Part shown: positions 1 to 64,000 of the stretch, one piece after another | Layout: every line of letters begins with the position of its first letter | Position numbering within the stretch: position 1 is the first letter of the stretch | Assembly (NCBI RefSeq): GCF_000143415.4 | Contig: NW_003314282.1 | Location: 825,374 to 889,373, forward strand | DNA: 64,000 nt | From: Selaginella moellendorffii | Taxonomy: Eukaryota; Plantae; Lycopodiophyta | Direction of reading: 5' to 3' | Notes under the pieces: generated by a model | Told to the model about the DNA's origin: nothing | Database searches by the model: none | Seen by the model: the letters and a program-made list of their open reading frames with translations, nothing else | Made by a program: the position numbers and the translations under genes

Positions 1-2161
1 TTGTCCCTTCTTTATCCCATGAAGTCCCTCTCCATCTACGGCAATGCTTGTTAGCAATCAAAGAAAATAATTTGAGAAATAATCTATTGAGATTTAAATA
101 TAAAATGAAATACTTATTTTACAAAATTATTTTCCAATTGATTAAATTTTTTAGGATAAATATCCTTGGGTTTGAACTGAGTGACTTCCCAATTACACAT
201 TGCCACTATATTAGGGCCTTATAGCCCGTTTATTAAATTAACCTTTAAAACTTCCTCATTATGTAACCCTTGGTTATTAAATAAGAGTGGGAATTTCTTA
301 CCACATAACTATACCTTTGGTTATTAAATAAAAGGACTACTTCTCCAATATAAATCCTTTAAGGCTTCTTTCACTTTTTGTTTTGAATTTATTTTCAAGA
401 TATTTGTCCATCTCTTGATGCTCATCCAAATGAATCAAGTAGTTTTGATAGTATATATAAGGTATGCAAAACAGTGTCTAATATATAAAAATTAGGTGCC
501 AACTCAGACTTGATTTTGAATTTGGTTTCAAACTCAGTCTTAAACTCTATCTTGAACTCAAACTTGATCTTAAGCTTGGTCTCAACACTACATGTTATAA
601 TATTTGTCATGTGTTAATTATTTTTATATCTTTTTTTAGAAACTTATTTATTGATTGCTTTGTGCTCATTCCTTAAACACTTTTTTGGGAGTTCCATGTT
701 ACATTCATTGGACTTCAGCTTTAATGGCATTCTTTCGGCTTTAATTTGAGATTTAAGAATTTATATTTTACATTAATATAACTTTGCCAAATTTATCAAT
801 ATACCTTTCATGACTAGCCATTGTAGTGGAGCATGTCTTAACACCTTAAGATCATGCAATAGATCCCAATAGTCATAAATATTATCCATAAAACCAAAAT
901 GTTTGAATAGTTATGTTGTCTAGCCAAATTTTATATCTTATTACACTTAGTGTCATTATATGTTTTGGAATTGACTTTTTGTAATATTTGTATTCCACTT
1001 TAAACCATCTTATGCATATGTTTATCTTTCCTAACATATTATAAAGCCCAAAATGGGTCAATTTTCCCATCCATAATGTTCATTATTCCAAAGTCTATAA
1101 TTCCGATATTGTCAAAGTTTAAATTCTTTCTAGATGAGTAGTCTTGGACTGAAATATTGATATGCATAGTGTTAGGTTTATATGCATCATTATTCCCAAT
1201 TATCACTTGCTTTTTAGAAATTATTTTTTGATTTCCATTATATGTACTCAAATTTAATATAACACCAATTTACCAAGCTTGTGTGTTGAAGTTCAACATA
1301 TTAACCAATTGTTTCTTTATATTGTCTAGTGTATCACTTTTTTAGTATAGAGTTCTTGCAAGTTTGGTTTTAAACCAACATTCTTAAAATTGTATATAGT
1401 GATGCATTGAAGTAGTGTTTTAAATAAGTCATCATATCAACATTATACATGTTTATTTTTATTTTGAAACCTCTTTCAACTAGCTAATTTGCATATTTAA
1501 CCTTCAAATAGTTTGTGTTTTCTTCAAATGGTTTATGTTTGATTTATTTTGCAGTGAACATTTATAAAACTTCACTATTTAAAAATTAGTTAGGGCCAAA
1601 CTTTGAAAATCATATTACCTTATTTTGATTCTTGAGCAAAGGTATTTTATGTCTTTCTTGATGAATTTTTCATTACTGTTATAAATGTTATAAATATTCT
1701 TTAATTTTTTTCTTATATTCTTGCCATTTGCCACCTCCAACACATGGTTAATTATTCTTCTTGATAATTCTGTATAATATATTGTATTTAAGGACTCTAC
1801 TTGAAGCAGAAAAATATGACTATTCTTTTTCTACATATTAAGAGTTTTCAAAATACATATCAAAGAAAATATTCAAGTTAGACTTGTTTTGTTGTAATTA
1901 ATAAAGCTAGTTGAAAAAGTCTCTAATAAATATATGTAAATGAATAATAAATATCCTAGAAATGTAAATCATGTAAGAAAGTTTAATAGCCTAAAATATA
2001 GTGAAAATCTACTAGGTCAATAAAATTAATATATTAAATTTTTTATATAATAAATATAAAAACTTTATATAATAAACTAGATTCTATACTCTTATATAAA
2101 AATATGTTACTTATTTGTAATACCACTTTAAAAAGAATAAATTATTAAATTTGAGCAAAAT

Positions 2162-2330
2162 TTTGAGTGCATGGAATATAGAAAGGGAATACAGAAAACA
2201 TGCATTTCAATTAGCCCAAAAACCCTAACTTATATACATGAGCGAATGGTCCAGATTGAAACCAATCTAATAACTACCAAAATCCTACTACACTAATATT
2301 AATATATGGCATCATATCTTGGACTTCATA
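2162..2330 (-). repeat. 3' LTR of the gypsy element
   Basis: Aligns by eye to 5147-5309 (gagtgcatg...ttagcccaaaaaccctaa...tggacttcata); adjacent to the PPT. Confidence 0.85.
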
Positions 2331-2339
2331 TCATTCCCT

Positions 2340-5100
2340 CCCCTTAGAATAATGGAAGACCATCAAGGTTCTCTCATAGATGGGCCAGCATTTAGAAGAA
2401 TATCATAAGGAGGCATCGGTGGATCTATAAGTGGTACTAGTTATCTTACTCCCTTTGTACAAAGTGTTTCAACTGCTACACATGCATAATTTTTGGAGGA
2501 TCGGTCTGTTAGACGTCATGCCAAACCTCATAAACTTGTAATCCAACTTGCCGCAACACTCGATACGGTCCTTTCCACTGAGTAAAGAGCCTCTTAGATA
2601 AACCACATACTATAAGATGGGGAAAATAGATTAATAGCAAGTCATCCACTTTGTACTCCCCAGGTGGACGATGATAGGAGTTGTAGTGTCATTGTTGCCC
2701 CACTTGTACGCGGCCTAGGTATTCGGTAGACTCTGCTCGAACAATTGGAAGAATACTCGTCAAATATTAATCCCATGACTTAGCATTAACAACTCATGGC
2801 AATCATGAAGGAAAACCCATCTTCGTTGGTAATATTGGATTATGACCATATAAAAGTTCATATGGTGAAACACTAATAGAACTTTACACCCCTATGACAT
2901 ATGCATACCAAAGAGACGATAAATAACCATCCCAATCTGAATGCTGAAAGTTCACATACTTTGCGATCATCCCTTTGAATTTTTGAATGAGTTTTTCCAC
3001 CAAATCATCTGACTGTGGATGATAAACACTCATGAATAACATATCCCCAACTGAGATGTCAAAACATTAAATGCCTCAGCCATAAATATAGAACCATTAT
3101 CCGAAAGAATCCACTCTGAACAAGAATGTTAGAACACCACTCGATTGAGGAGGAAGTATCTAACAACAGTTGTAGAGGCGCTAGCAAAAGCACCAACTTC
3201 CACCAAACGAGTCAAGTAGTTAAAAACAAGAATAACATACTCATTACCAGTAGTCAATCATGGAAAATATCCCATAAAATCAAACACCACCAACTCAAAC
3301 AAACGGGAAACTATAATTGACTCCAACTATCCTTCTGTAACATGAAGGGGAGTATTACAAGCTTGGCACCAAATATAGCTACGTACATACTAGATAAAAT
3401 CACGTTGCATCTTCAGCCAATAGAAAGATCTATGCAGCTTCTTGGTCACACGACGATGTCCTATATACACATCTAGAACAGGAGAATCATGGTAGGCATG
3501 GAGGAACCATGGAATAAAGATTGAAGGCACCACCAGCTAAAAATGATCATTAGGATCTATCCCTACAAAATAAAGAAAGCCATCTCCAAGGCAATATTGA
3601 GATGTAAATGCCGGAATGGCAAGTCATCAGTAAGTGATGCAAGATTTTCAAACCCATTTCGAAGCTTTCGAATTTATAGCTCAATCTTTTGAGCCTCACA
3701 AACCTTATCAAGAGAAGGTAAATCTTGCTCTGCACCTTGACACTAAATGTCAAATATAGCAACTACTGATAGCATAGAATCCTTATTTAGAAAATCCATA
3801 AATGCTAGAACAACAGGCTTGTTAAAAACATGAGAAAAAAGTAAAGAAGGAAGAAGATCTTGAGAAAGGGTATCAACATTAGCTATAGAACTCATCGGGC
3901 GATAAACAATATCAAAATCACATATTTAAAGTTTTAAAGTTCACTAAGCAGTATGACTAACTAAGTTCTTCCACTTCAATAATGAAGTAATGGCAATATG
4001 ATCACCTTTCAATGTAAACTCCCAAATTTAAACTTTCTGGGAGGTCACCCAACCCAGTACGATTCAAACCCAAAGATATTTAACTCAAGACCTTTAATTA
4101 ATTGGAAAAAAGGGTGCACTCTTCCCTTTTTCCCTTTATATTTGAACCCCATGGATTGTCTCTCGAGTTGTTCCTTTTGGTTGCTTATATTAGTAACATC
4201 CAAGACCCATGTAAATATGCATGAAGTTTCTCGAAACCCTAGATCGTCTTTACTGATTGTAATGTACAGCTTATATATGCAATGGGATGGCACTAAGCAG
4301 ACACACTTGCTTCAAAACCAATATCAAAAGCATCCACACGCAAAATGAAAGGTCAAGTGTAGTTAGGATATGCCAAAACTGAAGGAGTCATCAATAACTT
4401 TTTGAGATCCATGAATGCCCACTCACAATCTATAAACTAGATAAAAAATGACATTAATGACTTTAGCAATGCTTGTAACGGTGAAGTGTGATTAGAAAGA
4501 TGATCCACAAAACGATTAACATACTACACTTTGCCCAGGAAATATTGCACATCATTCACACATTTCAGAGTAGGGAATTTTAGAATAGCCACAAGTTTGT
4601 CATGATCAATTTGCAAACCCTCACGAGAAATACAGTACCCAAGATAAGTTATGTTCTTGGACCTAAACATGCATTTCGATCGTTTTAGTTTTAAACTAAC
4701 GTCTTATAATTGATCCAACACTTTACAAACATCACGGATGTATTTCTCCCATGTCCCTTCCAAGTGAATGAAGACATCATTAATGAAGTCAGTAATCATC
4801 TTTGGTATATCGCAAAGAATCTTGTCTATCATCCGCTAGAAAGTTGCTGAAGTATTGTTCAAACCAAACGACATCACCAAAAACTCTTACAAACCAAATA
4901 ATGTATGAAAAGTAGTCTTAAAAATACCTTCTTCGGCCATTAGTATTTGTTAGTATCCAAAAGCAAGATCTAGCTTGGTCAACTAACGACTTCTCCCCAG
5001 ACGATCTAAAAGATTAGCAGTGTGAGGAACAGGGTACATATCCGGGATTATAACTTCATTTAATAGACAATAATTGATGTAAAAATGAATACTCCTATAC
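2340..5100 (-). pseudogene. Gypsy pol remnant (RT-RNaseH-integrase) with many stops and frameshifts
   Basis: Minus-strand translations: YPVPH..LLDRLG..TKLDLAFGY*QI..KTTFHTLFGL*EFLVMSFGLNNTSATF (RT), VYHPQSD and WKGPYRV (integrase). Confidence 0.85.
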
Positions 5101-5146
5101 TTTTGTTTCTCCATTACTTATCGAAGTTACCCTTCATTTCCACTAA

Positions 5147-5309
5147 TGTGAGTGCATGAAATATGGAAAAGAAATACAGAAAATATGCATATCAATTAGC
5201 CCAAAACCCTAGTTTATATATAGGAGCGAGTGGTCTAGATTGAAACTAATTCGACAGCTAGAAAAATCCCACTATATACATCATTATAACCATACATTTG
5301 GACCTCACA
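5147..5309 (-). repeat. 5' LTR of the gypsy element
   Basis: TG...CA ends with a 6-bp terminal inverted repeat TGTGAG/CTCACA. Confidence 0.85.
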
Positions 5310-5587
5310 AAATAAATTAAAATCTTATAAATTATAATCTGGGATATAAAATAAAATGTTTAATTAAAATTGCTACAAATCAGTATCTTTCAAGATTTAT
5401 TTCAGAAAAATTATTTTATTTTTTAATTATCTTTTTTAAAATTTTTATATTAATAATTAGAGAAAATTTTGTAAATAGTATTTTTAAAGAAGAATAAAAT
5501 CTAGTGAAAATAAAAATATTTTTAAAAAAACTTAAGTATATTAATTTTATACTTTACATTAATATATTTTATAGCACTTTTTCCTAC

Positions 5588-5590
<3 letters not shown>

Positions 5591-5634
<44 letters not shown>

Positions 5635-5710
5635 ATACATATACATATATATATACATATACATATATATATACATATACATATATATATACATATACAT
5701 ATATATATAC

Positions 5711-5805
<95 letters not shown>

Positions 5806-6260
5806 CACATACATATATACATATATATACACACATATACATATACATACACACATACACATATAGATACACACATACACACATATACATACATATACAT
5901 ATACATACATATATACATATACATACATATACATATACATACATATACATACATATACATACATATACATACATATACATACATATACATACATATACAT
6001 ACATATACATACATATACATACATATACATACATATACATACATATACATACATATACATACATATACATACATATACATACATATACATACATATACAT
6101 ACATATACATACATATACATACATATACATACATATACATACATATACATACATATACATACATATACATACATATACATACATATACATACATATACAT
6201 ACATATATATACATATATACATATATATACATATACATATATATGTATGTATGTATGTAT
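5591..6260. repeat. Compound microsatellite (AT)n / (ATATAC)n / (ACATATACAT)n
   Basis: Directly visible tandem array of about 670 bp. Confidence 0.98.
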
Positions 6261-7047
6261 ACCAGTTTTAAATTTTTAAAATGATCTTGGACTTTAATTA
6301 ATATAAATAAATATTAATACTGTTAAAAATGTTAAATAATTTTAAAACAAAAATTATAAGAACAATTATTTAGTTTAAACAAAAGATATGAAAGCTACAA
6401 AATCCTATAAATATTAATAGTTAGTTAATATTAAATTTATTATAAGCTTTTAAAAATTAATATATGCATAAATTACTTACAACATTAGCATCAATGATTT
6501 ATGTATTACATATGTGATATAACTAACAGAAAATCACTCATACAAATAGTGTTAAAAATATAAAAGATATTTATTAAATTGAGTAGTATGTGTTGTTTTA
6601 TTTTAGTATAAGATGGAAATTAGTGTAATACTTTTTGCAATTAAGTACAAATGCTTAGTCCAGTTTACTAATATTTGAATAAGAGAGGCTGAAAAAAGAA
6701 TCAACAATACTGACTTCCTATTATCATGGTAGTAAAGAAAGAATATCTGAAAAGATTTGCCAATATAAGTAGCTTTTAATATACACAATCATATTTACAA
6801 CAATACTCTATTTTCCAATTGGTTAAAAGTTTTGGGATATTTAAGAGTGTTAATAGTATTGAGCCAAATTGCCTTTTAAAAGTTTAAATTCAAAAGCTTA
6901 CAGCTAAATTACATTATCTATAAATTTATTAATACCTCCTCTAGTTGTCCCTATTAATGTCCCTTTAGATCTTAGTCCATCAACATAAAAACCCTAAGAT
7001 AATTTGAGTCTGTCAACACAAAAACCCAAACTTTCTTTTTTGTCCCT

Positions 7048-7192
7048 TCTAAGGAAAGAGGATTATATGAGATCCAAATTTACAACTATAATAGTTGTCA
7101 AATTGGTTCAATTAAAACCACTTGCCCTTGTATATAAGCTAGGGTTTTTGGGTTGATAAAATATATACATTTCTGTATTCTATATATTTACA
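7048..7192 (+). repeat. Third, inverted copy of the same LTR family with its PPT
   Basis: 7066-7192 (tatgagatccaaat...tatataagctagggtttttggg...ttctgtatt...taca) matches the reverse complement of 5147-5309 and is preceded by the purine tract aaggaaagagga. Confidence 0.7.
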
Positions 7193-7446
7193 AATGTTAT
7201 AAAAGCAATAATATTAATTAAATGGTAAATACAATTTGTGTATTCTTGTGACATTACAATTTTGAACATTTATCTTGGAAATAAATCTTACCAAAATGCC
7301 TTTTAACACAATTTTCATCAAATTATTTAATTCCTCTATTTGTTCTTTTTATTTAGATTAAAAAAATAAAAATATTTCCTTTTCTTGTTGGCAGTGTAAC
7401 TAAGTCAAATAAGAGTAATTAATTTACACAATGGACGGAAACTCTT

Positions 7447-8082
7447 CTACTGATTCCCAAGGAAAGCGTTGTTTGGTCCTGTCTTCTTGAAGTCATCCCA
7501 TCCACGAACCCACGGCTGGCCGGGCTTGGCACGAGTCTCCACGGCCGCATGGTTCTCCAAGTTGCCACTGATTTGCTTCTGGATACACGCAAACACCTGG
7601 AAAGAAATTCCAATCCTAGAACTTTAGGACAAAAACCCATCGTCTCTCGGCTTCCTCCATACCGGATTAGCAGTGATGGATTCTGGCACCTCGGCTTGCC
7701 CTGTGAGCCATTTCCATAGATCGGGGTTTTCCTGGAAGATCGATCTATTTGAGAACAACCCCATGGAACATAGATCAAAATCTCACCAGATCGAGGACTT
7801 GGATCAACGATTCCAAGTGCTTGTCGTCCAGCTGATGGATGTTTTCTTGCGTCCATTTCCCCAGCACCAGATCGAGCTCCAGGAACCCGCGCTGCTTGCT
7901 CCGGTAGAGCAATCTATAGAGAAATTTCTGTGAGGAACGCGCAAATTAGGATGGAATCGATCGAACCTGTTGACAAGCTGCCGCCTTTCCTCCTCGTCGA
8001 TCGTCGAAAATGCCCTGCTCCTGCTGCTGATGGGATTTAGGCGCACGATCGATCGCCAGGCGTTTCGGATCGTCATAGCCAT
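7447..8082 (-). CDS. SDHAF2: Succinate dehydrogenase assembly factor 2 (Sdh5 family), mitochondrial; 4 exons
   Basis: Spliced translation: Arg/Ser-rich transit peptide, then RLLYRSKQRGFLELDLVLG...ENPDLWKWLTGQ...PGQPWVRGWDD...GNQ*; short GT-AG introns. Confidence 0.9.
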
Positions 8083-8151
8083 GCCCTAAAGCTCTGATCT
8101 TTGCGAACAAATATTTAGGGTTCTAATAAAGGAGTTCTTCGCGGATCCGGC

Positions 8152-11100
8152 ATGGCGCGAACGCTGGGCGCCGCTGGATCCGACACAGCGGGATGGTTCC
8201 TCAGCTTCTCATCGCCCGCGACGATCGTCCGCCTGCGCGAGGGCGGGGCGTACGCCGGAAGATCGAGCATCGAGGAGCTCCAGTCCAGCCTCACGGAAGC
8301 GGAGAGCGCGCGTGAAATGTAGGCATTGTTCTTTGCTTCTCTGGGCTTGATCGCGTCGTTCGCAGGGTGCTCGATGACGACATTGTCAATTCGGTGGAAG
8401 AATTTTGCTTCCAGGACGAATTTAACCCCGTTTCCTTGTTCCAGCTACCGCTCGAGTGTGCTGGAGCTTCGTTGCAAGAAACGGTCTGGCTCCGAGGTAA
8501 GACCGATGATGGCCTTCGTCCAGTGGGAACGCCAGTGAATGCCTGGAGTGTGGAGTTTGGCCCGGAAGGGGCACAGATCTACGTGAGGAATGAGCAAAAA
8601 AGATGGTATGGTTTCCAAGTTTCCTTCGTTCTCGTAAGAAAGCTGAGGAAACTTCATTCATTTTTGCCAGGATCAAGCTGGGAAAGCAGGCAAAGGCTTA
8701 CGAAGTGGAGTTTCTAAGCGTTTTTGTTCTGCTTAGTCTGCTGGAGTTCGCGAGGAAGCATTTATATGCTTCCGAGACAACCATTTGGAACCATTTGCGT
8801 TCCCTCTACAGGTACTTGCAGCAGCGCTTTTCTTGGGCATTCATGTACCATTTTCTGTTTTGCAGCTACCATGGCAGCATTCCAACTCAAGATGAGGTGT
8901 TGGAGAATCTTTACGTCTTGAGGAAACTTGTAACTCTTGATACGGAGCTGGGAGCTTCGGACTATATCCAAAGCTTGCTGAGAAAGAGGAGGAGGTCGTA
9001 TGACGAAGGAAGTTCTAGCAAGAGGCCGAGATATGAATCCGAGGAGGAGGTGGATGGCGACGACGGCGTTGGGGAGTCTGTTTGTGCCATATGCGATGAT
9101 GGTGGTGATTTGCTATGGTAAGCCGTTTTTCAGGCATTATACGGAAATCATGTGCCTTGTAACGCAGCTGTGATGGTCCGTGCCTACGATCGTTCCATGG
9201 ATTCAAAACAGAAGGCGTCTCTTGCAAGACCTTGTGCCTGTCAGAGGCAGAAGTTAAGGTTCGTCATTGGCACTAGACAATATCAGTATTCTATTTCTTT
9301 GCTACCAGCACATGGCAAAGTTCTTTTGTAAGAACTGCGAGCTCAACCAGCACCAGTGCTTCGCTTGTGGAAAACTTGGAGCATCAAGCGGTCCCTCACA
9401 AGAAGTATGTTTTCCGGTTTGAGTAGTGGACTCTTATTCGATGTTTCTGTGCAGGTTTTCTTGTGTGACGTTGCTCTCTGCGGGAAGTTTTACCATCTTC
9501 CTTGCGTGTCCAAGTTATTGGGGGACACAGCTGCCAGAACTGGATTTACGTGCCCTCTTCACAACTGCTTCAAGTGCCACCAGAGAGAAAAGGAAGAAGA
9601 ATCGCTGTGGCTGTATCCGTGTAGGCGCTGTCCACGAGCCTGGCATGAAGCTTGTTCTGGGTAAGCCGAACCGTTGTTACAATCGCATTGCCTTAACTGC
9701 GTTGCCAGTGTAAGCTTTGCAGACGACGACGAGGATCGAAGGGGATGGTTCATAAATCAAACAAGATTTCTGTATTGCATGTAAGCTCTCTTTTGTTTTA
9801 ATACATTGATTATAGTTCACTTGTTTCAGGAACCACGTAGTGATGCCCGATTTGAGAACACCAAGAAGGGATCACATAAAGTTTCCGGAGATACCATCGA
9901 AAGAGCGTGGGAACAAGGCTGCAATTAATCTGCAGAGCTCTAAAAGCGTTCAAATTTTGGAGCAACGACAAGGAAACAACGTTCTCCGTTCTGACACGCC
10001 CGCCGTCTTCTCCCAGATGGAGGTGGAAGACACGTAAGTAGTATTTGCTCTTTCGTTCCACTTAGTGTTTTCTTCTTTCCAGTGTTTCAAAGGTTATGTC
10101 GAGCTGCAAGCTGACATTTGAAAGCATTACCGCACAATTGACAGCTCCAAGCACTGCCAGGCCAAATTCGAACAGGAATCGTCATTTGAACAGGATACAC
10201 TCGTTGCTGAATGTAGATGATTCCATGTCAACTCTTGGCTGTCCGCTTACTTTCGATTTTTGTAGGCTTTTCAAAAGGCATCTACGTTCGTCCAATGCGG
10301 CGGCAGTATTGAGAAAGCTCAACTTATCTTCTCGCCGAAGGACTTGAAGCTGCTTGAGAGCGCCAGAGTAAGATTACCCATGGTTATTATCAAGACCAAT
10401 GTGGGAACTTTCAGGACGCGTTGCGAGTTTACTTGTCGCCTATGCTGTTTGGAATGCGCTATAGTTCCTTTGGGCGGCATTTCACGCGTACTTATAAGTT
10501 ACAATCGGTGAGTTCGATGGACAAAGCAAGGCAGACCTTTTCTAACATATTATCTGCTTGTAGATTGTCGACCAGCTCAGCTATTACGTGAATCCAGGAG
10601 ATATGGTAGGTTTTTTTCTTAATTGTTCGTATTGTTATGCTGACTCGTTCAGATTCAAAGGTGGTGGACCTGTGCTGTGGATCGAACGAGTTTTCACGGC
10701 TAATGTCTGACAAGCTGACGGCCATGAAGAAAGATTGCAGATTCAAAAACTTCGACTTTATACAGCCGAGTGTGAGTAATGTTTTTCCCTGCTGGATCAA
10801 TGCTGACATCATGTTTTAGGATACGTTCCATTTCGAGCGGAAAGACTACATGGAAATCCAACCAGAAGAACTTTGTTCCGGTGATAAACTGGTGAGTATA
10901 CTGTTGTGTTGTACATTCACTTGATACTATTGTGTATTGTGGAATGCAGATTATGGGTTTGAATCCTCCTTTTGGATTCAGGGCTCAACTTGCCAGCAAG
11001 TTTGTGGAGCATTGCGTGAAGTTCCAACCCAAGATTATAGTGCTGATTGCACCAGAAGAGACAAGAAGGTCCTGCGAACTTTTCTTTTCTTTTTTATGTG

Positions 11101-11397
11101 TAAAGCTCATAACCGGTTGCAGACCGGATGGACGCTACTACGAATTGACATGGGAAGACAAGGATCTGCTGAGAGGGGACGTATGTATGCTATTCTTTAT
11201 CTTTCTAAATAAGCCGTCTTGTTTTCCTTGTGCAGGCATTCTACTTGCCTGGATCGGTGGATGCTGAAGGGAAGACGATAAAGCAGGAGAACAATGTCCC
11301 TCCGGTTTTGTATCTATGGAGCCGGGTGGATTTTGCTGAGGCTCACAGAAAGATAGCCAGGAGGCATGGCCATCTTCGACGTAGTTCAGGTAGATGA
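8152..11397 (+). CDS. EDM2: EDM2-like protein (atypical PHD fingers plus C-terminal methyltransferase-like domain); multi-exon, 3' end may extend to 11823
   Basis: N-terminal FQDEFNPVSLFQLP; PHD motifs CAICDDGGDLL-CDGPCLRSFH, CGKFYHLPC, FTCPLHNC, CRRCPRAWHEAC; YSSFGRHFT; VDLCCGSNEFSRLM; GLNPPFG; FYLPGSVD. Confidence 0.85.
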
Positions 11398-11824
11398 CTT
11401 GCGACAGCTCTCTTCCTTTTGACAGTGATTAACATTTTTTGATGGGAAATTCATATAGCTTTGGATGCAAAGAGTGCTGCTAACATTGATGTGGGAGGTT
11501 AAGGTACTTCAAGTTCGTCGTTTGACGTTCTTTGTTCGGAACTGGACGGTTCCGAGCTTGGAATCTCATGTCAAAGGTAAGAAGAGAGCGTAAATTGTCA
11601 CTGGCAAATTCCCCGGTCAACAGCAAGCAAGCAAACATCACCTGGAAAGCGGACGACTCGACTTCCAGGTGAAGCTTCCAGTAGAGAACCACCGGACTAT
11701 GATCAAGAGGCTCCAGCATCCACATACTCGTCATCCTCGTCCGCCAGTTTTCCAGGTTTCAGATTCATCCTATCGCCATGGTGCAGCACTCAAAGCTATA
11801 CTACAGTTGGAGGTGACCACTGAT

Positions 11825-13435
11825 TCAAGGTAAAGCTTCTTCTATTTCCTCAAGTTGGGAGTGATCTCTAGCGGCTTGTGTTGCTCTTTCCAGATCGTTG
11901 TGAAGTTTACATGCACCGAGAAGACCACCCAATGCTAGCGAGCAGGGCAGCGGCGGGATCTGATGGAACAAGTCATGAGCATCCTGGAGCTGTCCCGCTC
12001 GACCGAGAAGATCGATCATGGGACTGTAGTGCTCAGCGGCAGGATTTAAGTTGTAGGCACTGCTCATGGAGGCGAAGTACTGCCAGGCCTGGTGGAGAAG
12101 TCCGGCTCGGCTGCAAGCTGCTAGAACAGTGGACAGTGAGAACTCGTTTGGGCGGAATCCTTCCTGCTCCATCTCTCGGAAGATCTTGATCGCTTCTCGG
12201 CCGTGACCTGCGTGACAGTGCGCGGCAACCATCGTCGTCCAGGTAACTATATCTTTCTCCGGCATGGTCTTGAAGTGGTTTCTCGCTGCTTCCAGGTTTC
12301 CATGGCTTGCGAGCGCTGCTAAGATGGTGTTCCACGATGCGGTGTTTCGCTCCAACATCGTCGTGCTGTGGAAGAGCGTCAGCGCTTGCTCCAGCCGAGA
12401 GTTTTGAGCGAAGCCCACCAGCATCGCATTGCACGAGACTGTATCCAAGTAAGGCATCTGCTCGAAGATCTTTTCTGACTCCTTGATGTAACCGAGCAGG
12501 GCATAAGCTCCGATGAGAATCGTGAAAGTCACTCCAGTTCTCTCGGGCATTCTCTCGTAGGCACAGGCCGCTTCCTCAATCTCTCCCGCCTGGACGAATC
12601 CTCGCAACAGTGTGTTCCAAGAAACTACGTTTCTGTAAAGCATCCGATCAAACAGGCTCTTTGCCCGAGCGAAACGCTCCTCGTGCACGTAAGCTCCCAA
12701 CATCGTGTTAAATGAGACTATGTCATACTCGGGCATCTTTTCAAAGAGATCCTCTGTTTGAGCCAGATTCCCGGTCCCGGCATATGCCGAGAGCATCACG
12801 TTGTACGACACCATGTCCCTGTGCGGCATTGTATCGTACATCTCCTTGGCCTCGGGAATATGCTCGTTCTCGGCGTAGACTTTGACTATGGCAGTCCACG
12901 CGACGACGTTCCTCCGCGGCATCTTGTCAAAGAGAATCTTGGAGTTAAGAAGATCCCCTCTCTCGGAATATGCGGCCATCATGATGGTCCACGAGAAGGC
13001 GTTTCTATCGGGCATGGAATCAAAGAGGATCTTTGCCTGCTGGACATTCCCATGCCGGGTATATGCCTGGAGCATGGTCGTCCACGAGACGACCGTCTTG
13101 TGTGGCGTGAGATCGAACACGCGCTTGGCCTCCTCCACATGCCCATTCTGGGCATATGCCGCGACGAGGATATTCCACGAGAAGATATTCGGGGGATTCA
13201 AGGTATCGAAGACGGCCCTCGCGCGTACGGGGCTTCCCAGCTTGCCGTACATCTCCACCAGGAGATTCGCGAGGTAAACGTTCTGGCGGTGCTGTTCGCT
13301 GGCGAGGATTCGCGTGTGGATCGCAAGCGCGTCGCGGGGATTGCCGCAGGATCTCACGATTGACGCGAGATCCTCGATCGCGTCCTGACCACCAGATCGC
13401 GGGATCGCTCCCTCCAGGTTTAATGTCGTGCCCAT
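11825..13435 (-). CDS. PLS-class pentatricopeptide repeat protein, rich in short (~31 aa) motifs, ending in a partial E domain (no DYW)
   Basis: Intronless ORF with tandem PPR motifs; ACSRAG...HYSPMIDLLGRAG...LLGACKLH. First ATG at 13435. Confidence 0.92.
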   Translation of the reverse strand: MGTTLNLEGAIPRSGGQDAIEDLASIVRSCGNPRDALAIHTRILASEQHRQNVYLANLLVEMYGKLGSPVRARAVFDTLNPPNIFSWNILVAAYAQNGHVEEAKRVFDLTPHKTVVSWTTMLQAYTRHGNVQQAKILFDSMPDRNAFSWTIMMAAYSERGDLLNSKILFDKMPRRNVVAWTAIVKVYAENEHIPEAKEMYDTMPHRDMVSYNVMLSAYAGTGNLAQTEDLFEKMPEYDIVSFNTMLGAYVHEERFARAKSLFDRMLYRNVVSWNTLLRGFVQAGEIEEAACAYERMPERTGVTFTILIGAYALLGYIKESEKIFEQMPYLDTVSCNAMLVGFAQNSRLEQALTLFHSTTMLERNTASWNTILAALASHGNLEAARNHFKTMPEKDIVTWTTMVAAHCHAGHGREAIKIFREMEQEGFRPNEFSLSTVLAACSRAGLLHQAWQYFASMSSAYNLNPAAEHYSPMIDLLGRAGQLQDAHDLFHQIPPLPCSLALGGLLGACKLHNDLERATQAARDHSQLEEIEEALP

Positions 13436-13715
13436 TTTGCTCTCGCGCCAAGAAAGCAATTTAAACTTTCCGACAATTCTATAGCATATGCCATAGTCCG
13501 GTTAGATTGAATTAGTAAAGACAATTAGATGCTAAGTAAAACGAGGACAATCCCCAGTACGTTCCAGGGACTCGTGACAGGCATAAAACTTCCCCCACTG
13601 TGAAGCGGACCAGGTACGAGAGCCCCAGCTGCCAAAAAAGCTGGATTAATCTCATTTTCACTAGGAAAAAAGTAATTAGCACTAAACTAATGCAGAATTA
13701 TTCCATTATTAGCAG

Positions 13716-13838
13716 TTATAGGCAGACAATGTCATTGTAGACCCAGGCCAGTGTAAGCAAAGCACAGTCCAAACGAGTAGTCCACACGGCAAGCGACAAA
13801 GCAAAGCAGAACAAAGCAAAGCAGAGGAGAGAGAGAGA

Positions 13839-13881
<43 letters not shown>

Positions 13882-14415
13882 TCACTTCTAAAGTCCATCC
13901 TTTGATTCAATCCATTCTCTCCAAGCAAAGTTCTATCCAAACTATAGTACAAATCTCACCTGGCGTTGGAGCAAGCGCCGGCGCAACGGCATCTGAAGCA
14001 GCCAGAGTTACACAAGAAAAAAAAAAAAAAACAAAGAGAAAGCAGTTTAGTGCCACTAAGCAAACCGATTAGCTACAAACAAACCTTTGCAGCGCTCCGG
14101 CCGGGCGTCGCCACAGAGCGACGGGAGCTGGAGGGGCTGGGTTCGATTCATGGCGCGCGCGAGCTGGTCGAGGAACACGCACAGGCAGCGCGGTGGCTCT
14201 TTTTGCGTGGAGTTTGCGACGGCGGAGCAGCAGCGCGCGGATGGCTCCCTGCTTTGTTGCTCGAGGAAAGCATGGCAAAGCATGGCAAAGCATGGCATCA
14301 ACACAGATCCGGCATCGCTGCTGGCGCACTTGGCTGGCTCGCGCTGCGCGGCCGTCGGATGGAGGAGATCCAACGCCAGCAAGAGCGCCAGCACCAGCAT
14401 TCCCCTCCTTGGCAT
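13716..14415 (-). CDS. Non-specific lipid-transfer protein-like (8-Cys), probably GPI-anchored LTPG type; 3' exon uncertain
   Basis: Signal peptide plus C-C-CC-CXC-C-C pattern (14083-14415); phase-1 intron to a small AVAPALAPTP exon (~13960-13992); hydrophobic tail downstream. Confidence 0.7.
13827..13879. repeat. (GA)n microsatellite
   Basis: Visible tandem array. Confidence 0.97.
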
Positions 14416-14822
14416 CCTTACAAGTTACAAGCACCAACTTGGTGCCACCAAGTTTGATAGAAAAATACCTTGAGCTCTTTTTCCTTTTACTTTTTTTTTT
14501 TGCTTGGGCGCTCCAAACAAAACAGTGGTGCATGGGGAGGTTTCTAAAAAAGAAGAATTTCAAAAAAAATTACAAACAAAATGTTTGAAAGAAATTGCAA
14601 AATATTCTCGCTCCTTCAACCATGCCAACCATGGAAGAACTACAAAATCTCTGAAAAGCAATCTCGGGAAGCAGCGATTTGTACATTGAAACAACCTCCT
14701 CCGCAAATCATCACCGGCCTTACGTTGGTCGTATAATCATCAACTAGAAGAACAAAAAAAAAAAAAAGAAAAACGAGAGAACCGTAGTTATGCTGACGCC
14801 GTCTAGAATATTCCGGCAACAG

Positions 14823-15294
14823 TCACGGCGGCGACCGGGCTGACGGCCACGACCTGCAGGGCGGTGACGGGCAGACGGGCGACGGCGTCGGGGGAACAGA
14901 TCGATTCCTGGGAATATTCTGTCTTGTTCTTGTTCTTCGTGGTATCCTCGGCTTCTCCAGCGCTGGATCCACATACTTGATTGGACCGCTCTTGACCGGC
15001 GTTCTCGGCCGCGGTGGCGGGTCGACCATGTAGTAGTCCTCCTCCTCGATGCGCATTTCGCGATCGCTCAGCAGAGATCTCATCCTCGGGCGTCGAATCG
15101 CCTGCAAGGAATCGATCGATTCAATTCATTGCACTCCAAGAAAGAGGCAGAGGTTTTACCTTCGCGGAGAATTGGATTCCCGAGCTTGGATCTGCCAAGG
15201 AAGGAGATCGCGCTTGAGCAGCAGCAAAACCTTTCGAGAAAGTAATCGCGATGAGCAGCATCGTCGACACCAGCAAAAGTCTTGTTCGATGCAT
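14823..15294 (-). CDS. Secreted sulfotyrosine peptide precursor, TWS1/CIF-like (137 aa; exons 15160-15294 and 14823-15101)
   Basis: Signal peptide MHRTRLLLVSTMLLIAITFSKGFAAA; 58-nt phase-0 GT-AG intron; EEE-DYYMVDPPPRPRTPVKSGPIKY resembles the TWS1 core (DY..VDPxP...GPI); Pro-rich C-terminal extension. Confidence 0.75.
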
Positions 15295-16568
15295 CGTCTG
15301 GATCGGAAGAAATGCAGAGCTCCGGAAGATCGAGACTGGATGGACAGAAGAACAAAACTGTAGAGAGAAAGAAAGCTACTTGAGGAAGAAGCGAAGAACA
15401 CAAACAAGAACAAGGAGAAGAGGACGAAGACAAGTTTCAATCTGGCCGGATGGGGATGTGGAGAGGGCTTTTTGACGAGCTCGAAACGAGGAAACTCTAC
15501 TCAAACAATGCAAGACAAACGCTCCAAGATCCACTGCCTTGGACGACGCACACGCAGAGCTGCAAAATTCATATAGAAAAAACGAAGAACCAAAAAAAAA
15601 CCACGATAGAGTCAATCAATCCGGCTGCTGCTCACGGGCCGAATCGATTAAAAAAAGCTCTCGCTTGACACAAGCGTCCAAGCGGCGCCACAGCGCAGCA
15701 ATGCATTGAACTCTCTCTCCATGGCGAAAAATATCAAATCACTCACCAAAAGCTCTCAAGGTTTTCGATATCTTCGCGAGGGTCACATCCAAATGCTCAC
15801 AACAACAAGAACACCGGAGAAGCCTCTCTCGATCGTTTCCTGGTCGTCGTCTACACCATTTTTCTCTCTTGCGCTGCTATTTTATTATTTCTTTTGCCTT
15901 CTTTCTCACTGATGAATGAAATGATGAATTCAAAGCAAAAGAATATTGATAAAATACCTATCCTAAAAAACAGCTCAAACACTTTGAACAGAAGCCACAG
16001 CTAGAGGGGACAAAAGAATCCAAATTGCCAGACCTATACCATTTTAAAACACCAAGCGTATCGCATAAACATACGGTGTTGTTATAGCCGGGTTTAGCGT
16101 AATCAACCCCGTGTCGTGTGAGGCATCAACTTCGTATCAATGCCAAGATATCCCAGCGATGTGAAGAGGTTTTGACACTCCTGCAAATGCCCAGTCGCGG
16201 CATTCACCGTACGCGCCAGTGGCGGTGCCGTACCTCTGGGTCTTAGGGCAAAGCAACGTTGCGATCAATCATTGATGTCAAGGTAAAAATCAAAAGAGTG
16301 TTTTAAATTTGCGTTGTCAAGCTTATCAAAGAAACCTTAACCATACCTTACCAGACTTTTTTATCTAGGCCTCCGCGAAACTTGGGTAATGTTTATCTGG
16401 ATCATTTCGTGCGAAATTTTAGCTCATTTACCGCGGCTCTGGGCCGTTGGATAAAGGGCACGCGATATATGAGCCAATCCAACGGTAAGGGTTGCGAATT
16501 TATTTTATTTTGTGCTTCTTCTTCCACCCGGGAGAGGGCGAGGCGGGCGATCGTTCCGCCAAGGCGAG

Positions 16569-19500
16569 ATGGTTTCGAGCGATTCAATGCGAGATCAGCG
16601 CCAGGAGCTGGTGGTTGTCTACTATGTCACTGGCCATGGATTCGGCCACGCGACGCGCGTTGTCGAGGTGAGATCTCGTGCGAAATTAGGCTGGGAATGG
16701 CGATCCGGGAAGAACCCTAGCTACATCACACGCTTCTTGCTGATATTTCCAGGTCGCCAGGCATCTGGTAGCTGCTGGACATGTCGTTTACATAGTTTCT
16801 GGCGCTCCGGATTTCGTGTTTAAGCGCGAGATTCCATCTCCCAAGCTTCACGTCCGCAAGGTAAGCGATCTTGCGGCTTCTGGAATTGGATCTCTATTTT
16901 TTCTAGCGACTGAGAATTCTCGCACAGGTGCTTCTAGACTGTGGAGCTGTGCAATCGGATGCCTTGACAGTGGATCGCCAGGCTTCCTTGGAACAGGTGA
17001 TACGGATTAAAAAAAGTCTTGATTTATCGATGCTATCCTTTTTTTTCAGTATTCCGAGACAGCAGTATTACCACGAGCATCAATTCTGGAAACTGAGTCT
17101 CGATGGCTTCGTTCCATCAATGCAAATCTTGTGGTAACTTGTGATCGTTTTTTTCTCGTATGGTTGTTTCTAAAGGAAAACTTATGTTAGGTTTCGGATA
17201 TTGTTCCGGTGGCATGTCGAGCTGCGACAGAAGCTGATATTCCTTCGATTTGTGTTAGCAACTTCAGGTCTGCGTGGCTGACCAATCTTTGGATTGAAAC
17301 TTACGTTGATTTCTCAGCTGGGACTTTATATATGCCGACTATGTCACGGCTGCTGGCCATGCGCATCAGTCGATCATTTGGCAGGTAAGGAAATGTTGCT
17401 GTGTTTAGACGCTTATTGCTTGGTGATTGCAGATAGCGGAAGACTACTCTCAAGCGTTGTTTTTAATACGCTTGCCTGGCTACTGTCCTAGTAAGTAAAG
17501 CTGCTCTTCGTAGTTCCCTTTTGTGAGACCAAGTGTTTGTAACAGTGCCAGCGTTTCGTGATGTCGTGGATGCTCCTTTAGTTGTTCGAGAAGTTCGGAA
17601 GAGTAGAGAGCAGGTCTTTGTGCCCGTTTTGATTGGATTTTGCACGTACTATAGCGTGTTTTATTTTGCAGGTTCGCAAGGAGTTCGGCATTCCAGATGA
17701 CAAAAAGATTGTTGTCTTCAACTTCGGTGGCCAGGTATGTCCAGAAAGTGCTATCGACACAATTTGTGATATAAACTTCCTTTCAGCTCGCTAATTGGTC
17801 CTTAAAAGAGGAATTTTTACCTGCGGGCTGGGTATGCTTGGTCTGTGGTGCTTCCTCGGACCAGTCGCTCCCTCCAAATTTTATTGGCCCTGGACGTGAT
17901 GCATATACTCCAGATCTTATTGCAGCAAGCGATTGCATGCTTGGTATGTTTATCAAATCATGTGCGTGTCCTCAGATTTTTTTTTTCAGGCAAGATTGGC
18001 TATGGAACTGTGAGTGAAGCCTTGGGATACAAAGTTCCTTTCGTATTTATCAGACGTGATTACTTTAACGAAGAACCATTTTTGAGAAATATGCTAGAGG
18101 TAACTTTGATGGCATTTTTAGGAAACTTCAACTTACAAATGAATGACAGTCCTACCGATGTGGAGTAGAAATGATCCGAAGAGATTTTTTAAGTGGACAA
18201 TGGGAACCATATCTTCAACGGGCGTTGCAGATGAAGCCTTGCTACGATCTTCCGTTGAACGGTGGCGAGGTGACGTGAATGAATCACTTTAAAGAATAGT
18301 CCGATCACTATAGTTGTTTTCCTGCAGACGGTTGCGAGAATACTAGAGGGTGCTGCTCGGGGTGATATTGCCTCCGTAAGAAAGGTAATGTTAAAGCACT
18401 AAACAGTGTAAAACTGATTCTTTCTTCATTCACCTAGGAAAGTGGAGCACGCAGGCTTCGTGATGCCATTGTCTTTGGATATCAAATTCAAAGAGTTCCT
18501 GGTAGGGAGGTTACAATTCCTGATTGGTACACTCAAAGTCAAAGTGAGAGCCAATTGGGCCTTCTGAATGGTTTGAATCCTGGTGTACCGGGAAATCTTC
18601 TTAATCACACTGTCACTGACATGTAAGTCTCTTATGTCAAAAAGTTTGTATTCTAAACGCTGTTGTTTCAGAGAGGTGGAAGAGTTTGAGATTTTGCACG
18701 GGGATCTGCAAGGATTATCAGATACAGCTCTTTTCCTTAAAAGTCTCGCAAGGTTGAAAGACGATGTAAACTCACCGCTTCGAGAACGTGTAGCTGCTGC
18801 CGGCATATTTTCTTGGGAGGTAAGAAGCTGAATGTAGATGCAGACCAGGGTCTTAACTTTGCTATATTTTACAGGAAGAAATATTTGTAGCAAGAGCTCC
18901 TGGTCGTTTGGATGTTATGGGCGGAATCGCGGATTACTCTGGCAGCCTCGTGCTACAAGTATGGTTAACTCCTGTGTCACAACAACTTTGAACTAACATC
19001 ATGCATTCCAGATGCCGATTAGAGAAGCTTGTCACGTTGCTGTTCAAAGAAATTCTCCTGGGAAGCAGCGGGTGTGGAAGCACATATCTGCCCGACAAGT
19101 TCCTGGCTGTAAGCCAGTCATGCAAATTGTGCGTAAGATTTTTTCTTGTCTGGATTTTTACGAATTGAATTTTGCAGGTATCTCTCGGATCTGAGGCGTC
19201 TAACAGGGCTCCAACTTTTGATATGGACCTATCCGACTTTTTTGATGCGCAAGGAGAACCTATTAGCTACGAAGAAGCTCGCAGATACTTCTCTAACGAT
19301 TCGTCACAAAGGTCGAGAAAGTAGTACCAACTAGAATCAAGTTTGCATTTTGTAACGCGCGTTTCCTCTGGCAGGTGGGCCGCTTATGTCGCAGGGACCA
19401 TTTTGGTGTTGATACGAGAACTAGGATTCAAGTGTGAAGACTGCATTAGCATTTTGGTAAGTCACGTTACACAGTGACGACAAAGGGTAGTATCTAACGT

Positions 19501-21068
19501 CTGGAATGCAGGTATCCTCAGCTGTTCCCGAAGGCAAAGGTGTGTCCTCGTCAGCAGCTGTCGAGGTTGCTTCAATGTCAGCAATAGCCGCGGCATATGG
19601 TAAGTTGCCAGCTTTCGATTCCAACACACAAATTTTGAGTTTTGTTTGCACGTCCTCAGGTCTTGAAATTGAGCCAAGGCAGCTGGCAATTCTTTGTCAG
19701 AAGGTAGGCATACAAGTCTTGTTTACAGCTTAGTGAAACCTTGCGCAGGTAGAGAATCTCATTGTTGGTGCCCCTTGCGGAGTCATGGACCAGATGACCT
19801 CAGCTTGTGGCGAGGCGTACAAACTTCTCGCGATGGTGTGCCAGGTACTATCTATAAATCTGTCTATTGGTGCGCACCAATTAACATTTCGATGGATGAA
19901 ACAGCCAGCAGAGGTGAAAGAACACGTGAACATCCCCACGGACGTTAAGTTCTGGGGGATTGATTCGGGCATAAAGCACAGGTGAGATCTTCAAACTCGA
20001 GTCCCGGCAATGATGCTAACGTTGTTTTCTTTCTCGCTTTGTCTCTAGCGTTGGGGGAGCCGATTACGGATCCGTTAGAGTTGGAGCGTTCATGGGCCGC
20101 CAGATGATTGCGCAGCTAGCAGCCGAGAAACTCTCAGAGAAACAGGACAACGGAAATGGTTTTGACGAAGTCGACGAGGTGGAAACGGAACAGCTTCTGG
20201 ACGAAAAGAATCTGTCATATCTGTGCAACCTGACGACAGAAAGGTACCAGCATCCATGATTTTTCTTTGCCAACTTAACGCCAACTTAACGCGACTGTTT
20301 AACCGCAGATACGAAGCCTCGTACGCCAACATGCTCCCCGAGACAATCGAAGGGAAGAAATTCCTGGACAAGTATGGCAGTCACAAAGATTCGGTGACAA
20401 CAATTCTTCCGCAAGTCTCGTACCCTGTCAAATCACCCACGGCCCATCCAATCTATGAAAACAGCCGTGTGGAGGTAAAACCACCATCTCTTCCTTTCTT
20501 TCAGCTTCTCATTCCAACAAATGGTTCTTCCTTTCAGGCATTTGCTCTTCTGCTGGAAGCTGCCGGAGATACCACTAAACAACTCTACTTGTTGGGCCAA
20601 CTAATGTATCAGGTAAGTGTAACTTTGTTTTACCAGCTACATGGATGGATGGATGGATGGATGTTAACTTTGGATTGGCAGGCACACTTGAGCTACACGA
20701 AATGTGGTCTGGGCTCCACTGGCACAGACCGGCTTGTGGCTCTGGTAAAACACATGCAAAGACACAGCACGTCGGAGAACACATGCTTGTTTGGTGCCAA
20801 GATCTCCGGCGGTGGATGCGGTGGAACCGTTTGTGTCGTGAGCACACCCGGAGTGGACGCTACAAAGCAAATCCTCGAGGTAAGTTCACACGTCACTTGG
20901 TCCCTCGAATCGTAGAGATCTTATTGACTGCTCTCGTTTGTTTGTTTGTTCACACAGGTCCAGCAGCGTTACAAGGAAGCCACTGGCCATTTGCCGTTTA
21001 TATTCGAAGGATCATCACCTGGAGCTGGGAAGTTTGGCCATCTGAGAATCATCAGGAAAAGTATATAG
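16569..21068 (+). CDS. ARA1: L-arabinokinase (glycosyltransferase-like N-terminus plus GHMP kinase); many exons
   Basis: [101 protein letters not shown]. Confidence 0.95.
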
Positions 21069-21136
21069 AAATAACGACGATGTATTACACCACTAACACC
21101 ACCTTGTTGTAAAGCTAACATCTTTTGATCGATCAA

Positions 21137-24100
21137 TCAAACAATGACGTGAAGCTTGTCAAATGCACTAGCAAACTCGTCCACGTCGACTATCTCTTTC
21201 TCTCGCGCGCGGCTTGCTTCTTCAAGCTCGATTTCCAGGTCTTTCATTTTCTTCCTGATGTTTTCTCCCCCATCCGGCAGCTTTGACACCAGGCTCTAAA
21301 CAACAAAAGAGAAGGGATAAGAGTTAGGCTCACGGGATAAGAATGATGACAACACTCACACGGTTTGAAAGCATGGAGGACAGCCTATTGATGTTATCTT
21401 GCAAATGTCTCACGTTCATCTGGCTATCATCAAGGTCCACCAGATTCACTCTTTGCGTTCCCTTCCAGTAGTTGCTTTGCGGCTGATATGCACCAGAGCT
21501 GTAAGAAAACCCGAAATACATTAGCAAGGATGTAAAAGCAGAAAAGATACTTACCCAGAGTAGTCCTCCACTTGCTTATTTTTTAGTTTGGAAGATAGCG
21601 AGTCGGCCATCCTGTGAAGTAGCATTATCTGTTGTGTGAGAAGGCTCGAGAGTAAATGCTACTCATGCAAACCTTGAGAAGCTGGCAGTGGCAGAGACTT
21701 CTTCATCGGCGGCAGGAGGTAATTCTGGCGCAGCCTTGGAAAACAAAAGGTCGTGGTGACTCACGCCTGCGATTCCCTGGCGTTCCAGGAACTTAATATG
21801 CTTTGCGAGTTCTTCGTCTCTGCCACAATGATGTCACAATGCTGACGGGAATAAAAGTCATGCAAAAAACATACACTTCGAACTGACTGGCGTGCTCTTC
21901 ATACAGCTGCTGCTGCGTAGGAGAAATGTCGAAACCAGTCTTCGGAACAGTCAATAATTCTCGGAAGTCCTGCGAGCGCAAAACAATGTAAGTGATCGGC
22001 TGTTTTGTCCAATGCTACTATACCTGCTGGGAAAAGTACCGGAATTGTTCTGCACGTTCGGTAGCAACTTTCATGAGGCCTCCTTTGAAAACCTGAAAAG
22101 AGATGGGACGATTGAAAAACCATATGTACAGCTTGGCTTACCTGCTTCCTGTAAATCTTCTCCTCCAATGTGCCGGATGTCATCAGGCGGTAAACTATGA
22201 CGTCCCGGAGCTGTCCAATGCGATATGCTCGGTCAACACTTTGGTTGTCCTTGCTACAAAATACGTGTTAAAAAAAAAAAGAAGAAAATCTTAGAAGTGA
22301 ACCCGAACCTGGGATTCCAAGCCGGATCTACAATGACAACTCTATCTGCAGCTGTCAACGTAAGTCCCAATCCTCCAACTTGAGATGTCAGCAGAAATAT
22401 AGAAACTGTACAGCCATCAGTTTGGAAATCCTGCAATAGAATAAAGTTAGTCAAGTAAATCCATAACCGTGGCTCACCTCAACGATCCTCTGACGCTCGG
22501 AACCTTTTGTTTTGCCGTCTATACGACAAAAGCTATACCTCCGTTTCGTTATCTCTTCCTGAAAGAAAAACGTCAGTTAAGGCAGTAAAAATATGTGACG
22601 CACCTGGATAATGTCAAGCATCTTAAGAGTCTGAGCAAACACCAGTGTTCTATGGCCCTCTTGCACAAGATTTTCCTTCAGCAAAAATACACAAATATAA
22701 GTTGTAAGTTTTCGGCACCAACTCACCAGAAGAGCCATAAGAAATACGATCTTGCACGAATGTTTATTTCCATCACTGTCAGGCTCGGGCTCTGCTAAAC
22801 CAGCAAGCGATTTTCTCATAGCCTCTGCGGCCGCAATGTCGGTACTATCTAAATACTCGAGGCCCTCCACCACATCGTCAGTCGCCCGCTTTGTCAAGAG
22901 CAAAGGGTGGTCACAAATTTTTTTGAGAATCTGCAATTCGGACATCAATACTAGGAATAACTTAAATAAGATTTCAAATACCGTCAATGCTGCTAAAGCA
23001 GAACCCTTGGCTGAACCTGCCAGGGACCCTTGGGCTGTTTCACTTCTTAAAAACGCAGTGTACATTTGACGCTGAAAACAGGCACAAGCTAGTAGACAGA
23101 AAAACTTCAAACTTTTACGTACCTGACGTTGAGACAATCGCAGCCATACAATTATGTCATTCTTTTTTGCAAGCTGCTGTGTTTCTTCACCGGTATTCGG
23201 AAAAACGTCCTTCTTCAGGCGACGCAAAAAGTACGGAGCAAATCTGTCTTGAAGCTCCTGCAAAACCAACTCAAAAACAGGATAACTTGAATGTTTTCAT
23301 ACCTGCGCAACGGCGGCTCCAATTCTCTTTTGCCTATCGGTTGCATTCTTATCGTTGCCACTTAAAATCATAGTTTCGTATTTCGCCTTGAATCTGCACC
23401 TTACAAAGTTAAGCATAAGAACCAGCGAAGGTACATTCAAAACGCACTCCTTTCGGTCCCCTAGAAGTTCAGGGTAGCAGAAGTCGAAAAGAGCCCACAT
23501 TTCCTGGAAATAGGTGTTTAGTGATAGAAGGTATCAAAGTATTTCCACATCAATCTCACTCGCAAATTGTTCTGTATGGGAGTGCCACTTATAATGATTC
23601 TATGAGCGCTCGGAATTTCCTTCAAACTTTTTGCACGTTGAGTTGAGGGATTTTTTATTAGGTGGCCCTGCACATTTCACGTAAATGAGAAGCACAGCAA
23701 AGAATCGTCTTACCTCGTCAAGAATTACGTAGTCCCAAGTCACGTCATCATCATCAAAGTTGTATTCACCTTTCAAAGCATTAGTATTGTGGCGAACAAT
23801 ATCATATGTGGTAAGCAGCACTCCTCCGACCTGTCGCAATGGCAACAATGAGACACACGGATGTAGATTTCACAATGAGTATACCTGCAATATACGATCC
23901 AAATTAGATTCCCGGACGCTTATAGACGTCCCCGAGTAGCTGTAAGACAAAAAAGAACGATTAACATCTGTAGCTTGAACGATGTCACTTACTCTTTAAC
24001 TTTCCTTCCAAGTCCCACCACATTGAGCTCCTTGCCCCAGTGAGGTATCAAAGTCTTCGGCGCAACAATAAGTGCCCTCTTAATAAGCTTAGAGTGAAAC

Positions 24101-25313
24101 AGGCCACAAAGAAATGCAGCAATCTGAGAAAGGATAGATTAGAACTGCAAAAACATCAAATATAATTTTTTTTTACCTGCATTGTCTTACCAAGGCCCAT
24201 GTCGTCTCCCAGAATTCCTCCTCGACGCTGAAGATGCAATCTCCACAGCCAACGTAGACCTTCATGTTGATGCTCATAGAGGATAGAAGAAACATTCCCG
24301 GGGAGGACGAATTTCCACCTTCCTTCACCAAGTACTAGATCGAGAGCTGACTTGTTGGACTTCTTAGATAAACTTGAAGAAGAAATCTCGAGAACGTCAT
24401 CAGTGGCCCCCTTGGACACCTCCGCGAGAGACGATGTAGCTGATCCATAGTCTGCACTGTTGGCGGACTCGAAAGTGTCTCTAGATGTCGTTGATATTTG
24501 TTGCTTCATCGTCAGCGACATGGAACCGAGTTTTTCGCACAGAAGATAGTCAACACCGTCGTCAGTTTCTAGCGAGTTACTGTCGTTGGAATCGCTTGGC
24601 AGCTCTACCAGTTGAGCAGCAGCAAGTTCAGAGGCCATTGGAAGGGGTGAATCACGCTCCTTGACCTTGCAAAGCCTTCTCCTTCCCGGCACTTTGGTGC
24701 TGTTTGCCTGTGACTGCTGTGGTCTGACGGGTTCTTCACTGGCAGTAGAAACTTAAAAAAAAAAACAAACTTATAAGCTTCCAACTTTCTACGAAGGCAA
24801 AAATGAAGTGTACCTGAGGAGGTGGTTTCCTTCCTGACAGTGGGAGCTGCATATAAACATTAAGTTAGCCTCTACAAAGAATGAAAAGCAAGCCTACCTG
24901 ACGATGTCAAGGATTCATCCAAAACTACATAAGAAAAAAAATTAAAAAGCTTCCTAGAACGAAAGACACAAGCAAGCTTACCTGATGTATCTGACTGCTT
25001 TGGTCTGGTGGATTCCTCCTTGGCAGTAGAAACTACATGGCACACAAAATTAGTTTTTCTTTCTACGATGAGAGCGAACTTAAGGCCTACCTGAGGACGG
25101 GCATTCTTCATCTGAGACTGAGTCTTCAAACAATCGAGCATCGTTCTCTCCCACGCCCGGCCAAAACATACTTCCAGCATCCTGTTCCTCATCCAACGGC
25201 GCTTTCCTACCGCGAGCGGCCCTGGCGTCAGCTATCTTCTCCAATAGAGCCGTCCTCTCCGCATTCTTGAGATTCCGCTTGCTCCGAACGAATTGGACAT
25301 CGTCATCATCCAT
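21137..25313 (-). CDS. CHR24: SNF2-family chromatin remodeller CHR24 (ERCC6L/PICH-like)
   Basis: GGILGDDMGLGKTMQ, WDYVILDE, ISGTPIQN, LKKICDHP, LLTSQVGGLGLTLTAADRVVIVDPAWNP, HDLLFS, C-terminal LPDGGE. Confidence 0.9.
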
Positions 25314-25649
25314 AGAACCAGCTGAACAGTCACAGCCGGAGCGATCGACACCCTGGAGAGAAATGCCGCACAAACCCTCAATCGAAATTCACCGCAATGC
25401 CCTTGGCGCGCCGCCTAATCACTGCGCCTCCATCGATCAATCGCGGCACCCTAAAGCCCTAGACATGCTCTTCCCTCCAAAATACAAAATATAAACCCTA
25501 GCTTATTTGGCACGTGTACATGCTCTCGCATATTATAAGTATATCCTTTTTCGCATATACCCTGGTATCTCACACATCTTGACATTGAAGATATTCATCC
25601 AAATAGAAAATTTCAAGGATTTCTAAGTTTCAGTGGAAGTATGTATGGG

Positions 25650-28600
25650 TCAAAACTTGTTGATCTCATTCACTTCTCGTGTTCCCTTCCAGCAGTTCTT
25701 TCGAGCCTTATGTGCAGCATAGCTGTAAGAAACCGGAAATACCTTAGCAAGGATGCGAAACCAGAACAAAGATGCTTGCCTAGAGTAGAAGCTGGCGATG
25801 GCAGAGACTTCTTCATCGGCGTCAGGACGTAATTCTGGAGCAGCCTTGGAAAACAAAAGGTCGTGGTGACTCACGCCTGCGATTCCTTGGCGTTCCAGGA
25901 ACTTGATATGCTTGGCGAGTTCTTCGTCTCTGCCACAATGGTGTTACAATGCGGGGAATAAAGCTCATGCAAAAAACATACACTTCGAACTGACTGGCGT
26001 GCTCTTCATACAGCTGCTGCTGCGTAGGAGAAATGTCGAAGCCAGTCTTCGGAACAGTCAATAATTCTCGGAAGTCCTGCGAGCGCAAAAAAATGTGAGT
26101 GATCGGTCCAATGATACAATTCCTGCTGGGAAAAGTACCGGAATTGTTCTGCACGCTCGGTAGCAATTTTCATGAGGCCTCCTTTGAAAACCTGAAAACA
26201 GATGGGAGGAATAGAAAACATTGTACAGTTTGGCTCACCTGCCTCCTGTAAACCTTCTCCTCCATTGTGCCGGATGTTATCAGGCGGTAAACTATGATGT
26301 CCCGACGTTGCCCAATGCGATATGCTCGATCTACACTTTGGTTGTCCTTGCTACAAAATATACTTGTTCAGAATCACAAAAAGAGAAAAGGAAAGAAAAC
26401 CCAACGTGAAAAAACTTAAAAAGTGAACCCAAACCTGGGATTCCAAACCGGATCTACAATGACAACTCTATCTGCAACTGTCAACGTGAGTCCCAATCCT
26501 CCAACTTGTGATGTCAACAAAAATATGGAAACTCTACAGCCATCACTCTGGAAATCCTGCAATAGAATAAGTCAGTCAAGCTAAATCCATCCGTGGCTTA
26601 CCTCAACGATTCTCTGACGCTCAGAAACTTTTGTTTTGCCGTCTATACGACAAAAGCTACCTCCGTTTTGTTATCTCTTCCTGAAAGAAACAACATCAGA
26701 TAAGGCAGTCAAAATATGTGACGCACCTGGATAATGTCAAGCATCTTAAGAGCCTGAGCGAAGACCAATGTTCTATGGCCCTCCTGCACAAGATTTTCCT
26801 TCAACAAAAATAAAAAATTTATAAGTTGTATAACTTCAGCACCAACTTACCAGAAGAGCCATAAGAAATACGACCTTGCACGAGTGTTTATTTCCATCAC
26901 TGTCCGGCTCAGATTCTGCTGAACCAGGAGGAAGTGGCCGCAGTGTCGGTACTATCTAAATACCCGACCACATCGTCGATCTCCTGCTTTATCAAAAGCC
27001 AAGGGTGGTCACAAATTCTTTTAAGAATCTGTAATTCGGACATGCTCATTAAGAACATCTTGAATAAGATTTCAAATACCGTCAATGCTAATAAGACGTC
27101 TGAACCTGCCAGGAATTCGTGGGCTGTTTCACTTCTCAAAAGCGCCATATACATCTGACGCTGAGAAAATCACGAGATAGTAGACAGAAAAAATACAACA
27201 TCTTACGTACCTGTCGTTGAGACAATCGCAGCCATACAATTATGTCATTCTTCTTTGCAAGCTGCTGTGTGCCTTGACCCATACTCGGAAAAACATCCTT
27301 CTTCAGGCGACGCAAAAAGTACAGAGCAATTTTGTCTTGAAGCTTCTGCAAAACCAGCTCAAAAACAGGATAACTTGATTATTGTCATACCTGCGCAACT
27401 CTTTTGAATGTAATTTGCATCCTTATTATTACCACTCAAAATCGCAGCTTCGTATTCCCACTTGAATCTGCAAGTTAAGCATAAGAGCCAGCGAAGGCAC
27501 ATTAAAAAACGCACTCTTTTCGGTCGCCTAGAAGTTCAGGGTAGCAAAAGTGGAAAAGGGCCCACATTTCCTGGAAAGAGGTGTTTAGTCGAAAAAATTT
27601 ATCAGAGGACTTCCGTATCAATCTCACTCGCAAATTGTTCTGTATGGGAGTGCCACTTAAAATGATTCTATGAGCGCTCGGAATTTCCTTTAAACTTTCT
27701 GCACGTTGAGTTGAGGGATCTTTTATCAGGTGGCCCTGCACGTTTCACGTGAATGAGAAGCACGGCAAAGAAAAATCGTCTCACCTCGTCAAGAATGACG
27801 TAGTCCCATGTCACTTGATCACCATCAAACCTACCTTTCAAAGCATTGGTATTGTGGGGAACAATATCATATGTGGTAAGCAGCACTCCTCCGGCCTGTT
27901 GCAATGGCAACAATGATATGCACGGATGTAGATATCAGAGTGAGTATACCTGCAATATATGATGCAAGTTCGATTTCCGGACGTTTACAGACAACGTCGA
28001 GTAGCTGTAAGACAAAAGAAAGGAGTAGCATATGTCACTTGAATGATACTCCGTTCGCTTACTCTTCAACTTTCCTTCCAAGTCGCACCACATTGAGCTC
28101 CTTGCTCCAGTTAGGTATTAATGTCTTCGGCACCACAATGAGCGCCCTCTTAATAAGCTGAGAGTGAAACAGACCACAAAGAAATGCAGCAATCTGAGAA
28201 AGGATAGATTAGAACTGCAGAAGCATAAAAAAGAAAAGGTTTTTACCTGCATTGTTTTGCCAAGGCCCATGTCGTCTCCCAGAATTCCTCCTCGACGCTG
28301 AAGATGCAATCTCCACAGCCAACGTAGACCTTCATGTTGATGCTCATAGAGGACAGAAGCAACATTCCCGGGGAGGATGAATTTCCACCTTCCTTCACCA
28401 AGTACTAGATCGGACGCGGACTTGTTGGATGATCCATAACCTGCGGTATTGGCGGCGAAAGTATCTCTAGACACTTGCTGCTTCATCGTCAGCGACACGG
28501 AACCAAGTTTTTCGCACAGAAGATAGCCAACACCGTCGAAACGTTCGTTGGAAACGCTTGGCAGCTCTACCAGTTGAGCAGGACCAAGTTCCGAGGCCAT

Positions 28601-29074
28601 TCGAAGAGGTGAATCATCCCTGGCAGTACAAACTACAGAAAAAAAACAGGAAGAAAAAAAAAAACATATGAGCTTCCAGCTTTCAACGAAGACAAAACTA
28701 AAATGTACCTGAGGAAGCGGTTTCCCCCCTGACAGTGGGAGCTGCATTGATAGAAATCATGTCAGCCTTCTACAAAGAATGAAAATGAAGCTTACCTGAC
28801 GACTCATCCCAAACTACACTTGAAAAGAAAGTTAAAGGCAAGTTTTGTTGTTTGTCTTTTTTTTTCTTTTTTTTTCTTTAAAAACATACGAAAAGTAGTT
28901 TTTCTTTGTATGCTGAGAGCACACTTGCTACGAAAGAAAACCAAGCCTACCTGAGGACGCGCCTTCATCCCAGTCGTCAAACAATCGTGCATCGTTCTCC
29001 CAACACATATTTCCGGCATCCTGCTCCAATGGCGCTTGCCTACCGCGAGCAGCCTGGCCTCAGCCATCATCCAT
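25650..29074 (-). pseudogene. Tandem duplicate of CHR24, pseudogenised
   Basis: Colinear exons and introns with 21440-25313. Frameshift near 26936 (stop at 26909), 2-nt deletion near 26658 creating TAG, GT-to-GA donor loss near 26121, C-terminal exons missing. Confidence 0.85.
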
Positions 29075-29106
29075 AGAACTAGCCGATCGATCAAGCCTTG
29101 GATGCC

Positions 29107-29270
29107 CTGGAGTGAAATGTCTCTCACAAACCCTCGCCGATCATCTCAAAGCCAGAGCGATCGAGACGCTGGAGTGAAATGCCGCTCACAAACCCTCACC
29201 GATTATCGTCAGAGCCGGAGCGATCGATACCCTGGAGTGAAATGCCACCCTCACCGATCGAAAAAATCAC
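29107..29270. repeat. Three tandem ~62-bp copies of a CHR24 5'-leader segment
   Basis: ctggagtgaaatg...accctc.ccgat occurs at about 29107, 29169 and 29232; there is a single copy upstream of intact CHR24 (~25353). Confidence 0.75.
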
Positions 29271-29466
29271 CTGGCGCAGACGACGAGCATGTAAATGCGC
29301 CGTGGGTCGTCACCGCAATATATAAAGCCCTCGAGACTTCCCTCCAAATTACAAAATATAAGCCCTAGCGTCACCCTCGTGCTGCCACGTCTCCTTTTTA
29401 TTATCCCATATGCCAAGGCACAGCTTTGGTCCACCTCTTTATAAGCGCCCCACATCGAGTCATTGT

Positions 29467-29768
29467 CACTACCGGGGACGTTCCTGGAAGGGTCCGGTAC
29501 CGGCATGGCCCCAGCTGGGGTACACAGGTATACTTGCTGTACCTGAAACCCTAAACCAGTTCCACCTGCGCAAGCAGTGTGATGCCTCTTGGGGTTTTTC
29601 TTCCGGTTCCTTTCCCCACTTCAAAACAAGGACCGATGCCCGGTGGCAACCGGTACCGGGCCATGGGGGAATATCCGGTTGTTGTGCTACCGCGGTGGTC
29701 GCGCGTGCGGTGTCGCACTGGGCACGCCCAGCTCGCGGCTTCCCAGCGCGGCCATCCCAGGAACGTCC
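29467..29768. mobile_element. Putative MITE / non-autonomous TIR element
   Basis: GGACGTTCCTGG (29476) and CCAGGAACGTCC (ends 29768) form an inverted repeat; CACTAC at 29467; GC-rich interior with internal palindromes; no clear TSD. Confidence 0.4.
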
Positions 29769-29980
29769 ATTTTACTTTTTAAAGATTTTTTCACTCTAGA
29801 TGTAGTAAAAAGGTCAAAAGGTTATTTTTGGCTTGTACAGGTGGAAAAATGTCGGGTAAACCATAAAACAGTGTACTTCCAAGATTCTTTTCTCATTTTA
29901 CTTTTATTTAAGTGTACATTTCTCATTCTACGTTATGGTAAAATGGTAATTTTCTAATTTTTTCATTTTTTAAATTTTTG

Positions 29981-31478
29981 TCAGGCATCGTCGTAATTCG
30001 AGTGCTCTGGCCTGTGGGAGACCTCATAGTCGAGATGGACGAATGCTCGCTCGATATCCGGCAAAGATTCCAGCTTGTTCTGGAGAGATTCGCCGATATC
30101 GTGAGCCTGCTGTAAAGGCATATGTCTGGGCAGCACTATATCCACCTCGGCGAAATAGTGAGAGCCAAATGTGTAAGCGCGAACCGTGTCAATCTGGAGA
30201 ATCTCTTCGTGGTGGTTCCAGCACAAGTACGTGATCTTTTGGAGATAGTCCGGGGACGCCGTCCGGCCCACCAGCGAATTTACGTTGTCTAGCACTGTGA
30301 CCGACCAAGTTCTAATCGTGTAAAGCGCGAGCTGCGGCAAGAACCACTCAGAAAAATCTACAAAGAATCAAAACTTTAAGAAAGCCATCCAGTGTACTTA
30401 CAACAATGGCGCCGGTCGGATCGATCCACCAGAAGTAGCGAGCAGCGAGCACCGCCGCAACCAGCCCGATTGCGTTGGTGATCACATCGAAGAAGTGATC
30501 TTGCGCGTAGGCTCGCACGATCTCGTTCTTGAACGACTGGCAGTAGATCATGAGAAGTAACTTCACAATAGTGACCGACACCATGATCCCAATCACCCAA
30601 TCGCGCCTGCTACCGTCCAATGCCAAGTCATGATCCTGCAAGATTTCATTTTTTTTTTTTCTATGAGAAAAGCGACGCCAAAAGAACAGGAAAAGAGAAA
30701 AACGTGTACATTGTTGATGAGCTTCCGCCCGGATTCAAGGAGAATTTGTAGTCCCAAAGTCGCCATCACGGAAGCAAACACAAGAATCCCCTGCAGGGCA
30801 AGAAAAAGAAAAGGCCACTCGTAAGAAAAGAGAGCGACCGAAAAGAAGAAGAAAGCTTTGCTCACCAGTGGTTGCATTCGCTTCTTCCCAATGGGATAGA
30901 GATATGGATTCGGCCGTTGCATCGAAAAGGCAGTGAACCAAAGGATGAAGCCGGACAAGAGATCCAGCAACGAATCCAGCGTCGACGCGATGATAGCGAG
31001 CGACCGGCTGCGAATCGATGCATATACCTTGGCCGCGAAGAGCACCATATTCGCCAGGTTTGAGATCCGGATGGCCATCGTCTCGCGCCGCGCAGTCTCA
31101 TCCTTCTTCTCCTTGTCACCGGCGGACATTGGCCCTCTGTCTTGAATGCTGTCCAGCTCCGAGAAGGAATCGAGCATTTCGAGCTGCTGCTGGTAGAACT
31201 CATCCACTGGAGTGGTCGACCCTGCCGAAATATCGCGATGTGTGAGCGATTTCGCCAGAAAGAACCGAAAGAACTACCAAATCGATCGATAGCTTACACT
31301 TCTTGAGGCAATCGTGCATGGAATTCCGCGGCGAATCAGGCGCCACATCGACGCGATCGGGGCGGCGGAGGCTGAGCCTCCACGGCTGCTGCGCCGCCAC
31401 CGCATCGCTCCATAGCAGAGACTCCGTCACGGCGCCGCCGGCATCGCCGCGGGTGTGCATATCGATCCCCTCCGCCAT
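29981..31478 (-). CDS. Metal tolerance protein, Mn-CDF group (MTP9/10/11-like)
   Basis: [75 protein letters not shown]. Confidence 0.93.
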
Positions 31479-32003
31479 CGCGCATCCACACAAACCCTAA
31501 TCTTCCTCCCTCCTCTACTTCCCGCTGGCTCCTCTTGTTCTTGCTAGCATGCCGAGTCCGTACTCCAAGGCTCATCTGAGGAATATCCCACGGTTTTTTA
31601 TCTTTGTACGAAAACTAGCGAAACCTCCTTTACGGCATTGTTCCAACAAGAAGTATAAAGAAACAAGCAAGACAATCGAGAGATCTTCGTGACAATGCAA
31701 TGTTCCAATGTATTGGAAAGGAACCGATCCAATCTTTATAGCCTCTGTAGCCATATAGCGTGAAGAAATCTGGGCAAATTTTTCTATGCTTCTACCATGA
31801 AGTGCTCTCTCCACCATAGTGAAAATGACCTCAATGTTTTCTTTGGTCCAGATTCTCAGTGGAATACCCACCAAACAAAGAGGCGTGTGGAACAGCGTTT
31901 CTCACTGCCTCACGACTCAACTCAGGCCACATCAGTACGCTTTGACGTGGCCAAGTCATCTTTCCCCCGAACACGTCAGCACGTCAGCTATGACATGGAC
32001 AGC

Positions 32004-32720
32004 TCACTTTTCCTCGTCCTCGAGAAGAATGGCCGACTTGGGATTGGTCATTGGTGGTGGCTTGGAGCGCTCCAAGTCCTTGAGCTCGATCGCGAGCATT
32101 TTATCCCAGCAGCCACCCTCGAGCAAAATCCCAGCTCGGCCGTCCGTCACCCTCTGGAGAATCCCCGTGTACATGTAGTATGGGTTCTTGGGATTCTTCA
32201 CGATGACAGTCATTCCCGGCATGAGCAGCGGTGGCGGCGCTGGCCTCGGCTTGATTCCCGGCCCCGGAATCTCCTTGCGAATCTTTTCAATCTCTTCGGA
32301 GAGTACCAGTGGCTTTGTCGGTGGAGGATTCTTGAGCAGGAAATCTATGAGCCCGGTCTCGCCGCCAGGGAAGCCGCCTGTTAGACCACCAAGTTCCTTC
32401 TCAAAATCACCATCTTCTTCTTCTTCTTTCTTGTTTCGAGCATCCGTTTTCTCGCTGCTCAAAACCGCGTCTTGGAAGAGGGGCCTCGGCTTCTCGTTGC
32501 TTATGGACGTCATCTGGTCTTCGCCCAGGCCTCGACCGCCGAGAATTTCCCAGAAGTTAAATCCCTGTGCGCGAACAGTCACCTGAGCTTTCCTTGGTGG
32601 TGATGATACTACTGCTACTAGCTGTCGAGTGTAGATTGGTCTCACAACTTTCTCGCCCCAGATTGCATCACGGCTGCGAAAAGCTGGCGAGAGAGCTGCT
32701 GCTGTTGATGACATTGCCAT
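32004..32720 (-). CDS. ndhS: Chloroplast NDH complex subunit S (CRR31)
   Basis: Transit peptide; FNFWEILGGRGL, GGFPGGETGL, LLMPGMTVIVKNPKNPYYMYTGILQRVTDG...EGGCWDK. Confidence 0.93.
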   Translation of the reverse strand: MAMSSTAAALSPAFRSRDAIWGEKVVRPIYTRQLVAVVSSPPRKAQVTVRAQGFNFWEILGGRGLGEDQMTSISNEKPRPLFQDAVLSSEKTDARNKKEEEEDGDFEKELGGLTGGFPGGETGLIDFLLKNPPPTKPLVLSEEIEKIRKEIPGPGIKPRPAPPPLLMPGMTVIVKNPKNPYYMYTGILQRVTDGRAGILLEGGCWDKMLAIELKDLERSKPPPMTNPKSAILLEDEEK

Positions 32721-32882
32721 GATCCTATAGCAACCACAGGAAGAGTGTGACTAGAAAAAAGAAGAAAAAGAACTCACCTTGCTGGGGATCGAACCGATTC
32801 CTTAGGCTAGCTTGCCAGTTAGAGAATATCCTTGTGCACCGGCAGCAACGGCCGTCAGTTGGCCTAACTCCGACGGAAAGTC

Positions 32883-34535
32883 ATGCGACAGTTGCCGTTT
32901 GTCACGGGAAAACTCCTCTCTTTCTTTTGCGAAGTCTTCGGCGAATCTGTGACACTGCACAACACGACAGGAGAAAACAAAATAAGCTTTCACACGAGCA
33001 AGAAAGAAATGGAAACGACTCACAAGTTTCCGCGACAAGAATTTCCATGGGAGCTCGAAAGCCTACGCCAAATCCACTGCAGCGCTCACCACCGCCACCA
33101 CAGCGTCAACGGCATCAATGCCAGCGACCGCAGAGAAACCGGCAGCACCAGCGAAGCTGAGGAGATCAAATCTGTTTACTCAGTACCGGCAGCTGTCGGA
33201 CCTGCGTCGAGCGGACGAAGAACACCGCCACCGCCTTGCATTGATCGCAAAGAGACCGCACGGATCAGTGAACTCGGCCCCCGGCTCGCCGGATACTTAG
33301 AGATGAACCCCCTCTTTATAGTCCGGAGAGAAGACCACCACTGTGAAACTACTGCTGCCAGGCCCGGATCCCCTGAAGTAGTCATTATTCCGTTAAGTCC
33401 ACACTCGATCTCTTCACCACCTCATGTGACGAGAGACGGGCAAAGTTGCTGCCGAATGCGGAAAAGAGTTGTTATCGTGCCAATCTTCGTCATCGCCAAC
33501 ATTGTCGTGTTCATAATCACCATGTACCGGAACGACTGTCCTGCTCATCAGACGGAGTATCGCTGCATTCTTCCCGGACTCAAGAGATTTTCGTTCCAGC
33601 CACTAAGCCAGAATCCACTGCTCGGACCATCTTCGAACACTCTCCTGAGAATGGGAGCTCTTGAGTCGGAGCTTGTCACCAGTGGTCGAGAGGGATGGCG
33701 GCTGGTGTCCTGCATCTGGCTTCATGCCGGCGTTTTCCATCTCCTGTTAAACATGCTGGGCCTCCTTACGCTGGGACTTCAAATGGAGCAAGAGTTTGGG
33801 TTCCTGAAGCTCGGATTCGTCTATCTCATCGCCGGTTTCGGTGGAAGTCTTCTCTCTGCCTTGTTCCTGCGACTCACGATCTCTGTAGGAGCCTCTGGTG
33901 CGCTGTTTGGCCTCATGGGAGCGCTACTGTCGGAGCTTCTCATTAACTGGTCTCATCACGAACGTAGCTGGTTCACGCTGTCCCAGCTTGTAGTCCTCTT
34001 CATCATCAATCTAGCTCTCGGGAAGATGCCGCACGTCGACAATTACGCTCACTTGGGAGGTTGCATATCCGGAATTCTGTTGGGATTCATACTTCTCCAG
34101 CGACCACCACTCACTTGGCCAACTCAACCTGTCGGAATTACTACAACTGGCACTCCAGCCCCGGCTGCTCCCGGAATCCCAGCCCACGAATTCACTGCGA
34201 GTGCTCCGGCTATAGCATCTCAGAGGCACCACTATGAGCTCGATCACCAACTTATCCAGCTTGAAATGGATCAACGGTATCACGTTCACAGTCGGCTTCC
34301 ACACCATCACCACCAGCACCACCACAACCACCACCACCATCAGCAGCAGCACTTGCCATACCAGCCTCCCTCTCGGCCGTGGAGAATCTACTCACTCCCA
34401 AAGTACAAGTTTGTCATCTGGGTTATCGCCTTGAATCTGCTGGTGGTGCTCTATGTAGTAGCCCTCATAATGCTCTTTCGAGGAGTTGACGTAAGGAAAA
34501 AGTGCAAGTGGTGCAGACAGCTCCTTAAACAGTAG
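32883..34535 (+). CDS. Rhomboid-like intramembrane serine protease (RBL), intronless
   Basis: FSFQPLSQNPLLGPS, WRL..CIWLHAG, SVGASGALFG (catalytic Ser), DNYAHLGG (catalytic His), CKWC tail. Confidence 0.92.
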   Translation: MRQLPFVTGKLLSFFCEVFGESVTLHNTTGENKISFHTSKKEMETTHKFPRQEFPWELESLRQIHCSAHHRHHSVNGINASDRRETGSTSEAEEIKSVYSVPAAVGPASSGRRTPPPPCIDRKETARISELGPRLAGYLEMNPLFIVRREDHHCETTAARPGSPEVVIIPLSPHSISSPPHVTRDGQSCCRMRKRVVIVPIFVIANIVVFIITMYRNDCPAHQTEYRCILPGLKRFSFQPLSQNPLLGPSSNTLLRMGALESELVTSGREGWRLVSCIWLHAGVFHLLLNMLGLLTLGLQMEQEFGFLKLGFVYLIAGFGGSLLSALFLRLTISVGASGALFGLMGALLSELLINWSHHERSWFTLSQLVVLFIINLALGKMPHVDNYAHLGGCISGILLGFILLQRPPLTWPTQPVGITTTGTPAPAAPGIPAHEFTASAPAIASQRHHYELDHQLIQLEMDQRYHVHSRLPHHHHQHHHNHHHHQQQHLPYQPPSRPWRIYSLPKYKFVIWVIALNLLVVLYVVALIMLFRGVDVRKKCKWCRQLLKQ

Positions 34536-34610
34536 CGCCTGTCCACAAATGAAACCATACAAGTTCAATTTCCAAAATGCTGTTCTGTAGTAGTACGTAC
34601 CAGAAGCAAT

Positions 34611-36002
34611 TTAAATTTTGTTTTTCACATTTTGCTGATCGGAGCTACCGAGCTCAACTTGTGGATGATATCGCTGTATTGCTGTGACATTTGAATTGCA
34701 TCGTGCACACCGGTACGTAGAGTTCGCGATACACCTTGTATAAAGGCAGTAGTAGCAATGCCGATGCCCGCAAGGAACTGCCATATAAGGAACGTTGATA
34801 GGAGACACTTCGCAAATAGGACAGGTCTCTTCGTCTGTGCGCTTTACAGCCTCTTTACCGGTCAAGGACGAAGGAAGAACTTTCTTGAGCGAGAAGACGT
34901 TTAGCAACGGCAAAACTAGTAGCAATAACTCCTATAGACCGCAGTTAGCATAGACAATGGGCAAAAAAGAACCACACTTACCGAAAATTCTTGCCATACA
35001 AGTTGATGGTTCATGTACTCAAAGCTCACCGCTCGGCTCATGTTCGGCCTTAGATAAACCAAACGGGTCTGCAAAAGTCTCTCCACCAAATTCCGGTACC
35101 TTGCATTCAACAATTGTAAAGAAAAAGTTTATATTATTCATGTTAAGTTCGAGACAACCTTGCATACCTTCCAGTACGAAGAAAAGCGATCAGATTTATC
35201 ATGTAAGCTACCTTATAGAAGCTTTCTGCTCGTTGTAATAAGACCCATACTCTTCGTGGCCATGACCTCTGAAAAATGGCAAACGTAAATCACAGCTATC
35301 TTGAATCGAAAAAAAAACATACACTGTCGCGGTCTCCCCATCGTTGAAATGCTGAAACCAGCTGAAGCCGAGCCCAGCCATATCTTCCTCCCACTAGAGC
35401 GAGGCAGTAAAAAATCTTTTGTAGTGCTGTAAGACCAGGACCCTCCAAACCCGTCCTTACTGCATCGAAACTTTGAGCACGAACAAAAACAGATAAAAGA
35501 AACATACCTTGTGAAGCTGGAAGTTTAAAAAATTCACGCTCGTCCCGGTAGCGAAGGTTCATGAGAGCATTCCCAGGCGTAGGACGATCGACCCAGATCG
35601 AAAATCTCCATATAAGAAACTCCAAGAAAGCGTTGAGTTCCGGTTCGTAGCGAGATAGTAAACCTGGCTGTGCATTGCCATACGAAAGATCATCAAGCAA
35701 AAATCGAGAGTCTACCAAATAAGCATCACCTGGACAAACGAAAATATTTTCAGGAGCTGCCCTCGCAACATTCCTGTCATCTCGAAATCCAGCCTCTCGG
35801 CATCAAACTGATTCACTCTAGAAATCGCGACAGAAGGAATCGTCTGGAAAAGGAACAAAACAGACAAATATCGACACGAACGAGAGCGAAATACCTTGCG
35901 CAGCTGCTGCGATCGAAGAACATCACGCCAGACCTGGCGCCATGCTTCTGGCGATGGAGGCCGCATTACAGCGGCAGCTGCCGCCCCGCCCCTCTCCGCC
36001 AT
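34611..36002 (-). CDS. PEX2: Peroxin 2 (RING E3 ligase)
   Basis: ISRVNQFDAERLD, YEPELNAFLEFLIWRFSIW, PTPGNALMNLRY, GLEGPGLT, AVSFEYMN.QLVW, C-terminal RING CPIC..PCGHRHCYYC. Confidence 0.93.
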
Positions 36003-36085
36003 TGCCCTGGCAGGGCTCTAGGGCTTTTTTCACCTTGATAAATGCCAAGTGGAAATTTAGGGTTCTTAGCAATGATTGACATTGG

Positions 36086-37103
36086 ATGGAAGAGCTCTAT
36101 CGCGACATTCTCTCTTTCGGTTGCCTTCGCGTGAGTGTAGGGTTTGATTCTAGGTCTGCGCTGATCGGCATTCTTCCCAGGTTTTTCGGCATTTCACGAC
36201 GTATTTGAGGGGCCGGGAGGAGCTGTTGATCACGATTCGGAGCGAGGAATCGATCAGGTATGAGAGATTTCTTTGCTTGCATTTTATTCTAGACGGAGAA
36301 AGGGTGCAGTAGTGGAAGAAATTTTTGCTTGGAGAATCGCTCCTCTAAATCGGCTTTGCCTCCAGCAAGTCCGTCAAGCTCCGAGACAAAGAAAGTTTGG
36401 TTCTATTCAGTTGTTTGCATTTTTCTTTCTTTCCTTTTCTTTTCTTTCCAAGTTCGCTGATTGGGACTGTGTGGAAATTCAGGTGAAGTCGAATGAAACG
36501 TTGTTCTTGCTGGGAGCTTATGGCCGATATGCGTGGCCATATATTTGGGTGAGAGATTTATGTTTTCTTCTCGTTTCCTTTTTTTTTTTTTTTTTTTTTC
36601 TTGCCGCTTAAAACACTTTTGGAACTGTGACAGCTGAGGTCTGATACGGAAGGGTGTAACCACGAGTTTAACAAGGACAGGCCAGTTGATCTTCAGACTA
36701 TACGAGACTGGAAAATAAAGGGTAGACTTCTTTGCTGTGAATTCGAAAAGCTTGGTTCCTCACTGATATTACTTAAAGAAGCTCAAGTCTTTTGCAGGTA
36801 GGAAAGTCTGGGACATAGTTGAGGAGCTTATATCTCTCAAAGCACCGGGAGTGGTCAATCCCTTTGAGGTACATATGGAATTCCGACAGACGATGAGTGA
36901 TGCCTTTGTTTTAGGTGGATTTTGCTGCATTGAACAAGTTGCAACCTTTGGAAAGAGCGACTATGGCAGGCGCGACTGCTGCATTTCTACAGAAGTTGCT
37001 GCTCGAGAGAGAGCAAGACTACACACAACATGTCATGGACGATCTCAAGAGGCTCCTTGTTTGTCATTTTCAGCATATGGCCTCGTTGTTACCCGGAACA
37101 TAG
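36086..37103 (+). CDS. Uncharacterised protein, multi-exon; possible frame break in exon 3
   Basis: Canonical short introns join MEELYRDILSFGCLR / VFRHFTTYLRGREELLITI / ..LPPASP.. / TLFLLGAYGRYAWPYIW / LRS..KDRPVDL..DWK / KVWDIVEELI..NPFE / VDFAAL..FLQKLL. Confidence 0.7.
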
Positions 37104-37297
37104 GTGAATGACTTTCCTGGACCATGATTTATGTCTAACTTGATTTGCTCTTCTTTATGCAGCACCAGTCGTACTCGTTGTTAGTTTATGCTTCCTCCTG
37201 TAATACATCTTGATACTTTTAAAAACTCCTAGGTCTTCGGGAAACGGGTGGACAGCGTTTTCGAGGTCAGGAAGAAGTATGCATTGCTATCTCCCTA

Positions 37298-39523
37298 ATG
37301 CATTGCTTGCAACCAGCTCAAAGGTTTTCCTACATAGAATCCGTGAGAAATTGTTCTGATGAACGGAGGAGGACATCCATTTGGCTTGCAGAACTCAAAG
37401 AATGCAGTCGCTCCAGGGACTTACACAGGGGGAGATTGGTCCACGCTGATATTAGTGACAACGGGGATGACTCAAACATCTACATAGCAAATACACTGGT
37501 CAGTATGTATGCCAAATGTGGAAGCCTAGTGGAAGCTCGAAGGGTCTTCGACAGGATAAGCTCTCGTAGTTTAGCGTCCTGGAATCCTTTGCTACTGGGG
37601 TACGCAGAAACTGGTGAACCGGAGCTGGCTTTGCAGTTATTTGCTCGGTTGCTACGAGAAGGCTACGCAGCAGAGACGCGAACATACGTTGCTGTAGTGA
37701 AGGCTTGCACGAACTTGGCAGCAAAAGAAGAAGGCAGGGAACTATCTAAGCAGGTTGTGAAGGTAGAGTCTCTGGAGAAAGGCTTTGCAGTTCATTGTGA
37801 AGCGTCCAAGAGCAGCTGCGAGTCCCACATCTTTGTGGCGAGTGCTCTGGTGGACATGTACTCGAACTGTGGGAGTATGGAAGACGCTCAGCTGGTTTTC
37901 GACAGAATGCCGTATCACGACGTGGTTCTGTGGAACGCTTTGATACTTGGCTATGCGGTGAACGGGGATGGAAACTTTTCACTACAGTTGATGGCTCAGA
38001 TGAAAGCTGAAGGCTGTCAACCTGATGCTCGAACTTTCGTCGCTGCTTTGAAGGCCTGCAGTGCTTTGGCTGTGGAAGAAGACGGCAGGGAGTTTTTCCT
38101 TTGCGGGAAGCCAAGGCTGGTGAAGGTTGACGCGCTGGCCAAAGGCTTCACAGTTCACTCTCAAGCAGCAAAGCGAGGGATCGACTGCTCCAATGTTTTC
38201 GTGGCAAGCGCCCTGGTGGACATGTACACAAACTGCGGGAGTTTAGTCGATGCCAAGCGCGTCTTCGACGGGACGGCCTCGCGTTTTGACGCCGTGCTAT
38301 GCAACGCCTTGATGCTCGGTTTTGCTGACAACGGGGAAGCAGAGGCAGCTCTGGACTTGTTTACTCGAATGAAGCTCCAAGGCTGCGAACCAAACGCTCT
38401 CACTTTTTCAGAGGTACTCAAAGCTTGTGGCTCTGTTGCGGCTCTACGAGTTGGAAAGGCAATTCACGGTAGCATCCTCAGGTCTGGCCTAGAGAAAGAC
38501 AAGGTTCTTACGAACTGCCTGGTGGATTTCTACGGGAAATGTGGCAGCATGGTGGACTCACAGCAAGTTTTCGATTCGGTTCTCTCTCCGGGCTGCATAA
38601 CTTGGACTGCTCTCATAGCTGGCTACAGTCATCTAGGGGAAACAAGACTGACTTTTAGTTCTTTCGAACGGATGCAACAAGAAGAAGTGAGAGCGAACGG
38701 AATCACTCTAGGCTGCATTCTCTACGCTTGCAGCCACGCTGGTTTGGTATCCAAAGGCAAGAAGTACTTCCAAGCTATGAAAGGCAGATTCAGCATTGAG
38801 CACACACTAGAGCACTACCACTGCATGGTGGATATGCTGGGAAGGGCCAGCGACCTAGAAGCTGCTCTGAGACTGGTGGAAACTATGCCTTTCCAGCCGG
38901 TCTACTTGACGTGGATGATCCTGTTGGGTGCTTGCAAGAAGTGGAAGAACTCCGAAGTCGGACGGATTGCCTTTGAAGCTCTGGTGAAGATCGACGAGAG
39001 AGAAGCTGCGGCGTACGTGCTCATGGAGACGATCTATGGAAGCCGAGGGATGTGGGAGGAGCAGGCTAGGATCGAGATGATGCGAGTGGAGGCTCGGGCA
39101 TGGAAGAAACCAGCGGGACGAAGCTGGTGGACGGACGATCTGGGAAGAGTTCACAGCTTCATCGTGGGTGATACGAGCCATCCACAGAGCGAAGAGATCA
39201 ACACGAGGCTAAAGTTAATAGTGGCAACGATGAAGGGGCACGGGTACGTAGCAGACGTGGGAAGTGTGGGGCGAAAGGTTCCAGAGGCCGAGAAGGAAGA
39301 GAACTTGTGTGGCCATAGCGAGAGGCTGGCCATAGCTTGTGCTCTACTCAACACTGCTCCTGGCACGACACTCCGGATCATGAAGAACCTCCGGGTTTGC
39401 GATGATTGTCACGAGGCAACAAAGATTATTTCCAGGATCGAGAAGAGGCGGATAGTGTGCAGGGACGCGACTAGATTTCACGACTTCTTCAACGGGGAAT
39501 GCTCGTGTGGGAACTTTTGGTGA
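37298..39523 (+). CDS. PLS-E-DYW PPR protein (organellar C-to-U RNA-editing factor)
   Basis: Intronless 741-aa ORF with PPR motifs, E domain and deaminase signature HSERLA...CDDCH; ends CSCGNFW. Confidence 0.95.
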   Translation: MHCLQPAQRFSYIESVRNCSDERRRTSIWLAELKECSRSRDLHRGRLVHADISDNGDDSNIYIANTLVSMYAKCGSLVEARRVFDRISSRSLASWNPLLLGYAETGEPELALQLFARLLREGYAAETRTYVAVVKACTNLAAKEEGRELSKQVVKVESLEKGFAVHCEASKSSCESHIFVASALVDMYSNCGSMEDAQLVFDRMPYHDVVLWNALILGYAVNGDGNFSLQLMAQMKAEGCQPDARTFVAALKACSALAVEEDGREFFLCGKPRLVKVDALAKGFTVHSQAAKRGIDCSNVFVASALVDMYTNCGSLVDAKRVFDGTASRFDAVLCNALMLGFADNGEAEAALDLFTRMKLQGCEPNALTFSEVLKACGSVAALRVGKAIHGSILRSGLEKDKVLTNCLVDFYGKCGSMVDSQQVFDSVLSPGCITWTALIAGYSHLGETRLTFSSFERMQQEEVRANGITLGCILYACSHAGLVSKGKKYFQAMKGRFSIEHTLEHYHCMVDMLGRASDLEAALRLVETMPFQPVYLTWMILLGACKKWKNSEVGRIAFEALVKIDEREAAAYVLMETIYGSRGMWEEQARIEMMRVEARAWKKPAGRSWWTDDLGRVHSFIVGDTSHPQSEEINTRLKLIVATMKGHGYVADVGSVGRKVPEAEKEENLCGHSERLAIACALLNTAPGTTLRIMKNLRVCDDCHEATKIISRIEKRRIVCRDATRFHDFFNGECSCGNFW

Positions 39524-40031
39524 CGGGAGATTCTTTCAAAAGATTTAAATGACGATTAAAATGACTTATCATTTCATAGGTTGATCAAGTTATTCTTGTG
39601 ATGCTTTATATCAGGCATTGAGGTTCCAATCCAAGATGCAACAGGAGGGGCAGCAGGCAGATCGGTGAAGCCTAGGGCGGGGACGGATGGCTTATCAAAA
39701 AAACTTACTATAATCTGTTGGTCTCACAAAACTTTATAAACAGATAATGAATGAATGAGTAATAGTACAGCTTGGCATTTTGTTTTATAGTCTTGCTATA
39801 TATATATACTAGTATTTGCTCAGCCAATGCTGGGTAGTTGGCAAAGCCTCTCAAACTTACTAACATATCTTTGTGAGAATTTGCTCACATCTCACAATTT
39901 CCTTGTGAGATGATTCCTTTATTTTTAGCACCAGTCCATTGTTATTCATTGGGCCATAGGGAAAATTAAGAAATAAACAAAGTTTATTGTAGTTTGTTTT
40001 ATGTTTTAAGGTGTAGTAGGACAGGAGTTAG

Positions 40032-43000
40032 TTAATATAAAGCTTCTTTATATACAGTATTGATGAATGTTGATGAATTAAATGGAATTAAATGGCCTTA
40101 TGTATGATTTGTGTCAACTCAAATTGCAAGTTGTTGTGGTGATGTGCATCTTGAGAGTGCAACATAGAACTGCCCATGGGTAAAGACTGGCTGGGGTAAA
40201 TAGATGCCTACATGATCAAATGTTTAACCTTGGTATTTTGAAATTGTTAAACAGTATCCAAGACGAAAAGGAAATTGTTTTCGAGACATATGAAATGGAA
40301 CATTTGAATTAAAGGGTGTTAAGTTAATGCATGGGATAAAAGTTCTAGTACCTTTAAATTCACCTGTAATTATTTCACAGTCCAAAACTTTAGGTGAAGT
40401 TCTTTTGACCATTAATCAAGTTCCATCGCATAATCCAATTGTTGGAGATATATTTCTCAGAAAAATAATTATACAACCTTCTTTTAGTATTAATTTGTGT
40501 GGTGGTAGTCTAGAGGGAGTGATAGAGTTTAGAAATTTAATTGGGAATTCTTCAGGGTGTTCAACATCAACAGAGTCAATGCTAGTATAAATTTGAGGTG
40601 GACTTGGTAATTGAGAGATGATGTTGTTATTAATTGGAAATGTATCATCATTGAGAGGTGTTAAAATGGCTCTATTTACTACAATTTGAACATTTGAAAT
40701 ATCTTCAATACATGGGAATATAAAATCAGTAATAGAGGTACTTCTAATTAGTTCTAAAGGAAGAAGGATAGAATCAAGTGGTAAAATAGGGTTTTGTGTG
40801 TAATTATTTCCATCACCGACTTTCAATAGTCATTCTGCCCAGTTTGGGAACTTGGGGCCAAGCTGCATATTTGTTTGCAATTGAAACTTTCTAAATAGAT
40901 TCCATAGACTATTCATTTTTACAGATGTGGAAACAATCTGTGCTTAATAACTGTGTGGGACAATTATTAATGTTTGACGGAAGTCACCACTTGTAACAAT
41001 AACAATGCCACCGAATGGAGAATTATTATGTTTTAAGTCTTGTAGGCAACGGTCGACAGCTGAAAAAGCAAATGTATGAACCATACTAATTTCATCCCAA
41101 ATAAACACTTGTATTGCTTTTGTAGATCTACCAGCACTGTTATTATGTGTTAACTTAGAAACAGATGTATCATTAATTGGAACTGGTAACTTAAAAATTG
41201 TATGGGATGTTTATCCATTGTGTAGTAATGTGCTTGCAATACCTGTCCATGCCATACAAACCACTTTTTTATTGTAGAACTCAAAATATTTTACTATTGT
41301 ATTTAATAAATATGTTTTGCCAGTACCACCAGGGCCATCAATAAAAATAAAACGGTTGGTATCGGTTGGGCACTCGACAATATTAACAATTTCATTGAAT
41401 ATAGCTAATTGTTCAACATTCAAGTTTCTAATATAATGGTAAATTTCTGTATATAAATGGTTGCAATTTAGTATTGGTTGAATAGAGGTATATAGGATTG
41501 GGATAGGTAAATTGTATGGTTGATTTGTTTTACCATGTATTTTCATTCTTGAGTTAATGTCTATTAGAGCAAGTTTATATCTGTATACAATATTTGTTTT
41601 ACCAAAATCTTCAGAGAGTTGATCCTTAAAAACATCCCAAAGATATGGTGGGTTTTGTGGATTGCAAAAAATACATATGAAAGTAAAGAGTTGACGCAAT
41701 TGTGTAGGCATCTGAAAATTGCATGTTTTTTGTAAACAATTATACCACTCATTATTATCATCAACAAGACCCATAACAACAGCAGCTTATTGAAAGCTTT
41801 GGTAAGTTATATCATTAATTGTTTTAATATTGTCGAAGGATGTCGCTCCTCTTTTATGAAGAAGAATAATACGTAAGTGGTACAATTCGGTATTTAGAGG
41901 AGATACTGAGTATAGTCGAGGAATAACCTTTTTCTTTTTTTGACGTTGCCAAACATTAGCAGATTTATTGAAAACATAATGTAAAGGTATTTCAACGTAA
42001 GTATATTATCTTGCATTCAGATCATGAATATTGAGTTCAAACCATTTTGCTAGCATTGTTCCATTACATGCTGCTCTTTGCAAGGCATTGTGCTCCAAAC
42101 CTTTTGTAAAATACACATTTGGAAGTCAGGAAGATGTACGGGCAGACGTATTATAGGGTGTGAGCATCCATGCATTTTAAATTTAAATATCCTCCAAATA
42201 GCTTCTGGTGTTGAAATGTATCGGGTATTTATAAAATTCATGATTTCATCCCAGTTTAATATGTTTGCAAATTGAGTAGCTGTTTGGATTTGAATGGTTG
42301 CACAATCATATCCTTTATAAACATATTGAAAAAGATACTTAATACTTTTAATTGATGCACATATTTCTATATTTATATGGGTTTTGTATTTTTTACATAA
42401 ATATTTATTATGGTACAATCCATCTATTATCAATTGGAACATCATTTTTAAGGAAGGTGCAATCATTGTTTGGCCTAAAATATTCTGGGTACCTATCCAC
42501 ACAATATGTAGTTCCGTCATTGAAGTTTTTGGGATAGTTTTTGGAGCATTTTTTGTTTTCCATACATGGACTTTGAGGATTTAGTAATCCACATGGACCA
42601 TGTATCATATGTGATGTGATTATTTCAAATAGTTTGGGCTCTGATAAAGGGTCAGGTAATTGAGCAGATACATATTGGTCAATAGTGTCACGGTCTTTAA
42701 TTTTACTTTCATTATCTAATATGCCTAGGAAATGACAATGTGGCAAACCTCTTTTTTGGAACTCAATGACATATATAAATGCAATATTCCAAAGATATTA
42801 TTTTGTGTAATATCATGGAGAAAATATTTTAGCTTCATGTTAAAAACCCTAGCAACTAAATCAGGTCGGTCTTCAAGTCCTTCATTAGGGTGCAGATTTT
42901 GTAATATCTCAAGCCATTTAGGGTTGCAAGTGAAAGTTATAAAAATATCAGGTTTTGAGTGTTTTGATAGCATCTTGGTAATTTTGTTGCATAGCTCTTG

Positions 43001-44313
43001 GGTTTCTTGTAAAAGTAGAAGGTAAAATAACAATTTTTCCTTGTTGAGCATTTGCATTAGCAATTTTGCCAGCAACATAATCCATCAAACCTGTATAAAA
43101 ATCAACTCTTATATTTTTTTGATTAGATCTATAGTATTGTAAATTGTTGCTTTCAATTTTAACATAGGCATCTACAATATATTGTTGGGTGAGTTTTCCA
43201 GCATGTAAAATTTGGTCATATGTAACTGTAGAGGTTGATAATGTTGAATCTCTTTTGGACAAATGATAGGCATAATATTGAAGGAGTGTTACATGCTTGT
43301 TAGAAGAAAGCTTGTCATGCTAGGCTCTATCTTCATGTGGAAAAAGCAATGGATAAACCATAGGATCACAATTACCATTTAAAATAGATATATGTTGTGG
43401 TTCTGATGATTTTGGATGAATGCATATTTCACAGTCAAAAGGTGGCACACCATCTTCACTTTGGAAAACTATTGCAACATCATTAGTTTGTGGAGTATTA
43501 TATCGACGATGGTCTGTGCCTTCATTTTTAATAAGCATATAAACTCCATGTAAATTGCTACCAGAAATAATAGTTCTTGAAAGATTTTCCCGTTCCAATT
43601 CATACATCATTCTAAAAGCTTGTGCATATAGATTAATATATCGAAGTATCATATCTAGTTGAAGTAGTAAATTATAATCACAATTAATGTTAAAAGGGTT
43701 TTGTTTTCTGATATCAGTAGCCTCATTGGAGTCTAGTATTTACAATTGACTATAGCTTGGATTTTGATGTATTGAAGGATGTTGTGGCATAGATTTGTCC
43801 ATGAATTCTATAGTAGTATGGACCATGACCTGTAAAAGTATTAATGCTAGCTCCCATAAACGCAAAAGCAAGTGCACTATTATATTGTCTTATATTACTC
43901 TTGAAATTAGAGTGTTTGTGTGAGTTATATATAGAATACAGAAAAGGTGGTAATGGAAGTATTAGAGGCAGGTAGACCTGTCCACTCTGACAACAAATAG
44001 ACTTCTTCTCATCAGCAAAGTGTGAGGTATGACAATACTTACAAATATATGATAAGGGACCTATATTCAATGTCAAAACAGATGTATCATTATATAGGTA
44101 ATTGCTAGCAAATGTGCTGCGAATCTGAGGTGAAGGGCAAATAGGAATTGGAAATTGACTGCTGTTCAGTGTGATTATTAAGATTTTTTTGATGTCGATA
44201 CTCTGTATCCTCTTGAATATTACTGTTGTAAAAGCTATATGTATGCTGGTGCTGGTTAGTGTCTTCAACATTATCATTGTACGTGGAATGTGTATGTCTG
44301 TGTCGAATAGCAT
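40032..44313 (-). pseudogene. Helitron Rep/Pif1-helicase (RepHel), fragmented
   Basis: CC.SGQV, NIRQYNSALAF, DPMVYPLLFP, PDIFITFTCNPKW, PHCH (HUH), MIHGPCG, KYLFQYVYKG, GPGGTGKTYL, RKQFPFRLGYCLTISK; split by stops and frameshifts. Confidence 0.93.
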
Positions 44314-46056
44314 TCAGTACATGTCGAAGGCGTGACATTATTTTCAATAGTTTCTTTTGGAAATGGAGATCAGATATTAGGGCCGATAGAAAGCAAAAGA
44401 TATTTACTGAGGGGTATGGACAGGCATAAAAACTAACCTTTTCAATGCAATCAGGTGATGCCAAAAAAGAGTAGATTGATGTGTGTTACCTGATACAGTG
44501 TCTTCTCGCAAGACTTACATTTTTTCTACCTCACTACGAGTGCCATGTTTTGTCCACCAAATTGGGATCTGCGAGGTGCACGCTCCAATTGATGGAATTC
44601 GTGGAGCAATGCGGCGCCTCAGATCTGCGAGCTCGAATGGAGGATCATCCCGTCGCGTAGCGGCGATTGCAGATGTAGATGTTGTCAGGCTTCACATCCA
44701 GGTGCATAAGGCTGTGCCGACTGAATGTGCTTCAAAGCATTTAAGAGCTTAAATTGCCTCGTCCCACTTCCTGGCAGTGGAGTAAGAATGAAGATCATAC
44801 AAATTCTACGCACCACAAATACCTTGCTTTGATGGAACTCCTCACAAATAACAACTTGTGATGGGGTTCTCAGGAGCAAAGACACCAGCGTTGACACAGC
44901 GCCTCCAATTTGGATCGCCCAAAACCTAATTGTGAGATTTAGGATTATTGTGAGATTTAGCAAAAAAAGTGTGACGGATTGGATCTGGCGCTTTTGGGCG
45001 AGTGGGATTTCTAGGGCATTGCGAGATGTCGTTGCCCTAGCTACAGCAGTGTCAGGCTTGTCGCCATAGCTCAAGAATCTGTTTGAGGCCGTGGCTCGAA
45101 TCGCTGTGCACATCAAGGAGAGTGGACGCGCTGCTGCTGGAAAAGACTGATGGCTTCTAGCGTGGTAAGAAAAAGTTCCACGTAACTGATTCGGGTCAGG
45201 CTTGATACTAAACTGCAGCCCCCAGGCCCTCGCCGCCTCTGTCGCCCAGGAGTGGGATTTCACTGCCAGCCTCGTCCGTGTGGAGAATCCACAAGGAGCC
45301 GCAAGTGAAGCCAATCCTGCTGGCTCTCAGCTTCAATCATGGCGTCCATAGCAAGTGTAGCTCTTGCTCTGCCCATGTCATCTTCTTCAAGACCAAGTGC
45401 CAAGTACTGCGAGAAAACAGGTAAATCGCCACAGCAATGTAGTTCTACACCAGGTACTCTTCTCCAACTTCCTTATGCTTTAGTTTGATGTCGTAAGTGT
45501 AGGAATCCATTTCAGCTACATTTGGGAATGACGTTTCATCTGCTACATCGTAAAAACCTTTCTAAAAAACATGAGAGTTTGGTGGGATTTCCAGTATTAT
45601 GAGACTTTTTTGCGTTTGTAGGTTTTGGATTCTTATTTTGAAGATTCTGAAGAAAACTATACTGAGGCCACTTCCCTTTGCTAAAGGATTTGTTAAATCA
45701 CTCAAGGTAAACTTTTCTTTGTTGCTGTCAATTTGAACTCCAATGCTAATGCTTATAAAATATAGGACTAACAAAACCAGCACTATGGAGTTTTTTTTCA
45801 AATTGAAGAATGGTGAAGATTATAGAAAGGAAGCATTTGGAAGCAATTGGTATCCATGTCTCATGAACGGTCTCATTTGTAGAGAAAGTCAGGTATACTG
45901 TCATTTATCAGATCTTAGGAACATCTCTAATATATCACTTGAACATAGCCACAATTTTCAGTGATGGCGGCTCTTGAGCTTTATAAATAACTTGTGCTGC
46001 ATGCAGATAGTTTTTTCTGGATTGAGTAAGCGGATTTTTTCTTGGAATGTCATGTA

Positions 46057-46572
46057 GGCACTCTGGTGCATTGACGACTGGGAGTCCCAAGTGAGGAGAT
46101 CACAGGTCTTGTGTATTTACAGCAACGAATTTAATCGATTGTTTTTCTCATCTCCAGGGATATAGAGATTGTTTTGGAGAGGATTGTCTATCCAGTCAGC
46201 TCCTGATCAAGGTTATGATTTTTATGACTAGGCTTTTCAGTTCGCCCAAACTTTTGATTTATGTCCAGGCTATGGTTGATGTTTGTGAGATTGGAAATAC
46301 GGTACCGGGAGAATTGAAGAGCCCTAAGGAAGAAATTCGAGATTCTAGGCTGAATTACACAGAGGACGAAGAGCTCGAGCAGCTAATACATGGAAATGTC
46401 TGCATGGTCGATTATCCTGGTGAAGGTACTTCGAAATTTGCTCACTGGTTAGTTTTTTCATAAGTTGTGATACAGGTAGCAAAGACTATAGAACTGGCAG
46501 AAGGGTTGTTCTTTCCGGTGATTTTAATCCATTGCATGAAGGTCATCTTACACTGATGAGCACGGCATGCAC
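46057..46572 (+). pseudogene. Helitron-captured fragment of a nucleotidylyltransferase-superfamily gene (introns retained)
   Basis: SPK*GDHR, EDEELEQLIHGNVC and VLSGDFNPLHEGH (HxGH motif) separated by short introns. Confidence 0.6.
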
Positions 46573-46689
46573 GTAAGTTTCCTGAAAAAAAATGTTTTTG
46601 TTGGTCTAACGCAAGTTACAGCCTTGTGCAAGGCGGCAATCCAGGAAGCTCTAGACGTGGCGGACAATGCCTTTCAAGCCCAGCTTCGT

Positions 46690-46788
46690 GACATGATGAC
46701 GTTGCTGGCTTGCTGCAAGAAGTGGGGCAATGCAGCGATTGGGAAGCTCGCATTCCAGAGAGTCTTGCAAGAGACTTTGAGGTTGTAA
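46690..46788 (+). pseudogene. Captured PPR E-domain fragment
   Basis: MMTLLACCKKWGNAAIGKLAF, compare WMILLGACKKWKNSEVGRIAF in the PPR-DYW gene. Confidence 0.6.
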
Positions 46789-47346
46789 TAATACAATGGA
46801 TCCCATAAACAATTATGCAGCAAGCTTGTAGACAATATATTGTACAAACAGAAAATGAAAGCACACGGGAATAGGAAATGAAAGCACACTGGAACAGGAA
46901 ATAAAAGTGCACAGTACTCTAATCAACCTTGAACGCAATAACTTTTGGTGAGCTTTGATTGGCACCAGTCGAAAATAAGAAGTGGTGTATTGGTGGCTTC
47001 TTTGTCTCCAAAAGTTTGATTGCCTCAAGCATTCGAGTAGAAGTGAACATTCTTAGAAACTAACTAGGAGTGAGACCATATGCTTGGTCTATATAAGTGT
47101 CCTCCATGCAAACATTTTGGGGATGGCTAGTATCTGGATAGAATTTGCCATGGACCCGCAAAGTTTGAAAAAACGTTCGTTCATTCTTGCAATAGTGGCA
47201 CCAACTAATATTTCACATTTGTTTCTCGACCCTAAACTTTTTGCAAACATGGCAGCCGCAACAAACAGAGATTGCTCAAGGGTTTTCAGGGATGAAATGG
47301 CTATGCACCTATTGACAAAACATGTGTTTTGAACAACTGGTATACA

Positions 47347-48205
47347 TCAAGAGAGACATACCCCAAAGAAGTTCTTTCCGTATATGAATGAGACAGAGTG
47401 CAACTGCTTCTGTATATGATCCCAAGGCGTATCGTCAGGAATTTTCAAGACAATAGTCGAGGGTGCAATCCTAAACACATTTTTATCTTTAGTTCCTCGA
47501 AGATTGTAGAAAATACGACTTGGCATGGCCCCAGCAAACCATGATGATTTGAGCTTATGATAGACATGGTCCATATCACCCAGCACATGCACCTATGTTT
47601 GAAGTTCACCAAAAAATCCAGTCAGAATATTACAAATACCTTATAGGTGTTTTCAGCTTCAAGATCATCAGTAATGAATATGATGTTTGTAGTGTTAGGC
47701 GTTTGATCTACACCAGTGATTGCCGTAGCAACCGTTGAAGAAGTATAAGCAGAAGCATCCACTGCAAACTGACTCAGTGGAACAATGTCTGATGGTCTAA
47801 CAAAATCAAGCACTGGAGGAGCCTTCTCTAGCCATGCTTGAACATGTGTGGCCATAGAAATATCCACTGAGAGACGATGGAGCCCAAATGATATTTCAGA
47901 TTTTTAGCTCTGACTTTGTAGTGTTGAATACATAGCCAGTTAGATGGCTTGAAAAGGTGGTTGTATTTATCAGCAGCGTTGGCTGCCATTGAAGCTGTTG
48001 CAAGGTGCATGCCGTAGCTGTCAGTGAAATTGATATTAAGAAACCTTGATGTTGATGCCATGCTTGTTGAGTGGATCTCATGTTGGAAATCATAACTGCC
48101 ATACCGAGATAATACATATATAAGAAGCGGCTCACCACCTGAATGGAGCTGTAGATCTGCAATATGAACACATGCATATTGTGTTTCCTCAGAAGAAGCA
48201 ATCAA
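47347..48205 (-). pseudogene. Possible OB-fold / RPA70-like Helitron accessory gene remnant
   Basis: Frameshifted ORFs on the RepHel strand; IYVLSRY...FLNINFTDSYG...YNHLFKPSNWLCIQHYKV resembles an RPA-type OB fold; plant Helitrons are known to carry RPA-like genes. Confidence 0.4.
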
Positions 48206-49189
48206 ATTCCATACACTAGGGTCTTGAATGCTATATAATTTATGCTTAGCTAAAAAAGCCCATTACAAACTAAAAAAAAAATTCTAAAATTGAGTAGTAC
48301 CTCCTATAATCCCACAGGGCACTTGGCTGGAAGTCTGTGTCTGAGCACCTGGATCTGGCCACAGAGAAGGTTTATGAAGCAAAAAAGCCAAGTGCCAATA
48401 CCTGCTAAAATAGCAAAGGGACTTTGGAAATGTAACGGCTGTTTGAAGTCTTCTTGTACACCTATTTGTTAAGCTGTAAAGCACTATATTGGGATAGACT
48501 AAGTACCTGAAGCACTAAGCTGTGTAAGGTGCTCAGATCCTGGAAAGAAAAGTGATTAAATTCTGGTTTGTCAAGATAAACACAAACCTGGTTCACTGCT
48601 CTCTCCACCCATCTCTACATCACCTAGAACTTGTTGCTGCTGTGAAGAAACATCATCTGGCGATGGCTGGTAATTGTAATCTACATGATCTTGAGACCCC
48701 ACATCAGAATCACTAGCTGCCACTGCCATCGGAGAGGGCAATCCTGAATGAAGCAATTGATTAACTTTGGGTTAATCACAACTGTTGGCCCAAAGGCCTG
48801 CTTAATTATTGCCACGTCATTAGGCACATGCAAAAACTTGCAATAACTATTTTGCTCGATGAAGGCGTCCAAAATGTATTCCAGCTTCTTATCTTCAGTG
48901 GGAGCATCAGTAGATGATGACGATGAGAGGCAGATGATCGTCGTGGATGGCTGGCTGGAGTTTGAGGCCACAGCTCGAATTGCTGTGCACATCAAGGAGA
49001 GTGGACGTGCTACTGCTGGAAAAGACCGATGGCTTCTAGAAAAAGTTCCATGTAATTGATTCGGGTCAGGCTTGATACTAAACTGCACTCCTAGGAATTC
49101 TTTGATGGTCGGGAACAGCAACCCTTGTATGGCAAATAGGAAAGTTTGTGAGATCGACTTCTTTCCTTTCCAGCTTCACAAATAGATAC

Positions 49190-49855
49190 CTGGTGAGTTG
49201 AATCTACAACTCCTCCCAGCTTTATCTCCTGTAGCAAAGACATGGCTGCTTGCGTCCCTAGGTCTTCTAGAAGCTGGAGCTCGGATGCTCCAAAATGCGT
49301 AGCCACGCACTCAGAGCTTAAAATGCAGCCGGTGGTCGTTTCTGCCACCAGTGAGATCCCATAGCCCAGAGATCTGTGCCATGACAAAGGAAGCAAGATG
49401 AAAAAAGCTTACCTTGCAGCACAAAATCATGGAACTTACTTCCTGGACTCCAAACCAGTGTAGTGATCAGTAAAGATGTACACATCGGGGAGCAAGTGAT
49501 TTAGCATGCCACATTTGATTGGCCATATGAGGTGAGACGCGTGTGGAGTAACTCACTCCTCGGATACGTTTCACCATGCCCTCGTCCACCCATGTAGCAG
49601 CCTGGCAAAGGATTCTTAGCGAGGAGAGAAAGAAAAGAAGAGGAGTTTGGAGAAATTGACCGTGAGGCTCTTGGGGACAATGGGAAATTTGAGGACGACT
49701 TCACTGCCACCCAAGGGAGGAGCTCCGCGGGCAGCAACCTTGAGTTCTAGGCCTTCGATTCGAACACCAAAGTGCTTAAGCGTTGGCAGTGTTGCTGTGC
49801 AAAAGGTGTTGGCGCAGGGATCCCTGCTGTCATTCGTAATGCTTGTCACAGGCCA
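49190..49855 (-). pseudogene. RCL1: Captured fragment of an RNA 3'-terminal phosphate cyclase-like gene (introns retained)
   Basis: ITNDSRDP..TF...TLPTLKHFGV..EGLELK..RGAPPLGGSEV; GYGISLVAETTTGC; LLQEIKLGGVVDSTHQ. Confidence 0.75.
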
Positions 49856-49894
49856 CAAAGAATTCTTCCAAGAGCAAAATCCTGCTACTACTGT

Positions 49895-50215
49895 CTTCAT
49901 CCCTTGGAACACACGAATCGCGCCTCGCAAGCTGCCACACACAGCATACATGTCAATCAGTGCAGTAGACACGATCAAGCTCGAATCCCAGCCAGCAGCA
50001 ACAATTTGGGAGTGGATTTGCTTACCCACCAGAAGAAATCGCGATCCACAGCACGCTCCAAGGGCTGCAACCTACTTGATCCTGCCCGGAGTGATGCCCT
50101 GGAGCAGCAATCTCAAGTCAACACTTTGCATGTGCCACACGTCGCTAGGCCTTCCTCTCCTGCCACACGCGGCTTGGCCACCTCCCATTGGCCGGGAGCA
50201 AACATTAGCGCGATT
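49895..50215 (-). pseudogene. Captured PPR gene fragment at the Helitron 5' end
   Basis: GKQIHSQIVAAGWDSSLIVSTALIDMYAVCGSLRGAIRVFQGM. Confidence 0.75.
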
Positions 50216-50509
50216 ATTCTCAAACACGTGGTTAAAGAAATAACCCCTTTACAGTTACCCCCTATCGGACAGCTGTGATTGGCTAGATCTGGCGGCCCAC
50301 AAAGTTCGGCATTTGCTCCTTATCTACTATAGTAGTAGATGTTCCTGTTGCTTATTTTAACTTCTAAGTAAATAACCACAAAAACATAAACTATTTATTT
50401 TAAGAGAAATTTTATTTTATTTTAACAAGTCCAAAATAGTAATCTGTTGCCTAGTGTGTTCCACTGCTATTAATATAGATTAGCTGTAAGTTTAAATCTA
50501 AAAATCATA

Positions 50510-51382
50510 ATGATTTATAGCTATATTACAGTATATGTTTTATTTTTGCTGATAATATTTAGTCATAACAGCTTAGCAGCTCTTATTGTAAGAGATAATC
50601 GTAGTGATCTCTCATTATCTACAAAACTATTAATTTTAAGAGCAATAAGAGAGGCTATAGATCAAATAGATGTTAATGTTCCATTTTACACTGGATATAC
50701 AAGATATTATCAGAATTATGGAATTAGGATATTATTATCTAGTATGAATTCGGAAATATCTCCTCCTAACTATCAACTTCTTTGTAGTTTATTTCCAAAT
50801 TACACTACTCCATGGGAAGGTTTGACATTAAGAGCTGAATTTCAAAGAATTTATAATAATTACATCCGTATTGATGATGACATAATTCACTATGGGATTA
50901 CAGAATATATTTTAGGGACACTAAGTATTGAATATGTAGTTGAAAATACTTATATTCTAAGTATACAAAAGATAAACTATTTAAGTTATTTAAATCAGCA
51001 TCAAGATTGTATGTGGAGGCGTACATGTATTAAAAGTACATCTAATTTTTCAAACTTCTCTAATTTATTAAGTGGAGAATTTCTGCAATCTTTAAATAAA
51101 AAATACTCATTACATGTTCAACTAAATTGTAATGTTATATTATATAAAGAAACTATTACCATATGGCAGACTAATACAGAAAATAAAGGAACTAATTGTT
51201 ATTTAACAATGCAAGTTGATGGTAATCTAGTATTATATGATGAATTTCATAATGTTATATGGTCATATAATATTTATTGGAAAAATATTTGGAAACCAAT
51301 GGCACTATGCGTTGAAGATACTGGTCATATAAGTGTTTCTAATATTGTTGAGCAAACTTCAATCTGGAGGGTTCCAAAATAA
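50510..51382 (+). CDS. Secreted protein: signal peptide, unknown ~150-aa domain, C-terminal bulb-type (GNA) lectin domain
   Basis: 290-aa intronless ORF with a hydrophobic N-terminus; LLSGEFL, QLNCNVILY, IWQTNT, LTMQVDGNLVLYD..VIWS. Confidence 0.72.
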   Translation: MIYSYITVYVLFLLIIFSHNSLAALIVRDNRSDLSLSTKLLILRAIREAIDQIDVNVPFYTGYTRYYQNYGIRILLSSMNSEISPPNYQLLCSLFPNYTTPWEGLTLRAEFQRIYNNYIRIDDDIIHYGITEYILGTLSIEYVVENTYILSIQKINYLSYLNQHQDCMWRRTCIKSTSNFSNFSNLLSGEFLQSLNKKYSLHVQLNCNVILYKETITIWQTNTENKGTNCYLTMQVDGNLVLYDEFHNVIWSYNIYWKNIWKPMALCVEDTGHISVSNIVEQTSIWRVPK

Positions 51383-52027
51383 TTAGAAAAACTTCACATG
51401 CTTCTAGGTTTCACTAAATAATACTAATATTTATATTTAATAATATATTGAATATTTATCAATTAACAATGAATAGTTACTAAAATATTTTATAATACAA
51501 GAAGGCTAAACATATAGTATAAATATTATGACTGAAAATTTTATTGATGGTAATACTGATTAAATATTCTATCATAAAATTGTAAACATGAAATTATTAC
51601 TTAACAAATAGTTTTAATAATTACTTTGCTCTGTCTTGCACTTTAAAAATTACTTTGCTCTCTCTTGCACTGGCTTGGCAAGAACCCGTGCGTATTGAGA
51701 CTAGTCTTTCAATATCACTAGATGATAGCTTACTGTGTCTACCAAACACCCTCACTATCACACCCTTTGTATTAGTCTCATTTCGGTGTCAAATGTATGA
51801 GACACAAATCCCTAAGCCCCAAAGTGGAGCCGAAAGGGTGCCACATGGTAGTGGCCGAAGCAAAAGCCAAACGAGCGTAACATGTTTGGACTAAAAGGCT
51901 CCGACTTGAAAGGTTGACAGCGGGAGTGGAACTCCCAACGCAGTGCTCAAGGAACAAGCATGAAGCAAGCAATAAACGAGGCTCCAAAAAGGGACCCAAA
52001 AGGACCAACATATGACACATGGAATTG

Positions 52028-52510
52028 TCCGAGATGGAGTCCGAGATGGACCCGAGTTGGAGTCTGAGGTGGAGTCCGAGATGGAGTCCGAGATGGACCC
52101 GAGTTGGAGACCGAGATGGACCAAGACGGAGTCCGAGATGGAGTCTGAGATGGAGTCCAAGATGGAGTCCGAGATGGACCGAGATGGAGTCCGAGATGGA
52201 CCGAGATGGAGTCCAAGATGGAGTCCGAGATGGAGTCCGAGGTAGACCGAGACGGAGTTCGAGATGGAGTTCGAGATGGAGTCCGAGATGGAATCCGAGA
52301 TGGAGTCTGAGAAGGACCCGAGATGGAGTTTGAGGTCGAGACCGAGACCAGGACCGAGACTGAGACCAAGACCGAGACCGAGACCAAGACCAAGACCAAG
52401 ACCGAGCCCGAGCCCGAGTCCGAGTTTGAGCCCGAGCCCAAGTCCGAGTCCGAGTCCGAGTCCGAGTCCGAGTCCGAGTCCGAGTTCGAGTCCGAGTTCG
52501 AGTCTGAGAG
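52028..52510. repeat. Hexamer/dodecamer tandem array (GAGATG/GAGTCC/GAGACC)n
   Basis: Visible array; source of the spurious low-complexity ORFs. Confidence 0.95.
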
Positions 52511-52559
52511 GGTGAAAGCCCAAAGCATTCGTCTCCCAGACCCTGGGGGGTTTGGTGAG

Positions 52560-54700
52560 CTCCAAAAGTATAGTAAGGGGGAGGACTGCAGTGGAGCCAG
52601 TTTAGCCAGGAAAGGCCAATTTGGCCAGGAAAGGCCAGTTTGGCCCAGGAAGCCAGACCCAGTGTTGGGTGATGAACTGACCACTAGGAAGTCCAAGACT
52701 AGAGTGAATACAGACCGACAAGCGGGGTAGCTTACTGAAGTGTTCAAGAGCCGGCTCTAATTCCCCCGGGAGATCGTCTGGCCGATGCTCCCAATCCAAA
52801 TGTGATACTTGGATACCTAGCATGGCTCAATGGAACCTTGCTCTAAGCCCATGGCTAGAGCACTTAAAGGCGAAAGGCAGGGAGAGTACCCATGAGGCCT
52901 GCGGTGTTCCGAAATGTTGTCCCAAAGTCCCAAACTATGGAAAGGAAGAGGAGTAGCCCTTTGGTGTGGTGACCAAAGACACAATCACACAGGAAGGAAG
53001 TCCTAGAGGACAGTGGGACTTAGTGGTCGGGCCCGTGGGCCTTGATCTAATGGCAGTGTTGGCGAACTCAGCCAAGGAAAGAAAGGGACTTGGTGGGGAC
53101 TGGAACGAAGATATTGGGGAAGGCTATTCCCCATGTCTGCGGGCATCCTAAGGATGCTAAGGAGTGGATCTAGGATGACCACTCATGGACGAATGGCCCA
53201 ATCCTAGAGAGACGGGATTGCAATGCAGGTGGTGTTAGACCACCGATGTGACCAAGGTGAATGGGCATGGCCTGGTGTAACAGGCAGATATGTTAGTGGT
53301 ACCTTGGGTGTCGGTCATGGGATCGGACATGTGGAGCACTAGGACCAAGTGCAAAGGTTGAGTGGCGGGGATGCCATTCTCGGGGCTAACAAGCCCAAGT
53401 TTGGAATAGGACTTATGGAGGTTGTGAGTGAGACTCCTCCAAGTGGTCGAAGGTGTGGCTAAGTGACTAAAGTAGAATGGAAAAATTTAGTCGATTACAA
53501 CTTAGTATCGAAATTGTTCTTTAGTCTGACTTTTATTGGTGCTCAAGTATATCACCACTAGCGTTGGCATTGGAAGATCCGAGGAGTGGGCCTATCCTCG
53601 AGGAGTAGTAGGTCAGGAAGATATGGCTCTCCATTATAGTTCATGTGTGAACTTGTAGACGAGGTGGTGGATAGAAAAGGGCCAATAATGAAACGACTTT
53701 GGGATCTTGGGAACAGTGCAAGGTTTTCCTCATTGAGTTGAGGATGTGATCCAAATGAGCGTTTGACTCAGCAAACTGGCTAATGTAGTTGTGGTAAACA
53801 ACTATAATTGGGATCACAGGGAAGATATAGAGTCCAAAATGATAAAGGAGTCACAAGGTTACCCTCATGAAGTTGAGGTTGGTGCTCATGAATGGGAGAC
53901 CAAAAGTAATGACCGCAGGAGGTCAAATACGGAAAAGGACACAAGTCCTTAAAATGGTAGCCAGAGCTACCTCTAATAAATGCTGGAACAACCCAAGGAG
54001 TTAAGGGTGTATTTAGAGGATGAGTTGGTATTCTCATCACATGGACAAATGGTTCTAAGGGGCGAAAGGTTGCCCCTAGAGAACAAATCAAGTGTCGGAG
54101 TAACACTTGCAAAACATGGTCCTTGTGAGTAGGACATGAATACAAGGAGTTGTATTCTAGTGAGGTAGCATCTGAAAAGTAGGACCTTATAAGTCGTCGG
54201 ATTAACAAAGTCTAAAAGGTTGAATAACTCCAATAGAGTCAAGGAATAATCCTAAGGGCTTGAGGAAAGCATTTGGATTGAAGTGTGTGGTGCCCTACAA
54301 AGGATGGGGAGGATTTTGAGATTTAAGCATGAGAGCAGTATGTATCTCATTGATGGCAGAAGGTGCCATGCTAAAGTCGTGGGAAAAAGTTTCCCGGAAG
54401 AAAACAACTTTAACACAAAGTTATGCATAAACTCTATGGTGCAGTGCTAATGGATAATTGGCATAAGAGACAACCATATTGGTCCTGGCAAAAATACCTG
54501 GACACAAGTAAGAAGGGTCATAAAGGTAGGCTTGTGGAGCCGATGGTGTGGAGACACCAAAGGTGCCAAGGCGTGCTGCCTTGAGGTCAAGTTGGCAGGT
54601 TCATGAGAACCCCTTCCAAAGGAATCCCAATAGAAATGAAAATAGCATAGCCTAAGCTGGAAAGCATGCAGTTAGAGTGTGGTGACCCAGCTAATGATGG
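52560..54700 (+). mobile_element. Highly degenerate gypsy-like retroelement remnant
   Basis: RT-like traces near 53830-54150 (SK....QGY.HEV..., LEDELVFS where YLDDILIFS is expected); no LTRs resolved. Confidence 0.4.
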
Positions 54701-55415
54701 AGGTGTGGAAGCACCAACAATGGGTTGTAGAACTTGACAACTATGAAACAACTAAATGCTCTATTTCGTTAAAGTGGGATTTATTCAGTAAAATGGGACT
54801 AGGTACAAATTTTCAAGTATTTGAAAATGACGTGAAATTATATGTTTTTTGTCCAGGGGCTAGACATATCTGGGGCATGGTGACTAGCGCGGTGACTTTA
54901 TGTCCAGACTGAGTCCATCTGGTTGTATAATAAATCTCATTGTCAAGGTGAACAAGCCGAATCTGAAGCTAAAGAAGAGCGATGGCATGCGCGCACACAC
55001 TATTTGTTTGTTCATTGAGCGTGTGGTGAGCTTTCCAAGATGAACGTCATTCCTATTAGCCAGACATATAACTTAATAGTGAGAACATTTAGATATTATT
55101 CAATGTTATCTTTTTCTAACGAATCTAATTGTGAAGGTGTAGCAAGAGGCATTGCTAGTCTGGAGAAGTCATTTAACTCATTTGACCCTTAGTGTATTTT
55201 AATGAAACTAAATAACATTCATATTATTAAGGAATTTCTCTAGTACCTTTTTTTTACGACATAGAGGCTTGCATTTCTTTCAAAGGTGATTTAGTAAAAG
55301 GCCTGAGGGCACATGCCATTCTATTTCTCAGACCGATATTAAGATATACTAGTGCAAAGGGAAAAAGGTATTTGGTGATCAAGTAAATGGCATGAGGGCA
55401 CACGCCATTATAAGC

Positions 55416-55673
55416 CTAAGCGCTAGTGGACACCTCCTTTTTGGTACTCTCAGCGGTACTATCATCCTTCTCCGGGTCAGTTGTTTTGCTTTGGATTGTT
55501 GTTTCTGACGTTACTGGGGCATTCTCGATAGTTGTTAATGTTGCCGTTTGTTCAGAAAAATGATCACCTGGAGTATAGTACGGGGAGTTTGGAAGACTTA
55601 TATATTCTACATCTTCACCTATCTCCTTCTCCGTCTCCTTTTCTGCCTCACTTACAGATTTTGTGCTTGCCAT
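55416..55673 (-). CDS. Small acidic Ser/Thr/Glu-rich ORF (85 aa) inside the transposon-like unit
   Basis: MASTKSVSEAEKETEKEIGEDVEYISLPNSPYYTP...; open frame in a stop-rich context; no recognisable homology. Confidence 0.35.
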   Translation of the reverse strand: MASTKSVSEAEKETEKEIGEDVEYISLPNSPYYTPGDHFSEQTATLTTIENAPVTSETTIQSKTTDPEKDDSTAESTKKEVSTSA

Positions 55674-56342
55674 GAGAACACTCTTCACCCTAAAATATGG
55701 AGTTCGTTGTGTTATAAAAGGAAACCAACACACTCGCTGCAAGGGAATGATGGTACATAAAGCACGTAAGCCCACAATATGGGTTTATGTGCCATTAATA
55801 TGGGCCACACGCCATATTATTAGATTTATGCACGTGTGATTGGTAAATGCATATGTCACATCATCTTTGTTTTACCTCACACACTATATCAGGCCTAATG
55901 AACCATATCACATGTGCACACATGCTATATATATGGAGAAGTATTATGCAAGGATAGAAATTCAATGCATGATTGTGGAGAGCAATGGCATGAAGCCACA
56001 TGCTAAATAACATTTTAGAGAAAGAATTAAAATAAAAACATGCAAACAGTACTAAGTGGACCAAGACTTAGAAGTGCACAATTGAATGAGGTATTTCTAA
56101 TAAATACTTCACTCACCTCATATAGGAATGGCTACCACTCTCAAATGGCGTATCGCCTCATGCCATCACCTCGCAATTTGTTATAACAATCCGATGAATT
56201 CATATTCGGCTTGTTCACCTTGAACTTTAAGTAAGATTTGCTAGAACAACTAAGAATTTATACTTGTTATTTGTATCATCTCACCTAGGAATGGCGTAAG
56301 GCCACATGCCATCACGCCTCCTCTGATTCAGATTCGGATTGT

Positions 56343-59300
56343 TCACCTTGAAATAAAATACATTAGAAACTTAGTAAAGGAATATTCATGAATCTCACCT
56401 TGAACCCGGGTTATGAATGCTCTTGCTGCATCTCTTGCATGGTCTGGCAAGGTGATGGTGGCACTCTGCTTCCACATCCAACCATGCACAACATTATCCA
56501 CCGATATGCTCATGCTGGGATCCCTTGGATTCAGCACCCATCTCTTTTCTAGGCAATCGTTCGTATATCCGGAACTTGGCTTGAACCACTCCACAGTTAC
56601 ATTGAAGGAGTTAGTTTCCGCGTCCTCCTCTGCATCAGTGATGCAGTGCCCCACCCATATCATTTGTTTTTTATTACTGGGTCTGACAAGCACGACCATT
56701 CCTTTGCAGACCTGTACTGGATTGAATGCTGAATCCGGCTTCTTGTTCCTCGGCCCACAATAGTGATCCTCAACATCGTTATCTGTCACTGCATTTCCAG
56801 AGGACATTGTTCCGCTACTATCTGGTGCTCTGGGTTCTAGCCAAAAGGACTCTTCCAATTCTTCATATACAACCGGCCCATTTTGGATAGCAGATATAAT
56901 CTTCTCCCAGTATTCGAGCAAAGGCTTGCACCTCTGAAAATAGGATTCTCCACCAAACACCAACCCCCTCTTCCAGAAGGCAATATGCTGTCTAATCCCG
57001 GCCACTATACTTTCCTGGTCTTTGAGTCCATCCGGGTGCATCGGCCGTGGGGAACCCTGAGGAATCATAGGTTCCCCAGTTATGGGATCTCTCTTGAAGA
57101 GTTCAATGCCGTCCACTGGCAGCCACACTGTGTCCCATTCTCTCATCTTGTACCTCATCACTGGAGCACCGTCACACATGCTGAAATGAAACTGAAGAGG
57201 CTTGGAGTGGCCAATCAGCGTTTCGGATCCGTCCCTGATGTAGCCTCTTACAAACCCCTTAAAGTCTGGAACCTCTGTCAGAAGTGCAGCTTCAACAGTG
57301 CCTTTGATGCAATTTTGGAATTCATCGTAGAGTTGTGGGAGGGTGAGGACATTGGATCGCCGGAGGGACTCTGCCAGGTGACTGAACATGGCATCGACGT
57401 CTTCATGAGTGTGCCCAACCATGAGAAAGCCAAGTGTAACCGTTTCAAATATGCCTTTGGCAACAAGCATCGCCAAGTACGCGAAGACGTACATGTTTTT
57501 GTTCTCACTGCCAGCATTGTTTGTTTGGAGCAGAAGATGGGGTGGAAGGCCACATCGGCCGCAAGAACTTCCTTGAGATTCTGCTTCGTTTGGATGAGGC
57601 TGTGCATTCACCGGGCGACCAGCCTCGTCGGAATGGCATGAGGCCTCACGTGATAACCCTACAATCTGACGGCCAACATATTCACTGGGATGGCATGGGG
57701 CCCCACGCGATACTGCAAGCCTTTGCTCCTCCTCCAGCTGAACCCTGTATGGGGTTCGATCGACAAGGGCCTTATGCAAGGGTTGGCCGTTCAGCTCAGT
57801 CTGCGCACTTTGCAGAGACCTTAAGTGTTTTGCTAGGGACGCAATCATCATGTTTGCACCCCCGCCACCCCATAGAGGTACAAAGAAGTTCCCATAGTTC
57901 TGGGCACCATGCCCATGAGCGATTATGCCAAACAGAGACACAGGCAGCTGCATGGATGAAGAGATTGCCTTGGGGGCAGGATTGAGTCGAGGTAAGCACG
58001 TCTTTTTCTGGTCCATTTTGTCGTGGATGATGCAGAGGTAAGAGTCAGGTCTCTCCATGGAGAGAATCCTGTTATGATAATATGCAGTCCTGCAGCTTCT
58101 CTGCTCGATGTTGTGGTCGAGCCGCCTTCTAACCAACGTCTCTCGCTCTTGAGCGCTGCAAGAATTCTTCGACAAAGCCATTTTGATAGCAGTGCACTCG
58201 TCACACTTTGAAAAGCTGGAGTACTTTCCTATACTCACATCCCTGAACCTGTTGCTCCACAATCTACTAAATCTAGATTGGCTCAGCTTCCTGTAGCCAT
58301 TACTCTGGAGTTCCCGATTCACATCTTCCAATATGGCCCCCTTGGTATACATGGAAGGGAGAACTCGTTGGGTGTCTCGTGTTCCATCTTCCAAGAGGCG
58401 GGTTTTATGTGGTTGCTGCTCGCTACATGTCTCGACAAACCTCTTGAAGATTGCCTCTCCATATACAACATGACCCCTGGTTTTGTGCGTACCGTCGTTC
58501 CCATGGACTGCCTGTTGAACCTTTTGTTCCTCGAACTCAGTTTTGATTCTGTAGAATGTGGTTCGAGGGACTCCATAAATGATTCTCCATGCCTTCATGC
58601 AGACCAAACCCCTCTGGAAGACCATGCCCCCCACCTGATGTTCTGAAGCATCAACAAATGACCGTAATGCCTCATACACAAAATTGCAAGCTGCCTTCCA
58701 GGACAATGTTTTGTATCTTGCTCTCTCCTCTTCAATAGCATCCCAATCAGCATGTTGACAGCACCTCCTCTTGCAACAAGCAACTGTCGAGACCATTCGA
58801 ACCTCCATCGCCATTTTCTGCCTTTTCGGTTCGTTGCTCAGATCCCTTTGGCTGCGCTTTAGGAAGGTGTACTTTCTTTTCCCATGAAGAGATGTTCTGT
58901 CATCAGTTGTAGTGGTGTCTGATTGTGAATCCTTCACATTCTCAAACACTAAGTGCCTCAATTTCCACCGCACAATGCTTCCAATAGTCAGACTGTTTTC
59001 TTCTGTGTCAACAACCTCTAAAATCGCAACTCCAATATCATCCCAGCCCAATTCTTGATTAGCAACCGCATCTCTTGGATCGACAACTGTGGCTAAGCCC
59101 TCAGCTACCACCTCCCCCTCGGGGTTGTTTAGAAACACCTTCGCCTGAATCCATGTAGCACGGTTCTTAAGATCCACGGAGGGAACATGCGTCGCACTTG
59201 CGCTGTCCCCAACATCTGCTTTCTTCTGAAGATTTTTCAAGGCAACAACAACATTTACCCCGACGACCATCTCTCCTCGTTCAATAGCGACCACATTCCT

Positions 59301-59453
59301 ATCGAAGACAGTCTCTATTGATACAGCAGCATTGCCTTCCCCAAGCCTTTGACAGTGTATAACAAAGTTCCGATCCATAGACACAAGGGTCCTTTTTGCA
59401 ACTCTCTTCCCACCATTCAAAATGTAAACCTTTTCCCCAACCCTGAAGGCCAT
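56343..59453 (-). CDS. Transposase-like protein (RNase H/DDE-like core, two N-terminal SH3/Tnp1-like repeats, C-terminal Tudor/BAH-like module)
   Basis: 1036-aa ORF; CCKRRC, VCMKAWRIIYG, FSKCDEC, IIHDKMDQKKT, LQTNNAGSENKN, FLMVGHTHEDVDAMFS; C-terminal LVRP..IWVG..VTVEWF. Confidence 0.8.
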   Translation of the reverse strand: MAFRVGEKVYILNGGKRVAKRTLVSMDRNFVIHCQRLGEGNAAVSIETVFDRNVVAIERGEMVVGVNVVVALKNLQKKADVGDSASATHVPSVDLKNRATWIQAKVFLNNPEGEVVAEGLATVVDPRDAVANQELGWDDIGVAILEVVDTEENSLTIGSIVRWKLRHLVFENVKDSQSDTTTTDDRTSLHGKRKYTFLKRSQRDLSNEPKRQKMAMEVRMVSTVACCKRRCCQHADWDAIEEERARYKTLSWKAACNFVYEALRSFVDASEHQVGGMVFQRGLVCMKAWRIIYGVPRTTFYRIKTEFEEQKVQQAVHGNDGTHKTRGHVVYGEAIFKRFVETCSEQQPHKTRLLEDGTRDTQRVLPSMYTKGAILEDVNRELQSNGYRKLSQSRFSRLWSNRFRDVSIGKYSSFSKCDECTAIKMALSKNSCSAQERETLVRRRLDHNIEQRSCRTAYYHNRILSMERPDSYLCIIHDKMDQKKTCLPRLNPAPKAISSSMQLPVSLFGIIAHGHGAQNYGNFFVPLWGGGGANMMIASLAKHLRSLQSAQTELNGQPLHKALVDRTPYRVQLEEEQRLAVSRGAPCHPSEYVGRQIVGLSREASCHSDEAGRPVNAQPHPNEAESQGSSCGRCGLPPHLLLQTNNAGSENKNMYVFAYLAMLVAKGIFETVTLGFLMVGHTHEDVDAMFSHLAESLRRSNVLTLPQLYDEFQNCIKGTVEAALLTEVPDFKGFVRGYIRDGSETLIGHSKPLQFHFSMCDGAPVMRYKMREWDTVWLPVDGIELFKRDPITGEPMIPQGSPRPMHPDGLKDQESIVAGIRQHIAFWKRGLVFGGESYFQRCKPLLEYWEKIISAIQNGPVVYEELEESFWLEPRAPDSSGTMSSGNAVTDNDVEDHYCGPRNKKPDSAFNPVQVCKGMVVLVRPSNKKQMIWVGHCITDAEEDAETNSFNVTVEWFKPSSGYTNDCLEKRWVLNPRDPSMSISVDNVVHGWMWKQSATITLPDHARDAARAFITRVQGEIHEYSFTKFLMYFISR

Positions 59454-60750
59454 TCTGAAAGTGCAGAAAAGAAATTAAGACCATACAAAAAATGATTGGA
59501 GAATGGCCTAAATCATAACATACCAAACAACCTCAATAGCATGAGGCCACATGCCATTATTCAAACATGCTATTGACACCCACGTGAAATTTCGCATTCA
59601 CAAAATTGGCATGAGCCCTCATGCCATCTTGATATACACACAGCTGCAGGCAAGTAAAAACATACATGACAATACGCTAGCCATGAAATTGCAAGGGCCC
59701 AAGATGGCATGTGGCCTCATGCCATTTCTAAATGTGGTCCTAAGCCATTCCATGGTGAACATACCAGGAAGCACAAGTGCCGAATATCAAGAGGAAGCGG
59801 TAGCCACACCAAAGACAGTGCCGCTCGCAACACCGCAACTAGAGGCGGTAGTTCTACAGCAACACCGCAACTGCTCGTAGCGCCGCTCGCACAAACTGCC
59901 ACTCGCATAAACTGCCGCTCGCAATGGCGCTCGCAATGCCGCAACCGCTCATAGACGCATAAACCACAGCCCACAACGCCGCTTACACAAGCAGCGCTCA
60001 CTGCGCTCAGCGGAACCAAGAACACGGCACACAAAAATGATAGACCTAGGAATGAGTTCGAGAATTCAAAAATAACACACGCTTGAACGTCACATCAAAT
60101 CCTCTGACAAACCAGATCTTATGACTCCTCTGACAAATTTCAAACTGAGTAGCTTCTAGACTTTGCTGTCGGAGGTTGAACTTTGTCACATCATGTCCTT
60201 GCCTCGATCCAGCTGTGCCATGTCAGTGATTCGAACTTTGCCATGCCATGTCAGCGATCCGCGCCAAGATTATTCGCCGTGTAAAGGAATAATTATGCTG
60301 TGTGTGTACGTCCATTTATGGCAATATAAGGCCACACGCCATTCAAAGAATAATGCTAGTCGAGCATTTTTTGGTGCATTTTTGGGTTCAAAATTGCATG
60401 AGCCCACACGCTATAAAGTTTACCTGTACCAAAAATAGAAACAGCTTTATTTACTTGGGAATTTAAGTGGTTGAGGCATTTTTAAACTTACAAACACATG
60501 CCCTACTTACATTCCTTTGGTTGCTTAAAATTCAAAAATATTATAAACCTTTCTTTTTGCATTTTCAATGTTTTCAATTATGGTTTTTGATTTTCGTAGG
60601 ACCAGCCTAGTAATCTATTTGCATCCCGTCATGTTTATAGCTAACTTTCGTTTGTCCCCTTCGCTAGCCTGAGATACATCTGCTCGGCATCTGCCTCTTA
60701 CAGCATTTGCCCAGAAAGGGCATCTTTCTTCACGCAGCATTTGCCACATG

Positions 60751-60783
60751 TTTAGGGTTTAGGGTTTAGGGTTTAGGGTTTAG
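60751..60783 (+). repeat. Interstitial plant telomeric repeat (TTTAGGG)4 + TTTAG
   Basis: Directly visible. Confidence 0.95.
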
Positions 60784-62380
60784 CAATTCAGTAGCTTGAT
60801 AAACATGCAAATACAGAACTTGATGCAAAATCCTTTGATATGTCACAATGCCCCTAGGACCATAAACACATTTCAATAGAGAGGGTCCTTTCATTTCATA
60901 ACTCCTTACGTAGATCTTGGTGAAACCAGAGTTAGTGAAGTTAGTTTCTTGTGATCCCGCATCTGATTGTGATGTCCCTTTGCAGTTTCGATGGAAAGGT
61001 CAATGCACACCAAACTGTAAAATCTTGGAGCAAAATAACGGTCGGATCTATGGCAAATGCCCCTGAAACATTATAAGGCTCGTGTGGTCTCATGTGGTGT
61101 CCGATCGAGATGCTTCTTTGCAGGGTCATCAAGAAAGACATTGTATACCATTCTGTAAAATCTAGTTGCGATCTAACAGTTGGATCTCCAGAAAACTCAA
61201 AAAAATCTCGCGCGTGTCAGAATATTCTAGGAATATACTCCTATGTGCCCCTGAAAATGGCATGCAGCCCCACGCCATTCAAGAGATAACACCAGATGAC
61301 GCCGAGAATTTTTTGGTGCATTTTTTGGGTTCAAAATTGCATGAGCCCACACGCTATAAAGTTTATTTTTGCCAAATAGAGAAAAGTTTATCTGTGTCAT
61401 GTGAGGTAGTTACAGTCCTTTGTGCTCGGCATCTACCTCTTGCAGCATTTGCACTGAAAGGGAATTTTTCTCCATTCAGCATTTGGCCCTGAAAATGGCA
61501 TGCGCCCACACGCCATTCAAGGAATAACGCCACAGGACGCCTGGATTTTTGGGTTTAAAATGTTTAGGGTTTTTTGGGTTTTTTCAAAATATTTTGGGTC
61601 CAACGTTTTTTGGGTTTCTTTGGTTCAAAATTGCATGAGCCCACACGCTATAATATTGATTTGAGAGAAAAATAGAAACAAATAGAATTTCTTTATTTAG
61701 CTGAACATCTGCCATTTTTGGAAATACAAGATGCTTTGGAATATCCAATCATGCATGGTATAAATATAGCGAGGTTATTAAATGATATCCCAATCATGAT
61801 CTTTCTTTTGGATTTCGCGTGCATGCAGTCCGAGGAATGATGACGTTGCGGATTTCTTTTGGATTTTGCGTGCTTGCATGCGCGCAGCAATCCAGAAATT
61901 AATGGTGGCGCCCAAGTCCGAGGAATGATGACGTGGCGGGATTACCAACCGTTGTGACATTTCGCGCGTGTGAGGTTAGGTTTTGCATTTTGCTTTGTAC
62001 TCGCGCTCGCACACTCGCGCTCGCGCTCGCATCACACTCGCGCTCCCGCTCGCATCGCGCTCCCACTCGCGATCACGCTCACTTCTCTACAGGTTTCTCG
62101 TGTGCATCGGCGTCCACTCGCGCTTGCATCACACTCGCGCTCGCATCGCGCTCGTGTGCATCGGCGTCCACTTCAAGACACACCCAGTTTGTAACTTCGC
62201 CACCAACTCCGCCGCCCACTCCGCCACCCACACGCAGCCCACTTGGCGTCCCGGGAGATTTCAACACCACTCTCCAACTGTAAGTGGCAGAGTAGCCTTG
62301 CTGCTACGATCCGCTGCACACACAGTGCACATTCGCCAGCGAGTCCGGCCTCGATTGTCACGGCCTCCATTCGGCTTCAA

Positions 62381-64000
62381 ATGGTAAGTCTTTTAGACCA
62401 AGTAGAAAATGGCATGAGGCCACATGCCATTCAGTAGCAACATTGGCATGCACCGATTGGGCTCTCGAGTGCAGTCCGGTTACAGATGGCGTGTAGCCTC
62501 ACGCCATCTTAGGATGCAGCCTCAAGACATCTGATGCAGTGGTGAATGGCGTGTGGCCTCACGTTATTTCCAGCTGCTAGCTTTTCATCTGTCAGCTCTA
62601 ATTGTTGTGCATTTCTAAACAGGCGAGGAATTGCGTTCTTCTTCCAGCCACTGTCAATGTGGATGCAGAGAAGGGGGAGGAGCTCACCAGTTGGACTTTC
62701 GGGATGGAAGGCGAGGATCTGATGCTGTACAACACAGATGGTGGGAGAAAAGAATGCATGGGGATCCTCATCCAAGTGACAGACACTCCATGCAGTTCCA
62801 TGCAAGAATATGGACTGGCACTTGTGGTAGAGACAGCGTCCGCCTTCAAGATCCACCTTGCACATCCTAGCGGCTTCCCGGAGGGGGGCAGCGGCTATGA
62901 GGAATTCCTAGAGGGAGCTAGGGAGAGGTTGTCCAGGAGGCCCACAATTTCAAAGACGCTGCGGGTCTATGAAGATCACATGGAATCCACGGACCTCACC
63001 TACGGCGATGTTCAAAAACTATATTCCAACATTGAGCCGTTGAGAGTGCCTCCAGTTTGTGAAGCGAAGGGGAAGGGGGTCGATCTAGAAAATACCCCGA
63101 AGCAGAAAAGGGTGGTCAAGCTCAAGCCGATGTCCGACTCTGCTGCTCCAAAAAAGAAGCTACTCGGTGATGCCATTGCCTCGGGTTCGAACACTACACC
63201 CACCAAAAAGAAGAGCCGCAAAGAGCAGAAAGAGCAAGAAGAGGCAGCAAAAATCGTCGCAAATAATAGTACTTGTTACTATTCCAACAAAGTATATACA
63301 ATTGACGTGAGCCGTATCGAGATCCAAAGCAAATACAACCACAGGCTAGTATCTGATGAGTGGGTGGAGAAACTGGAGCAGAAGATGCTGGCAAGTCCAG
63401 TAACACCCGACATCGCAGACGTGATCCCCTACTACCGAACAATGAAGGGCGAGACGAGGTTTCCAGACTTGATCAATAGGAAGGTGTTGGACGATCAGAA
63501 CATCCGGTTCTATGCCGTCTCCGGGCAGCATTCTAGCTTGGCGATGCAACAGATAGTTGTGGATATTATGGTGGGCGAGGAGGTGAAGAAAGTCTTCAAG
63601 ACAAGAGTTGTCCGCCTGATAAAAGGCAACTCGCCCCTCCGATCTATCATATACATCTCCCACGCGCAGAATGTCAAGCAAGAAACGTGCTACAAATCGG
63701 GTCTGCACGAGACATTGGCACGAACACGGAAGCTCTGGGTTCAACTGAAGAAGCCACAAAAACCAGGACAAGGACGTGCACTAGCAACTAGCGCCTGGCA
63801 GGTAAGCCTCGTTGCATGTGGCATAGCATGTGGCCTCACGCCATTTCCATTGCAGGAATTCTCGAGTCTTCTCTCGAAAACACTGGGGGTCAATGACACA
63901 CTCAGCATCCATAACATTCTACTCGCGACAAAAGTTGTTTTTGACAAATGGGTAGATGTGCTGAGGAGGTACCATGACGGGGAGTTGCTAAACTCAATGG
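62381..64000 (+). CDS. ParB/Srx-like domain protein, 3'-incomplete (exons 62381-62383, 62623-63801, 63856 to >64000)
   Basis: ATG|GTAAGT micro-exon; frame open from 62623 to the window end (hence absent from the ORF track); Lys-rich NLS-like linker; IDVSRI..YNHR..DEWVEKLEQKM...FYAVSGQHSSLAM...ISHAQNVKQE. Confidence 0.75.

Follow-up and report, generated by a model that had tools for sequence, protein, structure and literature searches.

A ParB/Srx-fold accessory protein and a dispersed 22-bp palindrome as a candidate self-recognition system in a DUF7869 DNA transposon of Selaginella moellendorffii

In a 64,000-nucleotide stretch of Selaginella moellendorffii DNA (the window), we found a DNA transposon that carries a transposase gene, a second gene (gene 2) for a protein with a predicted ParB/Srx fold, and many copies of a 22-bp palindrome. 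We propose that the gene 2 protein binds the palindromes of its own element and so marks that element as self, a proposal to which we give an even chance of being right. The visible part of the element, as delimited by the palindrome span and the two open reading frames (ORFs), extends from 54943 to 64000. Its right end lies beyond the window; on this side, runs X3 and X4 each have one contig that continues past 64000, by 1307 and 1192 bases, respectively. The element is a DUF7869 transposon, likely of Sola1 type, where we take DUF7869 to be equivalent to Sola1. Positions 54928 to 54989 (plus strand) hold an inverted copy of 56305 to 56365 (79% identity over 62 bp), and the latter unit overlaps the 3' end of the transposase gene. 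There were no Rfam matches across 54000 to 64000, and none of the ORFs in the element's visible part is a cognate ParA-like gene.

An earlier note on this DNA had described a transposase-like gene diverging from a second, spliced gene. We recovered both ORFs from the ORF list, with the transposase on the minus strand and gene 2 on the plus strand within 54943 to 64000. The transposase ORF (56343 to 59453) encodes 1036 amino acids from its ATG, matches Pfam DUF7869 with an E value of 1.2e-40, has 27 homologs, and was aligned with relatives (alignment A1). Along with the domain match, it has the D..DN..GHTHED series of motifs; the motifs of this copy are C2C, HDKMD, QTNN (QL/MDN in relatives), and GHTHEDVD. 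In QTNN, the second catalytic Asp is replaced by Asn, while all 15 other in-frame rows of A1 have Asp, and the transposase of this copy is probably inactive. Positions 57600 to 57713 (minus strand) are either a candidate in-frame GT-AG intron of 114 nt, with ends GTATCG..GCACAG, or a variable coding loop; they fall in a length-variable loop of A1. When viral contigs were searched for relatives of gene 2 or the transposase, there were 43 and 149 candidate stretches, none of which was confirmed.

The palindrome, ATGGCRTGWGGCCWCAYGCCAT, is present in 19 copies with up to 3 mismatches and 22 copies with up to 6, all between 54982 and 63844. There are no copies in 1 to 54942, and the number expected from 100 shuffles of the 64-kb window is 0. 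Thus, the earlier count of about 20 copies confined to this region held, but the copies are imperfect palindromes, with 7 to 10 of 11 positions paired and one marginal copy with 3 of 11. The core of the half-site is conserved (up to 2 bits), in contrast to flanks of at most 0.5 bit, and T7 is invariant in all 38 half-sites of a tally that leaves out 3 near-duplicate copies. Positions 6 and 9 vary freely between the two halves. The conserved core occurs in both orientations amid unrelated flanks, and several copies are included in larger duplicated units of 60 to 78 bp. The exact palindrome had no match in viral or prokaryotic genome contigs.

The copies are spread over the non-coding parts of the element. 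By motif scan, those in the left arm start at 54982, 55298, 55387, 55907, 55985, 56145, and 56291 (span 54982 to 56312), and those between the genes start at 59536, 59606, 59704, 60321 (the marginal copy), 60393, 61257, 61336, 61495, and 61630 (span 59536 to 61651). They are concentrated just upstream of the transposase start. Two further copies, at 57633 and 57690, lie inside the transposase reading frame within the candidate intron. If this intron is real, coding DNA holds none of the 22 copies (P = 8e-7); if it is not, coding DNA holds 2 of 22 (P = 9e-5). With either count, the depletion from coding DNA agrees with the previously suggested likeness to the layout of VANC target motifs in VANDAL transposons, of which VANDAL21 is a Mutator-like element.

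Both putative introns of gene 2 also contain palindromes. We infer the splicing of this gene from its sequence and its homologs. The putative first coding exon consists of the ATG only (62381 to 62383, plus strand; ATG|GTAAGT) and is in frame with exon 2. It would be followed by a GT..AG intron of 239 nt (62384 to 62622) with palindromes at 62409, 62486, and 62546. Exon 2, supported by its open frame and by homologs, has 393 codons (62623 to 63801) and encodes an N-terminal region, a Lys-rich linker, and the ParB/Srx-fold domain. The putative intron 2 (63802 to 63855; GT..AG) is 54 nt long and in frame, with a palindrome at 63823. Most homolog ORFs, read without splicing, end soon after the corresponding position, while annotated Riccia proteins continue. 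Exon 3 (63856 to 64000) is an open frame cut by the window end, and by eye it resembles the continuation in P0034 and P0039. In run X20, which we guess to be of RNA type, there was no gene 2 splice joint, and one contig reads through intron 1.

The suggestion that gene 2 encodes a ParB/Srx fold was confirmed by structure prediction and structure search. The domain (63271 to 63687, plus strand; model residues 21 to 159) was modeled by AlphaFold2 with a pLDDT of 76.5; a single-sequence fold (pLDDT 38.7) was set aside. VIA-align matched the model to PadC (Z 10.2, rmsd 2.9, 99 aligned) and KorB (Z 9.5, rmsd 2.6, 94 aligned). The top 8 of 48,161 chains all belonged to the ParB/Srx superfamily (Z 6.3 to 10.2), and the next row scored 3.9. 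In Foldseek, all 30 matches listed were members of the superfamily, including Noc (E = 5.5e-5). SbnI, SerK, and Atu1540 are counted here as members of the superfamily. Sequence searches gave less: the window protein matched nothing in Pfam or NCBIfam, PDB sequence searches found no ParB match, and word-based searches for gene 2 gave no homolog among 305 candidates in one case and 7997 in another. A DndB match (E = 0.04) was obtained for 1 of 19 relatives, and an atlas feature match at 0.92 pointed to a cluster with 35% ParB_N.

The gene 2 family comprises 17 relatives, and those with names come from liverworts. Within it, G, Q, H, and A are invariant, and N154 is nearly so. The GQHS motif (63523 to 63534) takes the place of the ParB GxxR motif, as mapped by motif position, and the Arg is absent in 18 of 18 family rows (S in 16, T in 1, and L in 1). 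In all 7 plasmid ParBs compared, by contrast, G, R, E, N, and R show no variation, and this includes the Arg of GxxR. In the ENxxR region, the family keeps N in 17 of 18 rows, and neither the preceding E nor the following R is conserved. The box-I Arg is kept (R in 14 and K in 2 of 16 filled rows). By hhalign, the first 45 columns of the family align to the ParB profile (P = 0.0045), an alignment that ends before the GxxR column. Because the family lacks the GxxR arginine and its nucleotide pocket has diverged, a canonical CTP clamp is doubtful, and the CTP-dependent clamping envisaged in the earlier note is unsupported.

The C-terminal part of gene 2 lies past the window end, and what we know of this region comes from one full-length relative, the Riccia protein P0048 (1064 amino acids). 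It has a weak N6/N4-methyltransferase-like domain: the match to PF01555 (E = 5.8e-4) is below the cut-off, an HPxxK..VLDFF motif aligns weakly to M.RsrI (E = 0.18), and a DPPY-type motif is absent.

We then considered related transposase loci. At 9 of 22 loci, we found an own palindrome in at least 4 copies, with at most 2 in 5 shuffles of each. In three of the nine (L014, L028, and L035), the counts are due to local tandem arrays, as are the 6 copies in one control chunk. Three classes of palindrome motif are each confined to one supported transposase clade, so that related transposases have palindromes specific to their clades. The gene 2 family profile had no match in 35 related loci, including the palindrome-rich L011, L027, and L032, many of the 35 being too short or decayed for gene 2. 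With tblastn, gene 2 gave a weak match in L011 (E = 0.49) that did not survive inspection, and an L032 ORF (2496 to 5825) considered as a ParB-methyltransferase fusion was unsupported. In Riccia sorocarpa, as sampled by clusters, 5 ParB-like locus tags are not adjacent to 5 DUF7869 tags.

In the proposed mechanism, a dimeric reader would recognize the palindromes, a dimer being suggested because the site is twofold symmetric. A helical region after the ParB domain, past the window end, would read the palindrome. A C-terminal amino-methyltransferase-like domain, as in the Riccia relative and an Ectocarpus protein, would be delivered to the element, where it would alter or shield the chromatin, leading to anti-silencing or self-regulation that is VANC-like in effect. 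The model does not assume a classical CTP-gated sliding clamp. Since the 22-bp site is sharply defined and the fold is confident, a binding test would be direct, and through the relatives in Riccia the work could move to a tractable liverwort. A broader version, which we consider unlikely, is that transposon ParB-fold proteins of non-seed land plants, with a pocket rewired to GQHS, clamp-load on family-specific palindromes, spread, and deliver a methyltransferase-like domain against silencing. Palindrome and reader would co-evolve in each family, making this a prokaryote-derived, programmable anti-silencing system in plant chromatin.

In the main rival explanation, which we consider possible but on the unlikely side, the transposase itself reads the palindromes, and the gene with the ParB fold is carried as cargo and serves some other function. 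The subterminal repeats of CACTA and hAT elements are sites of this sort and are bound by transposase. The confinement of palindrome classes to transposase clades fits this explanation equally well; however, related elements would have any cis motif in common, and the transposase tree therefore does not tell which protein is the reader. Palindromes are also grouped immediately upstream of where the transposase begins, both here and in L001, L002, and L004, and no gene 2 homolog was detected in palindrome-bearing loci. Against a transposase reader, palindromes also occur kilobases into the element and within the introns of gene 2.

It is rather improbable that no protein reads the palindromes, in which case they would act as hairpins in RNA or single strands, or would have been left as neutral by-products when nearby DNA was duplicated. 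The duplicated units that include several copies would fit such an origin. Against it stand the conservation of the core in both orientations amid unrelated flanks, the analogous motifs in related clades, and the imperfect pairing, which, with positions 6 and 9 free, agrees better with base readout than with pairing. Finally, a true ParB/parS-like system is also rather improbable. In such a system, a CTP-gated clamp would load at the palindromes and then slide, either to keep the two ends of the element together or to process an intermediate after excision. The best fold matches (PadC, KorB, Noc, and ParB), the retained box-I Arg and Asn, and the 45-column profile alignment are outweighed by the absence of the GxxR Arg and of a conserved ENxxR Glu, both kept in all 7 plasmid ParBs, by the lack of a ParA-like gene in the visible part, and by sulfiredoxin, SbnI, and SerK, which have the same fold and serve functions other than clamping.

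Our preferred reading, that the gene 2 protein marks its own element, has precedents. The design is not new: a ParB-like accessory gene on the other strand from a Sola1 transposase has been published for brown algae, and a ParB-like accessory gene with inverted repeats next to it for red algae. The concept is thus known from algae, and our element is a land-plant example. Among the matches listed, which exclude subscription journals, Repbase, and bioRxiv supplements, no title or abstract opening reported a land-plant case, and our searches found no literature on DUF7869, on DUF3723 with ParB, or on ParB in eukaryotic transposons with sulfiredoxin. By its published description, Sola1-1_Ec32 of Ectocarpus likewise has a ParB-like accessory gene on the strand opposite its transposase (PMC12477816). 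Its product of 1104 amino acids, close in length to P0048, has a C-terminal N4/N6 methyltransferase, seen weakly in P0048, and was suggested to bind the element that encodes it and to modify that element. Its host is a brown alga, and palindromes are unmentioned in the main text of that paper.

In red-algal Plavaka elements, the accessory gene PAG3 likewise encodes a protein whose N-terminal domain is ParB-like, and inverted repeats were proposed to be the sites it binds (bioRxiv 10.1101/2025.02.11.637652). As far as that preprint describes them, these elements have a transposase of another superfamily (EnSpm/CACTA), PAG3 ends in a putative 2OG-oxygenase, and the repeats form tandem arrays next to PAG3, whereas our palindromes are scattered over the arms, the intergenic DNA, and the introns. 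For PAG3, the ParB assignment came from HHpred (E = 0.29), and for gene 2 from a structure match. The ParB-HTH methyltransferase fusions described by Iyer in 2016 appear distinct from the gene 2 family (PMC4738411).

Bacterial ParB/parS systems (Spo0J, Noc, KorB, and PadC) share with our element the N-terminal fold and one palindrome in many copies in cis. Unlike them, gene 2 has GQHS in place of GxxR, lacks a conserved EN, is accompanied by no ParA in the visible part, and belongs to a nuclear transposon; no HTH or dimerization domain is seen in the visible part of gene 2, which is cut by the window end. In Arabidopsis VANDAL21, as in our element, an accessory gene accompanies a short motif accumulated in non-coding DNA, namely, introns, intergenic DNA, and terminal regions, and the motifs differ between related families (PMC5735166). 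The VANDAL21 motifs are 8 to 9 bp in tandem repeats rather than 22-bp palindromes, a ParB fold for VANC21 is unmentioned in the accessible part of the source, and VANC21 function was demonstrated by experiment. The Bostrychia preprint (bioRxiv 10.1101/2025.02.11.637652), in the text available, describes VANC as the only demonstrated case of a transposon recognizing and modifying its own DNA. ParB-like accessory genes are a second, putative means of transposon self-recognition; if it works, each family would yield a protein together with the site it binds, as a tool for marking chromatin at chosen places.

The element (54943-64000) is real as a feature, and the about 20 palindromes that the earlier note saw as confined to it relative to the preceding 54.9 kb held up. 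The 22-bp consensus, ATGGCRTGWGGCCWCAYGCCAT, is identical to its own reverse complement. We found 19 matches at up to three mismatches and 22 at up to six, all within 54982-63844; the same mismatch search found none in 1-54942 of the window, and 100 shuffles of the window gave no match. Some copies are embedded in duplicated units of 60-78 bp. In bit scores from 19 copies, with three near-duplicates dropped, half-site positions 1, 2, 4, 5, 7, 8, and 10 carried 1.4-2.0 bits and the 12 flanking bases at most 0.5. Because the core is high while the flanks are low, the palindrome looks like a maintained site and not merely a duplicated block. Coding DNA makes up 47-49% of the element region, yet it contains 0 of the 22 palindromes when a candidate intron in the transposase is accepted (P 8e-7) and 2 of them when it is not (P 9e-5). 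Thus, the VANC-like accumulation in noncoding DNA that had been drawn as a parallel was found. The intergenic stretch 59454-62380 has the highest CpG observed/expected ratio of the element (0.91). It also contains a short array of plant telomere type, repeats rich in CTCGCG ahead of gene 2, and three related units of 60-78 bp.

The accessory gene, gene 2, starts at an ATG at 62381 on the forward strand and is then open to the window end. It has a putative intron 1 (62384-62622, +), holding three palindromes, and a putative intron 2 (63802-63855, +), holding one. Searching 1.84 billion representatives (E ≤0.001), we found 17 relatives, the named ones being from Riccia sorocarpa, R. fluitans, and Calypogeia fissa. 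Most unspliced relatives stop shortly past the intron 2 position and the annotated Riccia proteins run further, which supports conservation of this predicted intron. One cluster member, the full-length Riccia protein P0048 (1,064 amino acids), has a weak N6/N4-methyltransferase match beyond its ParB-fold part (PF01555, E 5.8e-4, below the cutoff; M.RsrI, E 0.18), and this region lacks a DPPY-type motif. The corresponding part of the window's gene 2 lies beyond 64000, where contigs from runs X3 and X4 add 1,307 and 1,192 bases; a C-terminal domain is predicted there, and it may affect methylation. In the gene 2 leader, a 40-bp piece (62277-62316) is common to many other contigs with differing flanks. 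It resembles the 3' part of large-subunit rRNA and so may derive from captured rDNA; an Rfam search of 54000-64000, this piece included, gave no match.

An AlphaFold2 model of the gene 2 domain (63271-63687), built with a 25-row alignment, had a pLDDT of 76.5. Compared with 48,161 chains, it best matched PadC (Z 10.2; rmsd 2.9; 99 aligned), then KorB (Z 9.5) and pNOB8 ParB (Z 8.7); the rest of the top eight were a serine kinase, two sulfiredoxins, SbnI, and Atu1540, and the ninth match reached only Z 3.9. The top Foldseek match was Noc (E 5.5e-5), with ParBs next. The model thus firmly indicates the ParB/Srx fold that had been proposed from motif order. The most likely reading, to which we give an even chance, is that the accessory protein would bind the palindromes as a dimer and, so bound, would mark or shield its own element. 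By Atlas features, the closest clusters to 63211-63801 are unnamed animal ones (0.96, 0.95) and those of fungal DUF3723 (0.95), a hint that DUF3723 carries a related ParB-type domain.

It is distinctly less probable, but still a serious contender, that the transposase itself binds the palindromes. Its open reading frame (56343-59453, -; DUF7869, E 1.2e-40) has 27 homologs; those with names come from Riccia sorocarpa and, at weak similarity, from a lancelet. The conserved C2C, HDKMD, QxDN, and GHTHED motifs are presumably a Sola1-type set. Two palindromes lie within a length-variable loop of this protein. The loop contains a 114-nucleotide GT-AG candidate intron (57600-57713, -), which may be genuine because its excision would give a loop about as long as those of the shortest homologs. 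The window copy is probably inactive, since it reads QTNN where 15 of 15 other in-frame alignment rows have Asp; P0001, a near-identical contig protein, has the same bases there but a shifted frame.

We then turned to 35 related transposase loci from metagenomes. A de novo palindrome search of 22 of them, with five shuffles per locus, found a single palindrome repeated at least four times at 9 loci (L001, 8; L004, 4; L011, 7; L014, 4; L020, 4; L027, 14; L028, 4; L032, 30; L035, 5) and at most two in shuffles. In six control chunks of 9 kb each from the window, the counts were 1, 2, 2, 1, 2, and 6, the 6 being a tandem array, and the counts in L014, L028, and L035 may be tandem arrays too. The motifs vary by lineage, and none is identical to the window's. 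Three motif classes each form one supported clade in a 23-row transposase tree, from which the duplicates L013, L015, L016, and L031 were dropped along with short rows such as L032. This indicates heritability, not the identity of the reader, because kin share labels. The gene 2 family profile matched 0 of the 35 loci, which counts against the accessory-protein reading, although L001-L010 break off no more than 2 kb from where the transposase starts and decay has affected the long plant-type loci. Palindromes without any protein reader are improbable. Upstream of the transposases in L027 and L032 are C5-cytosine methyltransferase open reading frames (L027:502-2343, PF00145 E 2e-10; L032:7-1644, PF00145 E 1e-8). 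By eye, these transposases have an OTU-like N-terminal stretch, and L032 has an additional 1,110-codon open reading frame (2496-5825).

The Arg of GxxR is required for CTP use by ParB. Seven of seven plasmid ParBs have GxxR and ENxxR, whereas all 18 gene 2 family rows read G-Q-H-[S/T/L]-x-x-A, with the box I Arg and the Asn retained; columns were matched by motif position because hhalign aligned the first 45 only. The CTP-dependent, parS-like clamp of the earlier note is thus not established, and a true CTP clamp is the least probable reading.

At least half of the element's words occur in 19 of 24 listed sequencing runs (three studies are named; 16 of 20 rows carry no study name), and runs having just 2-4 Mb of contigs still contain about three quarters of them. 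Over 62200-64000, run X1 aligned 8,603 short records, counts that do not equal copy number: 5,697 at ≥99% identity, 2,416 at 95-99%, 481 at 90-95%, and 9 below 90%. This spread fits a young multicopy family. At 18 listed variant places, changes relative to the window were mostly A>G or T>C, as expected if the window copy decayed by methyl-C deamination. X1 also has very numerous short variant contigs there, with very high summed depth, and one rare joint with telomere-type letters. PPR genes, short introns, and repeats of TTTAGGG mark the window as land-plant DNA. Elsewhere, it contains Helitron-like helicase/Rep fragments by eye (41211-44313, -); an AT-rich intronless open reading frame of 302 codons (50474-51382) whose C terminus resembles a bulb-type lectin domain by eye; and what looks by eye like part of an LTR retrotransposon, including a tandem repeat region (51700-54900), apparently truncated at ~54.9 kb beside the element's left arm.

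The design of a transposon with a ParB-like accessory gene is already published for algae; our literature search, outside subscription journals and Repbase, found no land-plant report. Ectocarpus Sola1-1_Ec32 has an opposite-strand gene for a 1,104-amino-acid protein with ParB-like and N4/N6-methyltransferase domains, which is suggested to bind the element that encodes it and modify that DNA (PMC12477816). In red algae, PAG3 combines a ParB-like domain with adjacent inverted repeats (bioRxiv 10.1101/2025.02.11.637652, which cites its reference 50 for similar green-algal proteins). VANC21 has the same bias as the window palindromes toward introns, intergenic DNA, and terminal DNA (PMC5735166).

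Follow-up and report, generated by a model that had tools for sequence, protein, structure and literature searches.

A dispersed 22-bp palindrome in a Selaginella Sola1-like transposon and a candidate ParB-fold reader encoded by the same element

The stretch of Selaginella moellendorffii DNA analysed here (64,000 nucleotides; hereafter, the window) contains 20 copies of a 22-bp palindrome, and all 20 lie inside one two-gene Sola1-like DNA transposon that runs past the window end. The transposon has a transposase gene on the minus strand and, divergent from it on the plus strand, an intron-containing accessory gene with a predicted ParB-fold domain (Table 1). The reading that we prefer, at a probability of roughly 0.55, is that the palindromes are family-specific sites to which the accessory protein would bind as a dimer, and that they would mark the element as self.

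Table 1. Positions in the window of the transposon, its two genes and its palindromes
Feature	Position	Strand	Detail
Transposon left end	54755..54800	+	Starts at 54755 or 54758; lies in an older LTR-retrotransposon remnant
Six palindromes 3' of transposase	54982, 55298, 55387, 55985, 56145, 56291		Span 54982..56312
Weaker palindrome 3' of transposase	55907		
Sola1-like DDD transposase, DUF7869	56343..59453	-	~1036 aa; Pfam PF25273 E 1.2e-40
Two palindromes in coding DNA (only such ones)	57633, 57690		Span 57633..57711
Eight palindromes between the divergent genes	59536, 59606, 59704, 60393, 61257, 61336, 61495, 61630		Span 59536..61651
Gapped palindrome in spacer between the divergent genes	near 60318		
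Accessory gene	62381..64000	+	ATG 62381-62383; exon 62623-63801; exon 63856 to past window end
Three palindromes, accessory-gene intron 1	62409, 62486, 62546		Span 62409..62567
Predicted ParB/Srx-fold domain of accessory gene	63250..63801	+	SGQHS replaces GxxR; AlphaFold2 pLDDT 82
One palindrome, most of 54-nt accessory-gene intron 2	63823..63844		

Matches to ATGGCRTG-N6-CAYGCCAT at up to 2 mismatches number 20, all within 54982-63844, as compared to a mean of 0.06 and a largest count of 1 in 100 shuffles, and the remaining 54.9 kb of the window, which is host DNA, has no match. The results indicate that the conserved-arm array put forward in the original prediction is real and that it starts with a copy at 54982, not at 55387 as first given. 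The consensus is an oriented pseudo-palindrome, aATGGCRTGAGGCCACAYGCCAT, in which the six central bases are constrained (consensus AGGCCA) and which is usually preceded by A. Positions 9 and 14 are A/A in 9 copies, T/T in 5 and other in 6, and all ten calls made previously at these positions are right (A/A at 55387, 55985, 56291, 59536 and 62409; T/T at 56145, 59704, 62486, 62546 and 63823). The palindromes were said to be almost only non-coding, and 18 of the 20 are, vs. 48% of the element that is coding (binomial P=4e-4); the two introns said to contain copies likewise have the proposed boundaries and contents (62384-62622, 239 nt, GTAAGT...CAG, three copies; 63802-63855, 54 nt, GTAAGC...CAG, one copy). 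The two coding copies correspond to transposase residues 582-608, a variable-length linker between conserved blocks. An intron around 57600-57714 was rejected, because homologues carry a variable linker there; a contig that covers 57336-57965 without a skip, from one run guessed to be RNA, bears little weight on whether the two in-frame copies are spliced.

The distances between palindromes are 35-1824 bp, exceeding the spacing of tens to hundreds of bp originally described, and the companion claim of unique surroundings holds for the 13 of 20 copies that have unrelated flanks (information 1-2 bits inside the motif and 0.16 outside) and fails for the 7 of 20 that share flanks above the null maximum (60393/61336/61630, 61257/61495 and 54982/56291). 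In two related families, motif columns are ~40% less diverged than like adjoining columns, which argues against simple segmental duplication. Positions 6 and 17 form A.C in 10 of 20 copies and a Watson-Crick pair in 7 of 20 (Fisher P=0.6), such that the proposed comparison of the two arms reveals no compensatory pairing, and a role for the imperfect hairpin originally envisaged finds no support. The arms do not covary and the site would therefore be a double-stranded DNA site rather than a hairpin. Of the 40 half-sites, 39 retain C at position 5, and the dinucleotides over all 40 are CA in 23, CG in 15, TG in 1 and CC in 1. This distribution runs counter to the earlier interpretation of the variation as CpG vs. 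TpG, with methylation-sensitive binding: the excess of CA and CG, with TG in only 1 of 40, points to one-sided tolerance and not to symmetric CpG decay. If a position accommodates C and T alike, 5mC would probably be tolerated there too. We conclude that the sequence pattern supports an oriented, double-stranded, dimer-type DNA site, probably under constraint and spread by local copying, in line with the original suggestion of selection or copying.

At 54755, contigs from three runs depart from the window with differing flanks, and one contig spans the element-free site; a first base at 54758 is indicated by one contig and one joint, and we favour 54755 because relatives begin AAC. A CACTA end at 55428 was rejected, the end having been found at 54755-54758. 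The element is young (contigs 99.3-99.5% alike). Terminal inverted repeats (TIRs) and 4-bp target-site duplications (TSDs) of Sola type are present in relatives, the right end of the window copy lying past 64000: of five independent related elements with both ends, three have an exact 4-bp TSD (L006, ATAT; L047, TCAT; L091, TTAG) and two, L030 and L088, have none. One of these three TSDs fits AWWT, the target preference given for Sola1 (PMC3845634), and an Ectocarpus element, Sola1-1_Ec32, is likewise listed without that preference in the available description. The transposase has 25 homologues, one of them a near-identical copy and the rest 27-41% identical. Alignment with 18 homologues reveals three conserved Asp blocks, DKMDQ, LQ[LM]DN and HEDxD, which we take to be the catalytic triad; residue 646, in the second block, is N in the window and D in 18/18 homologues. 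The term 'Sola1-like' is here assigned by these features.

The accessory protein has 17 weak homologues. Its domain has no sequence match in Pfam, PHROG or PDB, searches for longer proteins with the single accessory sequence found none, and relatives are absent from prokaryote genome contigs (accessory gene) and from viral contigs (transposase or accessory protein). In three structure searches, the ParB-N fold is the top match. The domain model matches Noc (Foldseek E 1.9e-4), ParB (E 1.6e-3), PadC (Z 10.0, rmsd 2.9, 99 aligned) and KorB (Z 9.3), and the model of a liverwort homologue matches M. xanthus ParB (Z 10.1, rmsd 2.0, 95 aligned) and, with 177 residues aligned into the helical part, Noc 5-225 (Z 8.5, rmsd 5.8). 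The helices that follow the ParB fold, modelled at low confidence (pLDDT 35-85 over residues 460-630) and placed where ParB clamps have a helix-turn-helix DNA-binding domain, align with pNOB8 ParB over 192 residues (rmsd 5.1). The unspliced 54-nt intron 2 appears as an 18-residue insertion vs. the liverwort homologues. We conclude that the accessory-gene domain is predicted to fold like ParB, Noc and KorB. The Box II arginine of GxxR is missing in 18/18 plant sequences, which have GQH followed by S (16), T (1) or L (1), where GQHS is equated with Box II from fold range and motif position; equivalents of the Arg of Box I and the Asn of Box III (R, N141), placed by what we take to be the ParB motif positions, appear conserved. 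Without an arginine in Box II, the protein is a doubtful candidate for a CTP sliding clamp. The liverwort relatives add a degenerate N4/N6-methyltransferase-like domain and an FCP1/NIF domain, and the methyltransferase-like part is known from these homologues, the window gene leaving at 64000. PF01555 is matched by 4/4 full-length liverwort homologues at E 0.005-0.02, below the Pfam cut-off, and DL[TV]H-like residues stand at the place of the methyltransferase catalytic motif, DPPY/SPPY. The original prediction named no candidate binder; the transposon itself encodes one, a predicted ParB-fold protein.

The same layout recurs in related elements, both in plant-type and in animal-like DNA, but with different palindromes of their own. 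At least 5 palindrome copies are present in 23 of 66 non-redundant related loci, vs. at most 4 in shuffles, some of the high counts being tandem or other repeats. L088 has 29 palindromes, of which the final intron of its ParB-like gene contains 8 and the other 21 precede the last exon of the transposase; L091 has 44; and in both loci the count outside the TIRs is 0. With 2 mismatches allowed, none of 80 related loci contains the window motif itself, and viral contigs have no copy of it either. Of 80 related loci, 5 have NIF pieces, 2 have ParB-like remnants and none has a methyltransferase remnant; ParB-like and following segments of the accessory gene are present in L061 and L032. Most palindrome-bearing relatives are decayed copies without a detectable accessory gene. 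L088 and L091 have an intact divergent accessory gene (plant profile 10.1 and 6.8 bits, scores that 0 and 1 of 300 shuffles attain; hhalign P=2e-4), with GNNS and GLHT at the Box II position. For these two genes, pairwise support for the methyltransferase-like part is poor (z <=3.1), and most pairwise comparisons of their helical and methyltransferase-like exons with liverwort proteins fall short of significance. An upstream ORF in L085 does not match the ParB-like profile, and the 10 kb around the ParB-like ORF of L098 contain neither a DUF7869 transposase nor a similar arrangement of genes and sites.

Accessory genes of this type, for which binding to the own element has been proposed, are already in print for algal transposons. 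In Sola1-1_Ec32, which has AAC termini and a 4-bp TSD, a gene on the opposite strand encodes a ParB-like domain and an N4/N6 methyltransferase proposed to bind and modify the element (PMC12477816). The window element is Sola1-like and has its transposase and ParB-like domain on opposite strands as well, but, as compared by description only, it resides in a land plant, has lost the Box II Arg, and has liverwort relatives in which the methyltransferase is degenerate and an FCP1/NIF domain is added; the available text on Sola1-1_Ec32 does not mention palindromic sites (PMC12477816), whereas the window element has 20, dispersed in introns and spacers. PAG3, a ParB-like accessory protein of red-algal Plavaka elements, has adjoining inverted-repeat arrays proposed as its binding sites, but belongs to another transposon superfamily and has a 2OG-oxygenase effector (10.1101/2025.02.11.637652); its arrays are tandem and adjoin the gene, whereas single sites are spread across the whole window element. 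In Arabidopsis VANDAL elements, for which demethylation of the element by VANC has been demonstrated, VANC21 binds motifs in introns and in intergenic and terminal non-coding parts (PMC5735166). There, too, an element-encoded accessory protein is paired with a family-specific non-coding motif multiplied by local duplication, but the transposase is Mutator-like, the protein is unrelated and the motif is non-palindromic and 8-9 bp long (PMC5735166); with its DUF7869 transposase and ParB-fold accessory protein, the window element is outside that class and offers an analogy only. ParB-parS, Noc-NBS and KorB-OB share with it a ParB-N fold followed by a helical region and several long palindromes over the encoding DNA, but the window gene is eukaryotic and intron-containing, lacks the GxxR Arg and has no ParA partner that we could see, and its 22-bp site has one asymmetric position. 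In the papers searched, such sites are undescribed for land-plant or animal Sola elements; new relative to that literature are the dispersed intronic sites, the land-plant example and the site-protein pair. Because one element provides both a 22-bp site with 20 natural variants and a candidate reader, the idea is directly testable. If true, it would represent a second, independent answer to VANC's problem, made from a bacterial partition fold and occurring in non-seed plants and, it appears, in animals too; it would also be a source of long-site, family-specific DNA-binding proteins.

According to the reading that we prefer, the accessory protein, and not the transposase, would bind the palindromes, presumably as a dimer and by way of the helices that follow the ParB fold, and occupancy of introns and spacers would, in the manner of VANC, alter the element's chromatin or its transcription; marking as self would likely help the element to resist host silencing. 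New sites would arise by local duplication and be retained where coding is undisturbed, and because site and protein would change in step, every family would come to have a site of its own. In CACTA and hAT elements, subterminal and internal repeats are bound by the transposase, and the main rival reading, possible if rather unlikely, is that the transposase binds the palindromes here, in assembly of a transposition complex or in regulation of the two promoters. Consistent with this, 15 of 30 plant-type related loci have one palindrome at a fixed place, 85-89 bp inside the right TIR, arrays are near both ends in L088 and L091, the N-terminal part of the transposase has DUF8039/Transposase_23-like and helix-turn-helix-like regions that are likely DNA-binding, and the AtMu1 element is bound and activated by the transposase that it encodes (10.64898/2026.08.24.746577). 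However, 12 of 20 copies are >4.7 kb from the known end (as measured from the left end, the right end being past the window), in the central spacer and in the introns of the other gene, and TIR sequence is common to families with differing palindromes.

A broader and more speculative reading, to which we give low odds, is a Sola1-like eukaryotic parS/ParB system extending from land plants to animal-like hosts, in which site and reader would co-evolve per family and the intronic palindrome would load a ParB-derived protein that covers the entire element, with (pseudo-)methyltransferase and phosphatase-like cargo, shielding it from 5mC silencing. A true parS/ParB mechanism, in which the protein loads at the palindrome, closes on nucleotide, slides and spreads the methyltransferase-like or phosphatase module, is improbable: the best structural matches (Noc, ParB, KorB, PadC) are CTP clamps, the Box I and Box III residues appear conserved and the related L098 domain retains GGVHR, but the GxxR Arg is replaced in all 18 plant sequences and in L088 and L091, and ParB-fold proteins tested for it no longer bind nucleotide once this Arg is replaced (PMC12704722); in addition, ATP enzymes without DNA binding (Srx, SerK, SbnI) use the same fold. 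That the palindromes are host transcription-factor sites, which the element has gathered for germ-line activity of its promoters, we consider very improbable: eight copies do lie between the two divergent start codons, but host DNA elsewhere in the window has none, the site differs from family to family, and plant transcription-factor sites are usually shorter than 22 bp. Hardly credible, and already largely refuted, is the interpretation of the palindromes as an RNA or single-strand DNA hairpin (a splicing, small-RNA or primer signal) or as neutral debris of local duplication. Folding is good in 3 of 9 tested copies (z -2.7 to -6.3) but no better than z -2.0 in the other 6, the commonest 6/17 pair is the A.C mismatch, both orientations are present inside one intron, and there is no Rfam match; the flanks common to 7 copies are as expected for debris, but the other 13 have a sharp information edge in unrelated flanks. 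At the copy at 59606..59627, other copies of the element continue differently, beginning with a further motif arm, as indicated by contigs from two runs, which have loose ends at 59607 and 59627.

The whole window holds 20 matches to the 22-bp pseudo-palindrome (at most 2 mismatches; 0.06 expected), and all sit within one DNA transposon. The oriented consensus of the 20 copies is aATGGCRTGAGGCCACAYGCCAT, with information of 1-2 bits per position within the motif vs. 0.16 in flanks, and, because of a single asymmetric position (in 14 of 20 copies one half has A where the other has T), each copy has a direction; both directions are present, even inside one intron. Although the element is 48% coding, 18 of 20 copies are non-coding (P = 4e-4), and the two coding copies map to a transposase linker that is variable in length and sequence among homologues. 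These results bear out the original prediction of an oriented motif lying almost only in non-coding DNA. The accompanying claim that copies lie in unrelated flanks agrees with the low flank information but fails for 7 of 20 copies, which share flanks with other copies and point to spread by local duplication.

At the left end of the transposon (54755), contigs from three runs depart from the window with different flanks, and one contig crosses an empty insertion site in the neighbouring LTR-retrotransposon remnant. The transposon family is young, since only 18/3316 and 33/4875 letters are changed between the window and the longest contigs; the upstream LTR remnant has diverged far more. PPR-DYW genes and short introns in the window suggest a host that is a non-seed land plant with gene-dense DNA. 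The 1036-aa DUF7869 transposase, on the minus strand, is 27-41% identical to its relatives, the named ones being from liverwort and sponge. Its frame is otherwise open but has Asn for the second conserved Asp (D in 18/18 homologues), and, judged from this substitution, the window copy may therefore be inactive. That other copies of the element differ precisely at the motif copy at 59606-59627 suggests recombination between sites.

Features of the window and of related loci outside it (L-numbers)
Location	Strand	Feature
21677-28756		SNF2-type helicase gene, tandemly duplicated (~4.1 kb period, 84-97% alike)
40419-44313	-	Broken reading frames, presumably Helitron-like Rep/helicase
50474-51379	+	Intronless AT-rich 302-aa ORF, unlike surroundings; C-terminal segment presumably a bulb-type lectin-like motif
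51700-54754		Decayed LTR-retrotransposon-like remnant, target of transposon insertion
52027-52508		12-bp and 6-bp tandem array in this remnant
54849-54925		Different, second imperfect inverted repeat (TGTCCAG/CTAGACA type), ~90 bp inside left end, the distance of the fixed palindrome in relatives
54982-63844		All 20 motif matches
57519-57521	-	Transposase Asn
59460-62380		Central spacer, with short plant-telomere-type heptamer array and three-copy 78-bp repeat
59606-59627		Motif copy at which element copies differ
59882-59942, 62000-62243		GC-rich short repeats of the spacer
62381 to past window end	+	Accessory gene, divergent from transposase; two introns, both with motif
L006:2457-5204	-	Two or three consecutive FCP1/NIF-like remnants inside element
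L061:13573-15317	+	As for L006
L098:1297-1842	-	ParB-like ORF, same family, Box II arginine kept (GGVHR)

A hairpin role, also raised originally, found no support. The would-be stem pair at positions 6 and 17 is most often A.C (10 copies; A-T 5, G.T 2, G-C 2) and lacks covariation (Fisher P = 0.6, 20 copies), RNA folding is strong in 3 of 9 copies tested and not in the other 6, and an Rfam search gave zero matches; we dropped the RNA hairpin reading. The proposed CpG/TpG variation is one-sided: among 40 half-sites, 23 have CA as the variable dinucleotide, 15 CG, 1 TG and 1 CC, and decay of methylated CpG is disfavoured because it would yield TG as often as CA. The dinucleotide is instead one tolerant base next to an invariant C, like a protein-read site.

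To 80 loci with related transposase (66 counted after 14 redundant loci were dropped) we applied a palindrome test in which tandem repeats score as well, as two stretches of the window taken as controls show with 12 and 4. The best palindrome reached at least 4 copies in 32/66 loci and at least 5 in 23/66; among three shuffles per locus, 4 copies were reached once. By-eye inspection of 11 loci showed that the palindrome differs by family (ATTTGGTG-GC-CACCAAAT; AAATGCCT-N10; GGAGAATC-N12; TTGGCCAT-ATGGCCAA; ACGGGTG-NN-CACCCGT), with a GTGGCCAC-like centre common to the window site and several related families. This core, picked after viewing loci, was counted in 30 related loci: 106 occurrences fall in 241 kb inside the right terminal inverted repeat (TIR) and 4 in 171 kb outside. 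Among 8 separate insertions in one case and 10 in another, core C/G columns depart from the majority base in 9.3% and 17.9% of their cells, and the remaining CHH-context columns in 16.1% and 28.2%, the cells not being independent. We conclude that the palindrome is element-restricted, family-specific, double-stranded and kept out of coding DNA.

The genome collection gave 13 loci, including L088 and L091, which are intron-rich eukaryote-like DNA placed under bacterial assemblies. Each is an intact TIR element that carries a divergent gene, the plant profile scores on the ParB-like exon of this gene, and the transposases of both loci appear to resemble the sponge homologue. L088 carries 29 copies of TGTTGAAA-TTTCAACA (8 in the last intron of the ParB-like gene; 21/29 preceding the last transposase exon) and L091 carries 44 copies of GGACTCAA-NN-TTGAGTCC, with zero palindromes outside the TIRs in either; these form tandem-like arrays, in contrast to the dispersed window copies.

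The accessory gene has no Pfam match and 17 weak homologues with an invariant GQH block. An AlphaFold2 model of its domain (pLDDT 82) structurally matches Noc, ParB, sulfiredoxin, PadC and KorB (best Foldseek E 1.9e-4), with VIA matches at Z 10.0, 9.3, 8.6 and 8.0 among 48,161 chains; a liverwort homologue's model matches ParB at Z 10.1, its low-confidence helices stretching the alignment over most of Noc. Modelling thus shows a predicted fold of bacterial palindrome-binding dimers. The 4 full-length liverwort homologues have a weak, below-cut-off N6_N4 methyltransferase match after the ParB-like part (E 0.005-0.02), and three have an FCP1/NIF match. In the decayed element copies among the 80 loci, accessory-gene remnants are rare: L032 and L061 keep the ParB-like start, L061 also has the following segment (E 2e-4), and NIF pieces occur in 5/80. 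The successive FCP1/NIF-like remnants in L006 and L061 suggest that the accessory gene has repeated phosphatase-like domains.

With a probability of roughly 0.55, a dimer of the ParB-like accessory protein would occupy the palindromes and coat the element. Judging from the analogous VANC of Arabidopsis VANDAL transposons (PMC5735166), the protein would likely serve to counter silencing or to modify its own element. That the protein is a true sliding clamp on the palindromes is improbable: the Box II arginine, required for nucleotide binding in those ParB-fold proteins that were assayed (PMC12704722), is missing from all 18 plant sequences. Binding by the transposase itself has support from the fixed subterminal palindrome copy in relatives and the transposase-driven activation described for Arabidopsis (10.64898/2026.08.24.746577); we consider it somewhat unlikely.

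A ParB-like transposon gene is a kind already known, since Sola1-1_Ec32 and PAG3 are described in print. In Sola1-1_Ec32, which has AAC termini and a 4-bp target-site duplication, the strand opposite the transposase encodes a protein that joins a ParB-like to an N4/N6-methyltransferase domain (PMC12477816), red-algal Plavaka has inverted-repeat arrays next to ParB-like PAG3 (10.1101/2025.02.11.637652), and self-binding is an untested proposal for both. The window element, compared with the published description, likewise has its ParB-like gene divergent from the transposase. New relative to the literature found, where our search returned none for such elements, are land-plant and animal-like cases, dispersed intronic sites, a site consensus, loss of the Box II arginine and NIF fusion.

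The contigs of L088, L091 and L098/L111 (G001, G002), under bacterial assemblies, are long, intron- and repeat-rich and eukaryote-like, with Helitron-like ORFs and intact Sola1-like elements with a ParB-like gene. The L098 ParB-like ORF has no DUF7869 transposase within 10 kb and perhaps belongs to another transposon type; close to it is a 63-bp tandem array that contains a palindrome of its own. L085, a GC-rich contig, carries a 1249-aa DUF7869 ORF, and upstream of it, in the same orientation, lies a 945-aa ORF that is unclassified.

What the first reader, a model, noticed from the sequence alone, without database searches (positions are those of the whole stretch)
62381..64000. Unlisted ORF encoding a ParB/Srx-like domain
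The frame is open from 62623 to the window edge and is therefore missed by the ORF track. Residues at 63295-63690 (YTIDVSRIEIQSKYNHRLVSDEWVEKLEQKML...FYAVSGQHSSLAM...ISHAQNVKQE) align by eye with Spo0J-type IxIxxL..YQPR..DEALAELKESVL...YDIVAGERRFRAA...IALLENLQRE. GQHS (63523-63534) replaces GxxR and resembles the DGQHR variants. A Lys-rich linker suggests nuclear import, and spliceosomal introns show it is not bacterial contamination. The missing C-terminus might hold an HTH or an effector such as a DNA methyltransferase-like domain (speculative).
Basis: partly seen in the sequence, partly recalled or inferred. Interest (0 to 1): 0.85.

Follow-up and report, generated by a model that had tools for sequence, protein, structure and literature searches.

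The report
Plant transposon's ParB-fold helper gene
This is the front part of a second gene on a repeated plant jumping gene; its protein is predicted to have the fold of bacterial ParB DNA clamps and likely binds a 22-letter palindrome found only inside that element, likely to shield it from host silencing, a design already described in algae.

Summary
The open frame and the ParB/Srx fold are real. A model built from 14 homologues (pLDDT 78) matches Noc, ParB, PadC and sulfiredoxin. The gene lies head-to-head with a 1,036-aa DUF7869 (Sola-like DDD) transposase in a multi-copy element. A 22-bp palindrome occurs 20 times in the last 9.15 kb, never in the other 54.85 kb or in 20 shuffles. It sits in both predicted introns of this gene. 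The ParB arginine patch is replaced by an invariant GQH, so a classic CTP clamp is not assured. The C-terminus lies outside the window; one liverwort homologue has a weak, probably degenerate, N4/N6-methylase domain there. This copy's transposase has Asn at the middle catalytic Asp. Best reading: a self-recognition, anti-silencing accessory protein; binding and function are inferred only. The design is in print for algae (Ectocarpus Sola1-1, Bostrychia PAG3), and this scan noted it in seven other windows. Splicing and expression are not shown. Verdict: new member of a known kind.

The parts
62381..62383 (+). predicted ATG micro-exon (exon 1)
   Evidence: ATG followed by a GT donor; no transcript evidence
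62384..62622 (+). predicted intron 1, 239 nt, with three palindromes (62409, 62486, 62546)
   Evidence: GT..AG; sites
62623..63801 (+). exon 2, 393 codons: N-terminal region of unknown fold, basic linker, ParB/Srx-fold domain
63100..63222 (+). Lys/Arg-rich linker, possible nuclear localisation signal (inferred)
   Evidence: homologues also carry basic linkers
63262..63708 (+). ParB/Srx-fold domain (model residues 12-160)
   Evidence: AlphaFold2 pLDDT 77.9; Foldseek and VIA-align matches
63508..63543 (+). conserved F-x-A-[IV]-S-G-Q-H-S-x-x-A motif at the place of the ParB phosphate-binding arginine patch (correspondence by eye)
   Evidence: F94, G99, Q100, H101, A105 invariant in 15 of 15 rows
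63802..63855 (+). predicted intron 2, 54 nt, in frame, with one palindrome (63823)
   Evidence: GT..AG; 18-residue gap against Riccia P0009
63856..64000 (+). start of exon 3; the gene runs off the window
   Evidence: aligns after the gap with P0009 residues 371-417; a 2,910-nt contig of run X4 continues beyond the edge
56343..59453 (-). DUF7869 (Sola-like DDD) transposase, 1,036 aa, open frame; Asn at the middle candidate catalytic Asp (57521-57519)
   Evidence: PF25273 E 1.2e-40; 32-35% identity to three metagenome relatives, the two that cover the site have Asp
59455..59764 (-). candidate 5'-UTR intron of the transposase with three palindromes (59536, 59606, 59704), mirroring intron 1 of the ParB-like gene
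   Evidence: GT..AG read from sequence; no transcript evidence
54982..63844 (.). array of 21 copies of a 22-bp palindrome, ATGGCRTG-N6-CAYGCCAT; 19 outside coding sequence, 2 in a variable insert of the transposase
54928..56365 (.). second repeated motif near the probable left end: 54928-54989 inverted against 56305-56365, a third partial copy at 56198-56224
54850..64000 (.). approximate extent of the element in the window; left end not defined, right end outside
   Evidence: range of the palindrome array; terminal repeats and target duplication not testable

Best explanation
The ORF is the 5' part of an accessory gene of a multi-copy DNA transposon; its product is predicted to carry a ParB/Srx-fold domain and likely binds the element's own 22-bp palindromes, likely to keep the element's two genes active against host silencing. 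Shown here: the open frame, its head-to-head position beside a DUF7869 transposase, homologues in a liverwort and in unnamed assemblies, the element-restricted palindrome, and many near-identical copies in raw data. Predicted: the fold. Inferred, step by step: (1) splicing of the two introns and nuclear import through the basic linker; (2) a dimer reads the two-fold symmetric site, as ParB and Noc do with their palindromes, through helices downstream of the ParB/Srx domain; (3) the conserved pocket binds a nucleotide that gates loading or release, not necessarily CTP, because both arginines of the patch are replaced; (4) a beta-class amino-methylase-fold domain beyond the window edge, active or dead, marks or shields the DNA near the sites, which cluster in promoters and first introns of both genes. 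This copy is probably non-autonomous: its transposase has Asn for the middle Asp, while the accessory frame is intact as far as the window goes.
For: Fold: the top 10 Foldseek PDB rows are Noc, ParB, PadC and Srx, best E 6.6e-5. The top 10 of 48,161 VIA-align chains are ParB/Srx-fold proteins; best PadC Z 9.4, rmsd 2.9, 98 aligned; KorB Z 8.7, rmsd 2.5, 92 aligned. The Atlas model of the Riccia homologue also lands on ParB_N clusters, TM about 0.5. Element: DUF7869 neighbour. 8,373 contigs of run X1 laid on 1,756 bases, 5,557 at 99% or more, and 6 of 15 listed differences at intermediate share. 14 runs with only 2-4 million letters hold 68-72% of the words (one sample). Palindrome: 20 sites at <=2 arm mismatches in 54851-64000, 0 in 1-54850, 0 in 20 of 20 shuffles; 19 of 21 outside coding sequence, 4 in this gene's introns. 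Two of three related transposase loci carry two copies each of a different palindrome in their flanks, as expected for family-specific sites. Host silencing acts on this copy: 7 of 9 private differences are C>T or G>A, 6 of the 7 in CG or CHG. Methylase domain in homologue P0019: PF01555 E 5.8e-4, M.RsrI E 0.18, Atlas PF01555 clusters at 0.90 and 0.88. Precedents: PMC12477816, bioRxiv 2025.02.11.637652, VANC21.
Against: No binding, nucleotide or methylation data exist for any protein of this kind in the passages I read. The C-terminus of this gene was not seen. Only 1 of 14 homologues is long enough to show a methylase-like domain; its Pfam score (20.3 bits) is under the cut-off (26.7), it is an automatic gene model, and by eye it lacks the DPPY/SPPY-type motif. 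The equivalent of ParB R104 is Ser in 13 of 15 rows and Arg in none; R103A and R104A lose CTP binding in Caulobacter ParB. No sequence profile links the domain to ParB. Only 1 Foldseek PDB match reaches E<=0.001, and Z 8-9 is near the level that the tool calls common. None of the three transposase loci showed a ParB-like gene, but they are 2-4 kb contigs with little flank. The two palindrome pairs in those loci have no shuffle control. Intron 1 folds strongly as RNA (z -4.9), so a role as RNA hairpins is open.
Confidence: 0.5

Rival explanations
1. The palindromes are binding sites of the transposase, or of a host factor, and the ParB-like protein helps transposition in another way, such as bridging the ends or tethering the excised element.
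For: Repeated internal motifs are transposase sites in several DNA transposon families (recalled). Sites are dense near the probable left end, 7 of 21 in 54982-56312. A shared fold shows no function.
Against: The sites run through 9 kb and sit in both introns of the ParB-like gene and in the candidate first intron of the transposase, far from any end. A second, different repeat lies near the left end and could serve the transposase. Red-algal Plavaka elements put inverted-repeat arrays beside their ParB-like gene.
Confidence: 0.2
2. The protein binds the palindromes, but its effector is not a methylase: another domain (as the oxygenase of Bostrychia PAG3), a dead methylase fold used for DNA binding, or none; it may act as a plain transcriptional regulator of the element.
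For: The C-terminus is unseen. PAG3 pairs ParB with a 2OG oxygenase. The Riccia methylase-like domain is weak and looks degenerate.
Against: The only full-length homologue in hand has a methylase-like domain, and exon 3 aligns with the Riccia sequence that follows the ParB domain. The Ectocarpus Sola1 gene is ParB plus N4/N6 methylase.
Confidence: 0.15
3. The gene is passive or decaying cargo, and the palindromes are by-products or RNA hairpins without a protein partner.
For: No spliced contig was seen. The copy carries deamination-type changes and a changed transposase site. Intron 1 folds as RNA at z -4.9.
Against: The frame is open for 466 codons with no indel listed across the laid contigs. 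Seven residues are invariant across homologues at 22-29% identity. The palindromes also lie in the spacer and downstream of the transposase, keep a fixed 6-base spacer and avoid this gene's exons.
Confidence: 0.1
4. The gene is a single-copy host gene, a domesticated ParB/Srx enzyme that only happens to lie beside a transposon.
For: It has spliceosomal introns and an intact frame. The right end of the element was not seen.
Against: Thousands of near-identical contigs with polymorphic sites cover the coding sequence itself, and the element's palindrome is inside its introns.
Confidence: 0.05

Closest known systems
Sola1-1_Ec32 accessory gene of Ectocarpus (PMC12477816; passages and supplement rows seen; figures not seen)
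   Same: DNA transposon with a second gene on the strand opposite to the transposase, coding a ParB-like domain; authors propose self-binding and self-modification.
   Different: Brown alga, 21.5 kb, 1,104-aa protein with a predicted N4/N6 methylase. No occurrence of 'palindrom' in its main text. Here: a land plant, an element-wide palindrome array, methylase domain not seen. Sequences were not compared.
PAG3 of Bostrychia Plavaka (EnSpm) transposons (bioRxiv 10.1101/2025.02.11.637652; passages seen; supplements closed)
   Same: ParB-like accessory gene beside arrays of inverted repeats, proposed to bind its own transposon.
   Different: Other transposase superfamily; ParB fused to a 2OG oxygenase, methylase in a separate gene (PAG2); repeats in tandem arrays, here dispersed through introns and spacer.
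VANC21 of Arabidopsis VANDAL21 (PMC5735166; abstract and section 8 read)
   Same: Element-encoded protein that binds a family-specific motif in non-coding parts of its own element and counters silencing; the functional model for my reading.
   Different: No ParB fold is claimed for it in what I read; 9-base non-palindromic motif in same-direction arrays; experimentally shown there, only inferred here.
Bacterial ParB/Noc/KorB/PadC CTP-binding domains and sulfiredoxin (PMC8367383 passages)
   Same: Same fold over about 90-110 residues; R39 and N148 may match ParB R60 and N136 (by eye; R in 10 and N in 13 of 15 rows); palindromic sites.
   Different: 9-19% identity; G-Q-H-S in place of the E102-R103-R104 patch; about 25 extra residues before the motif; no ParA partner; HTH not seen.
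DUF3723 (PF12520) genes of fungal Starships (bioRxiv 10.1101/2021.12.13.472469; passages seen)
   Same: The Atlas puts fungal clusters with DUF3723 (31% and 47% of members) nearest to the Riccia homologue's domain, score 0.95; both ride on mobile elements.
   Different: A lead only: no Pfam DUF3723 match for any of 15 members at E<=1; that paper has 0 occurrences of 'ParB'.

Membership tests
ParB/Srx fold superfamily | Core alpha/beta fold | tested here: met
   Model pLDDT 77.9; top Foldseek and VIA-align rows are ParB/Srx-fold chains, PadC Z 9.4, rmsd 2.9, 98 aligned
ParB/Srx fold superfamily | Sequence match to a ParB/Srx profile | tested here: inconclusive
   No match for the window protein or 14 homologue rows in Pfam, NCBIfam, PHROGs or PADLOC; too divergent for profiles
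ParB CTPase clamps (Spo0J/Noc/KorB) | Arginine patch (E102-R103-R104 in Caulobacter) | tested here: not met
   Q-H-S at these places; Q and H in 15 of 15, S in 13 of 15, R in none; correspondence by eye; mutants
ParB CTPase clamps (Spo0J/Noc/KorB) | HTH DNA-binding domain and C-terminal dimer domain after the N-domain | not testable with these tools
   Only 48 codons of exon 3 lie in the window; no genome held
ParB CTPase clamps (Spo0J/Noc/KorB) | CTP binding, hydrolysis and spreading from a palindromic site | not testable with these tools
   Needs biochemistry
DGQHR-domain proteins (DndB-like; motif recalled) | D-G-Q-H-R motif and profile match | tested here: not met
   S-G-Q-H-S in most rows, D in 1 of 15, R in 0 of 15; no NCBIfam or PADLOC model of this kind matched
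Sola1 DNA transposons (label recalled and taken from earlier notes) | DDD transposase of the Sola type | tested here: inconclusive
   DUF7869 E 1.2e-40; three acidic motifs shared with relatives, but the middle one is Asn in this copy; no Sola reference sequence was available and the defining paper was not held
Sola1 DNA transposons (label recalled and taken from earlier notes) | Terminal inverted repeats and 4-bp target duplication (4 bp for Sola1-1_Ec32) | not testable with these tools
   Right end lies outside the window; left end not defined
Sola1 DNA transposons (label recalled and taken from earlier notes) | Dispersed, multi-copy | tested here: met
   8,373 contigs of run X1 on 62245-64000 with polymorphic sites; only the accessory gene was laid, and no copy number can be read from this
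Transposon ParB-methylase accessory genes (Sola1-1_Ec32 type) | ParB-like gene on the strand opposite to the transposase | tested here: met
Transposon ParB-methylase accessory genes (Sola1-1_Ec32 type) | C-terminal N4/N6 methylase domain | tested here: inconclusive
   Outside the window; weak match in 1 of 14 homologues

The most novel reading that the evidence does not exclude
Plant and algal DNA transposons and fungal Starships (DUF3723) share one family of eukaryotic ParB-like proteins that load as nucleotide-gated clamps at parS-like palindromes inside their own element and spread along it, giving a ParB-parS system inside the nucleus that marks self and resists silencing; each family would co-evolve its own palindrome.
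Probability: 0.15. Interest if true: 0.82.

Novelty: new member of a known kind. Interest (0 to 1): 0.42.

Why it matters
If the reading holds, land-plant transposons use a bacterial-type self-recognition module against host silencing, in parallel to the unrelated VANC system of Arabidopsis. This element is a good test case: the candidate site is long, sharply defined, element-specific and present 21 times, so binding can be assayed directly. The idea itself is published for brown and red algae. My searches found no paper on land-plant cases (open-access library only; ref. 50 of PMC12477816 was not read).

Tried and rejected
No genome is held for the window, so the C-terminus and right end could not be read. 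Word-based protein searches found nothing: window domain against 336-2000 aa, alignment A1 against 1863-5000 aa, a length range I had not intended, alignment A3 against 584-2000 aa; weak evidence. Single-sequence fold failed, pLDDT 31. Scans for the ParB-like domain gave no confirmed locus in viral (43 pattern matches), metagenome (52) or prokaryote genome contigs (39). The transposase gave none in viral or prokaryote contigs, and 3 of 201 matches in metagenomes. The palindrome has 0 exact matches in viral contigs. tblastn against phages and plasmids gave only E>=0.6; PDB sequence search with A1 gave only low-complexity matches. Expression: no RNA holder listed; the run guessed to be RNA (X19) has contigs that cross the intron borders unspliced and may be DNA, and X20 laid nothing, so no conclusion. 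Reads were laid on 62245-64000 only, so the transposase Asn and the left end were not checked against other copies. Homodimer prediction: no verdict, score 0.00, alignment not used. Exon 3 alone does not align to P0009 by BLASTP, and the N-terminal 202 aa match P0003 only at E 0.04. Rfam found nothing above gathering score in 61800-62700. P0001, the top phmmer hit, was dropped as a repeat-driven match outside the domain. Earlier-finding look-ups by sequence and place were empty. Bacterial contamination rejected: GT-AG introns, plant homologues, PPR and DYW-PPR neighbours. Supplements of the Bostrychia preprint and the sequence supplements of the Ectocarpus paper were not seen and may bear on homology.

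Full report
Observation. Two GT..AG introns are plausible. Intron 2 is 54 nt and in frame, so the open frame alone does not prove it. BLASTP against the Riccia homologue P0009 opens an 18-residue gap there, and 4 of 14 homologue ORFs end at W-K-V(-G) at the same place. No spliced contig was seen in the four runs laid. The host is a land plant: PPR and DYW-PPR genes lie in the window. A seed-free plant is my inference from the homologues and gene style.

Homologues and fold. Pfam names nothing. phmmer over 1.84 billion representatives gave 13 hits; 12 cover the domain at 25-33% identity. Of 10 looked up, two clusters are Riccia sorocarpa proteins, seven are unnamed assembly ORFs and one is an unrelated yeast protein. 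Seven residues are invariant in 15 rows: F94, G99, Q100, H101, A105, R126, R167. With this alignment AlphaFold2 reached pLDDT 77.9; without it, 31. Foldseek ranks Noc first (E 6.6e-5, the only match at E<=0.001), then ParB, PadC and sulfiredoxin. VIA-align over 48,161 chains ranks PadC (Z 9.4, rmsd 2.9, 98 aligned), KorB (8.7), a Pnob8-like ParB-N domain (8.2), SerK-type serine kinase (8.0) and sulfiredoxin (7.4) at the top, with unrelated chains at Z 2.4 or less. Viral matches are ParB-like domains, some fused to methylases. The fold claim therefore holds. By eye G-Q-H-S stands where Caulobacter ParB has E102-R103-R104; losing either arginine there abolishes or weakens CTP binding. So this is a ParB/Srx-fold protein, not a member of the CTP-clamp family by motif.

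Context. A 1,036-aa ORF on the minus strand (56343-59453) points away from the gene and carries DUF7869 (E 1.2e-40). Three metagenome contigs encode relatives at 32-35% identity with shared HDKMD, QLDN..ENKN and GHTHED motifs. I read these as the acidic triad of a Sola-type transposase; that label is recalled and taken from earlier notes, not tested against a Sola reference. This copy has Asn at the middle position, where both relatives that cover it have Asp. The gene is multi-copy: 8,373 contigs of run X1 lie on 1,756 bases, 5,557 at 99% identity or more, with six sites at intermediate share. X1 may be the source sample. Of 9 places where the window differs from nearly all X1 depth, 7 are C>T or G>A in the window copy and 6 of these are in CG or CHG context. 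That is the mark of host cytosine methylation; none of these changes hits an invariant residue.

The palindrome. ATGGCRTG-N6-CAYGCCAT occurs 21 times (full consensus, up to 5 mismatches) between 54982 and 63844 and nowhere else. With arms only and up to 2 mismatches there are 20 sites in the last 9,150 bases, 0 in the first 54,850 and 0 in each of 20 dinucleotide shuffles. At 3 mismatches one outside hit appears, in a tandem repeat at 14277. The consensus was derived from these repeats. Nineteen of 21 sites are outside coding sequence: three in intron 1, one in intron 2, three in a candidate first intron of the transposase, the rest in the spacer and downstream; two lie in a variable insert of the transposase. 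The variable R and Y positions are the two halves of a CpG in each arm. Two related loci carry two copies each of other palindromes beside their transposase (L002 36 and 92; L001 3620 and 3664; no shuffle control), and none of the three carries this one.

The missing end. It lies outside the window and no genome is held. The one long homologue, Riccia P0019, has a weak beta-class methylase signal after the ParB domain: PF01555 E 5.8e-4, under the cut-off, M.RsrI E 0.18, Atlas PF01555 clusters at 0.90. By eye it keeps the SAM-binding motif and lacks the usual catalytic one. For this gene a methylase-fold domain is likely (about 0.65) but unseen.

Mechanism. I commit to a self-recognition, anti-silencing accessory protein (0.5). 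A dimer would bind the two-fold sites clustered at the promoters and first introns of both genes; the pocket would bind a nucleotide that gates loading; a methylase-fold domain would mark or shield nearby DNA. Only the anatomy, the copy evidence and the predicted fold are results; all functional steps are inferred. Rivals: transposase sites (0.2), binding with another or no effector (0.15), passive cargo (0.1), host gene (0.05).

What is known. PMC12477816 describes a 1,104-aa ParB-like plus N4/N6 methylase gene on the strand opposite to the transposase in Ectocarpus Sola1-1 and proposes self-binding and self-modification (passages and supplement rows). The Bostrychia preprint describes PAG3, a ParB-like gene beside inverted-repeat arrays (passages). 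VANC21 is the tested example of motif-guided anti-silencing (abstract and one section). PMC4738411 (passages) lists ParB-HTH-fused methylases in chlorophytes and chytrids, not on land-plant transposons in the passages shown; the Marchantia 4mC preprint (passages) concerns host enzymes. PMC9033089 and PMC4455052 (passages) only list Sola. This scan noted the same layout in seven other windows, and three notes link DUF3723 to a ParB fold; these are unchecked notes, not support. My own Atlas search puts DUF3723-bearing fungal clusters nearest to the Riccia domain, a lead only. I found no paper on land-plant cases, within an open-access library.

Verdict. Observation confirmed; interpretation right on fold, incomplete on context. 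New member of a known, still untested kind. Interest 0.42.

Noticed in passing
window 57521-57519 (minus strand): The transposase has Asn where two relatives have the middle candidate catalytic Asp; the codon context fits deamination of a methylated CHG. This copy is probably unable to move itself.
   Followed up: partly
L002 36-57 and 92-113; L001 3620-3635 and 3664-3679: Related transposase loci carry two copies each of their own, different palindromes in the flanks.
   Followed up: partly
P0009 residues 170-365 (homologue): Nearest Atlas clusters by features are fungal, two with DUF3723 in 31% and 47% of members, a conserved Starship gene.
   Followed up: partly
window 59500-62380 (spacer between the two genes): A short plant telomere-type tandem array lies in the spacer, along with three partly repeated blocks of 60-120 bases. 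One X1 contig has telomere-like letters in place of 62757-62842.
   Followed up: no
window 62279-62316: A 38-base stretch upstream of the ATG is shared with many contigs of runs X4 and X19 whose flanks differ; the flanks look to me like the 3' end of large-subunit rRNA (recalled); Rfam gave no match.
   Followed up: partly
window 62000-62243 and 59717-59942: Both genes have low-complexity C/G-rich repeats in their probable 5' leaders.
   Followed up: no
window 41214-44313: AT-rich fragmented ORFs with a PIF1 helicase match: probably a Helitron remnant.
   Followed up: partly
window 50474-51379: AT-rich 302-aa ORF with a weak bulb-type lectin match (E 5e-6, under cut-off).
   Followed up: no
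window 22580-28756: Two partial, similar SNF2-type helicase gene starts (24159-24752 and 28121-28756), a local duplication.
   Followed up: no
P0019 residues 936-1055 (homologue): The Riccia gene model ends in a NIF/FCP1-like phosphatase domain; part of the cargo protein or a fused gene model.
   Followed up: no
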